Source: Bacillota bacterium (GTDB lineage Bacteria > Bacillota > JAAYKD01). From it: DNA of 64,000 nt. The position numbers were made by a program, and so were the translations under genes. Positions 1 to 64,000 of this stretch are shown one piece after another; within the stretch, counting starts at the first letter, position 1; each line of letters begins with the position of its first letter. The stretch spans positions 1,760,001-1,824,000 of the forward strand of contig OY762825.2 of the NCBI GenBank assembly GCA_963666425.2. The letters are read 5' to 3'. The notes under the pieces are model-generated. The model was given only the letters and a program-made list of their open reading frames with translations. It had not been told where the DNA came from and did not search any database.

Positions 1-76
1 GGAGCTTGAGCTAAGAGATTAAGCGGACTTTCTGAATCAAAGCAATTCTTGCAATGAGAAAATAGGAGGAAAATAA

Positions 77-3000
77 ATGAGGAGACGAATAGTACCCGTT
101 TTACTGACCCTGTTGATGGTAATCGCCATGTTTTCAACGACAGTGCTGGCAGCGGAATTCTCTGATATGCCAAATGATTGGTCAACGGCAGCTTTGGAAA
201 AAGCAGTTGAAAATGGGCTGATCGTAGGTGATAATGGTCATATACGAGCCGGAGATCATTTGACAAGAGCTCAGATGGCCGCAATTGTAAATAGAGCATT
301 CGGTACGACGGAAATGGTCGCTATTGATCAATTTACTGATGTGGAAATCGGAGCCTGGTATTATGATGATATGGCAAAAGCCGTTCAAATGAAAACTTTC
401 GTTGGGGATGGCAATAAGCTTTATCCAGAAAATCCAATTACAAGGGAAGAAGCGTTTGCTGTTCTTGCGAGAGCCCTGAAGTTAACGGGAGCAAGCAGCG
501 ACAAATTGGATGTTTTTTCGGATAAAACTTCAATAAGTGAATGGGCACTTGATGAAGTAGCTTCGTTGGCTTCTGCGGGATATGTGAATGGATCCAATGG
601 CAGAATCTTAGCGAAAGACTTTATTACAAGAGCAGAATTTGCGCAGTTAATGGATAATTTAGTCAGCCACTATATTACAAAAGCTGCTACTTACACAGAG
701 AATTACAGTGGAAATGTTATGGTCAATGTACCTGGCGTTATTTTAAAGAATTTAACCATTACAGGTGATTTGATCATTGGTGATGGCGTTGGTAATGGAG
801 AAGTAACTCTGGATGGGGTTACGGTAACCGGACGCACTCTGGTTCGCGGCGGCGGAGAAAATTCAGTGAAACTGCTTAATAATTCTAATTTGCAGAATAT
901 TATTATCGCACGTGTCGACGGTGTGGTCAGAATCTATGCGGAAGATGGAACCGAAATTGGCGAAACTACGATCGATGGATCTGATAATGTAACCTTGGAA
1001 GGCAATTTTGGCACGATCACGTTATTAGCGAATGATGTAACTGTTACCGCAACCAATGCCAATATTGAAGCCGCGACAATTGACGGTGATAATTCTCAAA
1101 TTATCGTTGGAGCTACCTCAAACATCGGAACCGTAACCATGAATTCAAATGATGCTACTCTTGAAGTTATGGGTGCAGTGACTACTGTTTTATCTACAGA
1201 GACTGCTCAAAATTCGACGATTATTGCATCAGAAAATGCGACAATCGAATCGATTACAGCGAACAGTGAGAGTTCAGTCCAAGGGAATGGCACAGTTACG
1301 AACGTTACCGCAAATGCAGCAGTAACGGTTGAAACTCAAAATACCACTGTGACAGTTGGCGAGAATTTATCCGGAATTCTGATTAATGGTGAAGAAGTTG
1401 CTGCAGGGGAAGCAATAGTGACACCTGGAGAATTACCGCCTGTAATTGTACCTACAACTCCTATTGAAGAACCGGAACAAATCGTTTATATTCATGCAAG
1501 TATGGTGCCAACCGGCTTAACAGGGATTCATAATAATAAGATATACCAGGAATTCCAATTAAAGGTTGGTACAACAGTTATTGATCTGAGTGCGACCAGT
1601 GTTGCAAGCATTAGAGTTATTAAGCCTGGTACAATTGTCGCTGCAACATTGACACCGGATACAGACAGCACCTTATGGTTCAATGTACAGAATGTGACCG
1701 GCGAATATTCTTACCTTGTTACTGATCGAACCGGTAAAAATTACGAAGCCACCTTAGCCTGGACAGCACCGCTTACAGTAAACGCAGCGGCAACCGGTTT
1801 ATCCGGAGAGCACGAAAGCATATTCTATGCAGAATATAGCTTAGGAGCTCTGAATCTCTCCAGCTTTGATGCGATGTATGAAATCAAAGCGGATGGAAGC
1901 GTTGTTGCTCTGACAGCCAACACGGACACGAACCTCTGGTTTAATGTAGGAAGCCCATTGGGATCTTACAGCTTCCTCATAAAACAAGGCAATGTCTGGA
2001 GCCAGGCAGTGATTGAACAGACACCGATCGCAGCGAATCTGGTAACAACCAACTTAACCGGAATTCACAATAATAAGGTATATCAGGAATTCCAATTAAA
2101 GGTTGGTACCACCGTTATTGATCTGAGCGCAGCCAACATAACAAGCCTTACTGTATTAAAACCGGGTGAAACCACAGTCACCACCCTCACACCGGACACA
2201 GACAGCACTTTATGGTTCAATGTGCAGAACGCAGCCGGTAATCATGTATTCACCGTTGTTGACACGCTAGGCAGAACCTATACAGCAACCTTAGTCTGGA
2301 CAGTACCTGCAGCGGTCAACGCAGTAGCAACCGGTTTATCCGGAGAGCACGAAGGCGTATTCTATGCAGAATATAGCTTAGGAGCTCTGAATCTCTCCAG
2401 CTTTGATGCGATGTATGAAATCAAACCGGATGGCAGTATTGTAGCTCTGACGGCCAACACAGACACGAACCTCTGGTTTAATGTAGGAAGCCCATTGGGA
2501 TCTTATACCTTCCTCGTAAAACAAGGCAATGTCTGGAGCCAGGCAGTGATTGAACAGGCCCCGATCGCAGCGAATCTGGTAACAACCAACTTAACCGGAA
2601 TTCATAGCAATAAGGTATATCAGGAATTCCAATTAAAGGTTGGTACCACCGTTATTGATCTGAGCGCGGCCAACGTGGCAAGTCTGACCGTATTAAAACC
2701 GGGTGAAACCACAGCCACCACCCTGACACCGGATACGGACAGCACCTTATGGTTCAATGTGCAGAATGCAGCCGGTAATCATGTATTCACCGTTGTTGAC
2801 ACGCTAGGCAGAACCTATACAGCAACCTTAGTCTGGACAGTACCTGCAGTGGTTAACGCGGCGGCAACCGGTTTATCCGGAGAACACGAAGGCGTATTCT
2901 ATGCGGAATATAGCTTAGGAGCTCTGAATCTCTCCAGCTTTGACGCGATGTATGAAATCAAAGCGGATGGAAGCGTTGTAGCTCTGACAGCCAACACAGA

Positions 3001-4714
3001 CACCAACCTCTGGTTTAATGTAGGAAGTCCATTGGGATCTTACACCTTCCTCGTAAAACAAGGCAATGTCTGGAGCCAGGCAGTGATCGAACAGACACCG
3101 ATCGCAGCGAATCTGGTAACAACCAACTTAACAGGAATTCACAATAATAAGGTATATCAGGAATTCCAATTAAAGGTTGGTACCACCGTTATTGATCTGA
3201 GCGCAGCCAACATAACAAGCCTTACTGTATTAAAACCGGGTGAAACCACAGTCACCACCCTCACACCGGACACAGACAGCACTTTATGGTTCAATGTGCA
3301 GAACGCAGCCGGTAATCATGTATTCACCGTTGTTGACACGCTAGGCAGAACCTATACGGCCACTTTAGCCTGGACAGCACCGCTTACAGTAAACGCAGCG
3401 GCAACCGGTTTATCCGGAGAGCACGAAAGCATATTCTATGCAGAATATAGCTTAGGAGCTCTGAATCTCTCCAGCTTTGATGCGATGTATGAAATCAAAG
3501 CGGATGGAAGCGTTGTTGCTCTGACAGCCAACACGGACACGAACCTCTGGTTTAATGTAGGAAGCCCATTGGGATCTTACAGCTTCCTCGTAAAACAAGG
3601 CAATGTCTGGAGCCAGGCAGTGATTGAACAGACACCGATCGCAGCGAATCTGGTAACAACCAACTTAACCGGAATTCACAATAATAAGGTATATCAGGAA
3701 TTCCAATTAAAGGTTGGTACCACCGTTATTGATCTGAGCGCAGCCAACATAACAAGCCTTACTGTATTAAAACCGGGTGAAACCACAGTCACCACCCTCA
3801 CACCGGACACAGACAGCACTTTATGGTTCAATGTGCAGAACGCAGCCGGTAATCATGTATTCACCGTTGTTGACACGCTAGGCAGAACCTATACAGCAAC
3901 CTTAGTCTGGACAGTACCTGCAGCGGTCAACGCAGTAGCAACCGGTTTATCCGGAGAGCACGAAGGCGTATTCTATGCAGAATATAGCTTAGGAGCTCTG
4001 AATCTCTCCAGCTTTGATGCGATGTATGAAATCAAACCGGATGGCAGTATTGTAGCTCTGACGGCCAACACAGACACGAACCTCTGGTTTAATGTAGGAA
4101 GCCCATTGGGATCTTATACCTTCCTCGTAAAACAAGGCAATGTCTGGAGCCAGGCAGTGATTGAACAGGCCCCGATCGCAGCGAATCTGGTAACAACCAA
4201 CTTAACCGGAATTCATAGCAATAAGGTATATCAGGAATTCCAATTAAAGGTTGGTACCACCGTTATTGATCTGAGCGCGGCCAACGTGGCAAGTCTGACC
4301 GTATTAAAGCCGGGTGAAACCACAGCCACCACCCTCATACCGGATACGGACAGCACCTTATGGTTCAATGTGCAGAATGCAGCCGGTAATCATGTATTCA
4401 CTGTCGTTGACAATTACGGCAAAACCTACGAAGCCACCTTGGTCTGGACAGCGCCGGTAATGGTAACCGTAGAGGAAACTGGTCGGTCAGGAGAACACGA
4501 AGGCATATTATATGCAGAATGTACCTTGGGCACTCTGGATCTCTCCAGCTTTGATGCGATGTATGAAATCAAACCGGATGGAAGCGTTGTTGCTCTGACA
4601 GCCAACACAGATACCAACCTCTGGTTTAATCAAAGTAGTCCTGTGGGAGTCTACATCTTCCTTGTAAAACAAGGCAGTGTATGGAGCGAGGCAGTAATAG
4701 ATCTTAATAACTAG
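77..4714 (+). CDS. SLH-anchored surface protein with beta-rich middle region and C-terminal tandem repeats (1545 aa)
   Basis: RBS AGGAGG, signal peptide (..VLA/AE), three N-terminal SLH motifs (LTRAQMA, ITREEAF, ITRAEFA), GDLIIGDGVGNGEVTLDGV..GGGENS region, six 179-aa repeats. Confidence 0.9.
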   Translation: MRRRIVPVLLTLLMVIAMFSTTVLAAEFSDMPNDWSTAALEKAVENGLIVGDNGHIRAGDHLTRAQMAAIVNRAFGTTEMVAIDQFTDVEIGAWYYDDMAKAVQMKTFVGDGNKLYPENPITREEAFAVLARALKLTGASSDKLDVFSDKTSISEWALDEVASLASAGYVNGSNGRILAKDFITRAEFAQLMDNLVSHYITKAATYTENYSGNVMVNVPGVILKNLTITGDLIIGDGVGNGEVTLDGVTVTGRTLVRGGGENSVKLLNNSNLQNIIIARVDGVVRIYAEDGTEIGETTIDGSDNVTLEGNFGTITLLANDVTVTATNANIEAATIDGDNSQIIVGATSNIGTVTMNSNDATLEVMGAVTTVLSTETAQNSTIIASENATIESITANSESSVQGNGTVTNVTANAAVTVETQNTTVTVGENLSGILINGEEVAAGEAIVTPGELPPVIVPTTPIEEPEQIVYIHASMVPTGLTGIHNNKIYQEFQLKVGTTVIDLSATSVASIRVIKPGTIVAATLTPDTDSTLWFNVQNVTGEYSYLVTDRTGKNYEATLAWTAPLTVNAAATGLSGEHESIFYAEYSLGALNLSSFDAMYEIKADGSVVALTANTDTNLWFNVGSPLGSYSFLIKQGNVWSQAVIEQTPIAANLVTTNLTGIHNNKVYQEFQLKVGTTVIDLSAANITSLTVLKPGETTVTTLTPDTDSTLWFNVQNAAGNHVFTVVDTLGRTYTATLVWTVPAAVNAVATGLSGEHEGVFYAEYSLGALNLSSFDAMYEIKPDGSIVALTANTDTNLWFNVGSPLGSYTFLVKQGNVWSQAVIEQAPIAANLVTTNLTGIHSNKVYQEFQLKVGTTVIDLSAANVASLTVLKPGETTATTLTPDTDSTLWFNVQNAAGNHVFTVVDTLGRTYTATLVWTVPAVVNAAATGLSGEHEGVFYAEYSLGALNLSSFDAMYEIKADGSVVALTANTDTNLWFNVGSPLGSYTFLVKQGNVWSQAVIEQTPIAANLVTTNLTGIHNNKVYQEFQLKVGTTVIDLSAANITSLTVLKPGETTVTTLTPDTDSTLWFNVQNAAGNHVFTVVDTLGRTYTATLAWTAPLTVNAAATGLSGEHESIFYAEYSLGALNLSSFDAMYEIKADGSVVALTANTDTNLWFNVGSPLGSYSFLVKQGNVWSQAVIEQTPIAANLVTTNLTGIHNNKVYQEFQLKVGTTVIDLSAANITSLTVLKPGETTVTTLTPDTDSTLWFNVQNAAGNHVFTVVDTLGRTYTATLVWTVPAAVNAVATGLSGEHEGVFYAEYSLGALNLSSFDAMYEIKPDGSIVALTANTDTNLWFNVGSPLGSYTFLVKQGNVWSQAVIEQAPIAANLVTTNLTGIHSNKVYQEFQLKVGTTVIDLSAANVASLTVLKPGETTATTLIPDTDSTLWFNVQNAAGNHVFTVVDNYGKTYEATLVWTAPVMVTVEETGRSGEHEGILYAECTLGTLDLSSFDAMYEIKPDGSVVALTANTDTNLWFNQSSPVGVYIFLVKQGSVWSEAVIDLNN
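1478..4700 (+). repeat. Intragenic tandem repeat, 537-bp unit, about 6 copies
   Basis: Junction GAACAG(a/g)C(a/c)CCGATCGCAGCGAATCTGG recurs at 2015, 2552, 3089, 3626, 4163 (period 537); first and last units diverged, so outer boundaries are approximate. Confidence 0.95.
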
Positions 4715-4847
4715 TTTAAACAAGATAAAGTTTCTATTTCGCGAACCGTCCTTTTCCGATGTAATAGAAAAACGGATAAGCAAGAGACTGTTCAAGCGGA
4801 AATCTTCTCTTGTTCGCTTTTGAATCATGGAGAATGAACTAGATATG

Positions 4848-4884
4848 AAAAAATCGCCTTTCAGAAAATGAAAGGCGATTTTTT
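4848..4884. terminator. Bidirectional intrinsic terminator
   Basis: AAAAAATCGCCTTTCA-GAAAA-TGAAAGGCGATTTTTT between convergent genes. Confidence 0.85.
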
Positions 4885-4921
4885 AATTCCAGTATTTGAA
4901 ATGAGATAGTTGAATGATCAA

Positions 4922-6097
4922 TCAATTATCAATACTCGTGATGTATGCTCTGATTTTTTGCACGATTTCTGCCATGTAAGTTTTACCGATGGAAGCAAAA
5001 CCAGAATTGGGATAATCCTCACATAAACTAGATTCCAGTCCGTTCAGGAAATCAGCGCATTCCTTGAGGAAGCCGGCTGGCATATTTTCGCGATTGGTTT
5101 TTCTGGCAGTTAGGACGAGCAACTTCCAGAAATTCATCTCGTTCTCACCCCATTGATTGACATAGTCATAGGTATGCTTACGCAGGGTGCTTGCTTGGGC
5201 GATTTCTTTAGCGGCATGATAACCATCCAAGCCGATTTCAATCTGACAATCTTTCATGGCGGTATCAAGCAATCTGGCACGCTCGGTTGAATTGCAGCTG
5301 CATTTTTCAAAAAATGTAGTAAGCAAGCCTACGCCAAAATAATCAAAGGTTGAGCAGAGATCTTTCTCATCCAACAAGCATTTGTCGGTAGCGGATGTAA
5401 GGATCTTTCTCATTCGTTGATAGTGTTCCGGATAAGTGATTTCCCCCAACAATTCTATATTGAAGTGCGGTAAGGTTCGGCATTTCTCAGCTTGGCTTTT
5501 GACAGCCAGAAGGAAATCATCACAGAGGGTCGTGGCGGTTCCGCAGCTTAATTCACCCAAAACAGAAAATCGCATCGTGATCGCCGCAAACTCATTCATA
5601 AGTTCAGCTAAAGTGGCCTCTTCTTCTGCTTTGGCTTGGATATTCTGCAAGAAATTCTGCCAGAATGAACCGCTGGAATGATCTATGATGCCGACCAGGT
5701 TTTCAATTTGTTTTCTTGTTGGATTATCTGAACCAGCTGCTGCAACGAAATCATATTTACTGAAACCCAGGCAGCCTGCTTCCCTGAAATAAATGTCAAT
5801 TGCCTTCTCCTGCTCTGCTGTAGGTGGGGTGCCTTGGGTCTGGAGCACTTTTAAAAAGGCATAGGCCGGCAGCAGTTTTCTGCCCTGCGAAATCTCAGCC
5901 GGAATATAGGCAGTATTTATTTGTTCGGCAGTGTCAAGGATCTGGTTGCTGATATCTTTGCTCTCGTCTGAGATTTCCGCTATCGTTTTCAAGATAAAGC
6001 ATGAAGCTTTCTTTTTTGCCCGGTTTTCGTTTTTATAAAAATCCCGAATTCTTGAGGATGTGCTGATGGTTAATTCATCCCAAAATTGATTTTCCAT
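4922..6097 (-). CDS. Hypothetical protein (391 aa, predicted helical, cytoplasmic)
   Basis: Long ORF with AAGGAGG RBS and its own sigmaA-like promoter; no family recognised. Confidence 0.75.
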   Translation of the reverse strand: MENQFWDELTISTSSRIRDFYKNENRAKKKASCFILKTIAEISDESKDISNQILDTAEQINTAYIPAEISQGRKLLPAYAFLKVLQTQGTPPTAEQEKAIDIYFREAGCLGFSKYDFVAAAGSDNPTRKQIENLVGIIDHSSGSFWQNFLQNIQAKAEEEATLAELMNEFAAITMRFSVLGELSCGTATTLCDDFLLAVKSQAEKCRTLPHFNIELLGEITYPEHYQRMRKILTSATDKCLLDEKDLCSTFDYFGVGLLTTFFEKCSCNSTERARLLDTAMKDCQIEIGLDGYHAAKEIAQASTLRKHTYDYVNQWGENEMNFWKLLVLTARKTNRENMPAGFLKECADFLNGLESSLCEDYPNSGFASIGKTYMAEIVQKIRAYITSIDN

Positions 6098-6202
6098 TTT
6101 TAGAGCCTCCTTAGCAGATCGGATTTGAAATTCACCTGCATATAGATTGACTAATACGGCAGATCGAAATTTAACGGGACATGCGCCATTGGAATTAATT
6201 TG

Positions 6203-6231
6203 ATATTAACAGATGTAATATGATTTGTCAA
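6203..6231 (-). promoter_or_regulatory. sigmaA-type promoter for the hypothetical gene
   Basis: Minus strand TTGACA-17 nt-TAATAT with TG extension. Confidence 0.55.
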
Positions 6232-6375
6232 GCATAGTATTAGGAAATAATACCTTATATATGCCGCTTTTAATTTTATGTAATATATTATATAAAGAAA
6301 TACATGGATCAGTTGTATCACAATATTAAGTTGATCTTATAAGTAAATTGCCTTGAAAATACGTTTCTAGCTAGA

Positions 6376-6420
6376 AAAAGCCTGCTTTTTGACCTTGGCA
6401 GGGTCAGAAAGCAGGCTTTT
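6376..6420 (-). terminator. Intrinsic terminator after the amidohydrolase pair
   Basis: AAAAGCCTGCTTTTTGACCTT-GGC-AGGGTCAGAAAGCAGGCTTTT hairpin. Confidence 0.8.
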
Positions 6421-6475
6421 AATGAATTGATGTGCAACAAAATGGCATGATGAAAGCGCAGCTGCAGTGGTTTGC

Positions 6476-7768
6476 TTAGTTTTTCAGCTGTCCCCATTCA
6501 CGCAAGTATTGTTCTTTGGTCATCGGAGCATGGAAGGATTCCTTCACTTTAATACCATTGGCAGCGCCATCGGCTAAGAGATCGATTACGGTCATGACCA
6601 TCGCTTTGGTGGCGGTGATGTATGCCAGGTTTTTGTCCTCAATTTCATAGTGAGAGCTATGTCCAATGCCGGCAGCTCCGCCAAAGGTAGCATGAACTGT
6701 TGGCATCAGGTTTGATACATCGCTGGCATCGGTAGTAAAGCCCATACCGGGTTTGATTTTGTCGGCTGGGACAAGCTGCTGCAGGTTTTTTTCAAATAGA
6801 GATTTATAGAAAGGCTCCTCAACCGACAGCATATAGCCGGGGATGTCGTAAATCTTAACTTCAGCACCCAAGGCGTCTGCTCCGGCTTTGAGGGCTCGAT
6901 TGACCTTGAAGCTGGCATCTTTGATGGCATCATAACTGCGGGCACGGACGAAGGTTTCAATGTGAACATCGGCCGGTACCACATTAACCAGGTTGCCGCC
7001 TTTGGTGATGATGGGGTGCACGCGCACGCCGTCTTCATCTTTAAAGGTATCACGGATGGCATCAATCGCGGTCAAGCCAAGTTTAGCAGCACTGAGGGCG
7101 TTGATCCCCTGGTCCGGACTGGCTGCATGTGCCTCTTTGCCAATGTAATGCACAATTTTCGCCACAAAGCCCATCCCGCCGGGACCGCCGGACGTCACAG
7201 TATCACCGATCATGGTATGCTGCATCATCATGATGTCGATGTTGTCAAAAAGCCCGAGTTTGATGAATTCCTGTTTCCCGCCTAAAAATGAGATTTTACC
7301 GGCTTGAATCAGGCTGTTGCGATATTCCAGTTCGACCGCTTCTTCGGAAGGCACCGCCATAAAGACGACATCGCCGGAAAGATCGATCATTACGCCGCTT
7401 TCTTTCAATGCCATGGCAACGCCCAGCATGGTGGCAATTTGAGCAAAATGACCGCAGGAATGAGCCGCACCGGTGAGTGGGTCGGCGCAGCGATGCCCGG
7501 GGGCGACAACGGCATCGAGTTCTCCCATCACAGCGACTTTAATCTTGGATTCCTTCCCTTTAGCGGTGGCGATGACGCCGGTGATGGCATGTCCATCGGT
7601 GTAGCAATAACCGAGATCACGGAAGACTCGTTTGACTTTTTCAGCGGTCTTGAATTCTTTGTAGCCGAGTTCCGGTTCGGCAAAGATCGATTCGCCAATC
7701 GCAATAATTCGGTCGGCATTTTGATCAACGGCAGCCAAAGCGCGGTTTTTTAATTCCTGTAATTCCAT
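6476..7768 (-). CDS. M20 family amidohydrolase (copy 2)
   Basis: PELGYKE, GELDA, HSCGH, PSEE, HAA, GGNLVNVVP motifs; start moved to MELQELK (7768) with RBS GAAAGGAAG, matching the paralog. Confidence 0.9.
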   Translation of the reverse strand: MELQELKNRALAAVDQNADRIIAIGESIFAEPELGYKEFKTAEKVKRVFRDLGYCYTDGHAITGVIATAKGKESKIKVAVMGELDAVVAPGHRCADPLTGAAHSCGHFAQIATMLGVAMALKESGVMIDLSGDVVFMAVPSEEAVELEYRNSLIQAGKISFLGGKQEFIKLGLFDNIDIMMMQHTMIGDTVTSGGPGGMGFVAKIVHYIGKEAHAASPDQGINALSAAKLGLTAIDAIRDTFKDEDGVRVHPIITKGGNLVNVVPADVHIETFVRARSYDAIKDASFKVNRALKAGADALGAEVKIYDIPGYMLSVEEPFYKSLFEKNLQQLVPADKIKPGMGFTTDASDVSNLMPTVHATFGGAAGIGHSSHYEIEDKNLAYITATKAMVMTVIDLLADGAANGIKVKESFHAPMTKEQYLREWGQLKN

Positions 7769-7794
7769 TTTAGGCTTCCTTTCTGATTGCAAGC

Positions 7795-9087
7795 TTAAAC
7801 GTTGAGTTTGCACCATTCCTTGAGGTACTGTTCTTTCGTCATGGGAGCTTTGAATTCGGCTTTGACTTTTAAAGCGTTGGCTGCACCATTGGCCAGTAAA
7901 TCCACGATGGTCATTGCCATCATTTTAGCTGCCACGATGTAAGCTAACTCTGGTTTTTCAATCTCGTAATTGGAGCTGTGCGCAATTCCGACTGCTCCGC
8001 CGACGGTAGCATGCACGGTGGGTAGGAGATTTGAGATATCATTGGCATCCGTCGTGAAGCCCATACCGGGGACGATGTTTTCTTCACCGACCAATGTTTT
8101 GAAATTATCATGGACCAAGGCTTTGAGCGCCGGCGATTCTACGGCAAACATATAGCCGGGAATATCGTAAATTTTTACTTCGGCGCCTAAGGCATCGGCT
8201 CCGGCTTTGAGGGCGCGGTTGACTTTAAAGCTGGCATCTTCAATCGCAGGCAGATTGCGGCCGCGCACGAAAGTTTCCAAACGCACATCGGCGGGGACCA
8301 CATTGACCAGATTACCGCCTTTGGTAATGATCGGATGTACCCGAATACCGTCTTCATCTTTAAAGGTATCGCGCACGGCATCAATGGCAGTGAGTCCAAG
8401 CTTGGCGGCGTTCAGTGCATTAATCCCTTGAGAAGGGCTGGCAGCATGCGATTCTTTGCCGATGTAGTGGATGATTTTCGCGACAAAACCCATACCGCCG
8501 GGTCCGCCGGCCGTGACTTTATCGATGCCCATCGTATGCTGCATGACCATGGCATCGACGTCATCAAATTCACCCAAACGGATGAATTCTTGTTTACCAC
8601 CCAAGAGAGAAATTTTGCCGTCTTTGATCAGCTGATTGCGGAACTCCAGTTCAACCGGTTCTTCTGAAGGAACGGCCATAAAGGCGACTTCGCCGGAAAG
8701 ATCGGAAAGAACACCGGATTTGACAATGCCGTAGGCAGCACCCAGCATAGAAGCGATTTGCACATGGTGGCCGCAGGAATGAGCCGCTCCGGTGACGGGG
8801 TCGGCGCAACGGTGGCCGGGAGCGACGATCGCATCGAGTTCACCCATCACAGCAACTTTTGCTTTCGGCTCTTTCCCTTTGGCAGTGGCGATCACGCCGG
8901 TAATAGCAATACCATCCCTGTAATTCAAACCAAGTTCTGAGAAGACTTTTTTTACTTTTTCGGCTGTTTTGAATTCTTTGTAACCTAATTCCGGTTCAGC
9001 AAAGATGGATTCACCGATACCGATGATTTTGGTGGAGTTTTCGTCAATGGCTTGACAGACCTTGGCTTTTAATTCTTGAATATCCAT
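7795..9087 (-). CDS. M20 family amidohydrolase (copy 1)
   Basis: Same M20D-type motifs; highly similar to the adjacent copy. Confidence 0.9.
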   Translation of the reverse strand: MDIQELKAKVCQAIDENSTKIIGIGESIFAEPELGYKEFKTAEKVKKVFSELGLNYRDGIAITGVIATAKGKEPKAKVAVMGELDAIVAPGHRCADPVTGAAHSCGHHVQIASMLGAAYGIVKSGVLSDLSGEVAFMAVPSEEPVELEFRNQLIKDGKISLLGGKQEFIRLGEFDDVDAMVMQHTMGIDKVTAGGPGGMGFVAKIIHYIGKESHAASPSQGINALNAAKLGLTAIDAVRDTFKDEDGIRVHPIITKGGNLVNVVPADVRLETFVRGRNLPAIEDASFKVNRALKAGADALGAEVKIYDIPGYMFAVESPALKALVHDNFKTLVGEENIVPGMGFTTDANDISNLLPTVHATVGGAVGIAHSSNYEIEKPELAYIVAAKMMAMTIVDLLANGAANALKVKAEFKAPMTKEQYLKEWCKLNV

Positions 9088-9341
9088 TCCTATCAGTTTC
9101 CTTTCCTTATTTCGCTGCTCGTAGTATATCAGGAAAAAGGGTGGTTGCCAATAGGTTTTTTAGGGATGGAAAAGTGCAGCAAGGCGATGGAAATTTCTTT
9201 ATAACACCTTTTTTCTGTTTTCCAAAAGGGAAAATATGTTATAATGTAGTAGTAATTGATCAGGTAATCGGTTGAGCGAGAACAGAGTCCCCAATGCAGT
9301 TGATTACTATTTTTGTAAACTGGATGACAGGAGGTATTCGG

Positions 9342-9809
9342 ATGACGATACGGTATGCAAGCTATGAGGATTATGCACAGGTAGAGAAAATCGCACTGGA
9401 GATACAGCAAATTCATGTGGATTTCCGGCCGGACATTTATAAAGCAGTGGCAGAGGTGATCGGGGCAGAGGCATTTCGGGATTTATCCGCCAAACAAGCG
9501 GTGATTGTGGCAGAAATCGATGGGAAAGTCGTGGGTTATGCGGTTTATTATCTCAGAAACGTCAAGCTGCCGATTATGCACGAGCGAAAAGTATTTTATA
9601 TCGATGCGATTGCGGTGAGTTCGCTGTGCCGTTCGCAGGGGATTGGGACTCAGATGGTTTTCTTCCTGACAGAGATTGCCCGCAGCAACGGCTGCAGCAG
9701 TCTGGAATTGTCGGTCTCTTCGCTGAATCGGGATGCGATCAGATGGTATGAAAAACTGGGTATGCGAACGAAATCAATCTATATGGAAATGAAAATAGAA
9801 TCAAGCTAA
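9342..9809 (+). CDS. GNAT family N-acetyltransferase
   Basis: AGGAGG RBS before MTIRYA; motif A RSQGIGT; AIRWYEKLG. Confidence 0.85.
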   Translation: MTIRYASYEDYAQVEKIALEIQQIHVDFRPDIYKAVAEVIGAEAFRDLSAKQAVIVAEIDGKVVGYAVYYLRNVKLPIMHERKVFYIDAIAVSSLCRSQGIGTQMVFFLTEIARSNGCSSLELSVSSLNRDAIRWYEKLGMRTKSIYMEMKIESS

Positions 9810-9822
9810 TACCGAAAAAAGA

Positions 9823-9865
9823 AAGCGGCGACGACTCATTTCTAAGATTTGAGTCGTCGCCGCTT
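9823..9865. terminator. Terminator hairpin between convergent genes
   Basis: AAGCGGCGACGACTCA..TGAGTCGTCGCCGCTT 16-bp stem. Confidence 0.8.
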
Positions 9866-9885
9866 ATGATACCGGGATATGTTTT

Positions 9886-10920
9886 TTATCCGAGATAACC
9901 GTCTGGATCAACCGTTGCGTCCACGGAACTGCCGGTGAGAAAGGCTCGGATCCCTGTCACTTTTGCTTTGATATTGTTGTATGTTTCCACAGGAAGCTCT
10001 TCGCTGAATTCGATGGTTTCATTCGCTGCAATTCTCGTGCTGCAGAGCACTTGCAGGAAAGAACGGTCGGCCGACCAAGTATAAAGCACGGCACCGGCTG
10101 CATCAAGCAACTGGAAATCATATTTCTGACTGCTGGAGTGTTCAATTGTGATGGTTTGATCGGTGTTGTTATGCAGACTGAGCGACATGCGTAAGGAATT
10201 GTCCTCTACCTGCATAGCAGCGACTGCCTGTAAGTGTGGTTTGTAACTGTCCAACAGAGTAACCAAACGGCTGATCACGGTCACCCCTTCGGCACGCAGA
10301 GCCGGAGCGGTGGGATAAAGCATATTTTCACCCCTGCCGTAGATTAGCTTTAGAAGCACAGCGGTGATCACATTTGCTTGATACTCCTCTTTGATTTTAC
10401 CATCATCATTGAAAGGCGCCGGCATCATCAGAATGACTGCATATTTGCCTTCGGTGACATAATTCAGCGCATTAATGATCAAATGAATCATTTCCTGGCG
10501 CTGTAAGATTTGGTTTGGCTGGAAACTATCGGTTTTTTCCACGATGCCAACGGTTACCAGATCATAAAGTGCGCTGGCACCGGGATCTTCGTTTTTCACA
10601 TCGTTAAAGTATTCTGCAATGTCAGTGGCGGCAAAGTAGTTGATTTCAATGCCCAGGGCTTTGTGTAAGGCGCGGGCAAATTCCATGCGGGTGATACTCT
10701 GATCGCCGCGGAAGAGACCATCCGCATCAGCAAAGATCTCTGGGTAGCCGAACTGGCTTGCCTCTGCTTCATACCAAGCACCGAGAATATCCGGATAACT
10801 CTTGGCCATGATGGGCATGATCAGCAGCGGTTCGTTAGGCTCTTCGGCGAATGCCAGCATCGGAAAGGAAGTAAGCAGCATCGTCAGCACAAGCATCAAA
10901 GTAAGTGCAGTTTTTTTCAT
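9886..10920 (-). CDS. Secreted SLH protein with C-terminal BsuPI-like (proteinase inhibitor) domain
   Basis: Signal peptide from MKKTAL (10920), SLH motifs (ITRMEFA, LQRQEMI, LRAEGV), C-terminal NNTDQTITIEHSSSQKYDFQLLD..YTWSADRSFLQ typical of BsuPI. Confidence 0.75.
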   Translation of the reverse strand: MKKTALTLMLVLTMLLTSFPMLAFAEEPNEPLLIMPIMAKSYPDILGAWYEAEASQFGYPEIFADADGLFRGDQSITRMEFARALHKALGIEINYFAATDIAEYFNDVKNEDPGASALYDLVTVGIVEKTDSFQPNQILQRQEMIHLIINALNYVTEGKYAVILMMPAPFNDDGKIKEEYQANVITAVLLKLIYGRGENMLYPTAPALRAEGVTVISRLVTLLDSYKPHLQAVAAMQVEDNSLRMSLSLHNNTDQTITIEHSSSQKYDFQLLDAAGAVLYTWSADRSFLQVLCSTRIAANETIEFSEELPVETYNNIKAKVTGIRAFLTGSSVDATVDPDGYLG

Positions 10921-11096
10921 AGGGATTCTCCTTTGAATTATTCTGATGGTTTTCACCATCTTGTTTTGTTTAGACTGCAATTGTATCTATTTTGTTCCCA
11001 ACGCTCGCCGAAAATTGCTGTCAGAAAACCCGGTCCAGGAAAAATTTCCAAAACCGGGTTTGAAAAAGCTGAAAGGAGAGACTCCGTTTTTAAAGC

Positions 11097-12239
11097 TTAT
11101 TGCAGAACACTTCTTGCTTCCTGCAGTTTTAGGATGATTGACAGATGTTGGGGACAGGCTGCTTCACACGCGCCACAAGCGATACAATACGAAGCATCGG
11201 CATGATTGGTGACTAATTCTTGATAAGCTTTACGCGCATTGCGGACAGCACCCGGATTGGAAGAGCCAAAGAGGTTCCAGGCAGCAAAGACCGCCGGAAT
11301 ATCAACTCCATTGGGGCAAGGCATACAGTAACGGCAGGCAGTGCAGCCGATATTCAGCTTGGAGTGCCAGTAAGCGGAAATTTCTTGTAAAAGATTCAAC
11401 TCGTCTTTTGTCATACATCCCGGAACCATATCAGGCTGACTGCAGATGCGCAGATTGTCTTCTACCTGACTCATTGTGCTCATGCCGGAGAGGATGAGGG
11501 CAACTTCCGGACGGTTTGCTAAAAAGCGCAGCGCCCATTCAACCGGGGTGCGTTTTACCTGGCTTTGCTCGAAGCGTGCAGCGATGTCATCGGGTAAATT
11601 AGCTAAGCGGCCGCCTTGCAGCGGTTCCATGATCACGACACGAATCCCCTTTTTGGCTGCCAATTCTAAACCTTTGAGCGTGGCTTGCCGTTCGGTATCA
11701 AGATAGTTCATTTGGATTTGACAGAAATCCCAGGCATAGCTGTTGATGATTTCTTCAAATACTTCGTAGGAGTCATGAAAACTGAAGCCGTAGTATTTGA
11801 TCTTGCCGGCTTTTTTGGCGGCTTCCGCCCGTTCCCAGAGTTTGTATTTTTTGGTTACGCCCCAGAGTTCAGCATCCAAAGTATGCTGCAGGTAGAAATC
11901 GATTTGATCCACATCAAGCTTTTGCAGTTGTTCATCCAGTAATTGATCCCAATGTTCAGCAGACTGCACTAAATAAGTAGGACTCTTGCTGGCCAGCGCA
12001 GTTTTGGCGCGATAACCGTCTTTGAGGGCTTTCCCAACGACCAGTTCCGAATTGCCGCCGTGATAACCGTAAGCGGTATCGACATAGTTGACGCCCTGAT
12101 CGATGGCGTGACGAATCATTTTGATTGCTTCTGCCTCGTTGATATTTTTATTCTCGCCATTGACAACCGGCAGGCGCATGCAGCCAAAACCGAGCAGAGA
12201 GGGATGATAGTTGATTTTGCCAAATTCACGATATTGCAT
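11097..12239 (-). CDS. Aldo/keto reductase with C-terminal 4Fe-4S dicluster
   Basis: LGFGCMRLP, DTAYGY, GFSFHD; CTACRYCMPCP and CIACGACEAACPQ; start at MQYREFG. Confidence 0.92.
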   Translation of the reverse strand: MQYREFGKINYHPSLLGFGCMRLPVVNGENKNINEAEAIKMIRHAIDQGVNYVDTAYGYHGGNSELVVGKALKDGYRAKTALASKSPTYLVQSAEHWDQLLDEQLQKLDVDQIDFYLQHTLDAELWGVTKKYKLWERAEAAKKAGKIKYYGFSFHDSYEVFEEIINSYAWDFCQIQMNYLDTERQATLKGLELAAKKGIRVVIMEPLQGGRLANLPDDIAARFEQSQVKRTPVEWALRFLANRPEVALILSGMSTMSQVEDNLRICSQPDMVPGCMTKDELNLLQEISAYWHSKLNIGCTACRYCMPCPNGVDIPAVFAAWNLFGSSNPGAVRNARKAYQELVTNHADASYCIACGACEAACPQHLSIILKLQEARSVLQ

Positions 12240-12308
12240 CTGATGGCACATCCTTTCACTTATGTTAGGGTATATTTCTGCACCCGCAGGATAAAGTCCT
12301 TTGCTTTG

Positions 12309-12382
12309 AAAAAAACCGGTTGTCACGAGCAATTCGCAACAACCGATACTCTAATTATAACATGTAAATTTCTTTTTTACAA
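12309..12382 (-). promoter_or_regulatory. sigmaA promoter immediately followed by a terminator-like hairpin upstream of the AKR gene
   Basis: TTGTAA-17-TATAAT (12382-12354), then hairpin CGGTTGTTGCGA/TCGTGACAACCG with a T7 tail. Confidence 0.5.
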
Positions 12383-12443
12383 GTCTTTTTCTGGAGATTG
12401 ATCCGGTGTATAATACAAAGTACTTGTACTTTAGCAATCCTTT

Positions 12444-13283
12444 TTAGAAAGCAACCAACAGTGCTCCCGGTGCCGCGTAGGTACCAATTGCCGGACCGAT
12501 TTCAGAGAGTATAATTTCTAAGGGATGCAGTTCGTCCTGCACCATTTGCACAAAGGCGTACATCCGTTCCTCACAGTCGCCATGGGCAATACCAACCCGC
12601 TGCGGACGTGTGCCTGCGTATTTTTCTTTCATGATGTCGATCAGATAGCGCAGCGCTTTGGCTTCACTGCGAACTTTTTCTTTTACCTTGACAAATCCGT
12701 CAACATCAACATGCACGATCGGTTTGATGGTGAAGAGATTAGCAGCAATATAGGACAAACGCGATACGCGGCCGCCTTTGACGGCATACTCCAGGGTATC
12801 GAGAGCAACATAGACATTGAGTTCGGAGCGTAAGTTTTGCACTTCTAAAAGTATGTCGGAGGTGGAGAGCCCCATTTGACTCATTTCGGCTGCTTTAATT
12901 GCCATGAGAGCAACACCAAGAGAACCGAACAGCGTATCATAGACAGTGACTCGGTTGCCGTACGCTTCACCTGCCAGGCGAAACGCTTGAGCAGTACCGG
13001 AAAGAGAAGAAGAGATTGTCAGGCAAATCACTTCATCATAGTGTTCCAAACTTTCCCGGATCAGTTTCTCACAATTGCCAACAGATGGCTGCGCTGTTTT
13101 TGGCAGATCGGTATGGGTACGACACCAGCGATAAAAATCATCGATGCTTAAGTCGATTCGATCCAAATAGCTTTCTTTGCCAAGCTGCACGAACAAAGGC
13201 GCAACGCCGATATCCCACTTTTTTTGCAGTTCCAAAGGCAAGTCGCAGGTGCTGTCTACCAGGATGCGTACTGACATAGTCAT
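12444..13283 (-). CDS. DegV family fatty-acid-binding protein
   Basis: DSTCDL, PKTAQPS, ISSSLSGT, KGGRVS, IGPAIGTYAAPG. Confidence 0.92.
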   Translation of the reverse strand: MTMSVRILVDSTCDLPLELQKKWDIGVAPLFVQLGKESYLDRIDLSIDDFYRWCRTHTDLPKTAQPSVGNCEKLIRESLEHYDEVICLTISSSLSGTAQAFRLAGEAYGNRVTVYDTLFGSLGVALMAIKAAEMSQMGLSTSDILLEVQNLRSELNVYVALDTLEYAVKGGRVSRLSYIAANLFTIKPIVHVDVDGFVKVKEKVRSEAKALRYLIDIMKEKYAGTRPQRVGIAHGDCEERMYAFVQMVQDELHPLEIILSEIGPAIGTYAAPGALLVAF

Positions 13284-13437
13284 GGCCTCCTTCTAGGGGT
13301 CGCCTGATCTTACAAGCGAACCCGATTACGTCTGTGATCAGAGAATAAACCAGTTTTATTATATACGATTTTTGCGTGATTGACTAGTGGTAATAGTGTG
13401 ACTTTTTTTTGCTTCAAACAGAAAGGAAACGTGTTCT

Positions 13438-15000
13438 ATGCGCTTTTTGATGATGACGATTTTATTTCCGGCCAGTATCAGCCAGAATTTAGGGGAAGCG
13501 ATTGCTTTAGCCCGCCAGGAAAAGAGTTATGCAGAATTACAGACTTCAGATGGTCAGCGTCATTCGGTCACTTATTCGGCTTTGGAGTCGGTGGAATCAT
13601 ATCGTGCCTTATGGGCTTTGGTGCGCAATTGGAAAGGCAGTCAGCACTTAATCGACGGTGTTGAGGTGCCTTATGAGAGTGTGCAGGAGACGATCGACTG
13701 TTATATCGAAGGAGTCCGGATGAGTCAAAAAGACTGGTGCTGGGGTGACGCTACTCAGAGTGCCGCTTACACTCCGCTTTTCCCTTGTCGCTTTATTCCG
13801 ATTTCCGAAGCGAATCATCTGGGTTGGTTCCAATATGGCAGCCTGAATCGGGAGAAGATTTTCATTGTTGATAAAATCAAGCTGCGTCAGCGGATTGATT
13901 ATTATTTAGAAAAGAGCAACGCTCGCTTCTGTCCTTTGCTGGATGGAGCCCGGATTGATGATATTGTCCGACAGTTACCCAGCCGGATTGACCCACAGAA
14001 AGACGATCAATGGATTTATAAACAAGGCTGGGTGAAAGGCCGTTTTCAAATCATCGGTGTGGAAAAACGTCAAGCAAGTAACCGACCGGCGCAGCAGCCA
14101 GCCGCGGCTGCACCGACACGCTCGCAGACCAAAAGTGAGAATCGCAGCAATCAATCAGAAGCGGATCTTGTCATGGCAGAAAGAGATATTCCACTGATCC
14201 ATTATCATCAAATCGGCGGACTTGATTCGGTGATTGCGCAGGTGCGGGAGAATGTGGAACTGCCTTTAAAAATGCCGCAGCTGTTTACGCATCTGGGCAT
14301 CACGCCGCACCGGGGGATTCTGCTTTTCGGCCCTCCCGGCACCGGTAAAACCTTGCTTGCCAAGGCGCTGGCCAATGAATGCCATGCCCATTTTATTTTT
14401 GTCAACGGTCCGGAATTGATTTCCAAGTGGCATGGTGAGACGGAAGCGAATTTACGCAAGATTTTCGAGGAAGCAAAAGCAAAAGCCCCCTCGGTCATCT
14501 TATTTGATGAGGTGGATGCCCTGACACCCGATCGTGACCAGGTTACCCTACATTATGAAGCAGTCGCCGTATCACAGTTGTTATCGTTGATGGACGGCCT
14601 CGTGGACCGCGGCAATGTGATTGTGGTTGGCACAACCAACCGACCGCAGAGTGTGGATGCCGCGTTAAAACGTCCGGGGCGATTGGACCTGCAGCTGGAG
14701 GTTGGCTTTCCCGATAAAGCGGGGCGGGAAGATATTTTGCGCATTCATACCGCCGGTATGCCACTGCGTTCGGATGTCGATCTGGTGCGTTTAGCTGAAC
14801 TGACACCGGAATTCAGCGGAGCGGAGCTGGCTTCTCTTTGCCGTGACGCCGGATTGTTATGTATTCGGGAAAGAATCACCATTGGCAGTCAGGATTTGCT
14901 GCCTGATTTAAGTGATGAGGAAATCGCTTTGATGACCGTCGGGCAGGAACATTTCCTACAGGCATTGAATAATAGAAATGGAGTTTCGCAGAATTACTAA
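13438..15000 (+). CDS. CDC48/PAN-like AAA+ ATPase with uncharacterised Cys/Trp-rich N-terminal domain
   Basis: IGGL..RENVELPL, Walker A GPPGTGKT, pore loop KWHGE, Walker B LFDEVD, SRH TNRP..DAALKRPGRLD; single AAA module. Confidence 0.85.
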   Translation: MRFLMMTILFPASISQNLGEAIALARQEKSYAELQTSDGQRHSVTYSALESVESYRALWALVRNWKGSQHLIDGVEVPYESVQETIDCYIEGVRMSQKDWCWGDATQSAAYTPLFPCRFIPISEANHLGWFQYGSLNREKIFIVDKIKLRQRIDYYLEKSNARFCPLLDGARIDDIVRQLPSRIDPQKDDQWIYKQGWVKGRFQIIGVEKRQASNRPAQQPAAAAPTRSQTKSENRSNQSEADLVMAERDIPLIHYHQIGGLDSVIAQVRENVELPLKMPQLFTHLGITPHRGILLFGPPGTGKTLLAKALANECHAHFIFVNGPELISKWHGETEANLRKIFEEAKAKAPSVILFDEVDALTPDRDQVTLHYEAVAVSQLLSLMDGLVDRGNVIVVGTTNRPQSVDAALKRPGRLDLQLEVGFPDKAGREDILRIHTAGMPLRSDVDLVRLAELTPEFSGAELASLCRDAGLLCIRERITIGSQDLLPDLSDEEIALMTVGQEHFLQALNNRNGVSQNY

Positions 15001-15079
15001 ATAGGTCTTTTTCTGCACAACTATAAAGATAGACGCTCGAAATAAGCAACGAAACAAAAGAACGGGGAGTAATATTTGT

Positions 15080-15970
15080 ATGTTAACCTGGAAGCAGCCG
15101 CGTCCGGAAGACAAAGCTTTATTTGATTCTTTTCTCAGCAGTACGGTGCGCGATAGTTATGAAACCTCCTTTGCCACACTTTATCTTTGGCGGAAATATA
15201 CTCAGCTGGAGTATGCTATCGATCAAGACTTATTGATCCTTTATCATCATAAGCAGGGCTTTGGCAGCTATTATCACCCACCCTATGGCTACAAGAAAGC
15301 AGACTTGCCGGAAATAACGCATAAGCTGCAGGCAGAGCGTCCCACCGATTTTCTATATGGTGAAGTTGATGAGCATTTCGCCTTTGAACTCAAGGAAATG
15401 ATGGGAGATTCGATCGAACTGATTGCTGATCGTGATGATTTTGAATATGTTTACCTGGTTGAAGATTTGATCAATTTATCCGGCCGCCGTTATCATGGTC
15501 AGAAGAATCATTGCAACACCTTTGTCAAACTATATCAGCCAACTTCGACAGCGATTTTGACACCGCAGGTACATGCCGACTGTTATCATCTGCTGCAGCG
15601 CTGGAAAGAAGCCAAAGGGCTGGAAGATTCCGAGCTGATTGCCGAACGCTGTGCAATTGATGAAGCTATGGTGCTGCAGGAGCAACTGCAGCTCGAAAGC
15701 ATTGCTGTTTATGCCGAGGGTCGGGTTGTAGGTTTCGCAATTGGTGAAAAACTGACGGAGGAAATGGCGGTCATCCATTTTGAAAAAGCGGATCCGGCCT
15801 GCCGCGGCGCTTATGCTTATCTCAATCAGCATTTTTTAGCCACGAATTTTCAGCAGCAGCGCTTCGTCAACCGCCAGGAAGACGTTGGCGACGCGGGTTT
15901 ACGAAAAGTAAAAACCGATTATCACCCGATCAAAATGGTGAAAAAATACTATATCCGGAAAGTAAATTAA
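15080..15970 (+). CDS. DUF2156 / aminoacyl-phosphatidylglycerol transferase-like (GNAT-fold) protein
   Basis: DFEYVY..L.G..YH.QKNH.N.F, HFEKAD, VNRQEDVG..GLRK.K..YHP. Confidence 0.8.
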   Translation: MLTWKQPRPEDKALFDSFLSSTVRDSYETSFATLYLWRKYTQLEYAIDQDLLILYHHKQGFGSYYHPPYGYKKADLPEITHKLQAERPTDFLYGEVDEHFAFELKEMMGDSIELIADRDDFEYVYLVEDLINLSGRRYHGQKNHCNTFVKLYQPTSTAILTPQVHADCYHLLQRWKEAKGLEDSELIAERCAIDEAMVLQEQLQLESIAVYAEGRVVGFAIGEKLTEEMAVIHFEKADPACRGAYAYLNQHFLATNFQQQRFVNRQEDVGDAGLRKVKTDYHPIKMVKKYYIRKVN

Positions 15971-16018
15971 GAATCACAGAATCCGCAGCAGGCGGCATAA
16001 AAAAGGAGAGGATGCCGG

Positions 16019-16585
16019 ATGAATCAAAGTCCGATTTTGATGCGCCCTTTGGCGACCAAAGATTTCCCTGCCATTGCCGCCTGGCTGCAGGATGCTTCTT
16101 TTTTGGCTACTTATGATTATGTACCGCCGAAACCGCTGTCGATGTTGGAAATTCTCAGCATCTGGATGCGTTATTTAAGCAATGAGGAAGCGGTGGCGTT
16201 TGCTTTGTGTGAACGGGAAAGCGGCAAGCTGATCGGCTGGTTGGGTTATGACGAATGGGATAAAGAAAATCAATTGGCAACCTTGTTTATTGGGATCGGC
16301 GATAGCGGCATGCGCGGCAAAGGTTACGGTAAAGCTGCGATGCATGAATTGCTCTGCTATGGTTTCGAAAAAATGGGTTTATTTAAAATTCAACTGCAGG
16401 TGCTGCCTTTCAACCTGGCAGGGGTTGCGCTGTATGAACGCTGCGGTTTCGTGCGGGAAGGCACGATGCGCCAAGCAGTTTTGCGCGAAGGAATCCGTTA
16501 TGATTTACTGAATTACGGCTTGTTAAAAAAGGAGTGGGAGAATGCAACTGCAGACAACAAGACTACTCATCCGATCCTTTCTTGA
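16019..16585 (+). CDS. GNAT acetyltransferase (RimJ/RimL-like)
   Basis: IGIGD..RGKGYG, N..LYERCGFVREG. Confidence 0.85.
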   Translation: MNQSPILMRPLATKDFPAIAAWLQDASFLATYDYVPPKPLSMLEILSIWMRYLSNEEAVAFALCERESGKLIGWLGYDEWDKENQLATLFIGIGDSGMRGKGYGKAAMHELLCYGFEKMGLFKIQLQVLPFNLAGVALYERCGFVREGTMRQAVLREGIRYDLLNYGLLKKEWENATADNKTTHPILS

Positions 16586-17102
16586 AACAGATGCGCCCGC
16601 GTTGAGACGTTTGATCATTGATAAAGAAGCATCCCCTATGGCGCTCTATGATCGGGCTTTTCCAAGTGAAGAAGCAGCGATTCTGGAAATGACCAAACGC
16701 TTTGCCGAGGGGGATCAATTTTTTGCTGTTTGTTTGCTGGATAACCCAGAGCTGATTGGTTTTGTCACACTCAACCATCAAAAAGCACCGACCGAACGTA
16801 ATCTGGGTTATTGTTTGCTTTCCGCGCTGCATAAGCAGGGATATGCCAGCGAGATGTGCAGCGCGATGCTTTCTTATGCTTTTCATCAACTTGGGGCAGA
16901 GCGTCTCGTGGCGGGTACCGGCAATGCAAATATCGCCAGCGTTCGGTTGCTGCAGCGTTTGGGTTTTACAAAAACAGGTGAGAGCAGAGTTGCTTTCCGT
17001 AAAAATGTCAACGGGGAGCCGTTCGAGTTTATCGGCAGCGATTATGTTTTGACAAAAGAAGAGTATCAGCAGATTGAAACCAACTCGATGAAACTGCTCT
17101 AG
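16542..17102 (+). CDS. GNAT acetyltransferase (RimJ/RimL-like)
   Basis: LQTTRLLIR, LGYCL..KQGYASE, NIASVRLLQRLGF; overlaps the upstream gene. Confidence 0.85.
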   Translation: MQLQTTRLLIRSFLETDAPALRRLIIDKEASPMALYDRAFPSEEAAILEMTKRFAEGDQFFAVCLLDNPELIGFVTLNHQKAPTERNLGYCLLSALHKQGYASEMCSAMLSYAFHQLGAERLVAGTGNANIASVRLLQRLGFTKTGESRVAFRKNVNGEPFEFIGSDYVLTKEEYQQIETNSMKLL

Positions 17103-17135
17103 AAAATCAGACCATAACAGAGAGAAGGAATCTAC

Positions 17136-18209
17136 TTGCAGCAGCTGCAGCCGGCTGATTTATTGTATCTATCATTACAGCGCCAATCTCTCCTGCAGAA
17201 AACAAGCAAGAAAAAAGTGCTGACCAATCTTTGTGGGCTGCAGGCGCAATTTGCCAATAATCCCAAATACGGACTGCGGATTCGTTCTAACGACTTTCAG
17301 GAAGACGATTGGAATAACGGTTTGGTTAAAATTTGGTCTTTCCGCAGCACGATGCATCTTGTTCTGCAAGAAGAAGTCGGTTTATATCTTTCCGCCAAAG
17401 GGATACCGGATGATTGGCGAGATTCCTGGTATGGTTCCGCCAGAGAGCTAAAGCTGTCGACAACCAATGGTTTTCTGAAAGAAAGCAAGCCTTATTGGTC
17501 GCAGTTTATTTATGAACAGATCGCCGGCGGGGTGTGTGAACGCAGCCAATTGAAAGAAGCATGCCGACGCCAGGGTATGGAGCCGGAACTGCAGCAGCAA
17601 GTGTTTCATGGTTGGGGCGGGCTTTTGAAAGAAATGGCGAGCCGTGGCTTGATCGTTTACGAAGGAGGGACAGCCAAACGCTTTTTGCGCTGCGAAGCTC
17701 CTCTCTTTTTGGAAAAAGATGAAGCCAGACGCATTCTTCTGGAACGCTATTTTCTTGTTTATGGTCCGGCTACCTTAGCCGACTGCGCTGCCTTTACCGG
17801 TTATGGTTTACCGGAAATTCGACGCTTGCTCAAAAAATACGACATTCCTTTGCAGACGGTGGAATGTGAAGGAATCACCTATGCTTATTTAGGTTCGCTG
17901 CAAGGCGATTTGAAGATTCCCACCTGCCTTTTTCTCACCGGTTTCGATCAGATGATTATGGGTTATAAGGATAGAACTCGCTTGTATGACCGTGCGGATC
18001 AGCAGCAGATCATCACTTGTTCCGGCATCGTTTATCCAACGGTACTGCTGCATGGCCGCTTGCAGGCACGCTGGAAATGGGAAAAGAACCAATTGCTGAT
18101 CACTCCGTTCCATGAGATTTCCGCATCTGACCGCGAATTGATTTTAGCAAAAGGGGAAGAGTTATTTGCGGATCTAGGGGTACGAGCAAGCTTCTTGGCC
18201 ATGCCGTAA
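17136..18209 (+). CDS. HTH_42 winged-helix DNA glycosylase family (AlkZ-like)
   Basis: GLQAQ motif, W..RSTMHLV, YGPATLAD, FDQMIMGYKDR. Confidence 0.8.
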   Translation: MQQLQPADLLYLSLQRQSLLQKTSKKKVLTNLCGLQAQFANNPKYGLRIRSNDFQEDDWNNGLVKIWSFRSTMHLVLQEEVGLYLSAKGIPDDWRDSWYGSARELKLSTTNGFLKESKPYWSQFIYEQIAGGVCERSQLKEACRRQGMEPELQQQVFHGWGGLLKEMASRGLIVYEGGTAKRFLRCEAPLFLEKDEARRILLERYFLVYGPATLADCAAFTGYGLPEIRRLLKKYDIPLQTVECEGITYAYLGSLQGDLKIPTCLFLTGFDQMIMGYKDRTRLYDRADQQQIITCSGIVYPTVLLHGRLQARWKWEKNQLLITPFHEISASDRELILAKGEELFADLGVRASFLAMP

Positions 18210-18306
18210 GGAATAGATGATTTTGTGATCGATCACCTGGTTTGTTTTGAGCCAGCGCTTTTTGCAATAGATCGAACAGACCAGACCAATCAGAGAGGGT
18301 GTTTCA

Positions 18307-18882
18307 GTGCAAAAACCGATTATGATCGGCATCGCCGGCGGCAGTGCCAGCGGGAAGTCAACCTTGGCGAATTTGCTGCAGGAAAAGCTGCCTTTTTTAC
18401 GGGTCCTCGTGCTGCATGCCGATCAATATTATAAAAAAATCTTGCCAAAAACCACAGCTCCCTATACCGGTCTTGTTTATGATGAGTATAACCATCCGGA
18501 TGCATTGGAGCTAGATCAGATGTATCAGGATCTTTGCAAGGCCGCTGCGGAAGAATGGGATGTTGTTCTGGCAGAAGGGTTGTTTGTGCTGCAGAACGAT
18601 CAAATCCGCAGCTTACTGGATTTGAAAATCTTCATTGATTGCCGATCAGACGAGAGAGCGGTTCGCCGCTTGCGGCGTAATATGGCCAAAGGTTGGGATT
18701 TTGATGAAATTGCCAATGTCCTGCTGGATTCGGTACGCTACCGTCATGATGAATTTGTTGAGTTATCGCGCTGGCATGCCGATTTAGTGGTCAATGGTTC
18801 TGCGATGCCTTGGCGTGGCACGGAAGCCATTCTGGCCTGGATCGAGCAGCAATGCGGAAGAAGGCGGTCGCAGGTACGCTGA
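18307..18882 (+). CDS. udk: Uridine kinase family protein
   Basis: GIAGGSASGKST, D.YY, NHPDA, EGLFVL, LDLKIFID. Confidence 0.75.
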   Translation: MQKPIMIGIAGGSASGKSTLANLLQEKLPFLRVLVLHADQYYKKILPKTTAPYTGLVYDEYNHPDALELDQMYQDLCKAAAEEWDVVLAEGLFVLQNDQIRSLLDLKIFIDCRSDERAVRRLRRNMAKGWDFDEIANVLLDSVRYRHDEFVELSRWHADLVVNGSAMPWRGTEAILAWIEQQCGRRRSQVR

Positions 18883-18936
18883 CAGCAAAGCAGCTGCAGA
18901 GAAAAAGGACTAGATGGTTCGTTTCATGCGAGCAGA

Positions 18937-18979
18937 AACAATCCCCCGTTTCGGTGATTGACCGAAGCGGGGGATTGTT
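18937..18979. terminator. Terminator hairpin between convergent genes
   Basis: AACAATCCCCCGTTTCGGT..ACCGAAGCGGGGGATTGTT. Confidence 0.8.
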
Positions 18980-18993
18980 ATGCCTATCTTATT

Positions 18994-19509
18994 TTACTTG
19001 TAAGCAGCTTCCACTGCAGTAGTAACCGCAGCTGCGCTGCCTTCCGGAGCGACGATGTAGAGTAAATCGGTATCATAATAAAACCATAAAGCATTGCCGA
19101 GTTTTTTACCTTCTTTGGGCAAATAGCTATCAAAACTGACTTTTTGAGCCGCCTGCCTGGCTTCAATTTTCTCCTTGACCGTATCCATATCTTTGGCATT
19201 CTTTAAGCGTAAAAAAACGATTTCATCACTCAGAATGGATTCCGCACAGAGATAAATAGAAAAGGTATCCAGCTGCTCTGCATCGATATCGAAAAATTTA
19301 TGAAGACGTGTTTCACTCAACTCCAACATTTCCGGAAATTTAGCAGTCTCAATCAGGTCGGCTGCCAGTTGGGCCAAATCCACCGGCTTCGCAGCCGGCT
19401 GCTCCGGAACAGAAGGTGTTGGTGAGGGGGTGCTGGTTTTTGTGCAGCCACCGAAGCATAATACAACTAAAATAAAGAAACAACAAACCAAGCGTGGGAA
19501 TCGCTTCAT
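18994..19509 (-). CDS. DUF4358-like lipoprotein
   Basis: Lipobox-like FGGC, Pro-rich linker, DEIVFLRLK..SFDSYLP. Confidence 0.7.
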   Translation of the reverse strand: MKRFPRLVCCFFILVVLCFGGCTKTSTPSPTPSVPEQPAAKPVDLAQLAADLIETAKFPEMLELSETRLHKFFDIDAEQLDTFSIYLCAESILSDEIVFLRLKNAKDMDTVKEKIEARQAAQKVSFDSYLPKEGKKLGNALWFYYDTDLLYIVAPEGSAAAVTTAVEAAYK

Positions 19510-19545
19510 GAAGATACACTCGCTTTCATCATTCGGTCAAGAGAT

Positions 19546-20337
19546 TTAAGAATATTCCAAGGCGTGCTTCAGCAATCCCAACCAAGCGCCGTAATGCCGG
19601 AAGTAGAGGTGCAGACCATCGGGACTCATCTCAGGGTTCATACTGCCGTCCGCCAAACAGAAAGGTGGAGAAATATCGATGTAGGCAACTTTTTTTTCAG
19701 TACATAATTGCTTTAAAGCGGTGTTGAATTCAGCGATTTTTTCATTGCTGATCAGTGTGCTGGAATAATTTGAGGTAATCGGCAGGATAGACTGCACATA
19801 AAGCGTACTGTCAGGGTAGTATTTATTTAACGCGTCGAGCAAGTCATTATATCGGCTGCAATAGACTGCCGCATCCACAGAAGTATAATTCATATCATTG
19901 ATACCGAGCAGTATAAAAATAGCTGTCGGCTTTCCTGCCTGCCAATCTGTTAAATTCTCCGCTGCCTTCAATAAGGTTAAGCCACGCCCGGCCATAATCG
20001 CTATTGTATCAAAGGATGGCAGAATTTGCAGCCCTTCTGTTATAGAATCACCGATAAAAGCAGTAGTTTGAAAAATGGGATCCTGACTGATTTCCGTGGT
20101 GTCAATCGCCAGCAAGTCTGTAATGCCCAAAGCGGTACTTGGCTTTAAATGATTCTCCGGCCGTTCGGGCAAAGCCGTGCTTTGGTCTTTTTTTAAGTAG
20201 GAAATCGAAGCAGGTTCAGGATGGTTGAAAGAGCCATCAGCCTGCAGCCATAAGGACAGCGGGATCAAACAGAGCAATAGAAGCGTGATAATCCGTATAG
20301 GATGTAATCGGTGTCTTGTTTCGTGTTGATACTGCAT
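19546..20337 (-). CDS. Membrane-anchored SGNH/GDSL esterase
   Basis: GDSITEG, LGIND, DGLH motifs; start MQYQH with GGAGGTG RBS; N-terminal hydrophobic segment. Confidence 0.85.
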   Translation of the reverse strand: MQYQHETRHRLHPIRIITLLLLCLIPLSLWLQADGSFNHPEPASISYLKKDQSTALPERPENHLKPSTALGITDLLAIDTTEISQDPIFQTTAFIGDSITEGLQILPSFDTIAIMAGRGLTLLKAAENLTDWQAGKPTAIFILLGINDMNYTSVDAAVYCSRYNDLLDALNKYYPDSTLYVQSILPITSNYSSTLISNEKIAEFNTALKQLCTEKKVAYIDISPPFCLADGSMNPEMSPDGLHLYFRHYGAWLGLLKHALEYS

Positions 20338-20656
20338 ATTTGTGGCAATCACCTCCTGAGCGAAACTAAAAAAAACAACGGTTGGGATGATTCGGATTAC
20401 CCTCAGTATAACACAAAGCAAAGCGGGATGACTAGAGGATTTGCAGCAAATTGCCGCAAGAATTTCACCCTTTGTCTCAAGTGTTGAGTCGATGAGCATC
20501 AAAAAAAGTAAAAGAGAATCGGTTTCTAATCGTGTGATGGATAATAATTTCCCAGATAAATAACACATCTGAGTAGGAAATTTCAGATATTGCTTTTCCA
20601 GAAAATAAGAGTTACCTTATTTCCAGAAAATTTTCCTTAAATAACTATAAAACAGC

Positions 20657-20685
20657 TTGTAATTGTTCCCGTTATTCGCTATAAT
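20657..20685 (+). promoter_or_regulatory. sigmaA promoter of the agr-like operon
   Basis: TTGTAA-17-TATAAT; direct repeat TTTCCAGAAAAT upstream at 20595 and 20620. Confidence 0.6.
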
Positions 20686-20722
20686 ATGCTCATATGTAAA
20701 AAAATCGGGAGCCAGGAATAAA

Positions 20723-21271
20723 ATGATTATTGAATTTATTGCAGCGATGATTTTGGCGAAATTCAAGCATTACAATTTGAAATATGCTTTTAATTCCTGG
20801 ACCTTTTATCCCGTGCTGCTGACGCAGTGCATCTTGATTTTTTTCCAGATGAGTATTTTTTTCGGAACTTATTATTTTTTGCAATTCGTACCAATCGTTG
20901 AACCGATCATCATCGTATCATTCCTTTTTGCCATCCTTGCTTATCAGCTCTATACACCGGCGATCATCGGCTCGGTTTGTATTGGCATCGGTTCCCTGCT
21001 GAATAAGTTTGTTATGGCGCAGAATGGCGGCTTGATGCCGGTTTATCCGAGTTTGTCTTATCTGACCGGTTATGCAACACCACAGTCCTTTCAGATTGCG
21101 GACGGTGTGCACATCTTGGGCAGTGAAGTGACCCGTTATAAGCTGCTAACCGATTATATTGACTTTGGTTATTGCATTCTGAGCCCCGGGGATGTCTTCA
21201 TCCATCTGTTTTCTTTTCTCATGCTTTATGCGATTTTTAAAGCGGCTCATCAACATTATTCTAGTGTGTAG
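20723..21271 (+). CDS. DUF5317-like integral membrane protein
   Basis: Multiple TM segments; G.LLN..V..QNGGLMPV and LTDYID..SPGD signature. Confidence 0.75.
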   Translation: MIIEFIAAMILAKFKHYNLKYAFNSWTFYPVLLTQCILIFFQMSIFFGTYYFLQFVPIVEPIIIVSFLFAILAYQLYTPAIIGSVCIGIGSLLNKFVMAQNGGLMPVYPSLSYLTGYATPQSFQIADGVHILGSEVTRYKLLTDYIDFGYCILSPGDVFIHLFSFLMLYAIFKAAHQHYSSV

Positions 21272-21303
21272 ACAGAACTGCATCAATGAGAGGATGAATC
21301 AAT

Positions 21304-21825
21304 TTGGACGGAATAGCGATTAGTGTTACTCAGCTTTTAATAAAAGGTATTCCTGAGGGATTTCTCACGATGCTTGCCTTGCATGTTTTAACCCGGACAA
21401 AGATTGATGGGAAGAAATATTCACTTCTCAGCTCAGTTTATGTTGTTTTAACTTACTTGGTTAGATTCTTACCAATCACACTTGGTGTGAACACAATGAT
21501 ATCCCTGTTGACATTGATTTTACTTTTTCAAGTAACGTATAAAACGCAATTGGGTAAGGTTGTTAAATCGGTTGTTTCTGCTGTTTTGATCATGACCTTT
21601 GTCATGATTTCAGAAATACTGAATATGTTGATTCTCTATATTATTTTTGGTCAGAGTAAGGCGGAAGAGTTACTTAATTTCGGGTCGGAATTAACACAAA
21701 GTTTAGTAACTATTCCATCCTCGATTTTTCTTGGCCTTTTTATAATCCTTTCCCACGTTATTTTAACCAGGATGGAAAAAAGGAAAAACGAACATGGAGA
21801 AGCTAACAAGAAAACTGGCGACTGA
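21304..21825 (+). CDS. Small multi-pass membrane protein, agr-associated
   Basis: About 4-5 hydrophobic segments, GIPE and RFLPI motifs; overlaps the agrB start by 32 nt. Confidence 0.75.
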   Translation: MDGIAISVTQLLIKGIPEGFLTMLALHVLTRTKIDGKKYSLLSSVYVVLTYLVRFLPITLGVNTMISLLTLILLFQVTYKTQLGKVVKSVVSAVLIMTFVMISEILNMLILYIIFGQSKAEELLNFGSELTQSLVTIPSSIFLGLFIILSHVILTRMEKRKNEHGEANKKTGD

Positions 21826-22441
21826 GGTCGCTCGCTCGCTCGATTACGATGCCGAGCGCGAAGCGGTAATCGCTTACGGTCTGATCGGAATCGTACAGAT
21901 TATCATCACCTTTACTTTGGTTCTGATTTTTGGAATTTTGGTCGGTGCACCGGTGGAAGCACTCATTGTCTGCGCAGCGGTTGGCCTGTTGAGGAAATAC
22001 AGCGGCGGTGCTCACGCAGGTTCGGCGGAATTATGCAATGCAATCAGCGTTGTTTACAGCACGTCGGCAGCATTTGTGGCCAAAAGATATTTCTCTACGG
22101 TAGATCATCTCATTCCGCAGCTGTCGTTCATCGCGGTCATCTTCGGCGTTTCGTACCTCATCGTCTACCGGTTGGCGCCGGTAGATTCAGCCAATAAACC
22201 GATTAAAACGGTGAAAAAGAAAAAAAGGATGAGACAAGGCAGCTTGATCATCCTGACTGTTTACTTTCTGTTATCGATTGCCCTGATTCTTATCGGCTGT
22301 GATTATGGGGTTTACGCCTCATACGGGATAAGCCTTCTGTTTGGAGTTATTTGGCAGATTTTCACTCTTACCTCCCCAGGAGCAGCCCTGCTTCACAGCC
22401 TGGATCTTTTATTCCAAATAAAGGAGGTGAACAATTTATGA
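21794..22441 (+). CDS. agrB: Accessory gene regulator B (autoinducer maturation peptidase)
   Basis: I.YGL, LRKYSGGAHA..C (catalytic His/Cys), APVDSANKPI motifs. Confidence 0.93.
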   Translation: MEKLTRKLATEVARSLDYDAEREAVIAYGLIGIVQIIITFTLVLIFGILVGAPVEALIVCAAVGLLRKYSGGAHAGSAELCNAISVVYSTSAAFVAKRYFSTVDHLIPQLSFIAVIFGVSYLIVYRLAPVDSANKPIKTVKKKKRMRQGSLIILTVYFLLSIALILIGCDYGVYASYGISLLFGVIWQIFTLTSPGAALLHSLDLLFQIKEVNNL

Positions 22442-22560
22442 AGAAGTTCTATGGTATCGTTGCTGCTGTTTCTACAATCATGGCAGCCGCTCTCGCTACT
22501 TCTGCCTGCTGGTGGTTTGCTTATCAGCCGGAAGAACCCGCGTCTTTGAGAGAAGAGTAG
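22438..22560 (+). CDS. agrD: AgrD cyclic thiolactone autoinducer precursor (40 aa)
   Basis: AAGGAGGTG RBS, ATGA overlap with agrB; MKKFYGIVAAVSTIMAAALATSA-CWWFA-YQPEEPASLREE = amphipathic leader, Cys core, acidic PxxP tail. Confidence 0.93.
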   Translation: MKKFYGIVAAVSTIMAAALATSACWWFAYQPEEPASLREE

Positions 22561-22570
22561 AAAAACCCAT

Positions 22571-22608
22571 ATAGGAGGCTTTTTTTGAAGCCTCCTATCT
22601 CTTTCTTT
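22571..22608 (+). terminator. Hairpin after agrD (terminator or RNA stabiliser)
   Basis: ATAGGAGGCTT-TTTTTG-AAGCCTCCTAT followed by CTCTTTCTTT. Confidence 0.6.
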
Positions 22609-22633
22609 GCGGTAATTTTAAGGAGGCGTTGAC

Positions 22634-24295
22634 ATGTTTGAACTTGATAAAGAAAAGCAGACACAAATTAATCAAATTTTACAGCTTGTTAAAATCGCCT
22701 CTTTGTGTTTTCCGTCGATCGCTTTCTTTCAGTATTATGCCAAAAGCAACGCCTCTGCCGTTTTTTTTACCTACAGTTTTTTGCTGGTTGCCGTCTTATT
22801 AACGATGCTCGGCATATATATGTTATTGTATTATATTCAGGATATCATGAGCGATGAATATAGGATCAAACCCTGGATCAGTCCGATGATCTCGCTGACC
22901 ATCGCATTTCTATCAGTAATCCTGACAGGTACTTATGAGAGCAGTTATAAATTCTTGTTTGTACTCGTGATTATTTTCACCAGCATCGAGTGCAATATGA
23001 GAATCAGCATCACCATTTCCAGCTTGTCGGCGTTGATCGTGCTCGTCACCGATTTGGTTTACGCTCCCGCCAATGGGGTCAATTCTTATTTTGAGAGCGA
23101 TTTGTTCTTGGCAAGCGTGTTTTTGATCATTTCCTGGACCATCAGCTTTTATGTTGATTTAGGCAAAAAGCATATTGAGAGCTTAGCGAATTTAGCCAAT
23201 ACAGACGGCTTAACCGGATTGAATAATCATCGTTTTTTTTATGACGCTCTGACGGAACAAGTGAAAAAGAGTAAAACCGAAGAAAGTGCGCTCTCTTTGC
23301 TTTTTATTGATATTGATGATTTTAAATATTACAATGATCTCTATGGTCATCAAAAAGGGGACCAGGTGATCAAAACATTGGCGCTGCTGATGAACAATAC
23401 ACTGCCAAAAAAAAGTATCATCGCACGCTATGGCGGTGAGGAATTTACGATTCTATTGCCCGGCAGCGGAGAAGAGCAGGCGCTGCAGGAAGCGGAAACG
23501 CTGCGACGGGTTGTGCATGAATATAGATTTGAGGGAGAAGAGAATTTGCCCGGGGGTACCTTGACCATCTCAATCGGGGTTTCTTCCCTGAGTCCTAAAA
23601 TTAAGTCCGAAGCCGATCTTTTAAAATGCGCCGATGATGCTTGTTACCGGGCGAAATTCCTGCGCAAGAACCGGGTAGAGTCTTACTACTCTATCCTGGA
23701 AGAACTGCAGAATGAAGTGGATGAATCCGATAAATCGATGATCGCATCGATCAAGACACTGATCGCCGTGATCAATGCCAAGGATAAATACACTTATCTG
23801 CATGTCGAAAAAGTGGTTTATTACTGCAGTCTGCTGGCGGATCAGCAAGGGATGAGCGAGACAGATAAGAAGAAATTTGTTTATGCTGCCTATTTGCATG
23901 ATATCGGGAAGATTAATATTCCGGAAGAAATTTTGATGAAGGTTGAAAAACTAACACCGGAAGAGTGGAATACACTGAAAAATCATCCGCAGAATGCAGC
24001 AGAGATCATTAAAAACATTGAGTCTTTGAAGACAGTGGTACCGATTATTCTGCAGCATCACGAAAAATTTGACGGAACAGGCTATCCCAACAAATTGAAG
24101 GGGGATGAAATTCATCCTTTAGCCAGACTGCTGACCGTGATTGACAGCTTCGATGCCATGACTTCTGTCAGACCGTATCAACTGAAAAAAACGTATGCTC
24201 AGGCAATTGAGGAACTGAAACGGTGCAGCGGAAGCCAGTTCGATCCGGATGCCGTTCAGCTTTTTGTACAGGTTGTCAAGAGTATAATTTCATAA
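22634..24295 (+). CDS. Membrane-bound GGDEF + HD-GYP c-di-GMP enzyme
   Basis: About 5-6 N-terminal TMs; DGLTGL.N, DIDDFK..ND..GH, RYGGEEF; HDIGK, HHEKFDGTGYP, DSFDAMTS.RPY. Confidence 0.93.
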   Translation: MFELDKEKQTQINQILQLVKIASLCFPSIAFFQYYAKSNASAVFFTYSFLLVAVLLTMLGIYMLLYYIQDIMSDEYRIKPWISPMISLTIAFLSVILTGTYESSYKFLFVLVIIFTSIECNMRISITISSLSALIVLVTDLVYAPANGVNSYFESDLFLASVFLIISWTISFYVDLGKKHIESLANLANTDGLTGLNNHRFFYDALTEQVKKSKTEESALSLLFIDIDDFKYYNDLYGHQKGDQVIKTLALLMNNTLPKKSIIARYGGEEFTILLPGSGEEQALQEAETLRRVVHEYRFEGEENLPGGTLTISIGVSSLSPKIKSEADLLKCADDACYRAKFLRKNRVESYYSILEELQNEVDESDKSMIASIKTLIAVINAKDKYTYLHVEKVVYYCSLLADQQGMSETDKKKFVYAAYLHDIGKINIPEEILMKVEKLTPEEWNTLKNHPQNAAEIIKNIESLKTVVPIILQHHEKFDGTGYPNKLKGDEIHPLARLLTVIDSFDAMTSVRPYQLKKTYAQAIEELKRCSGSQFDPDAVQLFVQVVKSIIS

Positions 24296-24300
24296 AAACA

Positions 24301-24351
24301 AGAAAGCACTTTTGAATAACCGGCGATAGCCCTATTCGGAGGTGCTTTTCT
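24301..24351 (+). terminator. Intrinsic terminator
   Basis: AAAGCACTTTTGAATA..TATTCGGAGGTGCTTTTCT. Confidence 0.6.
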
Positions 24352-24417
24352 GTAATTTCGACTTCCCTACCATAACGCTTGCCTGTGCCGAACGCTCCAT
24401 CGCTTACTTTCCCGGAA

Positions 24418-24461
24418 TTGTAACTAAGTTACTGAAGTCGATCAAGTAATGATGGTATACT
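24418..24461 (+). promoter_or_regulatory. Putative Crp/Fnr-type operator and -10 element upstream of the CoA-disulfide reductase
   Basis: TTGTAACTAAGTTACTGAA (palindromic GTAAC-TAA-GTTAC), 19 nt, then TATACT; a near-identical site lies upstream of trxA. Confidence 0.55.
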
Positions 24462-24538
24462 AATTCCAAATGAAATGAGTGAAGAAATCATTTGTACGAA
24501 AAAGACTGCCGAAGCGCAGAAATCAAATGGAGGGCAAA

Positions 24539-26998
24539 ATGGCTGAAGAACAGAAAATACTGATTGTCGGTGGAGTGGCAGGCGGAGCAACAGCAGCTGC
24601 CAGACTGCGTCGGTTGGATGAAAAAGCAGAAATTATCCTATTTGAACGAGGGGAATATATTTCCTTTGCCAATTGCGGTTTACCTTACTATATCGGAGGA
24701 GAGATTAAAGAAAAATCGGCCCTGACATTGCAGACACCGGAGAGTTTCCATGCGCGTTTTGATGTGGATGTGCGCAGCGGGAACGAAGTAATTGCGATCG
24801 AACCGAAACTGAAGCAAGTGACCGTTTTAGATCATCATAACGGTATTACTTATACAGAAAGCTATGATAAGCTGATTCTATCGATGGGAGCAGAGGCAAT
24901 CAGACCGAATATCGAGGGCATCCGCTCCGATAAAGTGTTTACCCTGCGCTCGATTCCGGATACCTATCGAATCAAGGAATACATCGAACAGAAAAAACCT
25001 GGCAGCGTCGCAATTGTCGGCGGTGGCTTCATCGGCATCGAGATGGCGGAAAATTTGCAGCGGATGGGTTTGACGGTCACGTTAATTGATCTGGCAGACC
25101 AAGTCTTGGCGCCGATTGATTATGATATGGCAAGCGATGTTCATCGCCAGATGGAAAGCAAAGGCGTTCATTTAATGCTGGGCAATTCCGTCCGTTCCAT
25201 TATGGATTTAGGCAATACCTTGAAGCTTGCTTTAAACAGCGGTGAATTGTCTGCCGACATGCTGATCATGGCAATTGGCGTCCGCCCGGAAACGAAAATT
25301 GCGAAAGAAGCCGGCATCACCGTCAATGAGCGCGGCGCTATTTTGGTTGATCAGCGCATGCTGACCAATCTTCCGGATATTTATGCGGTTGGCGATGCGG
25401 TGGCGATTACCGATTTTATCACGGGTGAGCAAGGGTATGTGGCTTTGGCGGGACCTGCCAATAAGCAGGGTAGGATCGCAGCGGATCAAATTTGTGGCAT
25501 AGACAGTCAATATGGCGGCACGCAGGGCTCTGCCATTCTGAAAGTGTTTGATTTAACGGTCGCTTCCAGCGGCATCAATGAAAAAACAGCAAAAAAATTA
25601 GGACTCAATTACGATAAATCCTTTACCTATTCCGCCAATCATGCGGGCTATTATCCCGGTGCTGTTAATATGTCGATCAAAACAATTTTCGAAAAAACCA
25701 CCGGTAAAATCCTGGGCGTGCAAATTGTTGGTTATGATGGCTCTGATAAACGCTGTGATGTCTTTGCAACGGCGATTCGTGCCGGCATGACAGCCACCGA
25801 TTTGACCCGCTTGGAATTATGTTATGCGCCGCCCTTCAGTTCAGCCAAAGATCCGGTCAATATGGCCGGTTACGTGATTGAAAATCTCTTAACAGGAAAA
25901 GTGAAGAATTTCCATTGGCATGATGTGGAGGGGTTGCCGCGTGATGGCAGCGTCACTTTGCTCGATGTGCGTACGGCGATTGAATATGAAAATGGCCATA
26001 TGGAAGGATTCGTTAACCTGCCGCTGGATGATTTGAGAATGCATTTGGATGAATTGAACCGCAGCAAGCCGATTTATCTGACTTGTCAAATTGGACTGCG
26101 TGGTTATATTGCAGCCAGAATTCTCTCACAAAATGGTTTTGATGTCTATAATCTCAGCGGCGGCTATCGCCTCTACCATTCGATTTTTGGTACGCATCCG
26201 CCAGTACCATCCATTCAGGGTTTTAATGCAGATACTCAACGTGCAGATGAACCGAAAAGTGAAAGAAAAATTAAGCAAACGATTCAATTGGATGCCTGCG
26301 GCTTGCAGTGCCCCGGACCGATTGTGAAACTGTCCAATGCCTTAAGCGAAGCAAGTGAAGGTGATCTGATCGAAATATCAACCACCGATCCGGCTTTTAC
26401 CAGTGACTTGGAAGGTTTCTGCCGCCGGACAGGTAATATTTTACTGGAATCTACCAGTAATAAAGGAATCAATATTGCGCAGGTTCAGAAAGGCAGCAAG
26501 CCACTGCAAACAGGAACAGCGGCTGCCAAAGACGGCAAGAATATCATCGTCTTTTCCGGCGATTTGGATAAGGCGATTGCCAGTTTTATTATCGCCAATG
26601 CCGCCGCAGCCATGGGGCGCAAAGTGAGCATGTTCTTCACTTTTTGGGGATTAAACATTCTGCGCAAGCCGGAGAAAGTGAATGTGAAAAAGGATTTCAT
26701 TTCCACGATGTTCGGCATGATGATGCCGCGCGGTGCGCGGAATCTCACAATTTCCAAGATGAATATGGGCGGTATGGGCGCGAAAATGATCCGTTACGTG
26801 ATGAAATCAAAAAATATCGCCAGTTTGGAAGACTTGATCAAAATGGCGCAAGCCAACGGTGTTGAATTGATTGCCTGCTCCATGAGTATGGATGTCATGG
26901 GCATTCGGATAGAAGAATTAATGGATGGTGTGAAAATTTCCGGGGCTGCGGCGATGCTGGCCAATGCGGAAGAATCTGATATGTCACTTTTCATTTAG
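24539..26998 (+). CDS. CoA-disulfide/persulfide reductase fused to rhodanese, TusA and DsrE-like domains
   Basis: GGVAGG, SFANCG, GGGFIG, LCYAPP; rhodanese LLDVR..CQIGLRG; TusA DACGLQCPGP; DsrE2 FSGDLDK..FFTFWGL..ACSMSM. Confidence 0.9.
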   Translation: MAEEQKILIVGGVAGGATAAARLRRLDEKAEIILFERGEYISFANCGLPYYIGGEIKEKSALTLQTPESFHARFDVDVRSGNEVIAIEPKLKQVTVLDHHNGITYTESYDKLILSMGAEAIRPNIEGIRSDKVFTLRSIPDTYRIKEYIEQKKPGSVAIVGGGFIGIEMAENLQRMGLTVTLIDLADQVLAPIDYDMASDVHRQMESKGVHLMLGNSVRSIMDLGNTLKLALNSGELSADMLIMAIGVRPETKIAKEAGITVNERGAILVDQRMLTNLPDIYAVGDAVAITDFITGEQGYVALAGPANKQGRIAADQICGIDSQYGGTQGSAILKVFDLTVASSGINEKTAKKLGLNYDKSFTYSANHAGYYPGAVNMSIKTIFEKTTGKILGVQIVGYDGSDKRCDVFATAIRAGMTATDLTRLELCYAPPFSSAKDPVNMAGYVIENLLTGKVKNFHWHDVEGLPRDGSVTLLDVRTAIEYENGHMEGFVNLPLDDLRMHLDELNRSKPIYLTCQIGLRGYIAARILSQNGFDVYNLSGGYRLYHSIFGTHPPVPSIQGFNADTQRADEPKSERKIKQTIQLDACGLQCPGPIVKLSNALSEASEGDLIEISTTDPAFTSDLEGFCRRTGNILLESTSNKGINIAQVQKGSKPLQTGTAAAKDGKNIIVFSGDLDKAIASFIIANAAAAMGRKVSMFFTFWGLNILRKPEKVNVKKDFISTMFGMMMPRGARNLTISKMNMGGMGAKMIRYVMKSKNIASLEDLIKMAQANGVELIACSMSMDVMGIRIEELMDGVKISGAAAMLANAEESDMSLFI

Positions 26999-27004
26999 TT
27001 AATA

Positions 27005-27042
27005 AAAAAAGCTGAGAACCGAAAACGGTTCCCAGCTTTTTT
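27005..27042. terminator. Bidirectional terminator
   Basis: AAAAAAGCTGAGAACCG-AAAA-CGGTTCCCAGCTTTTTT. Confidence 0.85.
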
Positions 27043-27079
27043 CATGTGCGCCTGACTTATTTCTCAGCAGTCGCTTGGA

Positions 27080-27664
27080 TTATTCGGTGACGAGGCAGGA
27101 TTGATTGCGTAATCCATTTTGGCTGCCGTTCATCACGCCAGTGCCGTTCATCACGCCAGTGCCGTTCATCACGCCAGTGCCATTCATCACGCCAGTGCCA
27201 TTCATCACGCCAGTGCCGTTCTTTTGTCCGCTGCCGTTCATCATGCCAGTGCCGTTCTTTTGTCCGCTGCCGTTCATCACGCCAGTGCCGTTCATCACGC
27301 CGCTGCCGCTGCCGAAACCAGTGCCGGTGCAGTTGGCTTCGTTTTGCTGCCAGGCTGCCAGAATAGTATCCGCTTCGCTTTGCGTCATTTTACCGGCGGC
27401 TACTTGCGCTGCCAATTGATCCTGTTTGATGGCAAACAGTTCGGTTTTGAATTCCGTTAACAGACCGGCTTCAGAAGCGATGCTGCCATAGCTGGATCCG
27501 GTTTCGAATTTTTCCGCTGTGATACTTTCCAGTGTTCTTCCGGTCAGGCCGGACACGGCTTCCGCCGGAGTTTGATAAGTGGAAGCAGCATAAACGCTGA
27601 GCGAACCGGCGCTAATGGTTAATACCATTGCGGTAAGGGCGAGGATTTTTTTGAATTTTGTCAT
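27080..27664 (-). CDS. Secreted DUF2680-like protein with Gly/Met/Asn hexapeptide tail
   Basis: AAGGAGG RBS, signal peptide MTKFKK..VYA, TPAE..GLTG, V.AGKMTQ.EAD motifs, ten G-x-x-N-G-[TS] repeats. Confidence 0.7.
   Translation of the reverse strand: MTKFKKILALTAMVLTISAGSLSVYAASTYQTPAEAVSGLTGRTLESITAEKFETGSSYGSIASEAGLLTEFKTELFAIKQDQLAAQVAAGKMTQSEADTILAAWQQNEANCTGTGFGSGSGVMNGTGVMNGSGQKNGTGMMNGSGQKNGTGVMNGTGVMNGTGVMNGTGVMNGTGVMNGSQNGLRNQSCLVTE
27122..27301 (-). repeat. 18-bp coding tandem repeat x10
   Basis: Unit GGCGTGATGAACGGCACT and variants (GVMNGT/GQKNGT/GMMNGS). Confidence 0.92.
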
Positions 27665-27847
27665 TTGAAATGACCTCCTTTTTATTTTGTGGCTGTATTT
27701 CTTTGCCATGATCAGATCATACCCGAAAGCTGTGGCGAAAATATGTTTTATTTTTTCTTTCTTTATGCTGATCGATGAATAAAATGACATGATTTTGCCA
27801 CAAAAGCTTGCTAAAATATGATATGATAGTAAAAACAATTAGAAGAG

Positions 27848-28552
27848 GTGATAAGAATGCCGAACGTTTTAATTGCAGATGATAACCAACAAATCGCTTC
27901 CATTTTAGAAGAATATGCTAAAAAGGAAGGACTGACTACTAAAATTGCATCAAACGGCTTAGAAGCGGTTGAACTGTTTACAAAATTCAAACCAGATTTG
28001 ATCCTGCTTGATGTCATGATGCCAAAGATGGATGGATTTGAAGTCTGCCGTGAAATTCGGAAAACTTCTAATGTACCGATCATCATGATCACAGCCAGGG
28101 GAGAAGATTTTGAACGCATCATGGGTCTGGATATCGGCGCCGATGATTATATTGTGAAACCGTTTTCTCCGGCAGAAGTGATGGCGCGGGTGCGTGCTGT
28201 TTTACGGCGTATTAGCCATGCAGAAGGACAAAAATACCAGGTTTTTTCCTTTGATAATCTGATTATCAATCTGGATGACTATTTGGTACAAGTGGATCAG
28301 CAACCAGTCTCATTAACAAAAAAGGAAATTGAAATTCTCTGGACGCTGGCAACGAGTAAAGGGAAGGTCTTCTCGCGCGATAATTTGCTTAATAGTGTCT
28401 GGGGATATGATTATTTTGGCGACAGTCGGACGGTTGACTCCCATATCAAGCGGCTGCGTGCGAAATTGGATCGTTTTGAACATCCTCATTGGGAGATCAG
28501 TACGATTTGGGGTGTTGGTTATAAGTTTGAGGAAGTAAAAAATGAAGAATAA
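27848..28552 (+). CDS. OmpR-family response regulator
   Basis: IADD, LLDVMMP, GADDY..KPF, winged helix RTVDSHIKRLR, WGVGY. Confidence 0.95.
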   Translation: MIRMPNVLIADDNQQIASILEEYAKKEGLTTKIASNGLEAVELFTKFKPDLILLDVMMPKMDGFEVCREIRKTSNVPIIMITARGEDFERIMGLDIGADDYIVKPFSPAEVMARVRAVLRRISHAEGQKYQVFSFDNLIINLDDYLVQVDQQPVSLTKKEIEILWTLATSKGKVFSRDNLLNSVWGYDYFGDSRTVDSHIKRLRAKLDRFEHPHWEISTIWGVGYKFEEVKNEE

Positions 28553-29981
28553 AATCGCCTGGAAACTTACCTTTTATTTTTCTGTTGTGCTGCTTTTATT
28601 TTCGCTGATCATCGGCAGCGTTTTTACCGTCTTGTTCCGCAGTTATACCATTAACCTGCAAAAAGACGAATTGGCCTCGCGCGCGGTGACCATGGCATCC
28701 GCTTTAGCGAAAAGTACCGCTGATCAAGCTGCCGGATCCGGCATGGGCAAGCAGCAAAGCGGTTATGGCTTTTACCTGCGGTTTTTGAATGAAATTGCCA
28801 TGACGGATGCCTGGGTTGTCGACGAAAATTTGCAGCTGATCACCGGTAATCAAGTGGCCGCTGCCACCTATCAGTATGCCGATTTACCGTCCAATGCAGC
28901 AGCGGTAGTGAAGGAAGTTTTTTTGGGCAACACTACCTTTAGTGAAGGATTCAGTTCACTGCTCAATACGCCGACACTGACCGTCGGGACGCCAATTCAG
29001 TCAAACGGGGAAATTATCGGAGCGCTTCTGCTGCACTCACCGGTGGAAGGCATCAATGAAGCAATTACACAAGGGTATCAAATCATGGCGGTCAGTATGC
29101 TGGCAGCGCTCGTTTTGTCTGGTTTTTTGTCGATCATTTTGGCAGTCACTTTCAGCAAACCCTTGCAAAAAATGAAACAAGTTGCAATGCAATTGGCTGC
29201 CGGAGATTACAGTATAAAAACCGAAATCCAGCAGAAAGATGAAATCGGCGACTTGGCTTCCTCTATCGATGTCCTGAGCCAGCGCCTGGAAACCGCCAGT
29301 CATGAGAGTGAGCATTTGAATCAATTGCGCCGGGATTTTATTGCCAACATATCCCATGAGCTGCGCACACCAATTACCGTGATTCGTGGTTCTTTGGAAG
29401 CATTATGTGATGAAGTGATTACCGAGCCGGAACAAGTGAAGGCTTATCATCAACAAATGTGGAAGGAAAGCATCTTTTTACAGCGTTTGGTCAACGATTT
29501 ATTGGATTTGTCTCGTTTACAAAACACCGATTTTCAAATTGATTTGCAGGAAGTCAGTTTGTGTGAAGTATTGGAAGATGCGGTTCGCAGCGCCAGGCAG
29601 ATGGCGCAGGTAAAACAAATTCAGATCGAGATGGAAATCAAATCTGAACTTTGTGTCATCCAGGGCGATTATGGACGTCTGCGCCAAATGTTTCTGATCA
29701 TCCTGGATAATGCGGTTAAATTTTCACCCGTGCAGGGCAGTGTGAAGGTATTACTGCAGGATCATGTCGTTTCCATCCGGGATCAGGGGATTGGCATTGC
29801 CGAAGAGGAGCTGCCTTATATTTTTGAACGATTTTATCAAATTCCATCCGAAGAAAATAAGAGCGGTACAGGCCTTGGCCTGGCGATCGCAAAGCAAATT
29901 GCGGAACGACATGCGATCACTTTGTCGGTTGAGAGCAAAATCGCCGTTGGTACTGAGTTTCGATTTATCCTGAAACCATAA
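28542..29981 (+). CDS. HAMP-domain sensor histidine kinase
   Basis: Two TMs, HAMP (DEIGDL), H-box SHELRTP, N-box DNAVKF, G-boxes DQGIG/GTGLGL. Confidence 0.95.
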   Translation: MKNKIAWKLTFYFSVVLLLFSLIIGSVFTVLFRSYTINLQKDELASRAVTMASALAKSTADQAAGSGMGKQQSGYGFYLRFLNEIAMTDAWVVDENLQLITGNQVAAATYQYADLPSNAAAVVKEVFLGNTTFSEGFSSLLNTPTLTVGTPIQSNGEIIGALLLHSPVEGINEAITQGYQIMAVSMLAALVLSGFLSIILAVTFSKPLQKMKQVAMQLAAGDYSIKTEIQQKDEIGDLASSIDVLSQRLETASHESEHLNQLRRDFIANISHELRTPITVIRGSLEALCDEVITEPEQVKAYHQQMWKESIFLQRLVNDLLDLSRLQNTDFQIDLQEVSLCEVLEDAVRSARQMAQVKQIQIEMEIKSELCVIQGDYGRLRQMFLIILDNAVKFSPVQGSVKVLLQDHVVSIRDQGIGIAEEELPYIFERFYQIPSEENKSGTGLGLAIAKQIAERHAITLSVESKIAVGTEFRFILKP

Positions 29982-30073
29982 CAGGTTGCCTGGATAGAGT
30001 AATAGTATTTGCCAATTTCCACCGATTGATGTAAGATAGAGACATGGGCTCGGTATGGAAGGAGGTCAATCGA

Positions 30074-30751
30074 TTGCTTGAAACTGAAAAGCTTACTTTA
30101 CTGCAGCAGTATTTTCCTGCTTGGCCGCATCTGTCTGCAACAGAACAACAAGAAATGCTGAAAAACTGCATGCAAATGAATTATCAAAAAGGTGTTACTG
30201 TACATAGTGCTGAGAATAATTGTGTTGGCGTGCTGTTGATTATAAAAGGAAGGCTGCGAACTTACATGCTTTCCGAAGAGGGCAAGGAGATCACCCTTTA
30301 TCGCCTGCAGCAAGGGAATATTTGTATTCTGTCCGCCTCCTGTGTACTTTCAGCCATCACTTTTGATGTGCAGATCGAGGCGGAAGAAGACAGCGATGTC
30401 TTGCTGATCGGTGCTCCTTTTTTTGCTCAATTGGCCGAGCACAATATTTATGTGGAGTGCTTTTCTTATAAAGTGGCAACAGAGCGCTTTTCTGATGTGA
30501 TGTGGGCAATGCAGCAAATTCTTTTTATGAGCATGGATAAGCGCTTGGCGGTTTTTTTGTGGGATGAGCTTTCTAAAACTGAAGGGGATGTAGTGCACCT
30601 TACGCATGAACAAACAGCGAAATACATGGGCAGCGCCCGTGAGGTTGTGACTCGGATGCTGAAATATTTCTCCGCGGATGGAATCGTTGAGCTTTCGCGA
30701 GGCGGTATTAGAATTCTCGATCGAGAGAAACTGCGACGGCTTACCCAGTAA
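30074..30751 (+). CDS. Crp/Fnr family transcriptional regulator
   Basis: cNMP-binding fold (GRLRTY.LSEEGKEITLY), HTH LTHEQ.A..GSAREVVTR; TTG start after GGAGGT. Confidence 0.9.
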   Translation: MLETEKLTLLQQYFPAWPHLSATEQQEMLKNCMQMNYQKGVTVHSAENNCVGVLLIIKGRLRTYMLSEEGKEITLYRLQQGNICILSASCVLSAITFDVQIEAEEDSDVLLIGAPFFAQLAEHNIYVECFSYKVATERFSDVMWAMQQILFMSMDKRLAVFLWDELSKTEGDVVHLTHEQTAKYMGSAREVVTRMLKYFSADGIVELSRGGIRILDREKLRRLTQ

Positions 30752-30760
30752 GTGTGAGAT

Positions 30761-30799
30761 AAAAAAGGCGGCAGATCGATTACGATCTGCCGCGGTTTT
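30761..30799. terminator. Bidirectional terminator
   Basis: GCGGCAGATCG-ATTA-CGATCTGCCGC flanked by A and T runs. Confidence 0.75.
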
Positions 30800-30805
30800 A
30801 ACTTG

Positions 30806-31117
30806 TTATACTTTCAGCATTCTGACAATGTCTGCCTTGGGTCTGACCCCGATGGCAGTTTGCGCGAGCTTGCCGTTTTTAAAAACGAGCAGAGTCGGGA
30901 TGCTCATGATATTGAATCTACCCGACAGTTCTTGCTGTTCGTCTACATTGACTTTTCCTACTTTGATATTGGGCATTTCCTGCGCGATTTGATCAACAAT
31001 GGGGGAAACCATACGGCAGGGACCGCACCAGGAAGCCCAGAAATCGAGCAGTACCGGTTTATCGGACTTCAGGACTTCTGTTTCGAAATTTTCTTTTGTA
31101 ATTGTAATGATGGACAT
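30806..31117 (-). CDS. trxA: Thioredoxin
   Basis: DFWASWCGPC, SIPTL; start MSIITIT with AAAGGAG RBS. Confidence 0.95.
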   Translation of the reverse strand: MSIITITKENFETEVLKSDKPVLLDFWASWCGPCRMVSPIVDQIAQEMPNIKVGKVNVDEQQELSGRFNIMSIPTLLVFKNGKLAQTAIGVRPKADIVRMLKV

Positions 31118-31162
31118 TAAATTCGCTCCTTTGATTTTGATATTGCTATCAGTTATGATTTG

Positions 31163-31204
31163 ATTATAGCACACGATCAGTGAATTTCAGTGAGTTAGTC
31201 ACAA
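31163..31204 (-). promoter_or_regulatory. Putative Crp/Fnr-type operator and -10 element upstream of trxA
   Basis: Minus strand TTGTGACTAACTCACTGAA, 17 nt, then TATAAT. Confidence 0.55.
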
Positions 31205-31358
31205 AATAATTTATTTTTTACCGCAGAAGTCTGCCTACTAAAGAAAGCAAAAAGGAACGGATATCGGACTGTCAGCGGTGAAAATAGATAGGGTGTTTTT
31301 AGACTTGACGTTTATGAATTTTGTGTTAAGATACAGGCTATGAAAGAGGTGGAAATCC

Positions 31359-31967
31359 ATGCAGATTATTGTGATTGGCTGTGGAAAAGTCGGGTCTTCC
31401 CTGGCTGCTCAGTTGATTCAACAAGGTCACGATGTGGTAATTCTGGAAAACGACAGTGAACTGATGCAGCTTGCTGATGATTTGAATTGTGTTAAAATTA
31501 TCGGTATTCCTTTTGATCAGGATATCATGAAGCAGGCGGGTGCCGAAACAGCGGATGTGGTTTGTGCAGTATCCCAAAACGATAATGTGAATATTATGTC
31601 AGCTCAAGTAGCACAACAGGTATTCGATGTCAAGAAAATCATCACACGCGTTTACGATCCCAATTTAAAGGTCATCTGTGAGCAATTCGGGCTCGATACC
31701 ATCTGTTCGACGGATTTGACAGTTCAGGCGTTGATTCGTGACATAGCCAATGAAACCGAGATTGTTTCTCAGAAGATTTTTAATACGAGGGTTATTTATA
31801 CGACGACTCCCATCGATGAATCTCTGGTCGGGGAAGAGATCACCAACCTCAGCAGCGATACAGGCAAATTGATTTTTGGTATCCTGCGTGACGGGAAAGT
31901 GATTCTGGCAGTCTCGGGTGTTAAAATAGAAGCCGGCGATCAGATGCTTTTAGCCAATCTTGAATAA
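31359..31967 (+). CDS. trkA: TrkA/KtrA family RCK potassium-uptake regulator
   Basis: IIVIGCGKVG Rossmann motif, ITRVYDP, short RCK_C domain. Confidence 0.85.
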   Translation: MQIIVIGCGKVGSSLAAQLIQQGHDVVILENDSELMQLADDLNCVKIIGIPFDQDIMKQAGAETADVVCAVSQNDNVNIMSAQVAQQVFDVKKIITRVYDPNLKVICEQFGLDTICSTDLTVQALIRDIANETEIVSQKIFNTRVIYTTTPIDESLVGEEITNLSSDTGKLIFGILRDGKVILAVSGVKIEAGDQMLLANLE

Positions 31968-32006
31968 TGCTCTCAACCGGAAGGTGAGAAAAAGGAGTTT
32001 GTTACA

Positions 32007-32672
32007 ATGCGTATTATTATTGTAGGCGGTGGAAAACTCGCCTACTATTTGATAAAAACCCTGCAGCCCTATCATCATATCATCTCGGTGGTGGAACAAT
32101 TAAAAGAAGTCAGCGAACGGATCGCTACCGATTTTGATGAGGTCAGTGTCTACAATGGCGATGGCACCAACATCCGAATCATGGAAGAAAGCGGCTGCCG
32201 AAATGCGGATTTTTATATTGCCGTCACCGGTAAAGATGAGAGCAATCTGATTGGCTGTGAAATTGCCAAGAAACACTTTCATGTCAAGACGACAGTTGCC
32301 AGAGTCAATAATCCGAAAAATTGTGAAATGTTTACCCGCATGGGCGTTGATAAAATCTACTCCAGTACTCAGATTTTAGCCGATATTATCGAACGTGAAA
32401 TCGATTATGAAGGGATGCGGGTCGTATTTTCGATCGAAAAAACTTCTCAAAACATCATCGAATTCAAGCTTTCACCGAAATCCGCAGCCTGCAATATGAC
32501 ATTGCGTGATTATGCCTTCCCGAAAGACAGCACCCTGGTCTTGCTGACGCGTGATAACGGTACGGTTGAAGTTCCGCACGGTGACTTGATCATGAAAGCG
32601 GAGGATACGATTTTAATGGCTTGTGAGAAAAAGGATTATGACCTGATCTGGAAAGATATGGTCAAAAGGTAG
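32007..32672 (+). CDS. trkA: TrkA/KtrA family RCK protein
   Basis: IIVGGGKL, GDGT, VTGKDESN, ARVNNPKN, RCK_C domain. Confidence 0.88.
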   Translation: MRIIIVGGGKLAYYLIKTLQPYHHIISVVEQLKEVSERIATDFDEVSVYNGDGTNIRIMEESGCRNADFYIAVTGKDESNLIGCEIAKKHFHVKTTVARVNNPKNCEMFTRMGVDKIYSSTQILADIIEREIDYEGMRVVFSIEKTSQNIIEFKLSPKSAACNMTLRDYAFPKDSTLVLLTRDNGTVEVPHGDLIMKAEDTILMACEKKDYDLIWKDMVKR

Positions 32673-32687
32673 GGATGGAATCAAATC

Positions 32688-34109
32688 ATGGCGGTTATTA
32701 AGAAAACAAAATATAAAAACCCACTGCGTCCGCTGAGTCGCTGGATCGGAGAAAAACCGATTCGGTTGATTATCTCTTCTTTCGTGGTTGTTATTTTAAT
32801 CGGTGCTTTCTTATTGATGCTTCCCATCGCTTCGCAGAATCATCTCAGCGCAGGTTTCCTACGTGCTTTGTTTGTCTCGACTTCAGCCACTTGCGTAACC
32901 GGTTTGGTCGTGGTCGATACGGCCACCTATTGGACGACGTTTGGGAAGGTAGTAATTATCTGTCTGATTCAAGTTGGCGGGCTTGGTTTAGTCACCCTGA
33001 CCAGCTTCTTTTTTAGCGTACTCAAGAAAAAAGCGTCGCTGAAAACCCGCATTGTAACCCAGGAGTCGATTGCGACGCCTACCTTTGCCGATGTCTTTAC
33101 GATGGTTCGCCGGATTGTCTTAATTGTTTTTACCGTTGAATTTCTCGGCGCGGTGATCCTGACCTGGCGTTTTTCTTATCGTTATCCTTTTTTGGAAGCA
33201 TTGGGTAAAGGCGTCTTTCAGGCGATTTCCGCTTTTTGCAACGCCGGTTTTGATTTACACGGTGATTCGGTATCCGGTCCCTTCAGCAGCCTGACTGCCT
33301 GGAATAACGATCCGATTACGATTTTAACCACCAGCTTGCTGATTATCATCGGCGGACTCGGCTTTATTGTTTGGACCGACTTAATCGATTATCGGCAGAC
33401 GCACAAATTAGCTTATCACAGCAAAGTTGTCTTGTGGATGACCGGATTTTTACTGGCTGTCGGTACTGTCTCGATTCTTGGATTGGAATACAGCAATACG
33501 GCAAATCTCTATTCTATTGGTTCCTTGCCTGTTTGGCAGCGCCCCTTGGCTGCTTTCTTCCAATCGGTCACCGCCCGTACAGCCGGCTTTAACAGCATTG
33601 ACCAAGCTTCATTGCATGATAGTTCGAAATTAATCACCTCAATCCTGATGTTTATCGGAGCTGCGCCGGCTTCAACGGGTGGTGGGATCAAATGCACTAC
33701 CTTTGGTGTGATCGTTGCTACAATTTATTCTGATATCCGCGGATTTGAAGAAACGCTGCTGTTCCGTCACCGGATCAATCGGGAAGTGTTTACGCGGGCA
33801 ATGGCAATCATGGGTTTGGCTCTTACTATCGTGCTTGTCGCTACCATGGCGATTTGTATCATTGAAACAGAGGCTTTGGATCTGAAAACTTTTGATTTGA
33901 ATGATGTCCTTTTAGAAGCAGTCTCAGCCTTCGGTACGGTTGGCTTAACTTCTGCCGGTACTCCGACCTTACATCCGGCAAGTTGGGCGGTTCTGATCCC
34001 CTGTATGTTTTTGGGGCGCGTCGGCCCGGCTTCTTTTGCCATCAGCTTATCCATGAAACGCAGCAAACGCGAATTGGTTTATCCGGAAGGCAGAACGCTG
34101 GTCGGCTAA
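32688..34109 (+). CDS. TrkH/KtrB potassium transporter membrane subunit
   Basis: SATCVTGL, SAFCNAGF, RTAGFN, STGGGIK, SAFGTVGL pore motifs. Confidence 0.93.
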   Translation: MAVIKKTKYKNPLRPLSRWIGEKPIRLIISSFVVVILIGAFLLMLPIASQNHLSAGFLRALFVSTSATCVTGLVVVDTATYWTTFGKVVIICLIQVGGLGLVTLTSFFFSVLKKKASLKTRIVTQESIATPTFADVFTMVRRIVLIVFTVEFLGAVILTWRFSYRYPFLEALGKGVFQAISAFCNAGFDLHGDSVSGPFSSLTAWNNDPITILTTSLLIIIGGLGFIVWTDLIDYRQTHKLAYHSKVVLWMTGFLLAVGTVSILGLEYSNTANLYSIGSLPVWQRPLAAFFQSVTARTAGFNSIDQASLHDSSKLITSILMFIGAAPASTGGGIKCTTFGVIVATIYSDIRGFEETLLFRHRINREVFTRAMAIMGLALTIVLVATMAICIIETEALDLKTFDLNDVLLEAVSAFGTVGLTSAGTPTLHPASWAVLIPCMFLGRVGPASFAISLSMKRSKRELVYPEGRTLVG

Positions 34110-34128
34110 GTGCTAGACTTGATCATGC

Positions 34129-34174
34129 AACACTCTTTGATCAGATTATTTCTGAGCAAAGAGTGTTTTTTTTT
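34129..34174 (+). terminator. Intrinsic terminator of the trk operon
   Basis: AACACTCTTTG..CAAAGAGTGTT plus T run. Confidence 0.85.
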
Positions 34175-34713
34175 GATTGATTCAAAGTGAGCGCACCTAT
34201 GCTCTGAATTAATTTAATTATAATAATAATTGTATGATTTTTCCTGGCCGGATTGGAAATTTCGGTTACAAATTTTTCTGGTGAATTCGTCTGTATTTTA
34301 TTTAGTTACCAAAATTTGGCGTGATCAAAAAACTGCCGAACAGTATTAATGGACCAGTAATTTGAAAATAGAGCAATAATGATAGGAATAGTGAAATAAA
34401 TATGAGCGTAAAATACAAATAGTCTATAAAATATCAATATTCAATCAAATGTGAGCAAGCGGTGTTTTCCTACAATAAAATTGTTGCGAAAATGTGAAAT
34501 TGTCAGAAGGGATCAAAGAGTTTCCTGTTGAAATCTACCAATACAAAATTAATAGTTTACTAATCAATCATAGTATTTTTTTATTGAGTAAGCATTTTTC
34601 GTATTTTTAATCCTGATGTGCGTCTATGACATTGAAATAATTTTTTCATTTGACAGAATACACATTTTGAAATCAGATGAGCTTGCTAAAAGTATGGATT
34701 GGGGGTTTGAGGA

Positions 34714-35538
34714 TTGAGTTGGAAGAGAATTTCAATTGTGGCTTCCTATTGCTTGCTGCTTATTTTCTTAGTTTCAATCACTGGGTTTGCGCAAGGAGAG
34801 AGCCCGATTCGGGTTGGCATCATCGATTCAGGAATTTCATCTTCTGCATCGATCACGCACTTGGCAGGGTATAATTATCTTTCTGAAACAAAAGAAACGG
34901 AGGATGACATCGGTCATGGCACTGCTTTGGCAGGCATCGTTGCAGTGATCGCCCCCGCGGCTGAAATTATCCCTTTAAAAATTATCGGTCAATCTGCTTT
35001 GACGACTGCCAAAGTCACTGCGGCTGCCATTGCTGATGCTGTGGATGTGTATGACTGCGATATTCTGCTGATGGCCTTTGGCCAGCCGGATACCATCGAA
35101 TTACGCAAAGCCATCGAGCATGCAGCAGCAGAAGGTGTGATCATGATCAGCGCGGTCGGTAATGATGGTTATCTCTCCTATCGGCGCAATCGCATCTATT
35201 ATCCTGCCGGTTATGATGGCGTCATTGCAGTCGGTTCGACGGATGCAGCCGGCAAGATCGCCTATTTTTCACAGCGCAACAAAAGTGTGTTCGTCACAAC
35301 CAATGGCATCGGGTTAGAGACCGTGAAGACAGATGGTACGAAAAGATTCGTCAGCGGAACCTCTTTTTCTGCGGCATGCATCGCCGGTTTGGCAGCCAGA
35401 GAGCAGATCAGAGATCCGGATGATTTTAAAGAATATCTGAAAACCAATGCAAGTGATCAGGGCAGTCAGGGGTTCGATCATTCCTATGGCTGGGGATGGC
35501 TCAAGATAGAGAATCAAGCAGAGGAGGCTGACAAATGA
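34714..35538 (+). CDS. Secreted S8 (subtilisin-like) serine peptidase, no evident propeptide
   Basis: Signal peptide; catalytic triad IIDSG, HGT, SGTSFS; oxyanion AVGN; YGWG. Confidence 0.88.
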   Translation: MSWKRISIVASYCLLLIFLVSITGFAQGESPIRVGIIDSGISSSASITHLAGYNYLSETKETEDDIGHGTALAGIVAVIAPAAEIIPLKIIGQSALTTAKVTAAAIADAVDVYDCDILLMAFGQPDTIELRKAIEHAAAEGVIMISAVGNDGYLSYRRNRIYYPAGYDGVIAVGSTDAAGKIAYFSQRNKSVFVTTNGIGLETVKTDGTKRFVSGTSFSAACIAGLAAREQIRDPDDFKEYLKTNASDQGSQGFDHSYGWGWLKIENQAEEADK

Positions 35539-38500
35539 GTAAAAAATCAGGAATTAGGCCAGGTAATATTTTGCTCTTATCGGTATTTTTTATGTTGCTC
35601 TTCGTTTTTACGCAATCGGTACTGGCTTACAGCTATAATACAAATTTACTGAATGTTGTGAATAATACAGGCAAAGAGTATACCAGACAAAATACACAGA
35701 ATATCTACCTCAGTCCCGAGGATCAAGAACGGGCAAATAAGGGTGATATGTATTACAATGCTTCGGTGCATATCGGCGCCAACGGAAGCAGAACGGTAAC
35801 CAGACACTTGTATGTCAGGTGCTATGATGCCAATGGTAATTTACTGGATAATTATGAAGTGAGCGGTTCGACCTATTGGGTGGCGCATGCCAGCTATAAT
35901 TATGATAACAATGATCAAAAAATCCCTGCCGGAACAGTCTATATTTATTATGATGCCTATGTTCATATCGGAACCTGGGGCGATCTTGAGTTGGAAAACA
36001 TGTCATTCAGCTTATATGACGCAGTCAAACCGGCTTATCTTTCGGTGGGAGTCACTTCGGTCAATGGCGGCTATCCCAATCCGGGAACTTATCCGATAGG
36101 CACCACCATTCGTTATTGCGTCAATTTTAATGAGGCTTTGGCTTCCGTCAGCGCCGGAACCGTAAGTACGACGATCGGCAGTGCAACCTATGTCGGTAAA
36201 AGCGCAGATCGGAAGTCTGTTTATTATGATTATGTGATTACAGGTACCTCTGCTACGGTCAGTGACTACAATTTGGTCAAAGTGGCGTCGGTTGTCAATC
36301 TGTCCGTGGCGGATGATGCAGGTAATTGGTCGGACGTGCAAAATCGCTATGCCCTGACGGACAACTACGGTATTTATATGGATAACAAGTATCCTTCTGT
36401 TTCTGCCTTTACGACCGAAGCAAGTGCAGACGCCTGCTATCTGGCCGGTGAACAGATTCGTTTCAATGTGACTTTTCACGAAAATATTTGGGTGAGCGGC
36501 AGTCCGGCAATCTCACTGTCTAACGGCGGTGTTGCAGTTTACACAAAAATGACCAACAGTGATACCAATGCGGCTGCTTTTATTTATACAGTAGCCGCCG
36601 GTGATACCAATACCTCGGCACTGGCCATTACCGCGATCAATTTCAACGGAATCGTCGATAAAGTGAATCAAAGCGCCACGAGCGATGGTTCTTATACCGC
36701 GAATCGATATAACAGTTTTTTAAGCGCTTACCGTTTATCGGTTGATACGATAGCACCGACGGTGAGCTTTGCGGATCCTTCCAATAACTATCACAACAAT
36801 ACGTATCAAGTCAGTTTCACACCGGCCGACAGCGTCAGCGGTGTCAATGAAAAGTATGCCGTCTGGACGACCTCTTCCAGCAATCTACCTCCTGCTTTTC
36901 CGGAATCGGCCGGAGTGGGTGCGAATAATCTGGTCAGCCTGCCTGCAAGCAGTGGAATTTACTATTTATGGGTCAAATTAGTCGATCTTGCCGGTAATAT
37001 CAGCAGTACAAAATCTCCCTATCTTTACTATTTTGATTTTACCCAACCGACGATTACTTTTACACCTACTTATATTAGCGGTTACACTGCCCTCGCCAGT
37101 ATGGTGATCACGGTCGGCGATAATGTCAGTGTTGCCACAAAAAACTATGAATGGCGGAATGCTTCCAATATAAAAGTCGTAGAAGGCAGCTTGACCGATG
37201 CATTGCTTTATCCGAGCGCTGATGGAATCTATTCTCTGCTCGTTACGGCTGTGGATACGGTAGGGAATCTTTTTACCAATACCATCAGCGATCTCTCGAT
37301 TGATAAAACAGGGCCAACGGTAGTTTTTAATCCCACCGGAAATAACACTTGGGCGAAAATTCATACGATTGCCATCACGATTCAGGATGCAAAAACCGGC
37401 ATCCTCAATTACTCCTACCAATTTACCACCTCGGTTTCGACACCGGTTGCGAATTGGAGTGATACGTTGAATACCTCATTCGATACACCGAATGGTTCGT
37501 CCGGCACTTATTATTTGCATATCAAGGCAGTCGACCATGCCAATAATATCAGCTATTTTACCAGCAATGGATTCAATACCGATAATGTTGCTCCCAGCGT
37601 CGTGATCTCCCCCAATAGCAATGCGAGCAATCTGGGACTAAGTTCTTATGATATTACCGTTGCGGCAGAAGATGCCATCAGCGCCACGGGCGATCTGGTT
37701 GCCGGCTATGCCTTTTCCACTGCCGCTGCGGCGGGCGGACTCACTTATGCAGCCTTGAATCTGACCGACGGCGCCGCACTGCTCACGTTAGCTGAGTTCC
37801 ATCAAATCACTTATTTATATGTCAGTGTCACGGATACTGCCGGTAATAACAGGATCAGTCGTTCCGAGGCATTTACCCCGGATATCAGTGCTCCTACCGG
37901 CAGCATCACCAACGCTTCAGCCGCCTATCTCAATCTGCCATCTATCGATTTGAGTTTCACTGCGGCAGATAACTATATCGCTGCCAATGATCTCAACATG
38001 CAATTAACGCTTGACGGCAGCGTAGGGGAATGGGAAGTCTTTACTGAAAGCAAAACGATCGCTTTTGCTGCCGTTGAAGGGAACCATACCATTTCAGTAC
38101 AGTTCAGGGATGTTTGTGGAAATATTTCCCAAGTTTATTCAACAACATTTACCTATGATGTGACTGCTCCGCAGATTTTAATCCATTATGACCTTCCCAC
38201 GGCAACCAAGAACAATGTGACTGCCACTGCCACGACGGCATCGAATGCAGACAGTATTACCGGGGTGACCAGTAAGCTGTTTACCGAAAATGGTAGTTTT
38301 ACCTTTTATGCCCGCGATTATGCCGGCAATGAATCGAGTCTGGCTGCAGTCGTCAACTGGATTGATCAAACCGCTCCTACCATCAGCTTCACCTCGGTAG
38401 AGTTTGATAACGCCAAGCACCAGTCGGCAACCGTCACGATTACCGCTGCCGATAATGCCAATGGCATCGCTGCGGTTGTATATCGCTTGCTGCAAAATAC

Positions 38501-40967
38501 AGTGCCGTTAGGCATTTGGCAAAGCTGTGATAACGGAGCGCAGATTGAAATCAACAGCGTAACCGACGGCAGTTTCACAGTGGAAGCAGTCGCGACCGAT
38601 GGAGTAGGCAACAGCCTGACCAAGGTCTCCGGAATTGTCTTAATCGATGTGACTGCACCAACCGCTGCGGCAGCCTACTCTATCGTAACAAGAACCGCAC
38701 AGAATGTGGAAGTGCATCTTAGCTTCAATGAAGCGGTTACCATCACAAACAATGGCGGTTTACCAACTTATCTCTTTACGGACAATGGCACTTTTAGCTT
38801 CGAATTTGTAGATCAAGCCGGCAATACCGCATCTATGTCTACCGCGGTAACCTGGATTGACCGCAACAAGCCACAGGCAAGGATTGCCATGACAGACGAA
38901 AGCTATCATGCCGTCAGTCAGGATCAATGGGTTAATTATAATTTGATTGTCTCTATTATTCCCCCGGCCCAATCAACGATAGAGAATCTGACCTTCAACA
39001 ATGTCTTGATTGGCGAGGCAGTCGGAGTCATAGCGTCACCGACAGAGCTCAATACTTATCTGGTCACCACCTATGGCGTCTTTCACTTTACCGTCCATGA
39101 TACCGATACACTACTGGAAAGCGAAGGAGGATTTACGGTTCGGATTGATAAATCTCAACCGCAAATCGATCCATCATTGGAAATCAGAACAACGACCGCC
39201 TGGACAAACAGCGATGTGGTAGTAACGGTGACGGCGCTGGATGACCTCTCTCCAGTGACCTACACGAACGGCAGCAGTTTTACTTATACCGAAAACGGAG
39301 TGCACCGTTTCCTCTTTACCGATGCAGCGGGCAACCAAAACAGTTATGAGGTCACGGTCGGTAATATCGATAAAGCCGTTCCCGAGGCAAGTGTAGTTTT
39401 CACTGTCAACGGAGAAGCCTATGATGGTGATTTTACCAATCAGAATATCAAGGCAACCATCGCGTTTGTCAGTTTATCACCGGTCACTGTGACAAATAAT
39501 AACGCCGGTTTGGATTATACTTTTACTGCGAACGGTGAGTTTACTTATCTTTATCAGGATGCGGCAGGCAATGCCGGCAGCAAGATGATATCGGTGGATA
39601 CGATCGATAAAAAAGCACCCACCGCTTATCTGACTTACAGCAAAACCAGCTGGACCAACACAGACGTGATTGCCACGCTGCATGTCTCGGATGATTGGAG
39701 CGGTGCCGTCAACGACGGAGAAACCTACACCTTCACTGAGAATGGCACGCACGCCTTTACAGCCAGAGATTTTGCCGGCAATACACTGCTCGTCAATGCA
39801 AGTACGAGCCGAATTGACAAAACAGCTCCCGTTCTGTCCTACAGTCTGTCTCCCTCCATAAAAACGCCCTTCAGTGTTTACGCCACCGTCACCGCCAATG
39901 AGAGCGTAACTTGGCTGAATAACGGCGGCAAACCTTCAAAGCAGTTTAATTCCAATGACAGTTTTATTTTTATCGCCAAGGATTACGCAGGCAATCAAGC
40001 GGAGATTACCGTCACCGTTGCCAATATTGATCGCACGCCAACCAATGTGGTTCTGGAATATTCTACTACCGCTCCAACCAATCAGGATGTCTATGTCAAT
40101 ATTTACCCGCAAGATAAATTGCATGACCTCATCTTCATCGTGAATAATGACAATGCCCGCGTGAAAAAATTCGAAGAAAATGGTGAATTTACCTTCACCT
40201 ACCGAAACACAGCGGGGATCACCGGAGAGAAAATAGCGAATGTCACGAATATTTGTAAGACGCCGCCGGTGGTTACGGTTGTCTATTCTACAACGGATTT
40301 GACGACCGGTGATGTGATTGCTACTTTGACTGCCGATAAGGCGGTGACCTATCCGTTTGCTGCTTTGAACGGAAAATATACCTTCAGTAAAAACGATAAG
40401 GTGCAGATTCCAGTCACTGATTTGGTGGGAAATGTCACGAATGTGATCCTGGAAGTGACTTGGATCGATCGGGATGCGCCGGTATTTAGCTTGACAAACC
40501 AATACCAGTGCATCGGTGTCAATACGGCATTTGATGTGGCAGCCGGCGTCAGCGTAACTGATGCCAATGCGATTCCCAATGGCTTGGAAATCATCGGTTC
40601 GGTGAATACAGCAGTCAATGGCGATTATATCATTACCTACCGAGCGACGGATGCAGCCGGCAATACCGGGGAATGCATGCGCTATGTCACTGTTTATGAT
40701 CCAACCAAATTTAACGTGATTATCAATGGCAGAATGCCGATCAATGGCGAAGTGGAAATCTCAACCCATCAGCTGAAATTAGAAACGATCAATCAAAATG
40801 GAACGCTCAAATTATTGTTTGCAGCCGGCAAAAAAATGTCGGGTTATTTCAAAAAGGACGGCACCGTGATTACTCCGGAATACACATTTACAGACCAAGG
40901 TTATTACACCATCTATCTGCAGGACGCGAATCGCAACACGAAACTCGTTTATGTATTTGTGAAATAG
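35535..40967 (+). CDS. Large secreted Ig-like repeat protein (1810 aa)
   Basis: Signal peptide; many D..GN / IDKTAP / WTN.DV / FTENG repeats; DUF5011-like module near the C-terminus; no SLH or LPxTG; ATGA-coupled to the peptidase. Confidence 0.85.
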   Translation: MSKKSGIRPGNILLLSVFFMLLFVFTQSVLAYSYNTNLLNVVNNTGKEYTRQNTQNIYLSPEDQERANKGDMYYNASVHIGANGSRTVTRHLYVRCYDANGNLLDNYEVSGSTYWVAHASYNYDNNDQKIPAGTVYIYYDAYVHIGTWGDLELENMSFSLYDAVKPAYLSVGVTSVNGGYPNPGTYPIGTTIRYCVNFNEALASVSAGTVSTTIGSATYVGKSADRKSVYYDYVITGTSATVSDYNLVKVASVVNLSVADDAGNWSDVQNRYALTDNYGIYMDNKYPSVSAFTTEASADACYLAGEQIRFNVTFHENIWVSGSPAISLSNGGVAVYTKMTNSDTNAAAFIYTVAAGDTNTSALAITAINFNGIVDKVNQSATSDGSYTANRYNSFLSAYRLSVDTIAPTVSFADPSNNYHNNTYQVSFTPADSVSGVNEKYAVWTTSSSNLPPAFPESAGVGANNLVSLPASSGIYYLWVKLVDLAGNISSTKSPYLYYFDFTQPTITFTPTYISGYTALASMVITVGDNVSVATKNYEWRNASNIKVVEGSLTDALLYPSADGIYSLLVTAVDTVGNLFTNTISDLSIDKTGPTVVFNPTGNNTWAKIHTIAITIQDAKTGILNYSYQFTTSVSTPVANWSDTLNTSFDTPNGSSGTYYLHIKAVDHANNISYFTSNGFNTDNVAPSVVISPNSNASNLGLSSYDITVAAEDAISATGDLVAGYAFSTAAAAGGLTYAALNLTDGAALLTLAEFHQITYLYVSVTDTAGNNRISRSEAFTPDISAPTGSITNASAAYLNLPSIDLSFTAADNYIAANDLNMQLTLDGSVGEWEVFTESKTIAFAAVEGNHTISVQFRDVCGNISQVYSTTFTYDVTAPQILIHYDLPTATKNNVTATATTASNADSITGVTSKLFTENGSFTFYARDYAGNESSLAAVVNWIDQTAPTISFTSVEFDNAKHQSATVTITAADNANGIAAVVYRLLQNTVPLGIWQSCDNGAQIEINSVTDGSFTVEAVATDGVGNSLTKVSGIVLIDVTAPTAAAAYSIVTRTAQNVEVHLSFNEAVTITNNGGLPTYLFTDNGTFSFEFVDQAGNTASMSTAVTWIDRNKPQARIAMTDESYHAVSQDQWVNYNLIVSIIPPAQSTIENLTFNNVLIGEAVGVIASPTELNTYLVTTYGVFHFTVHDTDTLLESEGGFTVRIDKSQPQIDPSLEIRTTTAWTNSDVVVTVTALDDLSPVTYTNGSSFTYTENGVHRFLFTDAAGNQNSYEVTVGNIDKAVPEASVVFTVNGEAYDGDFTNQNIKATIAFVSLSPVTVTNNNAGLDYTFTANGEFTYLYQDAAGNAGSKMISVDTIDKKAPTAYLTYSKTSWTNTDVIATLHVSDDWSGAVNDGETYTFTENGTHAFTARDFAGNTLLVNASTSRIDKTAPVLSYSLSPSIKTPFSVYATVTANESVTWLNNGGKPSKQFNSNDSFIFIAKDYAGNQAEITVTVANIDRTPTNVVLEYSTTAPTNQDVYVNIYPQDKLHDLIFIVNNDNARVKKFEENGEFTFTYRNTAGITGEKIANVTNICKTPPVVTVVYSTTDLTTGDVIATLTADKAVTYPFAALNGKYTFSKNDKVQIPVTDLVGNVTNVILEVTWIDRDAPVFSLTNQYQCIGVNTAFDVAAGVSVTDANAIPNGLEIIGSVNTAVNGDYIITYRATDAAGNTGECMRYVTVYDPTKFNVIINGRMPINGEVEISTHQLKLETINQNGTLKLLFAAGKKMSGYFKKDGTVITPEYTFTDQGYYTIYLQDANRNTKLVYVFVK

Positions 40968-40981
40968 GAGGGATCTCTGGT

Positions 40982-43900
40982 ATGAACCGATTGAAAAAAA
41001 CAGTATGTCTGGTACTCTTGTCTGTGATGATGCTCAATGCGCTGGCGCCGATCGTTTTGGCAGCAGAGGAAGCGCTGCAACCTTATAAGGTTCAGAATGG
41101 GATTGTAGAGTATCAAGTCAATAAAAATGACGGACGCTTTACGATAGCAACGGCCGATGGAATTCCCGGCAAAGAAAGCGACAATGATAAAAATCTGCTT
41201 TTTTTCGATGAACTGCCGGAAACTTCTTTTACTACTTTCCGGATCAACGGCAAAGATTATATCTTTGGCAACAATTATGGCGCGGAAGGTGGCATTACTT
41301 CTGCTACCAAGGTGGACGGTTACATCGCAAAAACGATTTGGCGCATCAATGATGTAGAGATTACACAGAAATTGACGTTGATTACCGATTCCGCCAATCC
41401 CAATGTAGGCAATACCAAAATCACCTATGAAGTGGCAAATGGCAGTAATGCTGCAGTCAGTCTTGGTTCCCGCATTTTATTGGATACCCAGCTAGGCTCC
41501 AACGATGCGGCTCCTATGCTGATTGGTTCTACTTATATTACCAATGAGACCGAGTACAGCGGTGAGAATGTGCCGATCTCCTGGAAATCAGCGGACCAGA
41601 AATTTGCTCCTGATATTATTTCCTACGGTTTGCTCTCCGGCTGGCAGAATATCGAACCGGACCGCTTGGTGATTGCGCATTGGGAATCCCTTTCTCAGAC
41701 GGCTTGGGATTTTACGACGAATCCCCTGATCAATTTTACAACCGTTAAAAATTCCTACGGCAGTGCGGATTCAGCTACAGCGATTTATTTTGATCCAACT
41801 GCTCTCGCGACCGGTGAAACCAGAGTCTATGAGACTTTTTATGGCATCGGCTCTGTTTCCGATACCTACAGTGATCCCAATTTCAATATACAGTTGACTT
41901 CTCCGCAAAAATTAACGGTGAATTCGACCGGAACGGCTTATAATGAGACCAGTATTCTGATCACGGTTAGTTTGGATAATACCGGTATTGCCAGCACGGA
42001 ACTGACCAATATCATCTTGAAATTAGGCTTGTCTGATCAATTGACGATAGCGGCTGGCGATGCACAAATCAAAACGCTGACGCGTCTGGCGCAGGGAGAG
42101 ACGATCGATGTTACCTTTACTGTCATACCTACCATCCAGCAAACACTGGCGGTAGCGGAATATGGTGTTACCGTTATTTACGGTGTCGATCAAAACGTGG
42201 CGGAAGCTTCCAAGTATCTTATTCTGCCTTCTGTCAAGGGGGTTCCTCCCCGCATGCAAATGACGGAGATTGCTCCGGCCACCCTCTATACCGGTTCGAA
42301 TAAAAAGAGTGTGGTCATCAAAGGCAGTGATTTTGCCAGTTTAAAAGCCGACTATGAATGGAGTATGTATATCAGCAATGATCGGACCGGTTTCTCTCAG
42401 GAAATATCCCGCAGCAATATCTATATTGAAGATGCCACGATGACGATTCAATTGGATCCCGCTTTGCGCTTTGATGCCGGAACCTATACGATCAAGCTCT
42501 TTTCAGCAAACTTTGGTGATCTGTCGAGAAGTTTGACCTTTACCGATGATCAGTATTACGATAGGATGGAATACGGATTACTGCTGATCGGAGCTTTTGG
42601 CAGCTCAACGAGCGATAATCCTGTTTATACCGTGAAAGTGCTGCAGAAAGAAGAAGATATTGCGGCTTTGACTGCTACAGAACAGAGTGAAATTTTGCTG
42701 ACCGTAAGAGGTGAAATTTCAACTTATGACTTATCCGGTGTTACGGTTTATGAATGTCAAAGCGGTACGATTATCAATAATGCGATCATGTATACGGCGC
42801 CGATTGCCAAACCGGAAAGCACCATGTTGATTTGTCGATATGAAAATGGCGTAGAGGGTTGGTCCGGTGCGAATAGTTTCTTCGACAATTTTGAATGGTT
42901 CGGCAAAGAAAATGATTCTCTATTGATCTCGGGCGAAGGTGCTTTGGCCATTGCCGATTATCAATTCCACTATGGTAATTTCTATATCACCCTGGAAGAC
43001 GGCACGACCTATGGTTTGAATGAGCCGGCAGCACCGGATTATAACCATGATGTCAATGAAAATGTGGGTGAAACTCCAAGAGAAGACGAGCCGGCAGCGG
43101 TTAAAATCATTACTCCGGCCAATGTAATTGCCAATGAAGCCTTCAAACCGCTCGGTGCCTTGACCGGTGTGAAGATCAATGTGAAGGATGCAGTGATCGG
43201 GAAAAATACGGTTTCTCTGGGCGGCAGTTTCAGTATTGCTTTGCCATGGCTGCCGAGTGAAGATGACGGCAGCAGCGGTTCAACCAATACACAGAAAAAT
43301 GTCAATGCCATCAATGATTATCATGATACAGACAGCCTGATTGCCTTGAACATGGAAGAAATGCGTTACGGGATCAATGCTTCCGATAATACAGCCGATT
43401 TGGTTGGCGTCAAAGCAGACGGCAGTATCAATTTAACGGATGATTCTTTGCCGATGCTGAGTGCCGGCGGAGCATCCGCTGGCTTTAAGATCGATTCGAT
43501 CGACTATCCCGGTTGGTATGTGCAGGTCAGCGCCGGAGTGAAGGTTGGCGATGCCTTTGAATGCAGCGCCATGGTAGCGTTGGTCTTTGAAACTGGTGGC
43601 TCCTGTATACCGGATGATATTGAGTTGGTGGTCGGCGGTGCTGTCATCAAGATTCCGCTCGGCGTCACTCCACTCTCAGTCGGTTATCTGACGAAAATCG
43701 GCGGCGGTGTTTATCACTTGTATGACACCATTAAAGGAAACTTTAACGCGATTCCTCCGGTAACACTCAAGGTGATTACCGGCTACGCCGATCCGACTAC
43801 GGTCGCTTTGGAATTGGATACCGTTGCTTTGGAAGTTGGACTGACTGGGATTTCTTTAACGGCCGAAGACGGCAAAATCGTCAAAATCCCGGTTTTGGAA

Positions 43901-46900
43901 AGTATGGAAGCTCATTTCAAAATCTACGATACCTTGTTTGAAGGTTCGATTTATCCTTGTATTGATGTCGGCGCCAGCATGAAGTTGAATTTGCTGGACT
44001 GCATCAAGGGGAGCGGTGCTGTCTGGTTCGTTGCGGATCCCAGAATCAACAGTATTTTTGGTCATCTCTCGATCGGCGGCAAAGTATACTGCGGTATTTT
44101 TATTCCTGAAGTAGTACCTTTGCTGGGTGGTATGGAATTGCTTTCAGTCTGGGCGGAACTTTCATCTTACCGCGTCGGCGCTGGAATTAAGATTATCGGT
44201 ATCCCGCTCTCTGTTGCTTACTATTGGGCGGATAAACGGGTAGCCTTCAATGAATCCATGGAATTACTGGCAAATGACCTGAATATTCCCTTAGTAGAGT
44301 TGGAGAATTCTCTGGCGATTGAGTATGCCGAAGCGGAGTCGAATGCCAATGGGGTCATGCTCTTTGGCGGTAATATCAGAAAGACCTACTGCTCGGCTGA
44401 CGATCTCTCTTTACTGTCGATGCGGGAAATGTCTTTGTTGGGCAGCGGGTATCGTTACGAATTCCCGGTCAGCAATCAGGATTATTCCTTATTTGAACTG
44501 CAATACAATGGGGAAGTCCCGACCATCAGCGTGCAGCAGCCGGATGGCAGTGCTTATCAATTAATCGATGGTGAAAACTATATGCTGCAAACGATTGCGG
44601 CAGATGTTTCCACCAGCGGCGTGGAAGAACACTACGTTTACATCTCTGTGGTCGATCCGATGGACGGCGACTGGCAGGTCACCAGCAGTTCTGCAGTCAC
44701 TTTGACTGCGATGGATGTTTTACCTTTGCCGGAAGTGCAGGAGGTCAGCTACAACCATGTGTCCTCAAACCAGCTGCAAGTGAATTGGGATGCGCTTAAC
44801 ATTGATGATAGTTATACGGTTGATATTCATATCGCTGCAGAGAAAACAGCAGATGTCATGGATACGAGCGGTATGACCGAAGAAGAACTGTCTGCTTATT
44901 ATAAAGCGATCGCCGATAGTTACGATGTTGGTATTTGTGTGGCTCAGGATATCCCGGCAACAGATGGAGCGGCAATTGTCAATTTGGGTGAACGCTTAGC
45001 CGATGGCAATTATAAGGCGAGAGTCGTTCTGAAAAAAGACGGAGAAAATTACTCATCTGCCGTTTCCGCCACCAGTTTTGCTTATACCAATCCGAATACA
45101 CCGGATCCGATCTCTAACTTGCAGGTCACTCCAGCCGGTAATGGTCAATTTAAAGTAGCGTTTACCGGTACTGACAATGCAGAAGGCTATTATGTGATCA
45201 TCTTGGATGAAAATGGCCAGGCAATCGAAGGATACGATGGTATTTCAACAACAGAAACCACTGCTTATGTCGGAAATACATATGAAGAAGCAACCGGCTA
45301 TGATGACAAAGGAGAACCGACCGGCTTCCGGACGGTTGGTACCTTCCCGGGTTCTGATTATAAAGTAGCGGTTTATGCTTATCTGAAAAAAGATGCGATT
45401 ACTTATATGAGCGCGCCGGTCATGACCGCTCCGATCAATTTACCGGTTCCTGATCCGGCTTCGGCTGTGGTTACCGTGGGAGGGATCAGCCCGACCAATG
45501 CCAGCGGAGCAGCCGATGAAGTGACGGTAAATAACCAAACTCCACAGGTTATTTTCACACCGAACCAGAATGTCACCTTGTATTATAAAGTGGACGACGG
45601 TTCCATCAGTCCCGCCTTTGAGGTGACAGCCAATACGCCGTTTGTTTTTGATTTGGCTTTAGCAGAAGGCGGCTCCAATCTGGAATTCCTTTATCTCAAC
45701 GAGCAAGGTGATTATACCAATAGTAAAATCTGCATTTCGGTCGATACGATTAAACCGACTTTAATGTTGGATAATACGGTCATTGAAAGTGAAAACGGCA
45801 ATTATGTGATTACCGGGACAGCCGAAGCCAATTCTGTTGTTTATATCAACGGCACACAGGTAGTCACAGCGAACGGCAGTTTTCAATATAGCGGCACGAA
45901 CAATCATAAGCGCCAGGAAATTGAAGTGAAAGCGGTAGATACTGCCCTCAATGAAACGGTGATGGTCTGCGAAGTCATTCCGGCAGAACTTTCCAGATTT
46001 GTCTCCTTAAAAATCGAGGCAAATGATGCGGAAATTGTCACGGAATATAAGATTGACAAAGGCAATGAAGCACAGCTGACTGTATTTGGGGTAGCCGAAA
46101 ACGGCAGCGAATTTGAGTTGGATCCAGCGAACCTTAATTATTCTGTCATTTATGGTAATGATAAGGTCAGTGTGGATGAAAAAGGCGTTTTGAAGGCAGA
46201 ATACTATGGCGATGCAGTTGTTCTCTGTGAATATCGTGTCTCCGAAACTTATTCGTTTGAAGAAACCTTATCGATCAGCGTTCTCAGCCTGAGCGCAGCG
46301 CCAACGACAATTCGTTTTTCCAATCAGACGCTTAATGCCGGTGCAGCCGTCGGCTCAGAGATCGCCTTCTTATCCGTGCCGGAAGCTCCGATCGGAGTCA
46401 GTTATGTCTACTCCATGCCTGCCAACGACTATGTTGAACTGGTCGGCAACAAAATCAAAGTTCTGGCACCGGTTGCCGACGTTACCTCGATTCCGATTAC
46501 CGTTACGGCGCAGGGACAGTATGTGCTGAATAATGTTTATGAAAATATCTTTACGCCGATTGTCAATACAGTGACGCTCAGTGTGACGAAAAATATCGTC
46601 TCTGTGCATCCGGTGAATTCTATTTTGGTGGAAAAAGGAACGGCTTTCGAAGCATTGAATCTGCCTTCGACGGTCTTAGTCACTTTATCGGACAATTCTG
46701 TAGTACAATACCCGGTTATCTGGAACAAAGGTGCTTATAACGCGAATGTTGCCAGAGTCTACTCTTTGAGTGGTACAATTATTCAGGAAGCCAGTGTAAC
46801 AAACCCGGACGATCTGCAGGCTCTGATGCAGGTCAGCGTCAATCAGTTAAGCCTGACAGAACCGGAATTTGGCTTATATACCTACGGTTACACAGAACCG

Positions 46901-48061
46901 GTAGCATCCAAAGAGCTTGCCGCCACCAATCAAGGCGCCACTGATCTGACCATCTCCAATATCGCGGTCACGAATGCTGCCGGTCAGCCCAGCGATGAAT
47001 TTGAGCTCACTGTCAAGACAACAACAGTCGCAGCCGGAACTACCGTCAATTTTGCGGTTCTGCAACCGGTGCTTGGTTTGCCTGCAGGTGATCATACTGC
47101 CAAGGTAAAGGTTACCTACGGCAATGGTTTTGTTACCGAAGAGGAGATCAGTATCACCGTGCTGCCCGCTAAGATTGCGATGATCGCAACGAGCAAAGCC
47201 GTTCGTTTTGACAGCAATACTCACAGCATCAAGGTAGTTGCCAAAGATGTCTCCAATGGAGTGGAGCTGGCTGCTGAAAATTTCAGTGTCATTTATACCA
47301 AGAATGAAATCAGCAGTGTGGCGGCTCCGATTGATGTCGGTATCTATACGGTTGCAGCGGAAGTAACAAATCCTAATTACACGCTATTGAGCGGTCTGCA
47401 GAGTGTCGTGCTTGTGATTCGTGAGGAACGCTATGAAGGCGAACAGGATCCTGATGGAAGCGATCCCGTCGATCCCGATCCGGAAGAAGAGCTTCCAATT
47501 AGCATTGACGAGATTTTCCAGGATATCGCCAAACATTGGGCGAAAGCCAGCATCGCCTTTGTCTATGAAAACAAATTGTTTTTCGGCTTATCGAATGGGA
47601 ATTTTGGTCCGGAAATGTCCATGACGCGAGGAATGGTTGTCGCTGTCCTGGCACGGATGACCAAAGATGATTTAAGTCAATCTCCACAAGGTCAATTCAT
47701 GGATGTGTCCGGTCAGGAATGGTACGCGGAAAGTGTAGCCTGGGCTGCCGCCCATCAAATCACCAGCGGCATGACCGAAACCGAATTTGCTGCCGATCAG
47801 CCTGTGACGCGTCAGCAATTGGTTGTGATGCTGAAGAATCTAGCGGACTATCTGGGCTTGGCTCAGAAATCAAATACGACCTTGGCTGCTTATCCGGATG
47901 GCAAAGATGTTTCGGCTTGGGCTGAAGCAGCGATGCAGTGGGCAGTGGAAAATGAGATCATCAGTGGCAGAGAAGATCATACACTGGATCCGTTGGGAAC
48001 GGCTACCAGAGCGGAAGTCGCAGAAATTGTGATGAGATTCATGCAAAATATCTTGAAATAG
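40982..48061 (+). CDS. Giant SLH-anchored multidomain surface protein (2359 aa)
   Basis: GGAGGG RBS, signal peptide, N-terminal beta domain (GRFTIAT..PETSFTTFRI), FN3/Ig-like modules, Big_4-like LPSTVLVTLSD, three C-terminal SLH motifs (MTRGMVV, VTRQQL, ATRAEVA). Confidence 0.88.
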   Translation: MNRLKKTVCLVLLSVMMLNALAPIVLAAEEALQPYKVQNGIVEYQVNKNDGRFTIATADGIPGKESDNDKNLLFFDELPETSFTTFRINGKDYIFGNNYGAEGGITSATKVDGYIAKTIWRINDVEITQKLTLITDSANPNVGNTKITYEVANGSNAAVSLGSRILLDTQLGSNDAAPMLIGSTYITNETEYSGENVPISWKSADQKFAPDIISYGLLSGWQNIEPDRLVIAHWESLSQTAWDFTTNPLINFTTVKNSYGSADSATAIYFDPTALATGETRVYETFYGIGSVSDTYSDPNFNIQLTSPQKLTVNSTGTAYNETSILITVSLDNTGIASTELTNIILKLGLSDQLTIAAGDAQIKTLTRLAQGETIDVTFTVIPTIQQTLAVAEYGVTVIYGVDQNVAEASKYLILPSVKGVPPRMQMTEIAPATLYTGSNKKSVVIKGSDFASLKADYEWSMYISNDRTGFSQEISRSNIYIEDATMTIQLDPALRFDAGTYTIKLFSANFGDLSRSLTFTDDQYYDRMEYGLLLIGAFGSSTSDNPVYTVKVLQKEEDIAALTATEQSEILLTVRGEISTYDLSGVTVYECQSGTIINNAIMYTAPIAKPESTMLICRYENGVEGWSGANSFFDNFEWFGKENDSLLISGEGALAIADYQFHYGNFYITLEDGTTYGLNEPAAPDYNHDVNENVGETPREDEPAAVKIITPANVIANEAFKPLGALTGVKINVKDAVIGKNTVSLGGSFSIALPWLPSEDDGSSGSTNTQKNVNAINDYHDTDSLIALNMEEMRYGINASDNTADLVGVKADGSINLTDDSLPMLSAGGASAGFKIDSIDYPGWYVQVSAGVKVGDAFECSAMVALVFETGGSCIPDDIELVVGGAVIKIPLGVTPLSVGYLTKIGGGVYHLYDTIKGNFNAIPPVTLKVITGYADPTTVALELDTVALEVGLTGISLTAEDGKIVKIPVLESMEAHFKIYDTLFEGSIYPCIDVGASMKLNLLDCIKGSGAVWFVADPRINSIFGHLSIGGKVYCGIFIPEVVPLLGGMELLSVWAELSSYRVGAGIKIIGIPLSVAYYWADKRVAFNESMELLANDLNIPLVELENSLAIEYAEAESNANGVMLFGGNIRKTYCSADDLSLLSMREMSLLGSGYRYEFPVSNQDYSLFELQYNGEVPTISVQQPDGSAYQLIDGENYMLQTIAADVSTSGVEEHYVYISVVDPMDGDWQVTSSSAVTLTAMDVLPLPEVQEVSYNHVSSNQLQVNWDALNIDDSYTVDIHIAAEKTADVMDTSGMTEEELSAYYKAIADSYDVGICVAQDIPATDGAAIVNLGERLADGNYKARVVLKKDGENYSSAVSATSFAYTNPNTPDPISNLQVTPAGNGQFKVAFTGTDNAEGYYVIILDENGQAIEGYDGISTTETTAYVGNTYEEATGYDDKGEPTGFRTVGTFPGSDYKVAVYAYLKKDAITYMSAPVMTAPINLPVPDPASAVVTVGGISPTNASGAADEVTVNNQTPQVIFTPNQNVTLYYKVDDGSISPAFEVTANTPFVFDLALAEGGSNLEFLYLNEQGDYTNSKICISVDTIKPTLMLDNTVIESENGNYVITGTAEANSVVYINGTQVVTANGSFQYSGTNNHKRQEIEVKAVDTALNETVMVCEVIPAELSRFVSLKIEANDAEIVTEYKIDKGNEAQLTVFGVAENGSEFELDPANLNYSVIYGNDKVSVDEKGVLKAEYYGDAVVLCEYRVSETYSFEETLSISVLSLSAAPTTIRFSNQTLNAGAAVGSEIAFLSVPEAPIGVSYVYSMPANDYVELVGNKIKVLAPVADVTSIPITVTAQGQYVLNNVYENIFTPIVNTVTLSVTKNIVSVHPVNSILVEKGTAFEALNLPSTVLVTLSDNSVVQYPVIWNKGAYNANVARVYSLSGTIIQEASVTNPDDLQALMQVSVNQLSLTEPEFGLYTYGYTEPVASKELAATNQGATDLTISNIAVTNAAGQPSDEFELTVKTTTVAAGTTVNFAVLQPVLGLPAGDHTAKVKVTYGNGFVTEEEISITVLPAKIAMIATSKAVRFDSNTHSIKVVAKDVSNGVELAAENFSVIYTKNEISSVAAPIDVGIYTVAAEVTNPNYTLLSGLQSVVLVIREERYEGEQDPDGSDPVDPDPEEELPISIDEIFQDIAKHWAKASIAFVYENKLFFGLSNGNFGPEMSMTRGMVVAVLARMTKDDLSQSPQGQFMDVSGQEWYAESVAWAAAHQITSGMTETEFAADQPVTRQQLVVMLKNLADYLGLAQKSNTTLAAYPDGKDVSAWAEAAMQWAVENEIISGREDHTLDPLGTATRAEVAEIVMRFMQNILK

Positions 48062-48072
48062 CAGAATAAAGG

Positions 48073-48113
48073 ACGAGGCCCGGGCGAAAAATCGCCCGGG
48101 CTTCGTTTGCTTT
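48073..48113. terminator. Terminator between convergent SLH genes
   Basis: ACGAGGCCCGGGCGA-AAAA-TCGCCCGGGCTTCGT. Confidence 0.8.
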
Positions 48114-48123
48114 AATAATTTTT

Positions 48124-49422
48124 TTATAATTCACCCAGATAAGCAAGCAATCGGTAAAGAACAACAGCGGCTTCCTGTCTCGTGCTGCTGCGCAGCGGAG
48201 CAAACTCGAAGTTTACTCCCTGCATGATACCGGCATTGGAAACAAAATCGACTGCTTCCAGCGCGTAATCCGAAATAGTAGCCTGATCATGGAACCGGAC
48301 GGCAGTATGATTCGTTTTTGGTGTGCCTTTCTTATACTGGAAGAGTTGGTAGGCGAGGATGGCCATTTGTTCTCTGCTGATTGCCGAATTGGGAGAAAAT
48401 TGCTGATTACCGTTGCCGCTGACTAAACCCAATTCAAAAGCGCTTTGGACTGCTGTGGCATACCAGGCATCTGCAGGCACATCATGAAAAGCCATCGTGC
48501 TGTGGGATTCTTCACGGTAAAGCGTGCGGGTCAGCAGCACGGTAAATTCCGCCCGCGTGATCGTTGCTTCCGGCTGGAAATTCTGTTCAGTGACACCCAT
48601 GATCAAACCGCGGGACGCAAGCACATCAATTTCGTCTTTTGCCCACTCGCTGGTCACATCACTGAAGCCGATATTTTGTTCGAAAGCGGCGAATTTGCTG
48701 AAATGCAGGGTCGGAACGGAAATTTGTCCGCTGATGGCGTTATATTTTCCGCCGATCAGCTGCCACTGTCGGCTGCTTTCCTCAAAATAGCAAATACTGA
48801 CTTTCCTGCTGTCAGTGATTTTGCTTCGGTCGAGCGGCAGGCTGATCGTTAATTCGTGCGTAAAATCCGCGGCGGGTGAACCGGCTAATGTGATAGAAAA
48901 ATTGTAACTGCCGGGAGACACCAAGTTTTCTTTGCTCAAGAATTCTTCGCTACGGATTTCAATCGATAATACCTGCGCTCCTGCCGATAGAAGATCGGCG
49001 AACCAGAGCTGCGGCAGGAAGAGATCTCCTTTACCGGTGATGATCTGCAAAGCCAATTGTTCCGCGAGCAACTGTTCGACCACAGCTTTGGATAATTGCA
49101 GGCTGATGCTGGCCTCTTCTCTGACTTCATTGGTTAGATCGAGGGTTGCAGTCAGGCCATCCGAACTGATCTGCGCCGGCTGCAGGTTTTCAAACAAAAA
49201 TACAACACTTTGACTGCCGTCTGCGAAGGTCTGGCGCTGAATCGAATAGTCGGGGATCTTTGTCTCTGCTTCAAAGCTGAATTTCTCTGGCACCGCTACT
49301 GCCGAATGCTCTGCTGCGGCAACTGCGGCTGCAGCGCGAGGCTGAAAATAGGGAAGCTGCAGATTCGAGGTTACGATCAACAAGGCCAGAATCAAACTGA
49401 CACTGCGCTTACATCGCTTCAT
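48124..49422 (-). CDS. Secreted protein with C-terminal SLH domains
   Basis: Signal peptide from MKRCKR; W..IGG..T.HFSKFA domain; SLH motifs ITRAEF, ISREQMA, STRQEAA. Confidence 0.85.
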   Translation of the reverse strand: MKRCKRSVSLILALLIVTSNLQLPYFQPRAAAAVAAAEHSAVAVPEKFSFEAETKIPDYSIQRQTFADGSQSVVFLFENLQPAQISSDGLTATLDLTNEVREEASISLQLSKAVVEQLLAEQLALQIITGKGDLFLPQLWFADLLSAGAQVLSIEIRSEEFLSKENLVSPGSYNFSITLAGSPAADFTHELTISLPLDRSKITDSRKVSICYFEESSRQWQLIGGKYNAISGQISVPTLHFSKFAAFEQNIGFSDVTSEWAKDEIDVLASRGLIMGVTEQNFQPEATITRAEFTVLLTRTLYREESHSTMAFHDVPADAWYATAVQSAFELGLVSGNGNQQFSPNSAISREQMAILAYQLFQYKKGTPKTNHTAVRFHDQATISDYALEAVDFVSNAGIMQGVNFEFAPLRSSTRQEAAVVLYRLLAYLGEL

Positions 49423-49552
49423 CTCATCACTCTTTCTGCCAATCGTATTGCGTTTTCGTACATATTCGCAAGGAAACCGATCAGTATATTTGTATATTGA
49501 CATAGAAACTCCAATTTTACCACAGTAAAATCAGAGTTTCAGTAGTCAAAGC

Positions 49553-50191
49553 TTAATTCAAGAGAATTTCTTGCAAAACAGAGGATAATTGCTCCGGGTT
49601 TTCCAGCATGGGTAAATGGCAGGAGTTTTGGATAAAGCGAAAATTGATTTTTTGCCTGATTTCCTCAGGCAGGTTCAGATCTTCCAGACGATTGGGGTAA
49701 TTTGCTTGCCCCCGATCGCCATAAATACCATAGATCGGCTGCCTTGTTTGACGGATCAGTTCCGTATAATCAAAGTCTTCCTGCAAAGATCTTTTCAAAT
49801 GATCGTTATAGAACGGCGCTTCTGTTTGGAACATGGCAGTGACGCTGGCGCCATACCGCTGCATGGCTGCCGGCAGCATTAAGTTACGATAAAACGCTTC
49901 GGCCGGTTTCAAATTTGATTCGATAAAGATGATTTTTTGGCAGGAAAAAACGGCCTTGGCTGTAAGTTCCAAGGCAATGAGGCCACCCATACTATGACCG
50001 ATCAGAAAATCATAAGCTTGATCACGATAATTGTTGGATACCCACTCAGCGAGATCGCTCACCCGATTCGCTTGCTTCAGCAGCGCATGCGGATACGCAG
50101 CCAGGGTCAGATTCAACTGAGATAAGGATCCCAGCAGCGGCTGCCAAAGATCCGTCGTACAATAAGCGCCATAGAGCAGCAGAGCTTTCAT
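49553..50191 (-). CDS. Alpha/beta hydrolase
   Basis: GHSMGG nucleophile elbow, C-terminal CHLPM.ENP. Confidence 0.85.
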   Translation of the reverse strand: MKALLLYGAYCTTDLWQPLLGSLSQLNLTLAAYPHALLKQANRVSDLAEWVSNNYRDQAYDFLIGHSMGGLIALELTAKAVFSCQKIIFIESNLKPAEAFYRNLMLPAAMQRYGASVTAMFQTEAPFYNDHLKRSLQEDFDYTELIRQTRQPIYGIYGDRGQANYPNRLEDLNLPEEIRQKINFRFIQNSCHLPMLENPEQLSSVLQEILLN

Positions 50192-50466
50192 TTTGTCCTC
50201 CCATTGCCTATCTTTTTTTGTATTCTATCGAATGCAAATATGTCATGTCCTAATCGGTCCGATCGAATACCGGTGATGATTCGATTTAATACACCGTAGA
50301 TCGCTTTTGCTGAACATCGTTCCTGCCAATAGAATTCGCTTTCAAGCTCATTGAATCCTGGCGTGGGCAGACAATTTTTTTTGATCTTGCGATGATCGCT
50401 TTGCTTTCTCTATTTTCGTGCTATAATAAAGTATCATTCAAATAGTCTGGGAGGTGGAATCGATTC

Positions 50467-52113
50467 ATGAATGTCCAATTTTTAGGTGCGGCAATGTCTG
50501 TTACAGGATCTTGTTATTTGGTTACTATCGATCAATACAAATTTCTCTTGGACTGCGGTCAATTCCAAGGCAGCGAGAGCTTGGAGAAATTGAATTTTGA
50601 ACCATTTAGCTTTCAACCGGCTGAGATCGATTTCATGATTTTAAGCCATGCCCATATCGATCACAGCGGCAGAATCCCTCTGCTGACCAAGCGCGGATTC
50701 CGTGGCAAAATTTACTGCACGGAAGCGACCGCCGATTTAGCCGATATTATGCTGCGAGACAGCGGTGGGATTCACGAACAGGAAGCGGAATGGGCTAATA
50801 AAAAAGCGCTGCGCACCGGAGAAGCGCTGGTGCAGCCGCTTTTCACGGTCAATGATGCCGTGGCTTCACTGAAGTATTTCCAGCCGCAGCCTTACGATCA
50901 GACGATAGAGGTCAACGCGGAGATCAGTTTCCGGCTGCGTGATGCGGGTCATATTTTGGGTTCGACGATCGTCGAATTGTGGCTCAGAGAAGGCGGCAAG
51001 AGTACGAAATTAGTTTTTTCCGGTGATCTTGGCCAGAAGAATAAACCGATTTTAAAAGATCCTGCTATTATTGAGGAAGCAGATTATCTCATCCTGGAAA
51101 CAACCTATGGTGACCGAGTGCATGAGCCAATGAAAAACAGTTTGGAACAATTCAAACAAATTATCCTCAAGACCATCCGGCGAGGCGGCACGGTGGTCAT
51201 ACCATCTTTTGCGGTGGGGAGAACTCAGGAATTGATTTATGAACTGAATCTGTTTTATGAACAGGATGCCGAATTCAAACGGATTATGGAAAACATCATG
51301 GTCTATGTCGATAGTCCCATGGCAACCAGCGCGACAGAAATCTTCCGTAGAAATGCGGATGTCTTTGACGAAGAAACAAAAGCGATGATCCGCCAAGGGG
51401 ATCAACCGCTGGATTTTAAAAATTTAAAATTTACGAAATCCAGTGAAGAATCAAAAAAACTGAATGATATCGTAGAGCCAAAGATTATAATTTCCAGCAG
51501 CGGCATGTGCAACGCCGGTAGGATCAAACATCATCTGAAACATAATTTATGGAATCCGAAAACCAGTGTGATTTTTGTCGGCTACCAAGCCCCGGGGACG
51601 CTGGGCAGATCCATCGTCAGCGGAGCCAAGGATGTGCATATTTTTGGTGAAAAGATCCATGTCGGTGCGGAAATCAATAGTTTTGATAATTTTTCCGGGC
51701 ATATCGACAGAGAAGGTCTGCTGCAATGGCTGCAAGGATTTAAGAAACTGCCCCACAAGACGTTTTTAGTGCATGGCGAAGCGGGAGCCAAACAAGCATT
51801 CGCCGACTGGATCAAACAGAAACTGGGCTATGAGTGCACAGTGGTTACGCGGGTTTCGGAATACGATCTGAGTGCAGACACCGAAGTGGAACTGGCGCAG
51901 CCTGAACGGGCAGTCTCCCGGCGCGGGCAGATGTTAGATGTCAGCGCAAAATTGAGCGGCGTCCGTCAGGGTTTGGATACTACCTTAAAGCAGCTGCAAC
52001 TCGGCAGCAAGCAAGAAATTACAATCGATCGGCTGGATGAAGTAACGAAAGCGCTGATTGATCTGCAGGATGCAACGGCCAGACTGCAAAAATTGATCGA
52101 AAAGAAAGCCTGA
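50467..52113 (+). CDS. MBL-fold beta-CASP ribonuclease-like protein
   Basis: VTGSC, SHAHIDHSGR, AGHILGS, SGDLG, ETTYG, FAVGRTQE, FSGH, VHGE. Confidence 0.92.
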   Translation: MNVQFLGAAMSVTGSCYLVTIDQYKFLLDCGQFQGSESLEKLNFEPFSFQPAEIDFMILSHAHIDHSGRIPLLTKRGFRGKIYCTEATADLADIMLRDSGGIHEQEAEWANKKALRTGEALVQPLFTVNDAVASLKYFQPQPYDQTIEVNAEISFRLRDAGHILGSTIVELWLREGGKSTKLVFSGDLGQKNKPILKDPAIIEEADYLILETTYGDRVHEPMKNSLEQFKQIILKTIRRGGTVVIPSFAVGRTQELIYELNLFYEQDAEFKRIMENIMVYVDSPMATSATEIFRRNADVFDEETKAMIRQGDQPLDFKNLKFTKSSEESKKLNDIVEPKIIISSSGMCNAGRIKHHLKHNLWNPKTSVIFVGYQAPGTLGRSIVSGAKDVHIFGEKIHVGAEINSFDNFSGHIDREGLLQWLQGFKKLPHKTFLVHGEAGAKQAFADWIKQKLGYECTVVTRVSEYDLSADTEVELAQPERAVSRRGQMLDVSAKLSGVRQGLDTTLKQLQLGSKQEITIDRLDEVTKALIDLQDATARLQKLIEKKA

Positions 52114-52198
52114 TTTTTCTGTCGTGCCGGCAGCCGGTTTTTAAAACCGGTTGCTGCGTGTGCTTTTTTTGACAAGCTGCATTCGTGCTCGATGCAGC

Positions 52199-52248
52199 TT
52201 GTCTTTTTTTCAACTCTGTAGTATAATAAACGCAAATGAGATGCGTTT
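52199..52248 (+). promoter_or_regulatory. znu promoter with adjacent inverted repeat (candidate Zur box)
   Basis: TTGTCT-17-TATAAT followed directly by AAACGCA-N7-TGCGTTT. Confidence 0.55.
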
Positions 52249-52281
52249 GCATTTATGATTGATCTACAGGAGAGAAGCAAA

Positions 52282-53160
52282 ATGGAAAAGTGGTTAAAAA
52301 GTAAAGCAGTGCGGAGTGCGCTGTTTGTCATGCTCCTTCTGGCGCTGGCTGGATGTAATACCTTGCCAAAAACAAAAGAAGTTGTTGACGGTAAACTAAA
52401 AGTCGCTGTCAGTATTGTGCCGGAACAAACGTTTGTGCAGGCGGTTTGCGGCGATTTTGTGGACATTATTACGATGATCCCACCCGGCAGCAGTCCGGAA
52501 ACATACGAACCCACCCCACAGCAAATGCAGGAATTCAGTCAAGCCAGTCTTTATTTTTCGATTGGCGTACCGACCGAAGCAGCGAGCATTTTACCGAATG
52601 TGGGTAAGATCAAAGTGGTTGATTTGGCGGCGGCAGCCGCCGCAGTTTATCCCGATCGGACGTTTGCAACCGGTGAACGGGACCCGCATATCTGGCTGTC
52701 ACCCCGAAGGGTTGTGGTCATGATTGAAACAATTGCGCGGGAAGTCAGCGAGCTCGATCCGGCGCATCAAGCCATTTATCAAAGCAATGCGCAAAGCTAT
52801 ATCAAGGAATTGCAGGCATTGGATCAGAAAATCAGCGCTGCGGTGGAAGCGTCGCAAATCAAGAAATTCATTGTCTATCATCCGGCTTTTGGCTACATTG
52901 CAGAAGATTACGGCCTCACCATGTATGCGCTGGAAGAAGAAGGCAAGGAAGCCACCGCGAAGCATCTGCAGGAAATGGTGGATCTTGCCAAGCAGGAGAA
53001 TATCAAAGTCATTTTCTATCAGGAGGAGATCGACAGTCGGCAATCCGAAGCGTTTGCTGAGGAAATTGGCGGCACTACGAGGAACCTAGCGCCATTGGCG
53101 GCTGATTACATTAAAAATCTCGTAAGTATGGCGGAAGCGATTGCGGGGGTTATCAATTGA
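52282..53160 (+). CDS. znuA: Zn/Mn ABC transporter substrate-binding lipoprotein
   Basis: Lipobox LAGC, PPG.SPETYEP, DPHIWLSP, YHPAFGY. Confidence 0.9.
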   Translation: MEKWLKSKAVRSALFVMLLLALAGCNTLPKTKEVVDGKLKVAVSIVPEQTFVQAVCGDFVDIITMIPPGSSPETYEPTPQQMQEFSQASLYFSIGVPTEAASILPNVGKIKVVDLAAAAAAVYPDRTFATGERDPHIWLSPRRVVVMIETIAREVSELDPAHQAIYQSNAQSYIKELQALDQKISAAVEASQIKKFIVYHPAFGYIAEDYGLTMYALEEEGKEATAKHLQEMVDLAKQENIKVIFYQEEIDSRQSEAFAEEIGGTTRNLAPLAADYIKNLVSMAEAIAGVIN

Positions 53161-53930
53161 GCATAGCAGTTCATGTTGAAAATTTAACGGTCTATTACGG
53201 AAAAACACCGGCTGTCACCGAGATTAACCTGGATGTAGAAGATGGCGAATATCTCGGCATCATTGGACCGAACGGCGGTGGAAAATCGACGCTTTTGAAA
53301 GCGATACTCGGTTTGATTCCTATCACCAGCGGTGAAATAACAATTTATGGCAAACCCTTGGCGCAGAACCGGTCATTGGTCAGCTTTGTGCCGCAATTTT
53401 CTTCGATCGATAAATTGTTTCCCATCACGCTGCGTGAAGTGGTTTTATCCGGAAAACTGAAAGCCGAATTGAAACCCTTTTTCCGTTACAGTCGGCAGGA
53501 TAAAATGGAGGTGGAGGCACTTTTGCAGAAAGTCGGTATTCTCGAACTGGCGAACCGCCAGATAGCGGAATTATCCGGCGGTGAATTTCAAAAGATGCTG
53601 ATCGCTCGGGCGCTGGCGGTCAAGCCGAAGCTTTTACTGCTGGATGAACCGACTGCCAGTGTGGATACGAATTCCAGCAGTCAGATTTACAGCTTACTGG
53701 CCGATTTAAATCAAAATATGACGATTATTTTGGTGACGCATGATCTGCTGGCCATCTCTTCTCAAGTGCATCGGCTGGCTTGTCTGAATAATCATTTGGT
53801 TTATCATGGCGAGCCGGAATTAAGCGAGGGGGTTGTCAATACCATGTATGGCTGTCCTGTAGATTTGATTGCGCATGGCGTACCGCATCGGGTGTTGAAA
53901 GAGCATCAAGAGGGTTTGAAAAATGATTAA
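53157..53930 (+). CDS. znuC: Zn/Mn ABC transporter ATPase
   Basis: GPNGGGKS, LSGGE, LDEPT, HGVPHRVL tail. Confidence 0.9.
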   Translation: MSIAVHVENLTVYYGKTPAVTEINLDVEDGEYLGIIGPNGGGKSTLLKAILGLIPITSGEITIYGKPLAQNRSLVSFVPQFSSIDKLFPITLREVVLSGKLKAELKPFFRYSRQDKMEVEALLQKVGILELANRQIAELSGGEFQKMLIARALAVKPKLLLLDEPTASVDTNSSSQIYSLLADLNQNMTIILVTHDLLAISSQVHRLACLNNHLVYHGEPELSEGVVNTMYGCPVDLIAHGVPHRVLKEHQEGLKND

Positions 53931-54759
53931 TGCAATTTTACACTATCAATTTATGCAGAATGCTGCGATGGCTGGGATTCTGGCCAGTATCGTTTGCGGG
54001 ATTATCGGTGTGATCATTGTGGAGAAAAAATTGGTGATGATGAGCGGTGGCATCGCCCATACGGCTTACGGTGGGGTGGGCTTAGGCTATCTGCTGGGCT
54101 TTGAACCGATTCTGGGTGCCTTTTTCTTTGCCGTTTGTGCTGCTCTGGGCATCGGTTACATCAATCGCAAAGGCGGGGCGCGTGCCGACATCATCATTGG
54201 TTTGTTTTGGTCGCTGGGTATGGCTCTCGGTATTTTGTTTATTGCTCTGATGCCCGGCTATCCACCGGACCTTAACTCCTATTTGTTTGGTAATATTCTC
54301 TCCGTTACAAAATCGGATTTACGCTTAACTGCTGCCGCTGCCACTTTTGTTGCGCTGATTGTGATTCTGTTCTATCACCATTGGAAAGCATATTTGTTTG
54401 ATGAGCAATTTGCTTCTATCCTTGGAGTCAAGACATCTTTTCTGGAATATTTGCTGTTGATCTTGGTTGCTCTGACCGTGGTTGTGCTGATTCGGGTGGT
54501 TGGTATTATTCTTGTGCTGGCTTTGCTGACGGCACCTGCAGCAACAGCAGGATTGTTGTCTCAAAAGCTGCATCAGCGTATGCTGTATGCGATTTTGCTG
54601 GGCAGTATCTTTTGCATCGCCGGTTTATATTTATCTTATCAGTGGAATATCGCTTCCGGTGCAGTGATTGTGATCCTGTCTGTTGCTTGTTATTTTCTGG
54701 TCTATCTGATCCGGGCTGTCCGCGAGAGATGGCAGCGCCAGCGCATGGCGGTGCAGTAA
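53923..54759 (+). CDS. znuB: Zn/Mn ABC transporter permease
   Basis: GIAHTAYGG, YLFGNIL, VGIILV.ALL..PA motifs. Confidence 0.9.
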   Translation: MINAILHYQFMQNAAMAGILASIVCGIIGVIIVEKKLVMMSGGIAHTAYGGVGLGYLLGFEPILGAFFFAVCAALGIGYINRKGGARADIIIGLFWSLGMALGILFIALMPGYPPDLNSYLFGNILSVTKSDLRLTAAAATFVALIVILFYHHWKAYLFDEQFASILGVKTSFLEYLLLILVALTVVVLIRVVGIILVLALLTAPAATAGLLSQKLHQRMLYAILLGSIFCIAGLYLSYQWNIASGAVIVILSVACYFLVYLIRAVRERWQRQRMAVQ

Positions 54760-54787
54760 ATTAACCGCAGCGGAAAAGGGAGAACAA

Positions 54788-55234
54788 ATGCAGAATAGAA
54801 ATTACAACGAGGAACTAAAAAAAAGCGGACTGAAAAACACTAAGCAGCGAGCGGCGATTCTGGAAATACTAAAAAAAAGCGATCGGCCCATCACTGCCGA
54901 ACAAGTTTATATTGAGTTGAAAGCGGAAAATATCCCTGCCAATTTATCAACCATTTACCGTAATTTTTCTTTTTTGTGTGAAAAAGAATTGGTCAATAAA
55001 CTAGCAATTACAGGAGAAAACAGCACTTTTTATGAGATCAATCAGTTGTTGCATCGGCATTACCTCGTTTGTCTTGGCTGCAAAAAAGTTTTAGCAATTG
55101 ATGATTGTCCCTTGGAGCGATACGAAGCGCTGCTGGCAGAAGAAACGAATTTCGTCATCACCGGCCACAAATTGGATATTTATGGTTATTGCGCTGAGTG
55201 TCAGAAAAAAGGCTGCCTGCGGGCGGACAAATAA
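54788..55234 (+). CDS. zur: Fur-family regulator (Zur-like)
   Basis: GLKNTKQR, STIYR, HRHYLVCLGC, GYCAEC; located at the end of the znu operon. Confidence 0.8.
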   Translation: MQNRNYNEELKKSGLKNTKQRAAILEILKKSDRPITAEQVYIELKAENIPANLSTIYRNFSFLCEKELVNKLAITGENSTFYEINQLLHRHYLVCLGCKKVLAIDDCPLERYEALLAEETNFVITGHKLDIYGYCAECQKKGCLRADK

Positions 55235-55393
55235 AAATTCTTGACATGGGCTGTATTTAATCTATAATAAGCAGAGAAGCTGGGAATGAATCCAGAGAAA
55301 TTTGCAGTTATCGCTAGAAAATAAGAAAGATTCTATTTTCATGGAGTTCAATACCGATTTGGTATTGTCTATAAAAAGAGGAGGTGTTTTCCA

Positions 55394-55702
55394 GTGCCTG
55401 ATTTCGGTCAACCGTTTTCCGGTCTCGCCAAGAAACAAATGCTCAGCAAAGAAGAATTGATCCGGGCAATACGCTTCATGGTTGCGGGTGAGTATGAAGC
55501 AATTCAGCTCTATACGCAATTGGCAGAATCCACCGACAATGAACTGGCCATCGAAGTACTAAAAGATATTGCCGATGAAGAGAAAGTCCATGCAGGCGAA
55601 TTCTTGAGACTGCTGAAAGAATTGGCTCCCACCGAAGAAAAATTCTATGCAGAAGGCGCAAAAGAAGTCGAAACAGAGATCGCTAAGCTAAAAAAGAAAT
55701 AG
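55394..55702 (+). CDS. Short ferritin-like / rubrerythrin-type protein
   Basis: EYEAIQLY, DIADEEKVHAGEF di-iron motifs; GAGGAGGTG RBS with GTG start; upstream TTGACA-16-TATAAT at 55241-55268. Confidence 0.85.
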   Translation: MPDFGQPFSGLAKKQMLSKEELIRAIRFMVAGEYEAIQLYTQLAESTDNELAIEVLKDIADEEKVHAGEFLRLLKELAPTEEKFYAEGAKEVETEIAKLKKK

Positions 55703-55707
55703 GTTTT

Positions 55708-55755
55708 AAACAAAAGGGAAGAGAAGACCACCAGGTCTTCTCTTCCCTTTTGTTT
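55708..55755. terminator. Bidirectional terminator
   Basis: 22-bp stem AAACAAAAGGGAAGAGAAGACC-ACCA-GGTCTTCTCTTCCCTTTTGTTT. Confidence 0.9.
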
Positions 55756-55765
55756 TACCTTACGT

Positions 55766-56782
55766 CTAGACGATTCTTTGATAAAAACGGATGATAAAAC
55801 AGCATCCTCCGCTGAGCTGGTTCTCGGCCTTAATGGTTCCATTTTGTCGGTTGATAATGGCTCGGGCCAACGCTAAACCGATACCGATACTGTTTTCACC
55901 GGCATTTTTTCCTTTATAAAAACGTTGGAAGATGTACGGCAAATCAACCGGGTCAATACCGCTGCCGTTATCGCAAATTTTTATTTCGGCATACAAGGGA
56001 TTATGCAGACAGGCAGCAGTAATATTGCCGCCGTTCGGTGTGTGTTCCATGCAGTTTTTCAGAATATTACCGATCGCTTCCAGACTCCAGGCAAAATCGC
56101 CCCGAAAAGATGCGCCTTTGTCACCGCTGATCTGCAGGTTCTGATCACGCAGTTCCATTTGAATGGCCAAAGGTTTGGCCGCGCTGTTCAGCAGTTCGAT
56201 TGCTGATACCGGTTTTTCCTGAAAAACAGCGACACCGATGTCCAAGCGCGAGAATTTTAAGAGTGCGCTAATTAGCCAGTCCATCCGTTTTAAAAGTGCG
56301 GAAGCTTCCCGCAGTAATTGCAGATGTCTTTCTTCTGTAAGATCATCTTGATGTAAAAAAGAACAGATCAGCTGCAGCGAAGTCAGCGGTGTCCGCAGTT
56401 GGTGAGAGATATCCGCAATGGATTCTCCCAGCAGGATCTTATCCTGTTTCAGACTATCCGCCTGATCCCGCAGACGCAGCGTCATTTTGCTCAACTCACT
56501 TCTCAGGAGAGAGAGTTCGCCTTCTTCGTGATCCTCAATGTTCAAGGCATCTTCTCCATGCAGAATGCGATCCAGCAATTGACTTAAATCTGCGAGAGCG
56601 CGGTAGCGTTTCCGCGTGAAAAAAAGAGTGAGTAGGCAAAGCAAGGCAGAACTGGCGAGAACCAAGAAACCGGCTGGTTTTTGTAAATAGAATCCGTAGG
56701 TTGCTGCCAATAGGGTGATACCGATCCAACTGAAAAACAGCTGTCTCAATTCGGCATTGCGCCATAACAGGGACCATTTCAT
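55766..56782 (-). CDS. Sensor histidine kinase (intramembrane-sensing type)
   Basis: Two close TMs, ISHQLRTP, NILKNCMEH, DNGSG, GIGL. Confidence 0.92.
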   Translation of the reverse strand: MKWSLLWRNAELRQLFFSWIGITLLAATYGFYLQKPAGFLVLASSALLCLLTLFFTRKRYRALADLSQLLDRILHGEDALNIEDHEEGELSLLRSELSKMTLRLRDQADSLKQDKILLGESIADISHQLRTPLTSLQLICSFLHQDDLTEERHLQLLREASALLKRMDWLISALLKFSRLDIGVAVFQEKPVSAIELLNSAAKPLAIQMELRDQNLQISGDKGASFRGDFAWSLEAIGNILKNCMEHTPNGGNITAACLHNPLYAEIKICDNGSGIDPVDLPYIFQRFYKGKNAGENSIGIGLALARAIINRQNGTIKAENQLSGGCCFIIRFYQRIV

Positions 56783-56805
56783 GTCGCTTCCCGGCTTTCT
56801 TTTTT

Positions 56806-57475
56806 TTAGTCGTAACGGTAACCCAGTCCGCGTACTGTTTTTATGATGGTAGGATTGGACGGATCTTCTTCAATTTTTTCGCGCAGCCGTTTGATGTAAA
56901 CGGTCAGCGTATTATCATTGACAAATTCTCCGGCAATATCCCAGAGGTTTTCCAACAAACGGTTGCGGGATAACACGCTGCCTTTATGATTGAAAAAAAT
57001 CAACAGCAGTCGGTATTCTAGGGCAGAAAGATAAACTTCTTTATTTTGTTTTGTCACGGTTCCGCGTATGGTGTCGATTTGCAGATCACCCATGCAAGCC
57101 GGTATTTGCAGCTTTTCGTTTTTGCGCAGGGCGGATTTGAGGCGTGAGATTAATTCCATCGGTCGGAATGGTTTGGCAATATAATCATCACCACCCAAAT
57201 CCAATCCCGTCACCACGCTCACTTCATCGGCAGAAGCGCTGAGGAAGATCACCGGTGTATGACCAAGCCGTTTGGCAGCGGTGCAAACGGCAAAGCCATT
57301 GCCGTCCGGCAAAGTGACATCGAGCAGAATCAAATCGATTGGTTCCTGTTGTAAACAATGCAAAGCAGCCTGTTGGCCGGTGGCTGTCAGCACAGCAAAG
57401 CCTTCCTGATGCAAGCAGGGTTGTTAAATTATTGATGATACTCTGATCGTCTTCCACCAATAGGATCCGTTTCAT
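56806..57475 (-). pseudogene. OmpR-family response regulator with a +1 frameshift near 57414
   Basis: MKRILLVEDDQSIINNLTTLL (from 57475) and HQEGFAV..LLDVTLPDG..KPF..VRGLGY lie in different frames; junction ACC CTG CTT GCA TCA G versus expected CTG CAT CAG. Confidence 0.8.
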
Positions 57476-57595
57476 GGTTTCACTCCTTATGCTACGGGAT
57501 TCCCCTCATTTTCTGCCCAGCAACAGGCTCAGAAAGCGCAGGATAATTTCTTTATTCGTCAGTCAGAAAGGAAAAACCTTGGCAGCTGACTGAGC

Positions 57596-57629
57596 AAAAG
57601 CCTCAATGTGCCGGCACATTGAGGCTTTT
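57596..57629. terminator. Perfect 34-bp palindrome / terminator after the exporter operon
   Basis: AAAAGCCTCAATGTGCCGGCACATTGAGGCTTTT. Confidence 0.85.
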
Positions 57630-57643
57630 CTGGATTAGTGGAA

Positions 57644-59932
57644 TTATTTGGCAATCAGAAAAACAACCTGCCCGCCGTCTTCCAGGGGACGATCAAGATA
57701 AGCCACAAAGGAAGTATTATTTGCTCTGGCTGCCGTCATGGAAATAAATTGCTTGAGATCGGCGGCGTAAATTTGCATTGTCTCGCTGAATTTCAAGTAA
57801 GCAGAACCCATGTGGAGTCCTTTGCTGCCATCGAAGTTTTTGTTGCTGACGGTAGCATATTTTTCCAATGCCGTCATTTGGAAGCTTTTAAAGCTGCTGT
57901 AGCTATCCATTCCGGTTGGGACTTTCATGGGATCGAGGGTGCTTCGATCGGTAAATCGTGGTACTGTATAGGTCAAATCTCCATTCATTTGCTGCAGCCA
58001 AACGCGATACCCGGTATTTGCCTCATAAACATTACCGGAATCATCGTAGAGTGTTTCAATGATTGCACTGTATTTCAGCATTCCGTACTGCCAGCCTTTG
58101 CCCGTTACGTCAGCCAGGATGATCGTACTGACGGCTCCGACGGAATTGCTGATGGTATGGCGAATCTGGGCATTTTCAACCATGTTCGAGGGGATATCAG
58201 AAAGATTCACTAAAATCAAAGGTGCATCTGCACTGACCTGTTCGTAAATTTTTACATTGGCAGCGACTTTGCTGGCGCCAATGGTTTTCTCGCTGAGATT
58301 CCAATCACCAATGGTTTTATTACTGTAATTTACCGGTTGGATGCTGAGATACTCGTTATTTGCTTGCTGAGTCACAGTGACCAGCTGACCATGGGAAAGC
58401 AGCAATTCATTGACGTAACCGCGGCTGATGGTGTAAGCGCTGCCGAAACTGCTGAGGTTCGCAATGCCGCTGACGGAAATCCCATTTTGCAATTCTACTA
58501 CTGCGTTGCCGGCAGGTGAAATACTTTTCAAAATACCGGTCATCTGGCAATTTACTTCATTGACCGGGAAAGCGCCTGCCACCTTGTTGTTGACGTCAAA
58601 AAGTAAAACGATTTGCTGATGTAAACGCAGAACAGCGAAGGTCTCGGCTGCGGCTTCGTTGATCAGGAAGTCATGACCGAAGACAGTAATCGTTTCCGGA
58701 TAATTGTAGATGGGTGAACCGGATTGATAGTAACCTTTGAAACGGGCATCACTGACATAATAGATACCGGTTTGTCCATCGAAAGAGACAACATCGTAGG
58801 GATAGACGCCCAAAGACGAAATCTCTACTCCATTTTTGATCACTTTGGCATTCAGTGGTATGCGTTCGTCGCTGTTGATCCCATAAATGAAACTGTAAGC
58901 AATGGCTTTGCTTGTGGTTGCACTGATCAAGTCGATGCTGCCATAATCATCGTAATAGAGGCGGACCGTTTGTTCCGGCAATAAATTATACCAACCGGCG
59001 GAATAAGTGGTCAGTTGACCATCCACGAAAACAGCGGTGGCACGCGGGATTTTATAAGTGGCATTGCTGAGGACCAGCCGGTCGGCGTAGGCATTCAACA
59101 CGGTCGCTTCGCTGAAATTGCGTTGGCTCGGCAGGAACCCGATGACATTGGCGGAGCTGTCACGATCAAAAATCAAACGTCCTTTACTGCCTAAGAAGCT
59201 GAGCGGGAGATCGGACTGCATAAAGTATTCTACAACGGAGCCGTTGACGGAAAATTCGGCTCGTCCTTTACTCAATTCAGAAGAAGTTTGCCAAGTGCGC
59301 AGCAATAAGGCGTTTTCTGTGATGTTGCTGTAAATGCTGTATAAAAAATCAGTTCCGGCTTTGGTTTTCGTATTCAGCAGATTCCAGGCAAGCAAGGCCG
59401 CTTTGCTGCGGGAAAGCGAGTCATTGGCTGCCAGTGTAATTCCTGCTGTTAAGGCAATTTGCTCCGCTTTGTCCAGATAATTCTCCGGCCAAAAGGGGCC
59501 GATCTCACTGACGCCATAACCAAGCACATTGAGCAGAATGGTAACAGCCTGGCTATAGGTAATTTCGGCGTTCGGTCGGAAGCTGCCATCGGGGAAACCG
59601 CGGATAATATTATATTTGCGTACCGCAGCATTGATATAAGGCGCTTCCGCTAATGTGCTTTTTACATCCGGAAAAATCGTAAACGTGTTGTAAACGAGCA
59701 TGTCGTTAAAACCCAGCATTTTTACCACCATCCGGGTGAATTCCGCTCGCCGCATGATTTGATTCTCCGAGAAGGTATCCTCGTTTTCTTCTGTCATAAA
59801 ACCCAAGGAGACCATCGCTTCTGCAGCTGCGTTTTCTTTGGCATCGCTGATATCATGATAGGCCAAAACACTGCCACTGCATAAGACCAGAACCGTGAGG
59901 GTCAGGATGAGAAACCAATGGTATTGTTTCAT
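57644..59932 (-). CDS. SLH-domain protein (762 aa), last gene of the ABC exporter operon
   Basis: AAGGAGGT RBS, signal peptide, N-terminal SLH motifs (MRRAEF, GFPDGSFRPNAEITYSQA, LSRSKAA), beta-rich remainder. Confidence 0.85.
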   Translation of the reverse strand: MKQYHWFLILTLTVLVLCSGSVLAYHDISDAKENAAAEAMVSLGFMTEENEDTFSENQIMRRAEFTRMVVKMLGFNDMLVYNTFTIFPDVKSTLAEAPYINAAVRKYNIIRGFPDGSFRPNAEITYSQAVTILLNVLGYGVSEIGPFWPENYLDKAEQIALTAGITLAANDSLSRSKAALLAWNLLNTKTKAGTDFLYSIYSNITENALLLRTWQTSSELSKGRAEFSVNGSVVEYFMQSDLPLSFLGSKGRLIFDRDSSANVIGFLPSQRNFSEATVLNAYADRLVLSNATYKIPRATAVFVDGQLTTYSAGWYNLLPEQTVRLYYDDYGSIDLISATTSKAIAYSFIYGINSDERIPLNAKVIKNGVEISSLGVYPYDVVSFDGQTGIYYVSDARFKGYYQSGSPIYNYPETITVFGHDFLINEAAAETFAVLRLHQQIVLLFDVNNKVAGAFPVNEVNCQMTGILKSISPAGNAVVELQNGISVSGIANLSSFGSAYTISRGYVNELLLSHGQLVTVTQQANNEYLSIQPVNYSNKTIGDWNLSEKTIGASKVAANVKIYEQVSADAPLILVNLSDIPSNMVENAQIRHTISNSVGAVSTIILADVTGKGWQYGMLKYSAIIETLYDDSGNVYEANTGYRVWLQQMNGDLTYTVPRFTDRSTLDPMKVPTGMDSYSSFKSFQMTALEKYATVSNKNFDGSKGLHMGSAYLKFSETMQIYAADLKQFISMTAARANNTSFVAYLDRPLEDGGQVVFLIAK

Positions 59933-59948
59933 TGTTCAAATTACCTCC

Positions 59949-61124
59949 TTATTGACTGCGCAGAGCCTCGATGGGATGCATTTTGGAAGCCTTATTGGCC
60001 GGATAAAAACCGAAGAAGACGCCCAGAACGGCGGAGAAGAGGAAAGCGCCCAACATAATCAATGGGGAAGGAATGAGAATCACCTTAAGCAGGGCGGCTC
60101 CGGCTACGATGGAACCCAAGGTACCAACACCGATCCCCAGCAAACCACCAAACGCGCTGACCGTAGCTGCTTCAATCAGAAACTGAGCAATAATATCTTT
60201 GCGTCTGGCACCGATGGCAGTGCGGATCCCGATTTCACGGGTTCGTTCGGTGACGGAGACCAGCATAATGTTCATGATGCCAATACCGCCGACCATTAAG
60301 GAAATACCGGCGATCCCGCCGACTACCATACTCATCATCTTGGTACTTTCGCTCATCTGATCGCGCCATTCATTCTGAGAATAAACATTATAGAACCATT
60401 CCTGACTGAATTTGGATTGTAAGAACGTTTTAATCAAGGCAATGGCCGTTTCGGTTGAATCAGAGTCTTTGGCTTTGGCAATATAACCATTGATGGCTGA
60501 ACTGGAACTGAAGGTTCGCATTAAGGTGTAGGGCATGACCATCAGATCATCCATAGACCAGCGGGCGCCATCACTTTTGGCTTCATAAATGCCGATGACA
60601 ATCACGTCTTCGCCCATGATCTTGATCGATTTGCCGACTGCGTCTTCCAAACCAAACAGTTCTTTGCGGATGCGTTCGCCAATGATCGCAACCTTGACGC
60701 GGTTTTTGATATCGGCGTAAGAAAGATCACGGCCGGCGACAATTTTATAGCCCATACAATCACTGTACTGATCATTACCAAAATAGACTGTCGTATCATC
60801 CAGAGACTTGGATCGAAATTTCACACGGTTGACCATTGTCTGACTGCTGGGGGTGACGGCTTCGATGTAATCCGATAAACCCAAACAATATTCAAATAAA
60901 TCAGCGGAAATATTCGCGTTTTCATCCCATACATTGATAGAAATCGTATCCTGGGCCATAGAATAGAATTGCTCCATTTGCTTTTGCGTGTAGCCACTGA
61001 TCAAGGTTACCAAAATGATCACCGAGCTGACACCAATAATGATGCCAAGCATCGTCAAGAAAGAACGCATTTTATTGGAGAAGATTGATTTCATAGCCAT
61101 GGTGAAGGTTCGCAGCATGCTCAA
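59949..61124 (-). CDS. MacB/FtsX-family ABC permease
   Basis: RSFLTMLGIIIGV, VGGIGIMNIMLVSVTERTREIGIR, PIEALR. Confidence 0.93.
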   Translation of the reverse strand: MSMLRTFTMAMKSIFSNKMRSFLTMLGIIIGVSSVIILVTLISGYTQKQMEQFYSMAQDTISINVWDENANISADLFEYCLGLSDYIEAVTPSSQTMVNRVKFRSKSLDDTTVYFGNDQYSDCMGYKIVAGRDLSYADIKNRVKVAIIGERIRKELFGLEDAVGKSIKIMGEDVIVIGIYEAKSDGARWSMDDLMVMPYTLMRTFSSSSAINGYIAKAKDSDSTETAIALIKTFLQSKFSQEWFYNVYSQNEWRDQMSESTKMMSMVVGGIAGISLMVGGIGIMNIMLVSVTERTREIGIRTAIGARRKDIIAQFLIEAATVSAFGGLLGIGVGTLGSIVAGAALLKVILIPSPLIMLGAFLFSAVLGVFFGFYPANKASKMHPIEALRSQ

Positions 61125-61843
61125 GAGAAGACCCCCTCTCCGGTCAGGCGTTCGCTGCCAAGCAGGCGATCGCGAATCAATTTCCCATCCTGCAGGGTGA
61201 TCAGGCGTTTGGCCATTTTGGCTAAATTCTGATCATGTGTGATGAGTAAAACCGTGTTGCCGAGCTCGTTTAGCTCGATCAATTTATGCATAATTTCAGC
61301 ACCGGAATGGGAATCCAGGTTGCCGGTTGGTTCATCTGCCATGATAATCGGTGGTTGCGTCACGATGGCACGTGCAATCGCAACGCGCTGCTGCTGTCCG
61401 CCGGACATTTCACTGGGATGATGATACATACGCTCCAGTAATCCCACTTCATCCAAGGCTTCGGCCACCATCTCGCGGCGTTCATTCCTCTTGATACCCT
61501 GATAGATCAAAGGCAGTTCGACATTTTCAAAAGCAGTCAGGGTATGGATCAGATTAAAACCCTGAAAAATAAAACCGATTTCTCTGCTGCGAATCCGGCT
61601 GAGGGTGGAAGGTTTCATTTCATTGACGGCAGTACCTTCCAGTAAATACTCCCCGTAAGTAGGAATATCAAGACAGCCGAGGATATTCATTAAGGTGGAT
61701 TTACCGGAACCGGATTGGCCTAAGACGGCGAGAAATTCACCCTTTTCAACGGTCAGAGAAACATCGTCCAGCGCCCGCACTTCAGCCTCGGAATCTTCAT
61801 TGTAGATTTTACTGATGTGACGAGCATCAATCAGGTAAGACAT
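61121..61843 (-). CDS. ABC transporter ATP-binding protein (MacB/LolD type)
   Basis: [26 protein letters not shown]. Confidence 0.95.
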
Positions 61844-61859
61844 GTCATCCCCCCGTTTT

Positions 61860-63557
61860 TTATTTGATGATTACACCATTCATACCAGGCGTTAGGCTCT
61901 GTTCCAGATAAACTTCCGTACCCTCGCTAATACCTTCCAGGATTTCAGTATTGTTGGCATCGGAAAGTCCGATGCTGACCGGCACGGCCACAAATCCTTT
62001 CGGCAAGCTGTCGGAAGGAATTTCTAAAACGGTATACTGCGCTGCGGTTTCAGCCCTTACGAAGACAGCGGGGCCGAATTCTGTATTGATGATGGCAGAA
62101 CTAGCCACCATCAGACAATCTTGATGCGTTACCGCGCTAATCGTATAGGATACTCCCATACCCGGCATCAATCCACCGGGATTGTGAAGGGTGATGGTTG
62201 CCGGAAAATAAGCCGCGCTGCCTTTGCCTCCGGAGGAAGAGGCGACATAACTCAGCGTAGAAATCTTACCCTCCAGATAAACCGGGCCCTCCGTTTGATC
62301 GAATGAAACACTCACCGGCATACCAACGCTGACCTTGGAGATGTCGACTTCGTCGATATTTGTTTCGATCGTCATTTGCGACAGATCGGCAATCGTCATG
62401 ACTGCGGTGCCGGATCCGGTGAGTTTATCACCGGCTTCGACGACAAGCCCAGTGATCATGCCATTAATCGGACTGAGCTGTACGGTTTGCTGCACCTGTT
62501 CATAATATTCACTGACCAGTTTATTTTGCTCCGTAAGCGTACGGTTTTCTTCTTCTAATTCTTTCACCAAACTATTGCTGCTGCAGGAGAGCAGTAAAGT
62601 ATCGGCGGCATAATCGTAATACTGATTGATCGCGCTGGTCAGACATTCACCGCTGGTTTTCGCGGCAAGAGTTGCTTCCTGTAAGTATTTCAGGCTGCCG
62701 GTATCGTAAGGCAACAGCCGTTCTCCGCTGTCAGCGATGAGGTAGGCGGTTGCCGCCATATTTTCACTTAAGGTTCCCGGATTATTCATTTCTATATTGA
62801 CACGGAAACAAACAGTGCCATCGGCATTGACTTTGCGAATTTTCTCCACCGATTCGACCCAGCCGGGCAAAGAAGTCATGCTGCCAGGGACCGATACGGT
62901 GACAGGCATTTCCGCTCTGATCTCATTGAGATAGCCATAACTAAAGTATAAAGCCAGTTTCATGACGGAATCATCGACCAAGCGGCCAAGTGCGGTGCCC
63001 GCTGCTACGTATTCACCGGGTTTCAGGGTAGTTGCTTCTACCAAGTGACCATTGAAGGGAGCGTATGTATTGAGATTTTCTAGATCCTGGTTGAGTAAAC
63101 GGACCCGCTCAAGGATTTGGTTTTGCGTTTTCACGGCAGCGGTTAATTTTGTGCGGGCATCTTCGGGATCTACCGCAAAAAGCATATCTCCTTTTTGAAC
63201 CACGCCGCCGGCTTGGACATACAGTTCGGTAACCGTACCAATAACTTTGCCGCCGATATCCGCTTTTTCTTTCGGGGCAGCCGTTCCCCAACCGGTAATA
63301 TTGGCACCCAGCGTGCCGCGCATGACAAAGCCGGTGCTGATCTCTTTTTCGCCGGAAGCCTCTTTCAATAGGTGATTGACCAGGTACCAACCGCCAAAAA
63401 TGAATGCAGTCAAGAGGACGATGGCGATGGCGGCTTTTACCCGGTTGGATAAGCCTTTTTTGTGCTGTTTTTCATAAGCTGCATACTTGTTGCGAGTAAT
63501 CTGCGCTTTGTCGGGGGCTGTTTCTGTTGTTTCGGGAATCGCTGGTTCTTGGGACAA
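61860..63557 (-). CDS. HlyD/MacA-family membrane fusion protein, extended (565 aa)
   Basis: AAGGAGGAG RBS with TTG start, single TM, G.V..L.V..G..V.KGD, SPING, IDEVDISKV..G, GLSDANNTEILEG. Confidence 0.85.
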   Translation of the reverse strand: MSQEPAIPETTETAPDKAQITRNKYAAYEKQHKKGLSNRVKAAIAIVLLTAFIFGGWYLVNHLLKEASGEKEISTGFVMRGTLGANITGWGTAAPKEKADIGGKVIGTVTELYVQAGGVVQKGDMLFAVDPEDARTKLTAAVKTQNQILERVRLLNQDLENLNTYAPFNGHLVEATTLKPGEYVAAGTALGRLVDDSVMKLALYFSYGYLNEIRAEMPVTVSVPGSMTSLPGWVESVEKIRKVNADGTVCFRVNIEMNNPGTLSENMAATAYLIADSGERLLPYDTGSLKYLQEATLAAKTSGECLTSAINQYYDYAADTLLLSCSSNSLVKELEEENRTLTEQNKLVSEYYEQVQQTVQLSPINGMITGLVVEAGDKLTGSGTAVMTIADLSQMTIETNIDEVDISKVSVGMPVSVSFDQTEGPVYLEGKISTLSYVASSSGGKGSAAYFPATITLHNPGGLMPGMGVSYTISAVTHQDCLMVASSAIINTEFGPAVFVRAETAAQYTVLEIPSDSLPKGFVAVPVSIGLSDANNTEILEGISEGTEVYLEQSLTPGMNGVIIK

Positions 63558-63975
63558 AAAAATCTCCTCCTTGCCTTATGCTGTACTAAAAATGGACGCA
63601 TCATGAATAGAAAATGTTTCATGAATGGAGAAATAATTACAAATTTACTAAAAAATAATTAACATACCGAAGTATACAATGAGCGATATCTGAAGTCAAT
63701 CAGTAATAGCCAAATATTACCATTACAAAAATGTCATAATCAGGTTAAACAGAAACGGTAAATCAGCAGCGGCTCCCTCTTTTCCTGTCTGGTCGGTGAT
63801 GAAGAAATTCGTTCAGTTTAGGACACGAAAGGAAAAAAGAAGCATAGCCCAGAATGAAGCATGGCGGGAACGGCTGCGATCATTGTTCTCTATTACCCTA
63901 AGCATAGCAAAACAGGAAAAGCGTTTACGCTTTCTCCATGCTAAACTAATATCACCTGGCGAAGGAGGTGGTACG

Positions 63976-64000
63976 ATGGAATATGAAGTAATGTTGCAAG
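63976..64000 (+). CDS. Start of an unidentified gene truncated by the window edge (MEYEVMLQ..)
   Basis: Strong AAGGAGGTG RBS followed by ATG, open to the window end. Confidence 0.5.

Follow-up and report, generated by a model that had tools for sequence, protein, structure and literature searches.

A non-canonical agr quorum-sensing cassette of a Bacillota bacterium with an AgrC-type sensor module and a membrane GGDEF/HD-GYP enzyme in place of kinase and regulator

A 64,000-nucleotide stretch of a Bacillota genome, here called the window, carries a non-canonical agr quorum-sensing cassette. Kinase and regulator are replaced by M173, a separate 173-aa membrane protein, and by R, a membrane-bound GGDEF/HD-GYP enzyme. 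Profile homology relates M173, which lacks a kinase part, to the 5-TM sensor module at the N-terminus of clostridial AgrC-type kinases. Sensing of the peptide by M173 and the 6-TM domain of R may enable cell density to set c-di-GMP through R, a reading given slightly better than even chances. Literature searches found no description of the cassette.

Table 1. Features of the cassette, in positions of the window.
Feature	Position	Strand	Basis and remarks
Promoter-like sigma-70-type site	20657..20685	+	TTGTAA-17-TATAAT, 10/12 matches, 38 nt 5′ of the DUF5317 ATG; consensus match only
DUF5317 membrane protein	20723..21271	+	PF17248, 74 bits; 182 aa from ATG
M173, kinase-less AgrC-type 5-TM sensor module	21304..21825	+	Profile homology to AgrC-type kinases; 173 aa
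AgrB, AgrD-processing membrane peptidase	21794..22441	+	PF04647, 129.7 bits
AgrD precursor, 40 aa	22438..22560	+	TIGR04223, 48.5 bits (cut-off 19)
12-bp G+C-rich hairpin with T-rich CTCTTTCTTT tail, between agrD and R	22571..22598	+	Hairpin scan
R, whole gene	22634..24295	+
R, 6-TM membrane domain ‘Rsens’ (residues 1-185)	22634..23188	+	A2 alignment; model
R, GGDEF (residues 188-346) and HD-GYP (375-539) domains	23195..24295	+	PF00990, 144 bits; PF13487 (HD_5), 138 bits
R, GGEEF motif (residues 267-271)	23432..23446	+	Intact
R, HD motif LHDIGK (residues 421-426)	23894..23911	+	Intact
R, HHEKFDG (residues 475-481) and GYP (483-485)	24056..24088	+	Intact
Terminator-like hairpin after R	24298..24352 (about)	+	RNAfold dG -27.8, then TTTTCTG

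Five co-directional genes encode DUF5317, M173, AgrB, AgrD and R at positions 20723-24295 of the + strand. This arrangement had been proposed from the sequence alone. All five reading frames are open, with identities assigned by profile matches, and the two proposed overlaps are real: M173 and agrB share 32 nt (21794/21825), and agrB and agrD share an ATGA at 22438. The proposed transcription of five genes from one promoter stood only in part. A promoter-like site precedes the genes, and similar CTTGTA(A/T)T...TATAAT sequences lie upstream of the orthologous genes at four related loci; the promoter scan found 8 sites, compared with 8.4 expected from shuffled sequence. The hairpin between agrD and R makes the locus an operon interrupted by an attenuator-like element, not a plain one.

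This hairpin is likely a partial terminator or a stabiliser of RNA 3′ ends. Of 16 related loci, 14 have a hairpin at the corresponding place, in 13 distinct sequences with a dG of -16 to -60. The promoter scan revealed no promoter-like site between the hairpin and the start of R. Partial termination would keep the level of R below that of the peptide precursor. The hairpin could also be a full terminator, in which case R would depend on another promoter. The terminator-like hairpin after R was omitted by the simple hairpin scan, as its interior exceeds the loop limit of the scan. A hairpin without a separate promoter for R also suits dosage control by read-through. R may then be a passenger effector that is only co-expressed: read-through would raise R and change c-di-GMP, an unrelated distant sensor would read the peptide, and the 6-TM domain would sense, for example, the membrane state, or nothing. 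This explanation is considered unlikely, on evidence from the cassettes and the genome given below.

The AgrB of the window carries the invariant His74 and Cys81; across 15 cassette AgrBs, R67, G72, H74, C81, P129 and P136 are invariant. AgrB would cut AgrD, which is 72-92% identical among family relatives, yielding a small cyclic thiolactone peptide. By analogy, the ring is predicted to be CWWFA, followed by YQPEEP..LREE. The AgrD ring of Clostridium perfringens is CLWFT. DUF5317 may assist peptide production; it precedes M only where the AgrD of the cassette has the form SAC-4 residues-YQPEEP. A Sarcina (Clostridiaceae) MAG shares this AgrD subtype and the order DUF5317-M-AgrB-AgrD with the window. 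The DUF5317 motifs NGG.MPV and DYID.G..LS.GD..IH are invariant among 10 orthologs, and an alternative TTG start at 20663 gives a protein of 202 aa.

The sequence-only reading had left the 173-aa protein as an anonymous extra, which was not borne out. In profile searches, M173 had no Pfam or NCBIfam match and did not reach NF046015 (staphylococcal AgrC) on its own. The A1 profile of the M family matches residues 3-150 of SPOB_a/HATPase_c_5 kinases of 446-460 aa with E values of 7e-19 to 8e-22. These AgrC-type kinases with an N-terminal M module adjoin REC-LytTR regulators. At 9 loci, M instead stands as its own gene immediately before a 2-TM SPOB_a/HATPase_c_5 kinase. The colinear alignment of NF046015 with the fused kinases begins at model position 8-44, whereas its alignment with a split kinase does not begin before position 139, so M corresponds to about AgrC positions 1-138. 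Conserved residues of M173 include QGIPE, R.LP..G.(H/N)T and Glu104. Its AlphaFold model (pLDDT 82.5) has five long helices, and the positive-inside rule suggests that one segment, some 20 residues long, lies outside and that the conserved polar residues are near the outer face.

Staphylococcus aureus agrBDCA likewise has an AgrB (PF04647, catalytic His and Cys) and an AgrD (TIGR04223) that make a cyclic autoinducing peptide, and M173 corresponds to the N-terminal membrane part of its AgrC by transitive homology and NF046015 colinearity. Unlike in S. aureus, the AgrC kinase part and AgrA are absent from locus and genome; the sensor module is a separate protein and the output is a 6-TM GGDEF/HD-GYP enzyme.

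In R, the GGEEF, HD and HHE..GYP motifs are intact, as noticed from the sequence alone, and PKKS takes the place of an RxxD I-site. Some orthologs carry a degenerate GGDEF motif (GGDGF in L047, GHDEF in L051 and GSDEF in L060); for part of the family, the cyclase half may have a regulatory and not a catalytic role. The model of Rsens (pLDDT 80.2) contains six helices, with outer loops of at most 10 residues predicted by the positive-inside rule. Weak matches to DUF4118 (7 of 17 Rsens members, best 1e-5) and 6TM_PilS (5 of 17, best 5e-5) and the very short outer loops recall split or accessory-dependent ‘intramembrane-sensing’ kinases of the DUF4118/KdpD type and the PilS 6-TM type. One relative passed the DUF4118 cut-off, whereas the R of the window reached 6TM_PilS only with an E of 0.04, below the cut-off. 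PilS senses a membrane protein partner.

Over its whole domain, Rsens matches in structure the 6-TM regions of membrane adenylyl cyclases and ImcA, with Z scores of 9.6-11.1; all are below 13, and according to the comparison tool such scores can reflect no more than a common helical arrangement. The same holds for the match of the ImcA membrane domain, which is among the best of these (Foldseek probability 0.99, E 0.07, TM 0.48-0.52; VIA Z 9.6 over 179 residues). Pseudomonas aeruginosa ImcA is a 6-TM diguanylate cyclase under the control of IsmP, a sensor protein encoded separately and also located in the membrane (PMC10904736). The pair is a precedent for R acting with M173, with the difference that, in that account, the sensor is an iron-binding CHASE4 protein and the system has neither a peptide signal nor an HD-GYP domain.

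The sequence-only reading had suggested that R itself may read the peptide, with its 6-TM domain as the receptor. M173 would then belong to the production side and, with AgrB and DUF5317, serve peptide maturation, export or removal of the leader; it could also be a peptide-binding decoy or immunity protein. Cyclase 6-TM modules can be receptors, and among structural matches over the whole domain, Rsens comes closest to the membrane domains of adenylyl cyclases. The gene order in the window also favours this and counts against joint sensing: M173 is a neighbour of agrB, which it overlaps, and not of R. M lies upstream of agrB in most GGDEF-type cassettes. Where the order differs (L055, L105, L221-L224), however, M is directly upstream of the Rsens protein and not beside agrB. 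The very short outer loops of Rsens also speak against this reading, and M is what AgrC-type kinases carry, fused or split off, as N-terminal sensor. Reception by R without M173 is thus judged improbable, and M173 is at least as good a peptide-binding candidate as the membrane domain of R.

The neighbourhood of agrBD and the GGDEF gene is conserved, so the refuting outcome named in the sequence-only reading, a lack of this conservation, did not occur. Of 19 full-length R homologs in other genomes, which belong to more than 10 families, 16 directly follow M-agrB-agrD, and agrB-agrD is upstream in 8 of 9 R homologs of named genomes, with M intact in six. The named genomes with the cassette include Parasporobacterium paucivorans and MAGs labelled Oscillospiraceae, Syntrophomonadaceae and Sarcina. 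In every R homolog without adjacent agrBD (L054, L058 and L061 of the 19, L111 of the 9), either the N-terminal domain has diverged or the neighbours differ. Among 61 genomes, 17 of 35 AgrB loci carry an R-type enzyme. A decayed or idle remnant that lost kinase and regulator, no longer signals and has the GGDEF/HD-GYP gene as a chance neighbour would fit the broken copies seen elsewhere, one with split M, AgrB and R frames (L114) and one with a truncated R (L052). The conservation of the cassette contradicts such decay: selection is implied by a gene order that persists in more than 10 families at identities of 30-60%, and the window has five open frames and intact catalytic residues. Decay is therefore regarded as very improbable.

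M was retained in 16/16 complete cassettes. The best 59 Rsens matches in 401 genomes had an M gene within 2 kb in 52 cases; M thus travels with the 6-TM domain of R. Loci with M and agrBD show two kinds of Rsens fusion, one with GGDEF/HD-GYP and one with PAS/GAF/HisKA kinases and hybrid kinases. At 14 further loci, 17 Rsens proteins comprised 4 of the GGDEF/HD-GYP and 13 of the kinase type. As the outputs vary in this way, what is conserved is the membrane module and not the output. A switch of output among GGDEF/HD-GYP, PAS-kinase and GAF-hybrid kinase, with the 6-TM module staying with agrBD, is unexpected for a passenger effector, and the constant presence of an AgrC sensor module homolog also argues against co-expression only. 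Mantel tests of 27 cassettes, with the catalytic part as phylogeny proxy, showed no covariation specific to the peptide for M, AgrB or Rsens (partial r -0.05 to 0.13, best p 0.05), which may count against the proposed sensing and would fit co-expression only. The sole partial correlation that reached p 0.05, ring residues versus Rsens, would suit R as receptor.

Only one agrB occurs in the host genome, which is 98.5% complete. The lack of a LytTR regulator and an AgrC-type kinase, first noticed for the window, extends to the whole genome: profile searches found no REC-LytTR regulator, AgrC-type kinase or VirS/VirR-type protein. The only LytTR protein has 147 aa, lacks a receiver domain and is located beside a small membrane protein. 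HATPase_c_5 matches were all at or below 36 bits; on reading, the best two (L005, L006) were HisKA/OmpR-type kinases and were rejected as AgrC-type candidates. This genome content speaks against a distant sensor for the peptide, although the window carries two OmpR-type two-component systems that could favour one. The genome has 11 GGDEF/HD-GYP matches and two c-di-GMP-I riboswitches in tandem before a secreted-protein gene, and c-di-GMP is therefore in use.

The proposed parallel in C. perfringens was confirmed for gene order: two uncharacterised genes (CPE1563-CPE1562) lie upstream of agrB-agrD and are co-transcribed with them (PMC2706048). There, a fragment with the two upstream genes and agrBD, but not agrBD alone, complemented an agrB mutant. 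This could indicate a production role of M173, as in the reading with R as receptor; a promoter alone can also explain it. The C. perfringens receptor was reported to be VirS, a distant AgrC-like kinase (as cited in PMC10602386). M-like proteins may therefore act otherwise, e.g. in peptide maturation or export, as judged by this analogy. The host genome differs from C. perfringens in having no such kinase or LytTR response regulator. Clostridioides difficile agr1 (agrB1D1) is, like the present locus, an orphan agrBD without agrC/agrA. According to the authors of PMC10602386, the receptor of AgrD1 ‘remains elusive’ and there has to be ‘another unidentified transmembrane sensor’; the accessible part of that source describes no link to a GGDEF/HD-GYP neighbour. 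Sensors encoded elsewhere in both species, known or sought, are in line with co-expression only.

The earlier interpretation of a peptide read into c-di-GMP was partly supported: the linkage of R to agrBD and the absence of AgrC/AgrA stood, and the homology of M173 with the AgrC sensor module and the hairpin between agrD and R had been missed. Gene order and domain swaps suggest peptide sensing by M173 and R together. M173 would bind the peptide at the outer membrane face and pass a signal to the 6-TM domain of R inside the membrane; alternatively, both may jointly form the binding site. The signal would shift the balance of R between c-di-GMP making and breaking. c-di-GMP may be read elsewhere in the genome, e.g. 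by the tandem riboswitches. If true, cell density would be converted directly into a second-messenger signal by M173 and R, with no phosphotransfer step and no transcription factor dedicated to the pathway.

The five-gene locus that the sequence-only reading had described at 20657-24351 was recovered with its open frames, protein families and promoter-like site. It encodes a DUF5317 protein, a 173-residue membrane protein (M173), AgrB, the AgrD precursor and R, a membrane-bound GGDEF/HD-GYP enzyme. The overlaps of M173 with agrB (21794/21825) and of agrB with agrD (ATGA at 22438) are real. Also in agreement with that reading, the window holds no LytTR protein and no AgrC-type kinase; it has two OmpR-type systems.

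Features of the agrBD-GGDEF/HD-GYP cassette, its surroundings and related loci
Feature	Location	Strand	Description
Direct repeat, 12 nt	20595-20631		two copies 25 nt apart
Promoter-like site	20657-20685	+	TTGTAA-17-TATAAT, ahead of five open frames
DUF5317 protein	20723-21271	+	PF17248, 74.1 bits (cut-off 25)
M173	21304-21825	+	polytopic, 173 aa, without Pfam or NCBIfam match
AgrB	21794-22441	+	PF04647, 129.7 bits
AgrD	22438-22560	+	40 residues, TIGR04223, 48.5 bits (cut-off 19)
Hairpin between agrD and R	22571-22598		12 bp, G+C-rich, T-rich tail
R		+	553 aa; about six membrane helices, then GGDEF (PF00990, 144 bits) and HD_5, HD-GYP-type (PF13487, 138 bits)
Sulfur-related fusion protein	24479-26998		839 aa, directly downstream of the cassette
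Very large proteins	77-4711, 35535-40964, 40982-48058, 57647-59932
LytTR protein and membrane neighbour	G000:C1 (this genome), locus L004 1041-1929	-	outside the window
Tandem c-di-GMP-I riboswitches	G000:C1:2482508-2482807, loci L190/L191		outside the window; 69.5 and 66.9 bits
Split-AgrC loci	L092, L094-L097, L099, L100, L103, L106		other genomes

AgrB and AgrD form an ordinary agr peptide-production module, the half that the cassette has in common with canonical agrBDCA. The catalytic H74 and C81 do not vary among 15 cassette AgrBs. The ring Cys/Ser and the acidic C-terminal tail are present in AgrD, and a pattern of Cys or Ser, four residues and YQPE.P is common to the cassette precursors. 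R has GGEEF at residues 267-271 and DIDDFK at 226-231, and its GGDEF domain also matches TIGR00254 (158 bits). With a GG[DE]EF motif and the metal-binding Asp, it is a predicted diguanylate cyclase. The motifs LHDIGK, HHEKFDG and GYP provide the HD, HHE and GYP signature of a putative HD-GYP c-di-GMP phosphodiesterase. The GGEEF, HD, HHE and GYP motifs are intact, as had been noticed before, and PKKS occupies the I-site position where RxxD would be. The fusion protein directly downstream of R combines pyridine-nucleotide disulfide oxidoreductase, rhodanese, TusA and DsrE-like domains and looks like a sulfur-trafficking protein of the CoA-disulfide-reductase type. Three of the four very large proteins of the window have S-layer-homology (SLH) domains (1545, 2359 and 762 aa); the fourth (1810 aa) is without a Pfam match.

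One promoter had been proposed for all five genes. The promoter-like site and the frames are there, but the hairpin between agrD and R had been missed. Fourteen of 16 related loci have a hairpin (dG -16 to -60 kcal/mol) in this place; one of the remaining two has none and the other was unscored. The position is conserved and the sequence varies, with 13 distinct sequences in the 14 loci. It may act as a partial terminator or 3'-end stabiliser, leaving more precursor message than R message. R starts 35 nt past the hairpin behind a strong AAGGAGG ribosome-binding site, and a sequence scan found no promoter-like site between agrD and R. A second hairpin (dG -27.8) lies 3' of R. The perfect direct repeat TTTCCAGAAAAT, which closely precedes the promoter-like site, was weighed as a possible regulator site and rejected, because the relative L043, 90% identical, has not retained the first copy. 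Rfam had no match anywhere in the window.

The linkage of R to agrBD is conserved. Within a sample of 61 genomes (this genome and 60 relatives), an R homolog that aligns from near the N-terminus occurs at 19 loci outside this genome. agrB and agrD lie directly upstream in 16 of them (one contig-cut after agrD). The exceptions L054, L058 and L061 stand among unrelated neighbours and diverge most at their N-termini. Of nine near-full-length R homologs in the named species collection, eight follow agrBD, the sole exception being one Cellulosilyticaceae MAG. Linked homologs occur in MAGs labelled Oscillospiraceae, Syntrophomonadaceae, Sarcina, Clostridiales and Eubacteriales, and the cultured and non-pathogenic Parasporobacterium paucivorans DSM 15970 carries the five-gene cassette. 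The GTDB class of the genome itself comprises only 10 genomes in the collection used. Seventeen of the 35 AgrB loci in the 61 genomes are of the M-AgrB-AgrD-R type (M, homolog of M173), which is the core order common to the cassettes. Two loci are damaged: L114 (Clostridiales MAG) has split frames for M, AgrB and R, and R of L052 (G045) is cut short within HD-GYP before GYP (512-aa frame, one TGA inside the match). This damage may be real decay or assembly errors.

The DUF5317 gene is added to the core only where AgrD reads SAC, four residues and YQPEEP, as in the window. The motifs NGG.MPV and DYID.G..LS.GD..IH are invariant (alignment A4), include three invariant Asp and look like an enzyme site. 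A speculative role would be that of a membrane peptidase for the AgrD leader. No paper on DUF5317 was found in open-access PMC and bioRxiv, the only sources searched.

The canonical receptor was searched for in the whole genome (3.2 Mb, 18 contigs, 98.5% complete), which encodes a single AgrB. An AgrC, i.e., a polytopic sensor with an HPK10 kinase (SPOB_a/HATPase_c_5), was not found in genome or window, and an AgrA (REC-LytTR response regulator) was not found in the genome. All genome matches to PF14501 (HATPase_c_5 of GHKL/AgrC-type kinases) have 36 bits or less, and the two best (L005, L006) proved to be HisKA kinases paired with OmpR-type regulators. The one LytTR match is a 147-aa protein beside a 147-aa membrane protein. 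It was rejected as AgrA: it is without a receiver domain, and the pair is of the LytTR/membrane-inhibitor type. The cassette differs from canonical agrBDCA by the absence of both HPK10 kinase and LytTR response regulator. In its working it resembles an agr system but falls outside the canonical four-gene kind.

M173 provides a link to AgrC. A profile of 15 M proteins (A1) shows Gly61 and Glu104 invariant and Pro17, Glu18, Leu56, Pro57 and Thr64 nearly so, within the motifs QGIPE and R.LP..G.(H/N)T. The profile matches in 16 of 18 AgrB loci without R. In three loci, it matches residues 3-150 of a SPOB_a/HATPase_c_5 kinase of 446-460 aa (E 7e-19 to 8e-22). The fused kinases of L091 and L104 adjoin agrBD and a REC-LytTR regulator and thus belong to a canonical AgrC/AgrA pair; that of L098 adjoins agrBD, with no regulator within the stretch read. 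In nine loci, M is a separate gene of about 160 codons directly upstream of a kinase of 276-331 aa with two membrane helices, SPOB_a and HATPase_c_5. One locus has M ahead of a 652-aa kinase that bears the membrane domain of R, and three A1-matching loci are without an adjacent kinase. Among the 61 genomes, the split AgrC is commoner than the fused form (nine loci versus three).

In the fused kinases, the alignment with the staphylococcal AgrC model NF046015 begins at model position 8-44 and extends to about 395; in a split kinase, it begins only at position 139. M would therefore correspond roughly to the first 138 positions of AgrC, by transitive homology and colinearity. M173 and a split M protein alone have no NCBIfam match, NF046015 included. 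Judged by sequence, M173 is a homolog of the N-terminal membrane part of AgrC-type kinases in agr loci. Reportedly, the ligand-specificity determinants of Staphylococcus aureus AgrC sit in this part. M is widespread: 146 of 401 genomes drawn evenly from the phylum have a match, in open frames of about 150-210 aa or 440-496 aa. Public labels read 'hypothetical protein', with one JGI entry 'signal transduction histidine kinase', and the ESM Atlas returned only 'hypothetical protein' clusters of Bacillota for M173. An AlphaFold model (pLDDT 82.5) gives M five long helices, with about 20 residues forming an outer segment. The fold search with this model gave no whole-domain match (Foldseek E >= 0.46, VIA Z <= 7.7), and no solved AgrC membrane domain was among the matches. 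A PDB sequence search with the profiles of M and of the R membrane domain yielded nothing useful.

The membrane domain of R (Rsens, residues 1-185; profile A2) is unrelated to M in a profile-profile comparison. It matches in 87 of the 401 genomes. Of the best 59 matches of the A2 search (E <= 1.3e-25), 52 share their contig with an M match no more than 2 kb away; two lie at the end of a contig and have M on a different one, and five have no M among the matches listed. The output attached to Rsens varies. In 14 further loci, GGDEF/HD-GYP enzymes account for four of the 17 Rsens proteins. The remaining 13 belong to the HisKA-type kinases and bear PAS, GAF or receiver domains, except for one with HisKA only. 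M is present in 12 of these 14 loci, and agrB (one a fragment) and agrD in eight. A GAF-hybrid kinase takes the place of R in two loci with the order M-AgrB-AgrD-Rsens-kinase, and elsewhere M is directly upstream of an Rsens kinase. L055 (G059:C33) and L229 (G090:C68) each have two Rsens proteins, a GGDEF/HD-GYP enzyme and a histidine kinase, with a single M and agrBD.

Known families are approached by Rsens at low scores. Residues 1-185 of R reach 14 bits against 6TM_PilS (E 0.04, cut-off 27). DUF4118 matches weakly in seven of 17 family members, and the relative L233 passes its cut-off (29.6 versus 28.4 bits). The AlphaFold model (pLDDT 80) shows six helices, and none of its outer loops exceeds 10 residues. 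Its whole-domain matches in the structure search were confined to the 6-TM domains of membrane adenylyl cyclases (Z 11.1 over 177 residues and 10.3 over 172) and of the Pseudomonas aeruginosa cyclase ImcA (Z 9.6, 179 residues; Foldseek probability 0.99, E 0.07), Z scores in a range that may be generic for helical bundles.

M and Rsens stay with agrBD while the output varies, and M would be the piece that serves canonical AgrC as the outer half of its sensor. For these reasons, sensing by M173 and R is proposed. M173 would bind the cyclic peptide and signal within the membrane to the 6-TM domain of R; alternatively, both would form the peptide site jointly. The signal would then shift the balance between cyclase and phosphodiesterase of R. 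A precedent is IsmP-ImcA, in which a 6-TM cyclase is controlled by a separate membrane sensor (PMC10904736). M-type proteins may instead serve peptide production: for Clostridium perfringens, a distant kinase is reported as the receptor, although the operon has the same four-gene look (PMC10602386, PMC2706048). Across 27 cassettes, M, AgrB, Rsens, the catalytic part and the peptide all diverge in step (Mantel r 0.5-0.6); with the catalytic part controlled, there is no clear peptide-specific signal, the best being ring versus Rsens (r 0.13, p 0.05). The predicted complex of the R 6-TM domain with M173 scored 0.05 (mark 0.32), which counts neither way on binding.

With somewhat less than even confidence, we suggest a general form of the sensing proposal. 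The N-terminal 5-TM module of AgrC would be a portable peptide-binding subunit that, as a protein of its own, can plug into 2-TM HPK10, 6-TM HisKA or 6-TM GGDEF/HD-GYP transducers. M173 and R would be a two-piece receptor that converts the thiolactone peptide signal directly into a change of c-di-GMP, and the receptors missing for the many orphan clostridial agrBD loci would be proteins of the M type.

Concerning the output of R, no intact ortholog has lost the HD-GYP motifs and GGDEF is degenerate in three, which suggests that the phosphodiesterase may be the constant output of the family. c-di-GMP is in use in the genome, where R-like catalytic domains match at 11 places. The tandem c-di-GMP-I riboswitches, about 220 nt upstream of the gene for a secreted 283-aa protein with a signal peptide, are a possible c-di-GMP read-out; genome searches for c-di-GMP-II riboswitches and for PilZ domains gave no match.

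In open-access PMC and bioRxiv (subscription journals lie outside this search), no paper was found that links agrBD with a GGDEF/HD-GYP enzyme or treats a stand-alone AgrC sensor module. The M-AgrB-AgrD-R cassette is apparently a recurrent, undescribed agr variant. The established picture of agr peptide quorum sensing in Firmicutes is a circuit of kinase and regulator. To our knowledge, many clostridial agrBD loci are without a known receptor. For Clostridioides difficile, the agr receptor is called 'elusive' (PMC10602386). The cassette supplies two candidate receptor parts for such orphan systems, a stand-alone AgrC-type sensor module and a 6-TM transducer. c-di-GMP controls the change between motility and biofilm; in clostridia, its control extends to sporulation-related decisions. 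It is to this messenger that the cassette points as the end of a direct route from cell density.
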